A stretch of DNA of 64,000 bases, taken from positions 1-64,000 of the forward strand of contig NW_026919734.1 of the NCBI RefSeq assembly GCF_032062105.1, in the 5' to 3' direction. The stretch's first letter is position 1. Each line of letters begins with the position of its first letter. This document shows positions 1 through 64,000 of the stretch, piece by piece. Both the position numbers and the translations under genes were made by a program. The DNA is from Saccostrea cucullata (taxonomy: Eukaryota). The notes under the pieces were generated by a model. That model did no database searches. It was not told the origin of the DNA and saw only the letters and a list, made by a program, of their open reading frames with translations.

Positions 1-797
1 ATTTCATCATAAATGGTTGATTAATACCAAAGAGCAGATTTCAAAGCATTAATTTATTTTCAGACTATTTACCCCCCCCCCCCCCCGATACCCTTGACCC
101 AGGGGGGGCATGAAATTAACCATTTTGCTAGATGCACCTTTCTTCATCATAAATATATATACTTGGATCATTAACATAATACCCAGGAGCAAAGGAAAAG
201 ATTTTCAAAGAATTAATGTATTTTTTTTACAGTGTATATCATCAAAAGAGCCCCCCCCCCCTCCCCCTTTACACCAAATGGCAAAACCTCTGACACAAGG
301 GCCATGAAATTCCCAATTTTGAAAGAAGCACTCTTGCTCATCATAACTATGTACTTACATGTAGTAAGTTAATTTAATACCCAGGGGAGAAAATTGTGGA
401 GAATTTATGCATTTTCACTGTATAATCAAAAGAGTCCAGCCCTAACACCAGAACCCCTGATCCTGGGGCCATGAATTTCACAATTGTGGCAGAGGACTCA
501 ATAGACATTACATTCATGCTAACAGTTTGTCTGCTTGATGTCCAGGAGTAAAGAAGATATTTAAAGATTTCATTATTTGTAGTGGTTTTGCCACACCCCC
601 CAGGCCCCAGGGGGGCAGGGAGTCAGGGACCTTGCAATTCAATATTTTTGTTCCCCTCACCCATAGATGCTGTATACAAAATTTGGTTGAAATCAGTTCA
701 TCGGTTTCAGAGAAGAAGCTGAAAATGTTCAAATGTGTACACACGACGGACGAAAACGGATAGCATTTGGTCACCTGAGTGACTCAGGTGACCTAAT
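1..797 (-). mobile_element. Non-autonomous Helitron/HINE-like element with internal ~170-bp tandem repeats (truncated by window start)
   Basis: Terminal palindrome GGTCACCTGAGTGACTCAGGTGACC at 769-793, preceded by a GACG/GACGGA microsatellite. The motif CCCCTGACCC-GGGGCCATGAAATT recurs about every 170-190 bp. It mirrors the element at 9476-11247. Confidence 0.75.
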
Positions 798-1447
798 ATA
801 AACGAACTCTGGTAAATAATAACATAGCAAAAGTTAACTCAGGTGGGTGATGTGTTGATATGCAACTGTAAACCTAGCTATGTTTACAGGTAAATAAACT
901 CAGCTATAACTCAGCGTCGGCTGTAACTTTAACGTGCAGATTTTTACAGGTTAAATAAACTTATTTATTACAGTCAAAAATGGATATTTTAACAAGTAAG
1001 ACACTGGTAATTAACTCAGCTGTTCTTATTAACGTATATACAGGTTAATTTGTACGATATTTTTGTACCATGGCTTTCTTTTGCGGATTGCTCTTTGGCG
1101 AAATAAAATTACGCATTTTCGACATGTACATATATTTCCAGGTTCCTTTCTGACCAATTTTTGTTTGGAGAATATGAGAGAAGAAGGGCTTTTCATGCAA
1201 AGATGTAAACAGCCTGCTGAAAAAGAGAAAGTCTAAGATGGACACGGAATTGTGCCCATTAAATGAATTTCAGGTAACTTACTTTAATACACAAAAGATA
1301 GTAGAAAACGAAAATATTTGTCAAAAGTATACTTTATAGGAAAAAAAATTAAAATAAAAAAAGGCTCATCTGAAAATAAGGACACAGTCCTTAAAATACC
1401 AATTAAAGACTAAGAAAAAGCTTAGGATTTGTTTTTTTTTTATCAAA

Positions 1448-1885
1448 CAAGAGACCCATGGTCCAACACGCTCACAGGAGTAAATTTGACCCTGTTGTTC
1501 CTCTCAAGATTTATCTCTTGTTATACGTATTGAAAACTCACTCTACCCACAGGTAAATTTGAACAATTCAAAAATAGCATTCCAACAGGAGGTTTTTTTT
1601 ATAATAAACTTTTCTTCAGTGTTTCTTGAGATTATTTAATGACGCAGCCATATTTTTGTTTATTTGATAAATATTTTAATTTAGAAGGGGGTGGCCCTCT
1701 ATTTAAATTCTTTCCTTCCCCCTTGGATGCCCTGGACCATCTTTGGGTAAAAAGTCAAAGGTTTTTTAAAAGAAATTGAAAAGTTAAAATTTATAGACGG
1801 AAGGACAGACATAGGAAAACATAGCTAGACGATCGACAGGCAACGTGTGATCACACAAGATCACTTGAAATTTCAACTGAAAATC
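1448..1885 (-). mobile_element. Short degenerate HINE-like element
   Basis: Starts AACAAGAGACCCATGG...CGCTCAC, has a GACGGAAGGACAGAC microsatellite near the other end, and ends in a degenerate ...GATCACTTGAAATTTCAACTGAAAA terminus. Confidence 0.5.
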
Positions 1886-1986
1886 ATTAAGTTTTAGGGA
1901 AAATGGCGAACATGTATGTTTCTATCTGACATTCTTTTACCTTCTTTTACATTCTAACTTTTCAGCTAATAACTTTTTTAGATTTT

Positions 1987-4900
1987 CTATCTAAAATTAC
2001 TTTCATTTTGATGGTGCCTTTTGCTCTTGTCTTTTTTCCTAGATTTGAAAAGTTTCTTAATATATGAAGAGGAAGAGAAACTCAGAAAGAGAAAAAAACC
2101 TTGGGAAGAAGTCAACATAGTGACGGCAAAGGAGAAAATTGAAATTTGCAAGAAACTGTCTATAATCTGTAGGATCCAGACAGAACCGGTCAGACAAAAG
2201 AGTTTGGTAAAAATAACCAGTTCTGACCTGTTCTCTCTGGATTTCTGAAGATTTTTGTCCAGATTTATATTAAGGACGGTGAGAATGTACATGATGGTGT
2301 TACAAACACAGGTCAACAGGAGAGGGACTATAAAGGTTACAGTGTTTTGTATAAAGCGTTCAACAAAACACACTCTGGTGCCATAACCAATGCTGCCTTC
2401 AAAAAAGTAGGACAAAAGGACATTAGTGGACAAGGCAACAAATGGAAACATGTAGCTAAAGGTTCTATACTTGACTAAAATCTTGCTTACGTTACCATCA
2501 TGTATTAAACCACCAAATGTTCTAAAAGTTATAAACATGTGGTAACAGCATATGAATAGGCAGCAACACAGCCAAAAGTAATGTAACAAAACTCCACTTA
2601 TCTGACAAGAGAGGGTATCCTTGTGCAAAACATTGGCTATACGTTATACGTTATACGTTAGCTGCATACATATGAGTGAAAATGTGGTACTCATCACATT
2701 TAGCCCAGGAATCGTTCGCAAAGCGGGGAATTTAAGGTATATAACAAATAATAGGACCAAAGATAAGGTGCTGATGGCATTCAGAATGTTTGTTAAGGTT
2801 TCTAATATCTCGGAAATTCCTAATGCCTTCAAAAGGACAAAATTATTCTTGATGCAGACTCTAATTTTGTCATTGTAATCCATGACATATTCTCCAAGAT
2901 GAAAAACTTCTGTGGTGTCATTGGCAATGATACGATAATGCTTGAAATCAAAGTGAACATCATGGACATTAAAAACGCGCTGAGTGCATAATAATAATGG
3001 ACAAACCATCATAAGGGCGGGAAATTACAACGAATTCATCAGATTTTTTTAACAAGTGGAAGTCATTTTCTGGTATTAATTCAGACTGTGTTAGTGTTTC
3101 ACTTATATTGCAAAAATTTATGCCTTTTAAGACGAACGAAATTCTTTAAGAACCATCTAGAGTGTTATTTATCATAAGCAGTTGAGGAGTTTGCAGAAGA
3201 AATGTTTTCAATAGTTTCTCTAAGAAATGGCTTTATGTTATTAATACATAGCAAAAAATATGTAAAGTAGCTTGCAGCTCAAAATGAATATATTCCTTGC
3301 TGATAAACTTTGATCTCTTGCGGACGGGCAAGAAGATAAAACTCTTGAACTTCACAACCATACATAAAACTGGAATTTGATATTACTTTAAAAACTGCAG
3401 ATCTCACTTTGGTTAAAACAAGTTCTGTATCATTCATAAGCGATGATATAATAAGACTACATCGAATATATAGGTCATACTTCATAAAGCTGGGGGCAGC
3501 GATGATAGGTTTGCAAGATCCTTCCAATAATATTCGCCCCGGAAAGCAGATATGATCTAAAGACTGGAGAATATAAACAAAACTAACATCAAACTACAGG
3601 AGGGATAAACGAAACAAAGCTTTTATATTCTTTTATCAATTTTTCAAAAACATCATTAGAGTCTACAAATTGCAAGTAACTTCCATCTCTGTCAAGAGAT
3701 ATATCCCATTCCAAAATGTCTCACAAGAAATAAGATTGTGAAATATAAAAGTTCTAGCATCATCTGTTCAAAAGTTAGACCAATGATACATTTTTTGAAA
3801 GGTAGGTCAAACTCCAAGGTCAAAGGGTCAAAATTGTTGGTTTCTTAAGAAAGGTCTTGTCAGGACAAATAAATCTCTCATTAACTGGATGAAAGCCTTT
3901 GTGCCCGATAATCCGAGTATGAACGCATTCTTCTGAGGAACTTTTTAATACGAGTTATATTTACAAAAGAACAAAAAACGTTTCTATAAGGATAGACAAG
4001 ATCATGATATTGTTCAATTGGCAATGATAAACATGCATCCTTATAAAACACTTGCTTAGTATTGGATTTCGTACAACCAGGCTTTATCCCATAATTCCAG
4101 TGAATTGTGATGACATGCAAAGCTTGCATAATTCATGTTTATTCCTGCAAGCAGTTAAAGAAGGCATGTGACTTTTATTTTTATACTCCCATTTTTCAAC
4201 TTTGTTAGTTTTAACTTTTTCATCTGACGTTTTACATTCATTGATTGCTCCTGTAGTTTTCATTTTCTCCGTTGAACACGTAACGGCATCTTTAAAATTA
4301 TATGTAACGTCACATTTGTGGCCTGTTCAAAAACCTGGCTAAAGTGAATTAAAAAATCAAACTGTAATAAACTATCACATGCAATGCTGATGTCGAATAT
4401 TCTATATGGATCCATAACAAGAGAATTGTTTGTAATAGTATAATTGGTATTACAAAGGAAACAGAAAACATTTTTGTAGGTAACTCCCTTTGATAATACA
4501 AACAAGTCAAAGTCATCCAATTCGCCCTCACATAGTCTCTTGATCTTTTGTTGGTTTATGATGTTTGCAGCATTAATTCGCCGCTCATAGCATACACTTA
4601 TGACTTGTACTGTGGTTACTTCCTTATTAGAAATATAACTCAAAAAACTTTTGCATTACTGACACAACCAGTTGGATGAAGCAACGTTGTATCCAAGCAA
4701 CAGCTACAGGGATTTTTGAATAAACACGCAAAAGAACAGTCACAGTTTCTTAAGGTAATGTTTTTTGTATTTTTTGGCAAGATAGTTCGGTCACAAATTC
4801 GATGTGGATGCAGCGGCCATTTCGAATAGAAAAGGTTCGAACTGATCTGTAATGTTTCCAGTTGAGTTGGCAGGATCTGTGGTTAGGTTCTCTGTCGGTT

Positions 4901-6002
4901 TCGCATTTATGATCTTGTTGATAAGTGATTTTTCATTGAATTCATTGTTGTAGAATTATAACCGTCGTCCTGTCAACATTATATCCCTGTCTTCAAAACT
5001 TTCATCCACATCACTAGAAAGGTGAGGAAAAACATATTTTTGGCCTCATCGTTTAGGTGAGGAAGATTTCCGGTGTCTTTGGATGTTGGAATGTTACAGG
5101 CAAAACAATAAAAATTTCGATATGGATATGTCAGATTTGACACCGGATTATCCTGACACAACTTTTGTATTGTTTTCGAAACTGATTTTGGACAAGTATT
5201 GATAAAATTCTGAACTCTTTTGATGCTTTTCAGTTTGCACAAGTAACAAAAGAAAAAGATCTCGTTCACATAGGTTTAAGAGCACGCCAAATGAAGGTCT
5301 TCATCACCGGGACAAATTTCTGTTATATATTCATCATCTCTTAAATAGAAAGGGATTAGGATATCATTGAGACTTGCTGGAGGGATAAACGAAACAAAGC
5401 TATTGTATTCTTTTATCAATCTTTCAAAAACATCATTAGAATCTACAAATTGTAAGAAACTTCCATCTGTCAAGAGATATATCCCATTCCAAAAGGTCTG
5501 ACTTCTTTTCACCGTTACACAAGGCACAGTGGATATTGTAGTACGTGTAATTACTCACTAAGGAGGTCACGAACGCTCTGTCTTTAATAGTGTAAGCAGG
5601 GTTCTGGCATTTCTTAGATTTTCTGCAAAATCTGGACAAGTATCAACCACGTGATATTTGGGAGGTTCTAAATGTTTGTTCTTCAATGACCCTTGGAAAA
5701 CTGCGTCACGGAATCTTGTCAATTTCCCTTCGAAAAATTTGTCTGGACAACATCTGTTTATTTGAATGCAGTCATCCTCACAAAAACATGGCGGACAACG
5801 TGACGGCATTGAATACTCGTACCCTGTTAATCCCGGCCAGTCTTTACAAAGGCCTCTCTCTCCGCAAGAATTGATATATATACCCATAAGTCTTGTAAAG
5901 TTTAGTTTTGCACATGTACAAAACATATGTGTGAAAATTGACATGTGTCATAAGGTACATAATGTCTTCAATGTTGTTGAGCAAACTGAAAGTTAGAATC
6001 AT
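1987..6002 (-). pseudogene. Methuselah-like / adhesion-type family-B GPCR with Cys-rich (somatomedin-B-like) ectodomain repeats, disrupted
   Basis: 7TM_2-type C-terminus (LLHYFWL, GYGTRVCFV, FIVPLLL, KLFCLTG, SSQGFFLFL) in ORF 1987-2628. TM1-2 (LFVIYLKFPALRTIPG) lie in ORF 2644-3012, same frame, separated by an in-frame TAA. Ectodomain motifs CPPCFCEDDCIQINRCCPD and repeated Y[RK]NxxCxxCN are scattered over several overlapping frames (frameshifts). The 5' end is approximate. Confidence 0.75.
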
Positions 6003-8566
6003 TGGTTTGTAATGAAAACTAGCATCTGCAGTATTTTATACTACTTCTACTCTAAATCCATTCATTACTTTCAAATGAAAGTACAATAAACAACAAACAC
6101 ACCATTTGGACATAGCAACTCTAGCTTTACATTGTGCAGTGTACATAACATATGCAAAATATGAAAATCAATTTGTATATACAAGTTGATGTTGGATTGA
6201 ATCAATCATGATAAAATTTAAACTTTTTCGTGCTCTACGTGTCGTCCTAAAGTGGTATTTAAACCACTATTCACCTCTTATATAGCCTTGCTAACGAGAC
6301 CGGTTCTAAAGAACCACGTGATATACACCAGGTATTCGAATGAAAACCTTGTAATTCCGAAAAAGTAATTCATTATCACACCAAGTAGAAATTGATTTCT
6401 GTCTAATTCGTTCCTCAAACGATAGAAATCATATATATCTTTAGTATTTGATGAAATTGTTCACAAAATCAAAATGAATCATTTGTTTCATGTCACCGAC
6501 ACGCGTAGATTTTATATAAATAATTGCCCTTTTGAACAAAATACTGATTAAACTAAATTATTTTATTTACATTAAAAATTTGTCTCTTAGATACTTTGAA
6601 AAAATATTCTGTCAAGAACTGAAACACTTACCAATCAAAGAAAATACAAGTTTTGTTAAATCCCATACAAATGTCTATCAAAAATAACAAACTACTTTAA
6701 ATAGTATTAATTGAGACAAAAACATTTTCACTGTATGCGAAGAAAAGTATCAGTTACAGTCTAGCATATTCAGAGAATGTCTAACATATGATTGTAAATA
6801 TTAAAGTGCTTAAAATCGATTTATTTCTACTTCCTTCAGATTAATTCAACTCAATTGTTAACCCTGTATTATTAATTTTTGCCAAATGTCAACATGGCCA
6901 AAAAATATTTTTACAATTGCTCTAAAACTATGTGAGGTATAAAGTTAAAACTGTCACAGATTATAATTGTATCGTTGATTAACAGATAAAGAATAAATTG
7001 ATAACAAATACCTAAAAAATATTCATCGAGAAAAAAAAAACATTTAAAAAAAATAATAAATTCCGTACTTTAGAAAGTATCACTTGAATACAAATATTTT
7101 TTTTTTATTGTTCTAGAGCTATTGTATAAATAAATGCTTGATCCTCTTAACCTTTGGCAAAACCTTAATTTACATAATTGAACATTTGACCTCGGAACAT
7201 TGCGTCTATACCTAATCAGTACAAAACGAACATTGGGTTTAACCCACATGGAGATATTGTGTTTATTCAGCTCATTTACATATCGGCCATTAGAGCTGTA
7301 ATGGCTAAAGATTCTATTGAGGTTTATATTGAGAACGTACATCGCAAAATTTTATATACCAACAATTCTTCCACTGATCTTTAACGTAAATATGAAATCT
7401 GTCAATTAGTTTCGAAGTGTTTGAGAAAAATAGAAGTATATGCTAGCTGGACAAATGACCAACAGAAAGCTTAACTATTGCTATCTTCCGTGGGATATTT
7501 GCTTTTCGTAAATACATCTTACATATACCGAAAAAAACACGTGACCCACATCACTTCTGACTCCGAAGCGGTGAAAATCGGCTCCCCCATACGCTGAAAT
7601 CGACTCCCCCATACGTTTTAGCGACTCCTCCGCGTTACCCGTTGTATACGGTGGTTTACATCAACTAAACTTTTTTGGGAGGCTCACTTTTTGTTTTCTT
7701 CACTCTTTATACTTAAATTTGACACTTTAATACCTTGATTTTCTATGATGCTTTTCTATACCACACTTGTTGTTTCGGCCCGGTTTTTTCGCCCCTTACT
7801 CACAGATAGGCAAATTAATAACGGAAAATTCAAACAACAAACTGTAAATATAACTGGGCAAATTTGAAACTTGGCAAAATTGTCTGCACGTATCAAAAGG
7901 CAAAACAACTCTTTATATATTTATTTTACATTTTGAATATCTATCATGATTTACTTTCGCACTTTGATGTAAAAAGACGTTAGATGTATTATATTTTTAT
8001 TATAATGATATTTATAAAAGATATATGCTTTTAATTTTTTTTTTAATTTATGTCTTATTTTGATGCAGTTTTATGTTATCAATAAACTCTAAAAATGGAT
8101 TTGGAATGATTTTTATTTTTTTTTTTTTAATATTTGATGTTGAAACTTCTAATACGTATTAATATTTTGTAGACACTAGCTATGGTTTACAAGGAGACAT
8201 GATTCTGTTTGTAAATGAAACCTTACAACGGTTTCTTATTCTTCGATAGCCAAATCAGTAATAGTACATAAATTCTTCCATCGATTTGGAAATATCTTGT
8301 CATAAACATAAAAATATCACCATCACCAAATAATCTATAAAAAAAACCCATCGGTGATTTGTGAAGAGCACGAATTGTATTTATAATTTGTAATAATATA
8401 TACTTTATAAAATTCTTCTTCGACAATGTTTCTTCAATATTAACTTGTTATCAACACCATGTGATCTAGATGACTTTACAACTTAATTTTAAGAAACAAA
8501 TTCCACACTTTGTCTGACATTTTTCTAATCTTTAATTATGGTGATATTCACAGATGATCACAATCT

Positions 8567-10042
8567 TCAGACATCAATAGGTGGGTCACCATCGCAATGT
8601 TGTACTCTTATCTGCAATAATATAACAAAAATCTTTTTTTTTTTATAATTTCGAATTATGCAATTTCTATATAACTTTTTAAAATGACATCGATTTTCAG
8701 ATAAGTTCAATTAAATTCACATAGATTTCCAAATTGACATCATCTCATTCAACAAACACTAGATACTGATACCAGATTGAATAAAAACATAAACTTCAAA
8801 CAAAAGAACGCAACAATTAAAAAATCTTATAAAATTGATGGTAGGATGATGAATTATTAAAAAGTTGGATTTTCATAATTTATTCATTATCTTAATTTAA
8901 TTCAAACCTCATCTATAAATCCTTTAAAATTGTCAAATAAACCCCCAGCACCAATGACAAGCCCCGTCTGTCTCAAAAGAACCATTTCTGAAATAGATAA
9001 ACAATTAGTCGATCAGTCGATAGAGCGTTCGCTCGGACGGTCATGAGTTTGAATCTAAGTCGATAAAAAATTGATAGCAAATGTTCCTTCGCCATGCACT
9101 CGGCACTTTGAAGTGAAAGTTGCGGGTCTTTCGGATGAGACCTTAAAAACCAAGGTCCTGTAATTCGGCAGGTGTTGTTACAATAAAGATGCCTCACTTC
9201 TCAATGACCGCAGTTGCCGAATTATTGTCAAATTTGAAGCCCTTCACTGGTATATTCTGATATTTCTATATGAGTGAACAATTCTCGAATGAGACTGAAA
9301 ACGATACAATCATCAACTTATCTTAAAAAGACTTACCTTGAATATACTGCTTTCTGTTCTCTTTATTGAGGGAGAAGTTAATTACTGTCCCTTCACGATC
9401 AAAGCTCAACTTAACTTCATTTAATGTATCGTCCTACAGTAAATACCAAAACAGAGAAAGACATTGAAGACTATTTTAAGGTCACCTGAGTAAACTCAGG
9501 TGACCTATTGCTATCCGTTTTTGTCCGTCGTCGTGCGTCGTTCGTGGTGTGTTAACATTTGAACATTTTCAGCTTCTTCTCTGCATCCATTCAACTCAAC
9601 CAATTTCCACCAAATTTGGCATAAAGCATCTATGGGTAAAGGGGAACAAGAATTGTGAATTTCATAGTCCCTGCCCCCCTGGGGCCTGAGGGGCGGGATG
9701 AAAAGCACCAAAATTAATGCAATCTTTAAAAATCTTCTTTACTCCTGGACATCAAGCAGTCAAATTGTTAGCATGAATGTAATAACCATTGAGTCCTCTA
9801 CCAAAATTGTGAAATTCATGGCCTAGGGTCAGGAGGGGTTCTAGTGCTAAGGCGGGGCCATATAGATTATATAGTGAAAATGCATTATTTCTTAAAAATC
9901 TTCTTCTCTGCTCCTGTATATTAAATAAACTAACACAGTACATATTCATGATGAGAAAGAATGCCTTGTGCAAAATTGTGAATTTCGTGCATGGCCCTAG
10001 GGTCAGGGGTTCTGGGGCTAGGGTGGGGCTCTATTGATTATT

Positions 10043-10077
<35 letters not shown>

Positions 10078-13000
10078 TTCTGCTCCTAGGTATTAACTTT
10101 GTGCATAGTTATGATGAGCAAGAATGCCTCTACCAAAATTGTGAATTTTATGGCCCCGGGGTCGGTCAGGGGCTCCAGTGTTAGGGCGGGGCTCTATTGA
10201 TTATATAGAGAAAATGCAGAAATTATTTTAAAATCTTCTGCTCTGCTCCTGGGTATTAAAAGAATAAATTTTGTATATATTTATAATGAGCAAGAATGCT
10301 TCCTTCATAATTGTGAATTTTATGGCCCCAGGGGTCAGGGGTTCTTGTGCTAGGGCGGGGCTCTATTGCTTATATAGTGAAAATACATTATATTTTTGAA
10401 AAGCTTCTCTGCTCCTGAGTATTAAATAAACTAAGTATATAGTTATGATGAGCAAGAATGCCTCTTCCAAAATTATGAATTTTTATGGTCCCAAGGGTTA
10501 GGGGTTCTGATGTTAGGGCAGGGCTCTATTGATTATATAGTGAAAATAGATTATTTCTTTTAAAATCTTCTTCTCTGTTCCTGGGTCTTAGATAAACTAA
10601 CTTAGTACATAGTTATGATGTGGAAGAATACCTTTGTGAATTTTATGACCCCAGGGTCAGGGGCTCTGTTGTTAGGGCGGGGCTCTGTTGGTTATATAGA
10701 GAAAATGCAGAAATTGTTTGAAAATATTCTTTTCTGCTCCTGGGTATTAAGCAGATGAACTACCTATATAGCTATAATGAGCAAGGGCCATTCTTCCTGA
10801 ATTATGAATTTCAACGCCCCTGGGTCAGGGGTTACATGGGAGGGGGACTCTACTTATATACTGGAAATGAGTAAATTGATTGAAATCTTCTCCTTTTTAT
10901 TAACCAAATATTTTTGATAAGCAAGGGTGCCTTTTCCAAAATTGTGAATTGTGTGGACCAATAGTCAGGGGTTCATATATGGTAGTGGCACTATACTGAT
11001 TATTGCTGAATATTACTGAGAGGTCGAAATGCATTTTTTGTTCCCCTATTTTGTCTATGGGTATTAAGTAACCAAACTAAACATGCAAAGTGTATACATG
11101 TAGTTATGATTAGCAATAGTGCCTCTTTAAAAATTGTAAATGTCATGACATCTAGTTTAAAACATGAACCAAAGTCAATCTTTGTAAAGTTGTTGCATGA
11201 TGCTCAGGTGACCTATGAGGCCTATGGGCCTCTTTGGGTCTCTTGTTGACAATATTGTTAAAATTATTTGAAAAAAAAAAAAACACAGGGGAAATAGCAT
11301 TTATCTCAGAACGAAACTGTAGTGCAACTTTAACTAATTAACTGAAAGATGACTGAATGTCAACTGAAATATGACTGAATGCTTTAAAGCTCGCTCTGCC
11401 AATCAGTGACATTTCCAGCTAGATCTATCAGTTACCATTAAGTGAACTGAATGTTTAAGGTTTACTAGTATCTTGTGGTGTCCTAAGTTTTTACTTGATA
11501 TTTTGTTGGGTGCCACCATATATATGTGCCAGTGCCTGCAGTTTGTGTTTGAACCCCTATCACGTGGTTTATCCTGTCCAAAACAATGGCGACACTTGCT
11601 GTGCACGATTTGTAGTAGCAGTTAGAGAGAAGGGCCTGGTACTTCGTCTGTGTTTGTGGATTGTCAGACTGCAGGGCAAGGAACTTAATCGAAATCACTA
11701 GACTTCTGCAATATGGATTTAAAAAATCTGCTTTAGATGTAATTTATTATAGAGATATCGAACAGTAATCAAGCACAAAACTCCACTGAAGCGGTACAAA
11801 TCGGGAGCAGAGCGAAGAAAAACATTAAAACATGAAAGAATGGATCAGGTGCCATTTAAGACTAAGCCTCCCCTGTAATCCGTTACACCTGAAGGGAGTT
11901 ATATGTCATCGTGATATGTAATTTATTTTGAAGTGGTGAAAAGTTTTCCTGCATTGTCGTTAAAATCAAATGTAACATATACATTATCTGTACAATATAT
12001 TTTCACTCATTGAGCATCTAAATTTATGTACTGAATGTACCTTTCACCTTTCAATACGATGTCCTCAAATTTCGAATGTATAAAGCGATATTTTTTTTTA
12101 TTTTTCAGCATTATTATGTCAATATATCTATCAAAAATGCTATTGGATAATCATCACAAAATGACATCATACCTCCCCAAAGAGTGACTTACTCCTTAAG
12201 GTCATGACTTTTCAAAATTGTTTTTTTTTGCCATAACCCCTCCCACACCTCCTACTCCTTAAGGATCATGACTTCCCTTACTACTTTTCGGCCTACTACT
12301 TTGTACCATGACTCCTCTAAAAGTGGGTACCCCTTAAAAGTTCCCTACTCCTTAAAATCAGATGAACTTTCGATAGTTAATTCAATCGCGATGAGCTACT
12401 TTATTATTGTATAGGACATATTATCAAACCTATACTCAATGTTGGAGAAACGCCAAATATTCAGACAGCTGGAAACCCCGTCCAATTCCATCATGCCATC
12501 GTCTCTGCCGGAAATAACAACATTACGCTGCGCAACGTGGATATTGCGACTCGAGTAGTCTTTAAAGCCGTCAATGTTTCCATCCTCTCCTTTGTTAAAT
12601 TTCAGATAAAGTTCGTCTCGACAATCTGATGGCCAACATTGCAAAATAAAAAACAAACATTTTGGAAAAAAAAGTCCCCCCAAATAATTTATAAAGTAAA
12701 TGAATAATTGTAATGTATATTAAAATTTCGAAAGCTTCTTTCTATTTGTAATCTTGTAGACATTTTGTTTAAGTTTCGAAAAATCCAAAATAAAAAGAAT
12801 ATCACACAAGTTTAAAATAATCAGTGCATATCATTAGAAAACGTACAATTGGTACTGACGCTCGGACTCACAGATGTAGCTAATATTGGATTTTGAGTGT
12901 TGTGTTGTGTGCAGGCGCACGCTGAATGGTCAAAAAAGGATCCTGGTGCGCATGGGCGTGAAATATTTCGGTTGTGCACTTCCTCCAAGTATGATTGGCC

Positions 13001-26414: not shown

Positions 26415-26920
26415 TTTTTTTTCTTTGGGGGGAGACTAAACATCATTTCACAGGTTTAGAAAAGAAGATAATTCTTCGATTTTTTCACTATAGACTTAGA
26501 AAATGAAATTGACTTGCAAAGATTACTTAATACATGTGCTTCAATAAAACATTAGATATGAACTAATTATAGAAAAATATACAAAGCCATGTAAATTTTG
26601 CGAAGAAAAGTAAAATGGTGAAAAATCAGATTTACCATTTTGCTTTTCCCAATAAAATTCACCTGACTTGGTGTATTTTTATTAAAGTTCATATTACACT
26701 TTTGGCACCAAGCTAGCATATTCTGAAATTTGTTTTCATCTGTAAACCTCTACTGAGTGTGATTTGTCCATATTTGTAATTTTACTGAAATATTAAATAA
26801 TATTTTCTGTTTCATTTTCAAAGTCTAAGTTTAAAATACGAGTATTCAAAGAATTATCTACTTTTCTAAACCTTTGAGATGATATAGAGTCTCCCCCCCC
26901 CCCAAAAAAAAAAAAAAATT
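26415..26920. repeat. ~500-bp imperfect fold-back (MITE-like) in the PHM/precursor intergenic region
   Basis: Arms GGGGGAGACT...GGTTTAGAAAAGAAGATAATTCTT...AGACTTAGAAAATGAAA versus TTTCATTTTCAAAGTCT...AAGAATTATCTACTTTTCTAAACC...AGTCTCCCCC, with an inner palindrome centred near 26625. Confidence 0.65.
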
Positions 26921-27288
26921 GTATCATCTGTCCTTAAATATTGCCTAGACATCATTAATTAAGTAATATTACCAGATGAACTTGTTGTAGAAGAAACAAG
27001 GAATTTAATGAAAGAGAGAAAAAAATAATTATTTGCTTATCTGCATAGGTTTCCGAAGTGTTGTAAGGAATATTTTAGCTTGTCAATGAGCGGAAAAAAT
27101 TGAACAACCGTAATAAGCTGAAACAGCCAAATATAAAAGAACCTGTTTAATTTCATAGATATAATTAATGAACAGTTTTGTAAACTTATCTTAAGTGTTA
27201 ACAAAAAATGTATTCCTTAATCATTTAAAACATGCAAAGAAAAATATTTTATTTCCTAGACCAAGTTCATTTGTTGTACCAGATGCAT

Positions 27289-27586
27289 ACTGTAAACAAG
27301 GTTATCTTCGCCTAACTTTATTTTTGCCCTTTCAAAACGTACTGTTCTCTACAAAAATTTGAATTTTTCAATTAAAATTTGTATATGACAATTTTGTCAT
27401 ATGCAAATTTTAATTAAAAAATTCAAATTTTTGTAGAGGACAGTACTAACAATTTTGCCCCGTTTGAAGTTTGCCCAGTCACAGTTCTGTATAAGAAATT
27501 ATACAGTGTTCTTTAAATAAACCACGTTTTAAAATCGTCCTCTTGTGACGTGGGCGAAAGTGACGAAAATGTCACTGTATACAGTA
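27289..27586. mobile_element. TA-flanked MITE (TACTGTA...TACAGTA) containing a nested 106-bp palindrome at 27340-27445
   Basis: Outer termini TACTGTAAACA / TGTATACAGTA with TTCGCC/GGCGAA subterminal motifs. Inner near-perfect hairpin TACTGTTCTCTACAAAAATTTGAATT...AATTCAAATTTTTGTAGAGGACAGTA. Confidence 0.65.
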
Positions 27587-27913
27587 CACAAATGATGCTC
27601 ATTATGAATTACACTAAAACAATTGTATAATCTAAATAAAATCTACATAAAATTAAACTTAGCAGAATATTTTTATTTTAATAAACATTTTAAAAGTGAA
27701 TATTATTTCTATAAACATCTACATGTTTACATTTTAAGAACCCTGAAATTAAAAGTACAGATGGACTCTTTATCTGACCTTTCTGTTTTTGCTCTCCATT
27801 CCTAAAAGTACAGAAATGTAGACACGCAGATCTACGCCTTTCCTTATTAGATAAACATCAGAATGATTAAAATGACGCCATCGCAACTGGTGGTTCTCAA
27901 AACAAATATATAG

Positions 27914-27921
27914 TATATAAA
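27914..27921 (+). promoter_or_regulatory. TATA box of the repeat-peptide precursor gene
   Basis: TATATAAA about 65 nt upstream of ATG 27986. A CRE-like TGACGCCA lies at 27873-27880. Confidence 0.5.
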
Positions 27922-27985
27922 TGATGCAGTATTAGGAGATATTCAAACATTGTCTCTTTACATGTATACTTACTACACTGTCAAA

Positions 27986-30900
27986 ATGATGTCTACTTTG
28001 ATTGCTGTTCTTGTTCTTATTTCTTGCTCCCAAAGTGTGCATTCTTTAGAGTGTTTTGAAATTATATGAAATTTTTATTTTTTGAATTTCAATTTGTTTT
28101 CTGTCAATGTTTTATTTAACGCTGTTTATAACATGTAACTTAAAATGCAACATGAACATTTTATATTATGAATCCGATTAATATCAAATTATTTTTAGAC
28201 TTTGAAAAGATAATGTTTAGTGGTATTGGTTGCTTCTATCAGACTTTCCGGATAACATTCATTTCTTTTATTCAGGTGCAGTTTTGAGAGGAATTGATTC
28301 ATTTTCAGACGAAAATGTTGATGTAATTTCACCAGCAGGTAAGAAAATCCATTGAATGATTTTAAAAGAAAGACATCTCACTGAATTTTAGGAGATTTCT
28401 TAACTAAAATGATATACTTATTCTCAGGTGAGAAAAGAGGGTTGAATTCTTTTTCGGATGAAAATGTTGATGTAGCTTCGCCTCTGGGTAAGTATATTCA
28501 TTAGTGTTTTATAATGTTTAATTGAAAAGATGTTGTATACCTGTAGAAAACCTTAATTATGCTTATCAATTCATGGTTCATAGTCTCTGTGTTCATTAAA
28601 TTTTGTTTTACAGCTTCTTCTATTTTTTGAGGAAAAGAACTGAATTTTAAAAGTAAACTGTATACATTTTTATAGCATATCATGCGGAGTGAAAGTAGAA
28701 AACATGACATTTCACCTTGACAAGTTTAATTTATTAAGGATGCTACACATTTTCCTTATTAAGAGTTATGTTACTTTTATTAGATTATCGCATAACCGTA
28801 TATATTATCTATTTTTAGGCGTGAAAAGGGGGGTGAATTCTTTTTCTGATGAAAATATTGATGTAGCTTCATCTTTTGGTAAGAATGCATTCCTTTAAAT
28901 GCGTTTGTTAGAATTTTGAATTCTAACTACAAATTATTAGCGTAGCATATCTTATATCTTATAAACTCTTTAATATACATATTTTAAGAAGTAAAAAGAG
29001 GATTGAATACTTTTTCGGATGAGAACGTAGAATAGCTTCATCTGTTGCTAAGAAAAAAATCTTTTTTTTTGCTTATTTGCAAATATTCGTATTTCAACTT
29101 ATAAATTAAGAGCGGAACATACTTTTTTTTAAATAACTGTAAATCAGTTTTATTGAATAAATTTTATTATGTGTAGATACATGTACACGTAATATAGAAT
29201 CATTTCGTTAAGTTTGATTGGCTAATAATTTGACAAATAACAAATATGGGTATCGCCACTTAAAATAAGTTATTGCAAAAATAAAATGATCAGCATTGTT
29301 AAAAATATATATTTTTTTTCAGTGAAAAGGGGAGTCAACTCTTTTTCGGATGAAAATGTGGACTTAGTTTCACAAGTTGGTAAGTAAACATATAAATATT
29401 TAGAAAATGCACAACTTATTATTCATTATTAAGGGATGCCTTAATAAAATTTGATATATTTGTGGGGTTGAAAAGGGGAATGAACTCTTTTTCGGATAAA
29501 AATGTTGATGTGGTTTCATCAGTGGGTAAGAAAAAAAAAAAGATATTTATATTTGCAAGAATCTGGATTTCTAATAGCAACAAGTACTTTTTTTTATAAT
29601 TGTAAAACACTTTTATGCTGGAGAACTTTATTTATTCGTATTTACGGGAGACAGTCTTTCATTTTTGTTCAAACTTCTATTCATGATAATGTAGAGTACT
29701 AAGTATAAACAGTGAAAATGTTGACTGCATTTTAAACCCCAAAAATTTATCTCGCAATTTAAAGGGATCGCAATAATAAACGATCTAATTTGCTTAAGAT
29801 AATGTTGTTCTTTTCATCAAAAAGAGTATCAGCTTGGGTGTAATTTGATGTAGTTTATTCATTACAAACAGTCTCCGTCAAGGATCTTTCCTTTTCACAA
29901 TTAATTAAGTGTTTTTTCGGATGAGAATATAGATGTAGTTTCACAAACGAAAGTTGGACTGGAAAAAATGAATGTCGAGGGATGTGTATATAAGAATTCA
30001 AAGTTCAAAGTAAAAATTGAGGGGTATATGTTTTTTATATAATAATTGTAAATCGCGTTCATTCGCGAGAACTTTACATGTACTTTGACGTGAACCGCCT
30101 GCTTGCGAAAATTTGTTCTTTCGAAAAATTCTACTTCATATGAAAACTTAGTTTGTGAAATTTTGATAACAAATATCAATTTCACTAATAAAAATAATGT
30201 ATTGATCACAAAAATAAAATGATTATATTTCAAAACAATATAATTCTTTCAGTGAAAAGAGGACTGAATTCTTTTTCGGATGAAAATTTGGATGTAGCTT
30301 CATCAGCCGCTAAGAATAACAATGAATGTTTTTTGACAAAATATAGAGATAATGAAAAGTATTCAAACTCATAAGTTCATTAATACAACAATTATTAGGA
30401 GCAGGGCAAAAAAAAAAACGATCTTCTTAATCAAAAAGGTGGGATCAGGTGCCTTTATTGGTATCGATATTGTAAAACTATTAAATATTAGGATTTCACC
30501 TACCCGTTTAGAGTTCATTATCTCTAAGTTCACTTATACACTGTATAAAAATAATGATTTAAAGCTTTTGATTTTTTTTTGAAAAAAATATATATTAAAG
30601 GTAAATTGTGAACAATTCTTAACATAGCTTGCGGCATAAAACTGGAGAAACATGCCATTTCACATTGACAATTTTATAAAGGAATAAAACACATTTATTT
30701 AAGTTCTCTTCTGAATAACTTTCCACCCTAACACTGATATATTTTCAGGAGTGAAAAGAGGACTGAAATCTTTTTCGGATGAAAATGTTGATGTAGCATC
30801 ACATGCTGGTGAGAAATATTAAAAGTTTTTAAAATGAAGACATCTAAATGATTATAAGGGGATTCTTAACTTAAATTTAATATATATTTTATCAGGATTG

Positions 30901-33683
30901 AAAAGGGGAGTGAACTCTTTTTCTGATGAAAATGTCGATGTAGCCTCACCTCTTGGTAAGAAAGCCTTTGGCTGTATATGTTTGACTATGGAATTCTCAC
31001 TACAACTGAATAGCGGAGCATACTTTCTTTTTTTAAAAGTTATATTATTTACACTGTAAAATCTGCTATATTTTCAGGAGTTAAAAGGGGAGTGAATTCC
31101 TTTTCGGATGAAAATGTTGATATAGCTTCATCAGTTGGTAAGCAAAATGGAAGCTTGACTTTATTAAGAGTTATATCACTTTTATTAGATAATCGCATAA
31201 CCTTAAAAATTATCTATTTTTAGGCGTGAAAGGAGAAGTTAACTCTTTCTCTGATGAAAATATTGATGTAGCTTCATCTCTTGCTAAGAATGCATTCCTT
31301 CAAATGCGTATTTTATAATGTTGAATTCTAACCACATTTAATAGCGAAGCATATCTAGATCTTATGTTATGTATAACTGTAAATCAGTTTTATTGAATAA
31401 ATGTTATTAAATGCAGATATATAGAATCATTTCGTTAAGTTTGATTCGCTCAAAATTGTGATTAACAAATATGGATCTCGCCACTTAAAATAAGGTATTG
31501 CAAAAATAAAATGATCTACATTGTTAAAAATATATATCATTTCAGTGAAAAGGGGAGTGAACTCTTTTTCGGATGAAAATGTAGACCTAGTTTCACAAGT
31601 TGGTAAGTAAACATATAAATATTTAGATAATGCATACTTATTATTCATTATTAAAGGATGCCTTAATAAAATTCGATATATTTGTAGGGTTGAAAAGGGG
31701 ACTGAATTCTTTTTCGGATGAAAATGTTGATGTGGCTTCATCAGTGGGTAAGAAAAAAAAGATATTTAAATATGCAAGAATGTGGATTTCTTTAAAACAG
31801 TCTAATTCATGCGAATTTCTTTTTCATCTGCTCATTATATAAAAAAAGTTTAACGTATTAGGATGTGTACATGAATTCTTTTATTTTTTGAGTTCAAATT
31901 ACAAATACAGGAGCATATTTTAAAAAATGTTTCTCGAAATATTATTTCACAGTAAAAAGAGGACTGAATTCATTTTCGGATGAAAATGTTGATGTAGCAT
32001 CACATGCTGGTGAGTAATATTAAACGTTTTTAAAATGAAGACGTCTAAATGATTATAAGGGGATTCTTAACTTAAATTCAATATATATTTTATCAGGATT
32101 GAAAAGGGATGTGAACTCATTTTCTGATGGAAATATCGACGTAGCCTCACCTCTTGGTACGAAAGAATTTGGCTGTATATGTTTGACAAGATGGAATTCT
32201 CACTACAATTGAATAGCGGAGCATACTTTCTTTTGTTTTTTTTAAAAGTTATATTATTTACACTGTAAAATCTGCTATATTTTCAGGAGTTAAAAGGGGA
32301 GTGAATTCCTTTTCGGATGAAAATGTTGATATAGCTTCATCAGTTGGTAAGCAGAATAGAAGCTTGACTATGTGTTAGCAAGTATTAGGAATTCTTATAA
32401 TATATCATTAGCGTGGCATACTGTTTAAAGACATGAAACTTTAAAGTATTATTCGTTCAAATTTCATTTTAATATTTTTATCATCTACTCGCAGAAATTT
32501 CATTCCCGCTGAAATCTTCTATTATACAGAGCATAGAAAATAATTTTCGAAAAGTTTTTTTGGCTCAGAATTTAAATAATACCGGTAATTGTCGATCTTA
32601 CCACTTAAGATAAGGTATTGCAAAAATAATGTTTACTCTATTACTTAAAATATTTTTTTTCAGTGAAAAGGGGAGTGAACTCTTTTTCGGATGAAAATGT
32701 GGACGTAGTTTCATCTGTTGGTAAGACAAAAAGATGAATGTTTTGGAATGTGTACAATGAATGCTTTTATTTTTTTTTTTTTAGTTTAAATTACAAATTA
32801 ATACCGAAGAATATTTTGATGTTTTTTAAATACAATTTTACAGTGCAAAGAGGACTGAATTCTTTTTCGGATGAAAATGTTGATGTAGCATCACATGCTG
32901 GTGAGTAATATTGAAAGTTTTTAAAATGAAAACATCTAAATGATTATTAGGGGATTCTTTACTAAATTTTATATATATATTCAGGATTGAAAAGGGGAAT
33001 GAACTCTTTTTCTGATGAAAATATCGATGTAGCTTCCTCTGTTGGTAAATAAACCTATCATTACAAAATAAGTTTTGTAAATACCAAAACATTTATATCT
33101 CTTTTAATTTTGTTGGAGTAACACAAAGTTCAATTCCATTTCATTTTAAAATTACATTTTTTAATCAATGTTGACTTTAATAGGTGAGGAAAGAGGCCTG
33201 GAAACTTTTTCCAGATGAAAATATTATCGTAGTTTTCATAAATGTTTTTATTTCTATAGATAAGATAAAAATTGTAGCAAGAATTGAGTATGTAAATTTA
33301 CATTGTTAATGAAATTGGAGGAAAATTGTCAAAAAGTGTTTAAACATGCACTTTCTCTACTCCATAGGAGTGAGGAGAGGGGTGAACTCATTTTCAGATG
33401 AAAATGTGGATGTTGCTTCAAATATTTGTAAGTGTATATGATTTTTTTTCTGTGTGAAAATGTTTTTTAAGGAATCTTCATCAAGTTGATGACAGGTATC
33501 TTACTATTTAAGCCTAGTTTTGCTTAAGAACAAATAACTATTATCAATTAATACCTATTCTCGTTTCTATTTTGGTCTTGCTTTATATTGAAACAAGGAA
33601 GCTGTTAATACATTTAAAAAAGAACAAATATTGTGTATATTTGCAAATCATAATTATGAATTTATTTTTATTTTGTTTTAGAA
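27986..33683 (+). CDS. Secreted multi-copy peptide precursor (signal peptide + 16 acidic peptides separated by mostly KR sites, one per micro-exon), ~332 aa
   Basis: Exon 1 27986-28034 (MMSTLIAVLVLISCSQ, signal peptide; donor GTGTGC is weak). Intact phase-1/1 repeat exons: 28276-28338, 28428-28487, 28819-28878, 29323-29379, 30749-30808, 30896-30955, 31078-31137, 31546-31602, 31688-31747, 31953-32009, 32097-32156, 32287-32346, 32664-32720, 32844-32900, 32985-33044, 33368-33427. The stop codon is split T|AA into a last exon starting at 33682; AATAAA at 33762-33767. Each exon encodes (G)x-[KRQL]R-G[LVMI]NSFSDEN[VI]D[VIL][AVI]Sxx. Confidence 0.88.
28989..33240 (+). pseudogene. Dead copies of the peptide exon interspersed in the precursor gene
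   Basis: 28989-29047 (1-nt deletion, donor GT>CT); 29466-29525 (acceptor AG>GG); fragment ~29910-29946; 30253-30309 (donor GT>CT); 31224-31283 (KR>KG, donor GT>CT); 33184-~33240 (frameshift, no donor). Confidence 0.75.
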
Positions 33684-33761
33684 ATCTAGACAACATTCCA
33701 GTGAAAATGGAAACTTCTGATGATATATGTTTTAAGTATTTTTGCCACGAGCTGAACAAAC

Positions 33762-33767
33762 AATAAA
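33762..33767 (+). terminator. Polyadenylation signal of the peptide-precursor gene
   Basis: AATAAA about 80 nt after the split stop codon, within the terminal exon. Confidence 0.55.
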
Positions 33768-34965
33768 CATTTTTTTAATGAAATATATCTTCAGCGTTTG
33801 ATGAACATGTATATATATGATTTATTTCAATAAGCCATTGGGATCCACTGAGAGATAATGTATATAAAGTTCTAAATTATATAAAAAATATTTCTTAACT
33901 TTCCTAAAATCATTTATTAAAGAATATAATTATGACATCAAAAAGAAAAGACGAAAAAGGTATAGTTACTTAATATCATTATTTTTTTTAAAGATTAACT
34001 CCGTTTCCAAACTGCTTGAATTAAGTTGAAGTAATTTTATTCTGCTTTTACAAAATAATTGTAGTCACACAAATATTACTTGCTAACTTTGTCAGCAAAT
34101 ACAACCCATCAGTAAACTGAATGCTTGCTGACGTTTTCTATACGAATTGTTTGCCTATTATTTATAAACTAATTTACATGTACCTACGGATTGCTCCGTT
34201 TGCCCGATGATGACAAGAGGCATTCGGGGGGGGGGGGGGGGGGGGGCTTAATTCTTTGACATCGGGGGATGCCCACTTCTTTGACATCACCTGATCTGCT
34301 CTGGTCTATCTAACTTTGCATTATTTCCATGGACATTTGAACATGATAAATATTCACTTTCTCCATCTCATTTACTATTAGTGCTCTAGTAAAAAGTTAC
34401 TGCGCCAAACACAAAAACTGCATAACTTAACATCATGATACTAGTTTTTCCACATCGTTTTATCTCTTCCCTTCGGAACTTAAATGGCTTCATACATGTA
34501 AGACTGGGTTTAACTCAATATAGTTTGGATTATCGAATATTTAAACCTGCAAAGATCTTGGGATGAGTGTCTTATAATTATACTAATGAAGGGCCGTGCT
34601 AAAACATTAAGAAAGCACTGTAAATCAATAAAAAAAAAGATAAAGAACATTGTGACTTTAATTGTCATAGAAGTAAAGTTTAAAAATTTTATTTACTAAA
34701 ACTCTTAAAAGTATTCCTACATTATGTATGTAACGTTTATTAAAGTTACATGTTTTGGTATAAAGCATTCAAAATAAGAATAAATATTCTCAAAGCAAAA
34801 CAAGAACAGTCATGTAGAACGTAAGAAAGATTGGTCATTTCTAATGGTTATGTATTCACAGATTTACAAGTCATTTCATAAAGAACATAATCCATATGGA
34901 TCTATATATGTACATAGTTTCTCGTCCACAGTAGAATTGATACACTGTATTCACATCTGCATATT

Positions 34966-37900
34966 TCAGTCTTTCAGATATTGATCAATCTCCGATGGTA
35001 GACACATGAAAAGTTCAAACTAAAAAATAGACAAGGTAAAATTATTAAGGCTAGAACATTTAATATTTAAATTTTTATTATGTATAAATTTGGGAGAAAA
35101 AAGCTGCCAGAATTTATTCTTGTTAATATTAATGATATTATTGATTTTTTTTAAAATATAACATTAAAACGTTTTCACTTTCAAATAAGCTGCAAAGAAT
35201 TCCTAATCAAACTTACGTTATCAACATATCCGGTAAAATGCCCTAATTGACTTCCGGCTCCGATAACAATACCACTCTGTCTTTTAATAATGTGTCCTAA
35301 AAATAAACAAAGCATCCCAATAAATTAAAATCTCTGAATTGTTTGTATTATTTCATGACACACAGGGATTAGAAACGCCGATTTTTGTTGGATAAAGCAA
35401 ATTTTAAGACCCAGTCAAGCATGCTTTCTTGTATGATTTGGATTCCAAAAGTAGTCTGCAATATTGGGATATATGTTGAGTAGTATGACACAAATGTCCT
35501 TACCTGTAAGTCTAACATTAGCCCTCACGTTGTTAATAACTGCCACTGCATTCTCCCCATTGTAGATAAAGATTACCTTATTCATCACATTTTTCTGTAA
35601 TAATAAAGTTAAAATATTGCGAATGTTGTATTCTTTTCTATTGTTTTGTTTTATAGAGCATTTTTGGGTTTCAAAAGAAGCTGTAAAATAATCTTAATGA
35701 AAAAGTGATTTTAGATAGATAAAAGACATTTTATCAAACACTAACCCCGTTCACCTAGATTTTCATATATTTCAATTTGAAACAAAAACGTCTGGGTTAA
35801 AGTGGACAGATACTGCAATAACATACATAGTACGATTGACGAATAGTTAATAATCAACTATTACAAAAGCTTTCAGTATGTTGTCACTTTACCACATGCA
35901 GATCTTAGATCCGCCGATAAAAAAACAGAATCGCCCATAAATACAATAGATCCGCCCAAGAATACAATGATTTACCGTGTAAGGCACGATGAACTCTGCC
36001 TTGGCGTCAGAAGTCTCCAATCCAAAGATAACAGCGCTGATTTTCTTATCCACAATCATCGATATCGTGGCCTCTTCCTGGTACGAGAAGATACAATTGG
36101 TAACCAGTGCCTGCTGTTCAGCGCCACCTGGTAGTTCCTGGAACTCAAGCCTGATAACGAGGCTCTCCTGAAAATCAACGAATGCGAAGCGGTAGAGATT
36201 GATCATTCCAGATCCGTTGAATTTGGCCATTCTCAGAGCTGGGTCAATATCGACGTATTCGTACGTGACGGTGATGCCATTCGTGGAGGAGTCCGCAAAG
36301 GGTCTAGACGGGTCATCAAAAGTCATGATTACTTCCGGTTTACATTCTAAAAAGTTGAAGACAATTTTTACTACAATGTCCATGTAAATTTTTGTAAGAA
36401 GAAACTCTGTCGTTTGAACGTAAGATTTTAATTGTTTCTTATTTTTAATAATGTTTAATCTGAAATATTTAATACATGTCCATCATTTCACCTATGTTTT
36501 TTTAATTTAACAATTAAGTTTAAATTACTCACCATTAAGATTTGAGGAAGGCAGAATGGTGACCATCCTGGTGCAGCCGCAATCAGCGGCGACGAAAGCG
36601 GTTCCTAGCGGACAGCGCATAGAGATGTTTCCAGACGGCGCCATTTGTATAAATTTCTGTTCATCAGTAACATCAGGAAAGTTTGTGCAAACTGAAAAAC
36701 GAGAGTCTCATTGTTTTCAGGTACATCTTTTCATATATTAATTTTAGTTGATAATGATAAAGGCCCCCATCCTCCCGAAAAATCAACACAAACTGCAATG
36801 TTTATGTCTGATGATTCATTTAAGATAATCATTTATTTATTAGTCAATTATCGTTCAAATTTCTTTTCTCTGTGTTTTCAAACAGACGTTTGATGAATCT
36901 TGATATAAGTGATTTGTATGACCCATCTATATATAATTGTTATGCATGATTTGAACACTAAGTGGTAAATTTTTATGGCTATACTTGGCTTCCTTTAACT
37001 TTTTGTACCTTGCGTTTTATGCTACTAAATCATGTTATATGGGGACTTAATGGCTACTGTAATGGCGGAAATGTCATTATGTGTGCAGTTTTAGCATTAC
37101 ATCTGTCACAATTATCATAAACGATGCATGTCTTGGTGAAGATTCACTAATGTGTACTGTTCAACGAGATAGAAGACAAATTAATGTATATAACTCTACA
37201 TATACATGTATAAAAAATGTCGAGTCTTAAACTGACTGCCAGTGTAGTATACAAATTGATTAAAATTAGTATATATAAAATTAGAAACACTTCTTAACCG
37301 ATACTGTTGTTTGATATTGTGTTCATAAAATGTGTGCAGTAATTTCAATGTTAAGTATCATAAATTCACGAAATTGGTATTCTAATATTAGCGTCGCTCA
37401 TTATTCTAATTAATAATGAAAACCTTTGATTCTAGGAAACAGTCAATTAAATGATTTCTATATAATAAACAAAGAAAATAAAACGTTTAATTGCCTCTGA
37501 CAAAATACTTACCAACAGGGGCGACAATTCTGTTATCTTTTGGAGGACAATCTGACAAACAGGTTGGATCCGTGGTGCAGCCCACGCCCTGTACGTAAGC
37601 GTTATTGCCGGACGGACAACAGGAAGCCACCGCGGTTCCATTCAGACATACCCAGAATGCACTGCAGTGGTCCGCCATTGCTATAGTGCCAGCAATCTTC
37701 CCGATACAAGGACCTACAATTGAGAATTTTGATTAAATGACTCTGAAAATGAGTTTGAATATATACATGTATATTGCTTAAAAAAGCAAAGAAATTTCTT
37801 GGCATTTTAATGAGGAGCATAAGAAATAATTAAAAATTTATAAAGAAGTCTTTTTCTCATGGAATGAATTTTTGAGACTTGAAGAAGAGATATCGGTTCC

Positions 37901-40900
37901 TGTATAGTTGTGGTAGTGATGAGTAGTTATTTATATTATATTTTACATTTTGTGTTGGAGTTAGATTTGTTACTTTCCTTGTACATGTACCTTGAAAAAA
38001 TGAATGAAAGTTAATCCCTAATGAAAATAAGTAGTTTTAAGGTTATAAAGTATATTATTTCATTAATTAGCTGCCTATGCCTTTTTGACATCATTATGAC
38101 CGGGTCATCCTATCATTCCCTTTCTTTCTGCTTGTCCACATTCTGTCATCTTTCCTACTTAAAATTATGACTTAATGTCAATACTCCCTATGTCATATTA
38201 TCTGCGCTTACCAACTTATGAAGTAGCTACTAGGTGCTTGCATTGACAACAAACGCCCATTGTAGGTTCAGTCAGAATAATGAACCTATCTGTACATACA
38301 CTATTTCGACTTTTACTGTTGTAAAAACCTATTCTTTCACAAAAGGGACCCCCTTTCTCCCGTTTAAGACCATGCAGGACTACTTAAAAAGACATACTTT
38401 TGTCTATATGGTCCTCTATCGAACGTGACTGGCGGGGCATAGCCTACCTCACTTAAAAAACACACTCCTAGTGTACAAGCAAACTGTTCGAACACTTACT
38501 ATCCGGGCAGTATACTTCGTGGGCGGGTTGACATGTTAGATGATTCAGATTCCAAAACTGTCCCCAAGGACACACGTGCATGAATTCCAGGGCCTTTCCG
38601 TCAGCATCAGGTAGCATGTAGATGAACTTTGTACAATCTCCAGCTACGGATTTATAGCCCCAGTTTCGACCAATGATACAATTTGGACAAAGCTCAGCTG
38701 TGAAAAAAGGGGAAAATAAACTTTCCGAAGTTTAATTAAGAAAAAAACGTCATTAAAAGGTGAAAAAATTAAACTTTTGAGTATCTTATTGTTTAGATTA
38801 AGCAGAAATGATAAAAAATCATACATATACAAAGTAAAAGAGCTTTTTGAAGTAAGTTAGTCTTTTAAAAATTTGATTTTATCTTCATGTATGTTTTAAA
38901 TCTATTTGTTTAATAAATTCTCAAAAAATTAAATAAATAAAAACAGATGTAATGGTGTAATGGATTTATTGACTCACGTGCTATTGAGTTGATTCTGTCC
39001 GTAGTGAAAGGTAGAGCCTTTGTTGTAGTGATTGGACTAGTGGGGCCTGGAGAAAAAATATTTATATTCATATCTATAATGGTATTATTACAATTTCCAA
39101 AATAAAAAAAATGAAATCTCTTAATAACATAGAATTAAAAAAAGATAATTTTTGGTTTGAACATATTTTATTGTTAAGATGTTACAACAAAAGGATTGGA
39201 CACAAGTACTTAATACTTAGAACGTCCTCTCCTTAGATAATTTAAAAAAGATAATTCAGTAGTAAAAATAAACAACAACTATAATTCTAATCTCGAAAGT
39301 GACCATATATTCAGTATTAACTGGTTATAAAATTTATTAAATGAACTTCAGTTTTTGAAATGTCTTTTTATCCAAAATGATCAGGATTTGATACAGAAAT
39401 CAAAAATAAACTATTCTTTTGAGAGTTGGTTGTCTTTATCAATATGAAAAAAACCCACACTATTATGCCTATAAGACTTAAATATTAACGTTTGCTAAAG
39501 ATACAGTTGAAGAAATCAATTCATGCTACGATACCTCCTGTTATGATAAGGTTTATCTGGTTACTAGACACCTCTCCGAGGGCCGTAGTGACTACCAACT
39601 GGTAATTAGCCTCATCCGTGCTGTCAACGCCATTGATCACAAGAACAGGGTTAGTTATAGAGTTAGTACTTCCGGTGTATTTGCCGGAAGTTCCTATCAC
39701 GTCGATGTCATAAGCGGCTCCGTTACTAAACACTTTCTGCCACCTGACGGACAGAATCTGGACGGTGGCGGAAATAACAGCTGACAATGTAGCTGTACTT
39801 CCGTATCCAACAATAGAACTTCCGCTTATGGTAATGCTTGGGAGTTCTGCAAAAGAAAATTTTTAATGTTTTATCCTTATTATGAAGATAATTATCTCTT
39901 TAAGATTCTTTAATTTCATGTTTTTAATTAAAAAAAAAAGAACATTAATAAAAACTTTTTTAAATTACCGACGACTCGGATTTCAATAAGATTACTGGTA
40001 GTCTCTCCTCCAGTATTTGTCACAACCAGCCGATAGATGGCGCCGTCATTATAATTAGCATTATTGATAACAAGTCTTGGATTTAACGAAGAAACAGTGC
40101 TTCCAGAGTATTTCCCAGAAGATGACGCAATGTCTATATCTGTTACAACGCCACTTCCTGTGACCTTCTGCCATTTCATGGAGGTGATGTTTGAAGATGT
40201 GCTTATTGTGGCAGTTAAGATAATACTTCCTCCCAGAAGAACGGTAGATCCACCAGATAATACAATTACAGGTGGTGCTAAAAGATAAACATTAAAATTT
40301 ATAGGTGATTGGCTGATAGATTTTTGGTTATATAACAAATCCTCCCTCTGTATTCTATATGTTGCAGATATTTCTTCTGCCCAGCCTAATTAAAAGTTTG
40401 CATTTCAAATTCACATTAAATACAAAGAGAACAAAGTTCTGAAACTGTGCCTAGGGCGTGATTCGGAAAATCATTCACACGAAGGAAATCACCGGTCGAC
40501 AGGGGATACTAACCCTTTCATGGCACCTGATTCTACTTTCGATGTTTAAAGAGGTCCGTCTTTGTTCTAATCCAAATTTGTATTAATACAATGGACTTGT
40601 GAGCTAGGCTTCTGTTCATTATCTTCATGCATGTATTTCATACAGTGATTCCATTTTGATATTGTATACCTATTTTTGGATTTTACCTTCACAGACTAAG
40701 GGTCTCAATGCGGCATCCACCCTCTCCAGGGAGTCATTGAAAGAATTAGCCACGCTGAACACATTGGATGCAGTTGCAATTGTCTCTAATTCGGTTCTTA
40801 TAACAAAAAAGAAAAAAAATCATCATATATCAAGATCTTAGGCTTCTTTGTCAGCTTTGTAAGTCTATTCCACAGACAGACCTGAGAATAATAAAGAGAA

Positions 40901-43580
40901 ACGAAACTGTGTCTGTGATAATTTTACTTGAATTCGAAACTTCGGCTAAACACACCTGAAGATACTAGATCCGAATCCGATAGCTAACAGAGTGATGCCC
41001 TCTGCCCTCGCCATGGCTGCCTGGTTTTTGGTCTGATCCGGTCGAGCGGAACGACCGTCCGTGATGACCACTCCCACGCGATGGACAAAGTCACGTGCTA
41101 GGTTTCAGAAATAAACATTCAGTTAAATAGTTATCTACTGGCAATATCAATTACTGTTTTACTTTAATTGCAGAATTAAACTGATATTGTTGTTAAATAT
41201 GTGATATCAAACTCTAAATATTGATGATTGGTTAAGAATATAAAACATAACCCGAATTATAGCGTACATGAATTACAAATTAGAAAAGGATGCATATGTC
41301 ATATTTTAAACTTTAAGAGTAGTTTTATTTGATATCAGTGTTCATGTATAATCATTTTATAATACCAATTTTCGAATTATGTACATGAAAAGATCTTTGC
41401 AGTTTGTTAACTATGGTGTACCAATAGGGCCGTTTGCACAGTGTCAATGGCCCTATCGGGGCACCATAGTTTCTAAACTAAAATGTACCTAGCAAGAGCT
41501 GAAATTTAAAATAAAAGTTTCTTAAAACAATGATGTCCTCGTATGGCAGCTGAACGTTTCACAAAAGCAAATCGAACTCGGACAGGTCAAGAGTTTAAAA
41601 AATAATGATAAACAGTGAAAGGTCTTGTTAACCTTTTGACCTAGCAGTTTGATCCACTATTGATTAATTGTGCCAGACTTTAACCTTGTCAATAACTTTT
41701 AATCGGTTGAATCTGCATTCATATTTCATTGGTATATTCCTTGTGAGAAGACCTTTTCTCGCGTACAAATTTTTTTTTTTTTATCTTTTGACAATGACCT
41801 TGGAGTTTGACCTTCTTTCGAATAACTTTTTCTCCGGTGAAAACCTTGTACAGATAATGCTAGGGCTTTGATATATCATATATATAGTGGTGCCTGCTTT
41901 ATGCTATATTTAATTATAGGGGGTCAGATTGCATAATATGAGACCAAAGATTTTTGTATTCTTTCGAAGTTTTTCTAATCTTGTCTTACCCCCTTATAAT
42001 ATGTTTATATTTTTGTTTTGCGTCATTTACTTCAATAAATGACATTTTTTCACTTTCACTACTGTTGTTATTTTCTATTTAATCCATCAGAAAACTAGCT
42101 CAGTTGACTTGGCTTCGGTCTTGCATTAATAAACGAGGAACATAAATAGTCTTTTAATTAAGTCATCTCTTAAATACAGAAACTTTGTACCTTTAACATT
42201 TAATCTCAGAGTTTTATCTACTTTTGAAAAAAACCCAAACAAATTAAGCTTTGTAGATTCTTATGACATCTTGTGCCAGAGCTTTCGTATTTTTCACAGG
42301 TTTTTCTTTTGACAAGGTCTTTCTTTGAAAACCGATATTGTTGATCGCTGGACGTTGACCTTAGTGAACTGAGAAAATGTCAACAAAAATCAACATAAAT
42401 CAACCCACCCCCGTCCCCAATCTGGAATTTGAATTACATTATACAAAACACCCTTGATCTGAATCATCACTGTTCCCAATCTGGAATTTGACTTACTTTA
42501 TACAAAATTTAACCTTCGTCTTGAGCTACCAGAATCATCACTGTTTCATAGACTTCTCTTGTTTTATAGTTAATGTACATGTACGTGCTACTTTTCCATT
42601 AAATTAATAAATGTTACATAGGAATATATAGGAAAATAAAAAATCTTCTTCTGAACCACTGGGCCAGGAAAGATGAAACTCATGTGGAATCATCCTCAGG
42701 TAGTGTAGATTTAAGTTTGTTCATGTCATGTTGCCAAGGAATATATAGGAAAAATGTTATTAACATGTAGTAAATTAAATGCTTAAGAATTTTCAAAACC
42801 CAGAAATTATTCAATGACATGCATGGCAACTTTGTAATGATGCTTTTGAAAAAGGTCGCAAAATGAATAAATAAATAAATAAATAAATAAAAAAACCCAG
42901 TAATTTTACTCACTACTTTTAGTTCGGAACATTTCCCTCATGGATTCTAACGCCCGAGCGGTTCCGGTACCGGATTTAGGGTGAGCAAGATTTTCAATTC
43001 TTGCCGCTAATAAATATTTGTTGTACGTTGACGTTAGTTCTATGGTATCGGCTGGATAGGTTCCGAACACAATCACGCCGATTCTCGTGTAGTTTTCTTC
43101 TACTGGATATCCCAGTAGTAAATTGTTCACAAACTTTTTCATACTTTTAAAGTCATCGTCTTTTAGACTTTCGGAACCGTCCAAAACAAACACAATATCT
43201 GATGGGACTCTACAATTCAACTCTGTGAGAAAAGAGAAAGTGAAAGTTAAAGCATTGGACATTTTACTGAAACGTTAATAGGTTACAAAATTAAAACAAA
43301 AATTTAAAACCAAATGTAAATAATGCATATTTGATGGCAACTGCTAATTTATTTGAGTTGCATGATAGTATTCTATTGAAAACTGAAATACAACTCAACA
43401 AAATATTTTGAAGCATCAAATTGAAAATATAAAATCTTTCATGAAAATCATGTCACAATGTCGTTATTAATGAGAGGCAGTACTGGACGTACGTTGGGAT
43501 GAAGACAAAGAGATAATTTGAATGAAGACGAATAGACAACTCAGAAATCCGACCCACGATGATGATTGTTGCTGGATCAT
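34966..43580 (-). CDS. Pif/BMSP-like secreted protein B: signal + VWA + 2 Ig-like + S/T linker + chitin-binding type-2 repeats + LamG/ConA-like domain, ~830 aa
   Basis: Exons (minus): 43580-43493 (MIQQQSSSWVGFLSCLFVFIQIISLSSSQ), 43222-42914, 41097-40956, 40796-40687 (VWA: DIVFVLDGSES, VVITDGRS), 40277-39969 and 39846-39535 (Ig-like, WQKV...KYxGST...DxAxYxL), 39046-38978, 38697-38500, 37713-37513, 36691-36533 (ChtBD2-like), 36346-35976, 35594-35504, 35296-35217 (GIVIGAG...FTGYVDN), 35019-34966 (stop). Total 2493 nt in frame. Confidence 0.87.
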
Positions 43581-46500
43581 TTTGAAGAGTGGCGGATCTA
43601 CAAAAGATATAGGTGTAAAAAGTTTTTGATCTCAAACCATGTTTCTCAATACTTATGAAACTAACAGAAAACGGTATAGTCATAAAAGACATACAATTCA
43701 TAGTAGCAAAACTGTTCAGAAAGTTATAAATTTAAAATATGTTTTATCTGAATATTACTGAAAGCATATAAATGTAAGCTTTCAGTACCGCAAGACACAA
43801 GCAAATGTAAGGGCTTTGTCATTCATGACAAATTAATTTTCCTTAAATTGTCTTAGATAATGTAGTTTGCTTTTTGTCATTTAGCAAAATTGCTAAAACA
43901 AATGCCATTGCAAAGGAAATGCGTAATATCAATACACATTTATATTATGGACATTATTAAAGTAAACTATGTGTAACTGCATATCTTTCATTTGACAAAA
44001 CCTGTTTTATTATTTCTGATTTATGCCTCTAGCTCGGTTTCAATAGATAATACCGAAAAATATTAACCCCACCCAATCAGATAAGCGACTGACTGACTTA
44101 GCCAAAAGCTCGCCAAAGTTCACGCAAAGTATTGTGGTTAATAATATGGTATATTTTGGTGAATCAGTGGTTTGTCGAGGACTAGGGGAAGTGGTACAAG
44201 CGGTTAGAAATATAGTCCTTTATCGAAGGATTTATGAGACCGAAAAAAATAAATGTGACCGTGTTATCGCTCGACGGAATGATGATCTCCGGAAAAATGA
44301 AACATTCATATCTCATCAGAGCTAGCCACGCGACATTTGAGACCAGGGCTATCTTTTCTTGGGCTTGCATAATTTTTTTTCGGGGATTTGCTCTATATAC
44401 ATGTGATATGAACTGACACGCAATCATCGAACGCCTAGCCAGTTAATCAGACACGTTTGTATAATTAAGACGCGTCAAACATCGAAAAGAAAAAAAGTAG
44501 AACACCTTTTTCAAACGATTTTTGTAATTTTGATTTTTTGTCAACAAGGTGTACATCAGAAGTATTATTCAGTTTAGTTCAAAATATTTTTTCTTAAGGA
44601 AATTATCAGTTGTTGCGTATTTATAGAAATAAGTTTTATATACAAAAGCTTGTTTTTAAGCAGAAATTTCCGGTAAATAAATAGATGTAAGCACCTAGGC
44701 GGAAGCACCCTAAAAAGTAGTATTCACTCTCGTAAGAAAGGGCACCATGACGATTTTACATCATGACAAAATCTTTCAGGCCCTCAGAAAACAATTTACA
44801 ATTTAAGTGGTGGTGGTAGGGAGGCACACATTTTCAGTTAGGGGCAATATCAATTCTACTAAAATTCCTTAACAAAAAAGGGTCATCTGACGTTTTTATT
44901 GAGGGGCACAAGCATATAGCAGCCATATTTTTGTATATAGTAGTCTATAATAAATCAAAATCATTGGCGGGAGGGGGGGGTGGGGGGGGGTGGAGGAGGT
45001 CACGCCCCCAAGCCCATTTATACTCCAACGGTCATGTCTTTTACATAGGTTTTTTTCTAGGAGTTTCCTAAAGTTTTAAATCAGGTAGAGATCCCAATTA
45101 AAACTTCCACTTCTGAGACAGAGAAATATAAGATAGTTACTGTATGTTTTATGTTTTGTAACACCCCCATCCCGTCATGCTTGTTTTCAGTTTATACATT
45201 GTACATTTCTAAGTATAATTTTGCCGATTAAAACTGTACATTTTGCAATTTATCATGGTGCAAGTAATGCCAAGTATGTGGAAAAACATACATACATGTA
45301 AATTCGCCTGAAATTATGTTGAAATTCGTTCCTGAATTATCTAAGGCAAAAAGTGATAGATAGCAGAGTTAAACATTTTTAAAAGTTAATCCACTGAAGA
45401 ATTTCTTATGAAATGTGATTTTCAATTTGATGAAACATACAGTAAAGTACAATACCATCATACATTTTATGATTTAAAAAGAGTGTTACTGTATTTTGTG
45501 ACAGCTTTTGCAGAAATAATATATAACTGGCTTAAGAAGGTTATTTTTATGTTTTTTTCTTAATTTTATTATTTTATCTGTATTGACATTTCAAATTTCA
45601 CCAAAATACCTTGTTTGTTCATGTATTCATTACAAAGAGATGTTACATAATCATATATAGATGTGAGTCGAAGAAAACACTGAAAATGGAATTTTCTGTA
45701 TCCAGTTTATCCCTGAAAGGAATCTTATTTTTTTAACAAATAGATTTCTGATACTAAAGAAATACACCTAGATTTCTTCCGATCTTAAAACAAATTATGA
45801 TACGTGTATAACTTCACCATAAACCAAAACTTTCATGACAAGAGAAAAGTACACGAAGAAATACTTTTGACATAATTGAGTTGAAAGACGACTCAATATT
45901 TTCTACTCCTTCGAATATGTCATAGATAGCAAAAACTAGGTTATTCTTATTTAATTTTACAAAGCAAATGACCTGCGTCCGAGAATAAAAACCACGGAGA
46001 ATCAACCTGACTTAAAACTTACATTTCAGTTAGATGGAGTAACTTTGATCCTTAGAGGAAAAATAATAATTAAACACTTAATCTCCATTGTATAAATATA
46101 CCAATACACACTGTCCAGTAATACATGACTTATAATAACAAAACGGTAATATTTGATAAAACAAGATGATAATCCGCAAACCGACACGGGCTATTAAATA
46201 CGACATGTTGCCTGATCAAGCGTGACCGATTTGACCTTTCCAATGACCATTTAATATAATTAGTTATGCAACCAATGGTGTAATTTTGCACAGAATATGT
46301 ATTGATGAAATGAATGGAATGCAATAAAGAAAATTCCATCATGTTCCGTGCTTATTGTGTATAAATTGAAAAATAATCAAAACAATCTTGATAAAAAAAA
46401 TTAAATGATCTTTAATAAGATTTTAATAATGGTTTTAGCTTGCATGCAAGAACAATTGCAAAACATGTTTGTTTTAAGTTTATTATTAAAAAAGTATATG

Positions 46501-47875
46501 TTCCGGAAAAAAAAATCTTTTTTATCAATTATATGTATATATTTTTAATTGATGTAGAACATACTTTTTTTAATATTCTGAAGAAGTGGAACTTGTAATG
46601 GTAAAAGAGAAGCTCCTATCAATGTTAGAGATTTCACCGTGAAATAATAAAATAGTTTCGCCCTCTTTTACAAATTGAAAAAGAAGTCAAGATAATGTAT
46701 TTTACAATTTTATTGCAAGAATGGGTGTAAAATAAATAAAAAATTAATTTCTAAAGTTATACTAAAATAATTTTCCTATATTATTTGGAAATTAGAAATG
46801 AAAGAGAAAATGTCAACTGTTTTAAAATAATATATCTTCATTATCAATAAACAAAAGATATATGCAGGACTTTGTACTTTACTTTATATGAACCTGAGAG
46901 TTTTTTGCCCTAGCTTCACACGTATCTATAAAACATAATCATTATTAATTGAGGGGATAAAATACAACACAGCAATTCGTATAATAGGTCAAACACGACG
47001 ATACACCTCCATTCTCTATAAAATTCTGTGTGTACATCATTTTCCCAGACATTTTCCAATAAATGTCCGATGTACCAATAGCAGATACGAAGCAGAACCG
47101 AACACCACCATACGAGGAATCCGTGACGTCACATCAAGGTCATAAATTATCATCCGTAGAAGCCTTTACACTTAGTCATTAATATACTGCTAATTGAGTA
47201 TATTTATGGGCAAAAAGGCAATTAAAAATACATTTTATATTTTCAATAATTATAAATTAAAATAAATCACGTCAATTTTCAGAAGATTTTTTAAAAAAAA
47301 GAGGACGAACAAAAGTCAAGGAAGAAGATGCAAGACTTATCGCAAATTAGTATCTTTTAGTCTGGTATTGAAGCAATGAAAGCTATTATATAGAACAAAT
47401 TAATAGTGTCGTTAATATTAAGAGTAGTTCAAAGAGTACTTGGACACCAAACCACAGTATCAACGCCATCTTCACGGAAAGTTTTACAGCAGAGTGGATT
47501 GAGGCCGTAGGCTATAGGTCGAGTCAGAGATGTTCCGATAGGTGTTCACGGGGTAGTTTAATCTCGCGAGATCTAAATTGCCTGAATCGTTACGTTATCA
47601 CAGCTGTTGAAGACTGTATTTTACGGAATGTTAATTCTGATGAATTTTGTCCTTTTGCTTACGCAATATGTCTAAATTTAGACGAATGGAGACAAATGGA
47701 CCCTATTCTAGCTGTATTTTTTTTAAATTTCGTAACTTGAAGTTTAAAAAGCTTTTATGTGTTAAAGAAAAAAAGCTTATAAGGCAGATGGACGAAAAAT
47801 GATCTAATGTTACATTATTTAACTTTCCGTTTATTTGCTTCAATTTCAATATGCAACAAAAACTAAATAAATGTC

Positions 47876-47960
47876 TTTCACTAATTAACAATTTTCAATT
47901 ACCAATGCGTACATTAGTCATGTACCCATTGGCAATTGAAAATTGTTAATTAGTGAAAAA
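47876..47960. repeat. ~85-bp hairpin (mini-MITE-like)
   Basis: TTTCACTAATTAACAATTTTCAATT-ACCAATG...CATTGG-CAATTGAAAATTGTTAATTAGTGAAA. Confidence 0.6.
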
Positions 47961-49539
47961 CAGTGATATTGTATTGCATTTCAACTACTTTTAAACGTAA
48001 AGTATTTAGGATAACATTGTTCTTTTTCATTAAAATATCTAAAATATATGTAAGACTGAAATAGCGTGGTATTCCACTTCTTATTGAAGTGGCAAACACA
48101 GTTTTAAACATATTAAATAATTTTTACATCTAAAATCAGTGTAGATAATTTAGTTTTACACGGTTTTCCTTTAAGACCTTCTGATTTATATCATCAAACG
48201 TTTTTGTCAGTTTTAAGGTTTCTGAACTCTCATAGGCATCTTAAGCTCTCTTAAACAATGGAAAATAAAATTACGCATAAAGCAAAAGAAAAGCTAAAAA
48301 TCGCTTCATCTGACAGACCATCGAACAAAAATAAACTACGAACGACTTGATACAAGAAGGAAATATTATTTTTGGCCGGAACCACAAATCTCTGTAGTTA
48401 TGTGCTCTTTACATGTATGTTACACTGCACCAGCCATAAAACGCATAAAAGATGTCAGTGTTAACAGCCAAATAATCACCGACCATCATGTCTTATTCTG
48501 CACTTGTCACATTCAAGGTTTGTCATTTTTCGTGTCAGGATTTAGATATGACGGAGTGATAATAAACAAGTGTGGTGGGGGGTACTATGTTTTACATGTT
48601 CTAAAAAAGGAAGAAAAAAAAATTTAAATACTTGTAATACTTCAATGTTTATATATTTATATGTACATCATTTTGAAATGTATCATTTAAATAAAATTCA
48701 TAAAACGGAAATATTATTTACTTTTTGTATATTCCCTCAACATACCTTTTCCTATTTTGTTTTTGTTGTTGTTGTTTTTTTTTTTAATATTTATAATTTG
48801 TGTGTATTGAAAATATGTAACGGCAATTAAATATATTAAAGAAAATCTTACCTGCGAAATGAATATGGAATAAATCACCTCAAGAAAGAGAAAAAACACC
48901 AGGCTCCAGTTTTCCTCTACCCGTATTGGATGTCCGACACCATTTGAATTTTATACGCCCAAATCATATTGTCTTAGTGTTATTCAATTTTGTCCGCAAC
49001 AAATGGTTCACACCTTTTTGTAATCTTATCCGGCATCAGTTGCTTGAAGCATCGGATGGAAAGCGCTCAGAGCTAAGTCATACGAACGTTTGACCACATG
49101 GCCTATGCTTGACTGATCGAGGTGATGGCTATCGCCACTACAGCTATTATCATCTTAATCATTATGTCTGTGGCCAATGTCTTGCATTCCTCAATTGGGC
49201 CTAGTCAGGTAGACCCACTTACTGCCTCACTGTCTACGAGTAATTTTTTTAAGTGTTTAAACATTTATGGAAGTCCCATACTTTTACGGATTCGGTTTTA
49301 ATTTTATACACCTTTTATAAAACTCGGATTTTCACTTTTCTATTGAAACTATTTTCTTACATGATAATTTCAATGAAAGAAAGGGAAATTTAGAGGATGT
49401 TAATAGTTGATTTTAACAATAGTTATTAATTGAAAATTTACTGCATTTTGCGCCAAAGAATGACAATAAAATACCATTATTTATAGATAACACATTATAC
49501 AAACAAGTGGAAAAGACAAATAATCAAGGAAGTCTATCA

Positions 49540-49925
49540 CATTGGCGTCGGAAGCAAATTGAAAGTTGGGGGGGGGGGCTATGTGTAAAAAAAAAATTTT
49601 GTACCTCCGGACAAGCAAAAAAAAAAAAAAAAAAAAAGGAAAATTTCCATTTCCCAAACAATAAAAACCGAATTTCGTGTGTTGTTGTGTGTGTGTGGGG
49701 GGTGGGGGGGGGGGGGGGGGGGTAGGTTCGAACTTCAGTACCAAATATTTTTTCCCAAACACTACCACTTTCCCCCTTTTTAACATATACTAAGACATAT
49801 CTGTGGAAAGTGGGGGGCTAAACCTACGAAGGTATGTTCAATGTCTATACTAAGTATATATTTGGAAAAAAAGTGGGGGGGCCCCCCAGCCCCCCCCCCC
49901 CCCCCCCCCGGTTCCGACGCCTATG
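49540..49925. mobile_element. MITE with CA..TG termini and 5-bp TSD
   Basis: TIR CATTGGCGTCGGAA / TTCCGACGCCTATG, TATCA on both flanks, internal poly-G and poly-C tracts. Confidence 0.75.
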
Positions 49926-51483
49926 TATCAAATTATGCTGACCACTTTAGCATTTATCTTACTATTTCTACTATTGCTTTAAACAAGAGGTCTTATTTCC
50001 AAAGTAAATGTGAATCTTTGAATCCAACCTATGTCCTTATTTCTTTTTTTATTTGTTTATGATTAAAGTTATAGTTGATTGGTAGATTTTGTTTCTTTCA
50101 GGGATACATGTAGATGAAAAGCTTGGACCCATTGAGTACCGAAGTTCCAGCCAAAAACGATTCACGAATACTTGAACTGTTGCTTATCCAAAGCTTTAAT
50201 TACATTAAAAAGAACAACGGAGAATTAAAAAAAAAAAAAAACATGCGCGAACAAGGAAAGAGAGGGGCAAATAATACCTTTTGTGTGACAAATATCAAAG
50301 TGAAAAATAAAATATCAATTATCACGATAAAAAAATTCTTTATATTTCTTTTTAAATTAATGTGAACTTATCTTACGTTCCACAAATCGCCAAAGTAATG
50401 AAAGCAAATATGATAACACAAATATGTACACTAACACACATTTTTTTTCATATCAGTGGGTCTTCTTTTTTTCGGATAGATTATATTCACATAGTATACG
50501 TAGAGCTAAACATTCTTCGGTAAAAAAAAAAACACCCCACAGATCAAGGACCCCATATACATTAAAGATATATTTTATTATGCAACATTCGTAACTGTCG
50601 GAGAAGTATTTGAAGTTCTTTTAGTCAAGGTTCGTATCAAAAGCATGATTTAAACGCCGTAACTTGTCAAAGCGTCGTGGTTAGAGTGTTAGCCTCAAAG
50701 GAAATGGTGATATACGGTATCCTTTATTGCTTCCTTTGGAATCCAGATTATCGTATTTTTTTATTTTCGGCAGAAAATTTTTTTTTGTTATAAACAAGCT
50801 ATACTTTTCAAAAATAAATATTCACAGATTGAATATGAAATTTATACATAAAAAGTTGTCGGCATTTTGCACTCCTTGTTTGTCCATCTCTTTTGGATAT
50901 GATCTGAAATTTTTTTCCGAAAGGAATAAGGTCCTCATTAAGATACCCTCTAATTTTAAAGACTGGTATTACATATGCACACGAATCAGCTGCTGACATA
51001 CGTTGTAGTATATATGATTGAAAAATATGATTTAAGTATTGTGTAACGATTTATGAAACTGCAGCACCTCTCACTTACATCAGGCATTGCAGTGTCATGC
51101 GCGGATTGAGAGATTTTTTTTCATGTGGAGAAAAGTTGTGGTTTCGAATCGACTCAAACAATCATCATAAAGACACACACATAAACATTTGCAAGTTGCA
51201 CAAACCCGACAAAAAACTTTTTCTCCTGGGGCACGGGGGTAGGCGTGTTGCCTGGGGTAAAGGGTATGACTTGACAAGAAAAGTGTTTCATTGGCGGATC
51301 CAGAAATCTTGAAAAGGGGTGGGCCGACAAGTTTGTGGTCAGGATAGGGACCCACAGCCACACCCCTCCAAAAATTGTTTTATTAAATCTGATGTATATT
51401 TTGGACGCAAAAGGGGGCTGTCCCCTTTAAATCCACCAATAATTTATATTTTCTTCTTACTACTAGTATTTTATTTTTCCTCT

Positions 51484-51750
51484 GGCGCAGTGGTTAGAGC
51501 GTCTGCTCTAGAGTCCATCCTTACGTCGCGGGTTCGAATCCCACTGTCGGACATGGAGACCGGTCCTTCGGATGAGACCGTATAAACCGAGGTCCCGTGT
51601 CGCAGTAGGTGCTGGCACGAAAAAGATCCCTATCTGCTCAATGGCCCTCAATAGGACAAAATTTGCAGCTGTTGGACACCGGCAAGTGGTGGCGTCTTCA
51701 TATGAGTGAAAAATTCTCGAGAGGGACGTTAAACAATATACAACCAATCA
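51484..51750 (+). mobile_element. tRNA-derived SINE, near full length
   Basis: A box TGGCGCAGTGGTTAGAGCG, B box GGTTCGAATCCC, then a non-tRNA body and an (A/C)AATC tail. Related partial copies at ~14052-14135 and ~62405-62495. Confidence 0.8.

Positions 51751-64000: not shown

Follow-up and report, generated by a model that had tools for sequence, protein, structure and literature searches.

An array of 16 short, similar coding units in the Saccostrea cucullata genome raises the question of what kind of gene, if any, is built from one peptide per micro-exon, and of what its products would do. We addressed this question in the window (the whole stretch of DNA analysed, 64,000 nucleotides of contig NW_026919734.1), in the remainder of the assembly, and in protein, structure and literature searches.

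Architecture of the predicted precursor gene

The 16 peptide micro-exons mapped to 28276..33427 on the + strand, just where the initial annotation had placed them, and all have YAG acceptors and GT donors (GTRAG in 14/16). They are 57, 60 or 63 nt long and lie in phase 1/phase 1 throughout (16/16). The 5.2 kb of the array holds 16 such YAG/GT pairs against about 0.3 per kb in the rest of the window, a comparison that is not an independent test because the exon copies are related to one another.

The precursor gene is predicted on the + strand and would encode 332 aa over 18 exons: a signal exon, 16 peptide exons and a terminal exon. A TATA-like box (27914..27920, +; a consensus match only) has the ATG 72 nt downstream. 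Coding exon 1 (27986..28034, +) would supply a hydrophobic 16-residue signal peptide, with small residues at the likely cut site, as judged from hydropathy only (7-residue value up to 3.8). Its probable phase-1 donor, AAA/GTGTGC at 28035, is weak and is the weak point of the model; the only alternative phase-1 donor, at 28053, is weaker still. Peptide exon 1 (28276..28338, +; 63 nt) carries the end of the signal, a single-Arg site and peptide 1. It is followed on the same strand by peptide exons 2-4 (28428-28487, 28819-28878 and 29323-29379; span 28428..29379), 5-9 (30749-30808, 30896-30955, 31078-31137, 31546-31602 and 31688-31747; span 30749..31747) and 10-15 (31953-32009, 32097-32156, 32287-32346, 32664-32720, 32844-32900 and 32985-33044; span 31953..33044). 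Peptide exon 16 (33368..33427, +) has an RR site, and the last intron splits the stop codon: the T ends this exon and the AA opens the terminal exon (33682..33767, +), which contains the 3' UTR and an AATAAA signal at 33762-33767. The splice signals, phases, split stop and polyadenylation signal are all consistent with a functional gene, and its reading as a spliced, secreted, convertase-type polyprotein is supported by these predicted features.

Predicted peptides and cleavage sites

The unit of each micro-exon is one basic cleavage site plus one acidic peptide of 16-18 residues, with the consensus G(V/L)NSFSDENVDVAS and then a tail of 2-4 residues; the 16 products predicted in the initial annotation were correct as listed. 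Residues S4, F5, S6, D7, N9, D11 and S14 had been described as invariant, which holds for all seven in this array, but D7 varies (Ala) in a second array described below. Likewise, the expected KR cleavage applies to 13 of the 16 sites, with one RR and two single-Arg sites making up the rest (LR before peptide 1, QR before peptide 14) and Arg invariant. Because QR replaces KR before peptide 14, peptides 13 and 14 may be left joined, or peptide 13 may retain Gln.

The peptides have a pI of about 4, a net charge of about -4 and a D-x-N-x-D spacing. Their middle is acidic and their C-terminal end aliphatic, the last residue being Val, Leu, Glu, Gln or Ile. These short anionic peptides have neither an amphipathic helix nor cysteines, and no acidic spacers separate the repeats in the precursor. 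Gly directly before a basic site, the amidation signal, was found in 0/16 peptides, and the amidated neuropeptide class was rejected on this ground.

Selection and exon turnover

Purifying selection holds the coding frame, chiefly the constant part of the peptide. The comparison among repeats that the initial annotation had proposed gave a pN/pS of 0.28 across the 16 copies (bootstrap 0.13-0.51), with 0.18 in the core and 1.3 in the last two codons. The other five frames were mostly at or above 1.0 (three at 1.0-1.3, one at 2.0); the only low value, 0.38, came from the antisense frame with shared codon positions. This agrees with the earlier argument for protein-level selection rather than a satellite. 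Satellite DNA was rejected since conservation follows the reading frame and splice sites and is not independent of them; Tandem Repeats Finder reported nothing at the array. The idea of a recognition sequence with a variable core was not borne out, as the tail is only 2-4 residues long and it is the constant part that is under selection.

The window contains 22 copies of the peptide unit, 16 spliceable and six decayed within introns; the latter were missing from the initial annotation. All six lie on the + strand, at 28991..29049 (donor GT>CT, 1-nt deletion), 29466..29525 (acceptor AG>GG, E8K), 29907..29950 (core fragment only), 30253..30309 (donor GT>CT), 31224..31283 (donor GT>CT, cleavage site KR>KG) and 33184..33244 (1-nt insertion, donor lost). 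The 16 spliceable exons are free of stops and frameshifts, and frameshifts or core changes were found in copies lacking splice sites, where most of the damage sits. Identity between copies is 0.74-0.92 within the exon and drops to 0.3-0.4 within 10-20 nt beyond it. Larger blocks are also duplicated (30737-31160 and 31939-32369, 93% identity; 28810-29572 and 31069-31791, 78% identity).

A second array of 50 units was found in the S. cucullata assembly (contigs C18090/C19276). In-phase splice sites are present in 19/50 units, with a pN/pS of 0.37, and splice sites are lost in 31/50 units on C18090, where the last exon and split stop are arranged as in the window's gene. The commonest spliceable exons of this array have Ala for D7, and in one type E8 is replaced as well (Ala/Val). 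The pattern common to both arrays is S-F-S-x-x-N-x-D-x-x-S, in which acidic positions 7-8 can be replaced by Ala/Val. Matches to the pattern on C1347, C10650, C15401 and C23134 lie within other repeats and were set aside as chance.

Searches for relatives

The spliced precursor and enzyme models were searched exon by exon. A profile search of 1.84 billion protein representatives found no relative of the peptide family; its single match, P0001, was false, an artefact of intron flank in the profile's first row. One near-identical repeat among these representatives would be expected to score an E of 1e-5 to 1e-7, so a precursor that is absent despite this detectability may be unannotated or lowly expressed. 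A word-index search with the exon profile, which covered proteins of 46-147 residues and thus a range outside that of the full-length precursor, found nothing. Scans of Pfam, PDB, the ESM Atlas and metagenomes gave no match to the family, a full-text literature search for the core motif found no paper, and the supplements of three oyster, scallop and spiralian neuropeptide surveys held chance words only. The initial annotation had not recognised the family, and no described family in these databases or surveys matches it. A search up to 4.9 kb from the syntenic position in another oyster-like genome did not find the peptide array. By these searches, the peptides are at the least an undescribed, genus-level secreted family.

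The neighbouring predicted copper monooxygenase gene

The most informative neighbour, unused in the initial annotation, is a predicted copper monooxygenase gene of the PHM family (20820..25918, -; 12 exons, 323 codons), which looks intact, its exon phases closing without a break. It lies 5' of the precursor in divergent orientation, and its product is predicted to be secreted, monofunctional and without a lyase domain; signal peptides are thus predicted on both proteins. The 2.07-kb spacer between the two start codons (25919..27985) is a candidate shared promoter, on orientation only. The pair lies between two tandem paralogues with VWA and chitin-binding domains, and a GPCR gene also adjoins this neighbourhood.

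All six copper-ligand motifs are kept, with HH, QxH, HxH and EMC in exons 3, 5, 8 and 12, such that the CuH (His-His, His) and CuM (His-x-His, Met) ligands are all present. Motif order and spacing are as in PHM, with exon 8 aligned to rat PHM and the others placed by motif. Exons 8 and 9 match adjacent segments of rat PAM without gaps (223-248 and 249-266), each weakly (E 0.3-0.4), and single enzyme exons, too divergent to score, had no Pfam match. In PHM, Arg240 binds the substrate carboxylate together with Tyr318 and Asn316 (PMC12164859). Here the Arg240 equivalent is Thr in the gap-free alignment to rat PHM and the Tyr318 equivalent is Ser by motif, whereas Asn316 is kept. About 25 PHM-family-type enzyme genes were counted in the assembly. 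Paralogues on C1313 and C5604 (44-62% identity) also lack the Arg240/Tyr318 clamp, and no peptides of the precursor family were detectable on those contigs. No close copy of the enzyme lies beside the second array in the assembly.

Comparison with known systems

The initial annotation considered one peptide per micro-exon unusual; it is uncommon but precedented, since the magainin and caerulein precursor genes of Xenopus laevis have one peptide per tandem exon (PMC3731216). The sequences are unrelated, and the oyster gene differs in that its 16 peptides are acidic, linear and unseparated by spacers, its copies have diverged measurably at synonymous sites, and dead exons persist in its introns. 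Fungal KEX2-processed repeat proteins and dikaritin precursors (PMC9769878), like the plant burpitides (PMC12164859), similarly combine a signal peptide with repeated cores cut at dibasic sites. Dikaritin cores (PMC9769878) and plant burpitide cores (PMC12164859) are oxidatively modified, and the copper enzyme that modifies burpitides has a site resembling PHM (PMC12164859). In contrast to these, the oyster system is animal, its candidate enzyme has a predicted PHM fold, the modification is putative, and the linkage is seen at one locus only.

Molluscan pedal peptide/orcokinin precursors likewise hold many non-amidated peptides of 14-18 residues between dibasic sites (PMC4200219 and PMC12564202 supplements), with a hydrophobic-D/N-S element near the N-terminus. 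The likeness, raised in the initial annotation, is loose and does not extend beyond that N-terminal resemblance: pedal peptides/orcokinins have (F/Y/L)DSI where the array has (V/L)NSF, and oyster pedal peptides run from DSI through a Gly-rich stretch to a C-terminal GF, whereas the array peptides have a strongly acidic middle. Pedal peptide/orcokinin identity was rejected because DSI, the Gly-rich middle and the C-terminal GF(x) are all absent. The pedal peptide precursor of S. echinata is an ordinary one, built in the usual way.

Interpretation of the locus

The reading we favour, tentatively and with somewhat less than even confidence, is a functional gene confined to Saccostrea, whose product is cut by convertases into secreted ligands that act sequence-specifically and are produced at high dose. 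As read from the sequence, splicing of the 18 exons would give a frame of 332 residues that comprises a signal peptide and 16 repeats. Under standard prohormone processing, a prohormone convertase would cut after KR/RR and carboxypeptidase E would trim the basic residues, giving 15-16 acidic peptides, each 16-18 residues long, linear and non-amidated. Because selection holds the constant part, as the codon statistics show, the copies would be nearly equivalent to one another and the array a dosage device, for which tandem peptide exons offer precedent (PMC3731216). Block similarity and dead copies show that unequal crossing-over gains and loses whole peptides, the frame surviving because each exon is phase-symmetric and has its own cleavage site; a copy without a splice site would merely be skipped. 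The pattern kept in both arrays, with its replaceable positions 7-8, speaks for recognition that is specific to the sequence, in the simplest case by a putative receptor, and the products may be neuro/paracrine or water-borne signal peptides. Against this reading stand the weak first donor, the missing precursor among representatives where one repeat would be detectable, and the absence of the array near the syntenic spot; signalling peptides are usually older than one genus. The precursor also has neither acidic spacers nor amidation signals, which are common in neuropeptide precursors.

A rather unlikely alternative is a RiPP-like two-gene cassette, in which the head-to-head enzyme, dedicated to the multi-core precursor, would be co-expressed with it, meet it in the secretory pathway and oxidise an internal residue of each repeat. 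Its copper-oxygen radical chemistry would act there instead of on a C-terminal Gly, for example by beta-hydroxylation of invariant Phe5, Asn9 or Asp11 (+16 Da). The divergent arrangement 2.07 kb apart, the two signal peptides, the shared position between the tandem paralogues and the retention of all copper motifs while Thr/Ser replace the clamp fit this proposal, and the lack of a C-terminal Gly on all 16 peptides leaves no need for ordinary amidation. The chance of such a pairing somewhere is 4-7%, a rough estimate that assumes about 35,000 genes, 100-200 multi-peptide precursors and about 25 enzyme genes. However, the linkage is known from one locus, the second array has no close enzyme copy, animal enzyme-substrate gene clusters are rare, and the older clampless paralogues without detectable peptides imply that clamp loss predates the pairing or is independent of it. 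Peptide modification of this kind is compatible with any end function.

A shell or adhesive matrix role is improbable. In the extrapallial space, the released acidic peptides would either bind calcium or assemble with one another as amphipathic beta-strands (N-V-D-V-A-S, alternating), in keeping with their pI, charge and D-x-N-x-D spacing and with the domains of both flanking genes, since the shell proteins Pif/BMSP have VWA and chitin-binding domains. Fibril-forming, KR-processed peptides also exist in fungi (Rep1, PMC9769878). Yet among the spliceable exons of the second array the most frequent types have Ala/Val in place of D7 and, in one type, of E8, and a core pN/pS of 0.18 is tighter than the sequence drift that matrix proteins usually tolerate. 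We consider bulk defence or mucus peptides, as in the tandem-exon genes of frog skin, very unlikely: a family restricted to one lineage and turning over in copy number would suit them, as would the precedent from Xenopus, but the peptides are anionic, short, and devoid of amphipathic helix or cysteines, and selection on the core is purifying rather than diversifying. It is hardly probable that the gene is dead or dying, its exon-intron unit now behaving as satellite DNA; the splice sites lost in 6/22 window copies and 31/50 on C18090 and the weak first donor lean that way, but 16 spliceable exons are intact at low pN/pS and the damage lies in unspliceable copies.

Significance

At the least, the locus adds an undescribed genus-level secreted peptide family to a farmed oyster group. 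Neuropeptide surveys that rely on ORFs or on similarity do not see this family, since its peptides are each confined to a 60-nt exon. It is also a clean record of peptide-exon birth and death. If the enzyme does modify the peptides, the locus would represent linkage of a precursor gene with its maturase gene in an animal, and would provide a first substrate and a new reaction for divergent PHM-family enzymes without the peptidyl-glycine clamp.

Structure and Selection of the Peptide Precursor Gene

A six-frame scan of the window, which contains no N, located 22 copies of a ~60-nt unit, all on the forward strand between 28276 and 33427, and none in the rest of the window. Sixteen of the 22 are flanked, always at the same offsets, by a YAG acceptor and a GT donor, forming predicted peptide exons of 57, 60, or 63 nt with phase 1 at both ends; the introns range from 84 to 1369 nt. 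The start codon at 27986 (+ strand) is in good context, opens a 16-residue hydrophobic stretch, and is preceded by a TATA-like box 72 nt upstream; the likeliest phase-1 candidate for the signal-exon donor, at 28035, is weak. The stop codon is split by splicing, with T ending the last peptide exon and AA beginning the terminal exon, and an AATAAA follows the start of this exon at 33762. In this predicted spliced model, exon lengths sum to 999 nt (332 residues). Each peptide exon encodes the basic site that precedes its peptide; 13 of these sites are KR, one is RR, and two are a single Arg. The product list in the initial annotation was correct except for the site before peptide 14, which is QR.

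The proposal that the repeats are under protein-level selection, rather than being a satellite, was borne out. The suggested dN/dS comparison among repeats was run as pN/pS over 18 aligned codons of the peptide exons, giving a ratio of 0.28 (pS 0.45, pN 0.13; bootstrap over columns 0.13–0.51), with 0.18 in the first 16 codons and 1.3 in the last two. The other two forward frames had ratios of 1.1–1.3 and stops in every copy. Pairwise identity between copies dropped from 0.74–0.92 within the exon to 0.3–0.4 just outside. The six copies lacking a splice site also carry all of the frameshifts, KR>KG, and E8K, and self-comparison identified multi-exon blocks duplicated with their introns at 67–93% identity; the array thus gains and loses whole exons while dead copies remain. 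A GT>CT donor change is common to several decayed copies (29050, 30310, and 31284) and one unit type on contig C18090, partly through common ancestry by block duplication and possibly through recurrence or spread by gene conversion.

A Second Array and the Search for Relatives

The peptide family is confined to three contigs of the 1.17 Gb S. cucullata assembly, one of them C1871, of which positions 1–64000 are the window. C18090:1–13300 holds 50 units in higher-order blocks (19 of the 50 with in-phase splice sites), and C19276 is a further piece of this second array. C18090 ends with the same last-exon arrangement and split stop as the window array, and its 5.3 kb of 3′ flank is ~80% identical to the window (91–95% in the exons of the next gene). 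Because the assembly contains neither the 5′ end of this array nor its signal exon nor the remainder of the next gene, the array is either a highly divergent haplotype, assembled only in part, or an incomplete duplicate. The site Arg, S4, F5, S6, N9, D11, and S14 are invariant over both arrays, and D7 and E8 can be replaced by Ala or Val. This pattern weakens a purely charge-based role and favors recognition of a specific sequence.

The initial annotation did not recognize this peptide family, and we likewise found no relative in Pfam, PDB, Atlas, or metagenome searches, in full-text literature, or in three neuropeptide surveys. An exon profile searched against 1.84 billion protein representatives, where one near-identical repeat would score E 1e-5 to 1e-7, returned one false match only; the gene may be unannotated. 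That match, P0001 (JGI contig L024), is itself an unnamed singleton in which short spacers separate six near-identical cysteine-rich repeats. Genomic contigs assembled from other oyster-like runs are ~80% identical to the window in the exon of the downstream gene and extend 4.9 kb and 2.4 kb past its stop without the peptide, whereas in the window the peptide lies 1.5 kb past this stop. Their lack of the peptide at the syntenic spot weakly suggests that the precursor gene is confined to Saccostrea or has moved.

One peptide per exon, considered unusual in the initial annotation, was confirmed here but has precedent in the Xenopus magainin and caerulein genes, which likewise place peptides on tandem exons, thought to raise output (PMC3731216). 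Repeated cores released at dibasic sites, whether or not they are also oxidatively modified, occur in fungal KEPs and dikaritins (PMC9769878) and in the copper-dependent plant burpitides (PMC12164859). Kinship with pedal peptides, loosely suggested in the initial annotation, was not supported, as the precursor lacks both defining motifs. Given these precedents and the failed pedal motifs, the architecture is of a known type and the peptide itself is undescribed.

The Neighboring PHM-Like Gene and Other Features

Head-to-head with the precursor is a PHM-like enzyme gene (25918 to 20820, − strand). Its 12 predicted exons join in phase into 323 codons that include a signal peptide; the enzyme and precursor start codons are 2068 nt apart in divergent orientation. 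The enzyme's His-His, Gln-x-His, His-x-His, and Glu-Met-Cys motifs are ordered as in rat PHM. Its exons were searched singly, and exons 8 and 9 matched rat PAM 223–248 and 249–266, gap-free, at E 0.3–0.4 each; each match is weak, and the adjacency of the two is the evidence. In PHM, Arg240 and Tyr318 clamp the peptidyl-Gly substrate by its carboxylate (PMC12164859). In the enzyme, the Arg240 position is Thr in the gap-free exon alignment and the Tyr318 position, placed by motif, is Ser. A high-copy ~800-nt repeat with inverted ends (22930–23750) lies within an intron of this gene. Clamp-less PHM-like paralogues on C1313 (~105900–113300, +) and C5604 (~8800–18000, +), both older, are 44–62% identical to the enzyme in the compared exons and were not detected by Pfam copper monooxygenase models; neither contig carries a detectable peptide of this family. 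Four or five tandem copper type II monooxygenase genes occupy C11524 137000–177000.

The enzyme–precursor pair sits between two tandem paralogous genes on the − strand, at ~8900–16700 and 34966–43274, both encoding VWA and chitin-binding (CBM_14) domains and a C-terminal LamG-like part, the latter also with two Ig-like exons (39524–40338). We take these genes to resemble Pif/BMSP shell-matrix proteins. A tandem array of a 163–166-nt unit at 9795–10750, also on C18090, is presumably like the oyster Cg170-type satellite. An adhesion-GPCR-like coding stretch (1987–5944, −), broken into several ORFs, apparently by frameshifts, is either a pseudogene or the result of assembly errors. A GPCR ORF at 54241–55065 is 100% identical to an S. 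cucullata RefSeq protein and 87% identical to one from S. echinata.

Possible Functions of the Peptides

The gene structure, selection, and turnover of the precursor are read from sequence, and its function is inferred with less support. By standard processing, the precursor would be secreted, cut by a convertase, and trimmed, releasing 15–16 linear, non-amidated, acidic peptides. Our tentative preference, at somewhat below an even chance, is that these peptides serve as high-dose, sequence-specific ligands. We consider it unlikely that they are matrix peptides and very unlikely that they serve in defense, and a dead gene is the least credible reading of the precursor.

Besides action as high-dose ligands, it is conceivable, if doubtful, that the neighboring PHM-like enzyme tailors the peptides. 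The enzyme keeps its copper sites and has lost the amidation clamp, the peptides need no amidation, and the two genes share a short divergent intergenic region; however, the pairing is seen at a single locus, and the older clamp-less paralogues have no known partner. If real, such a precursor–enzyme cassette would depart much further from known systems than the precursor alone.
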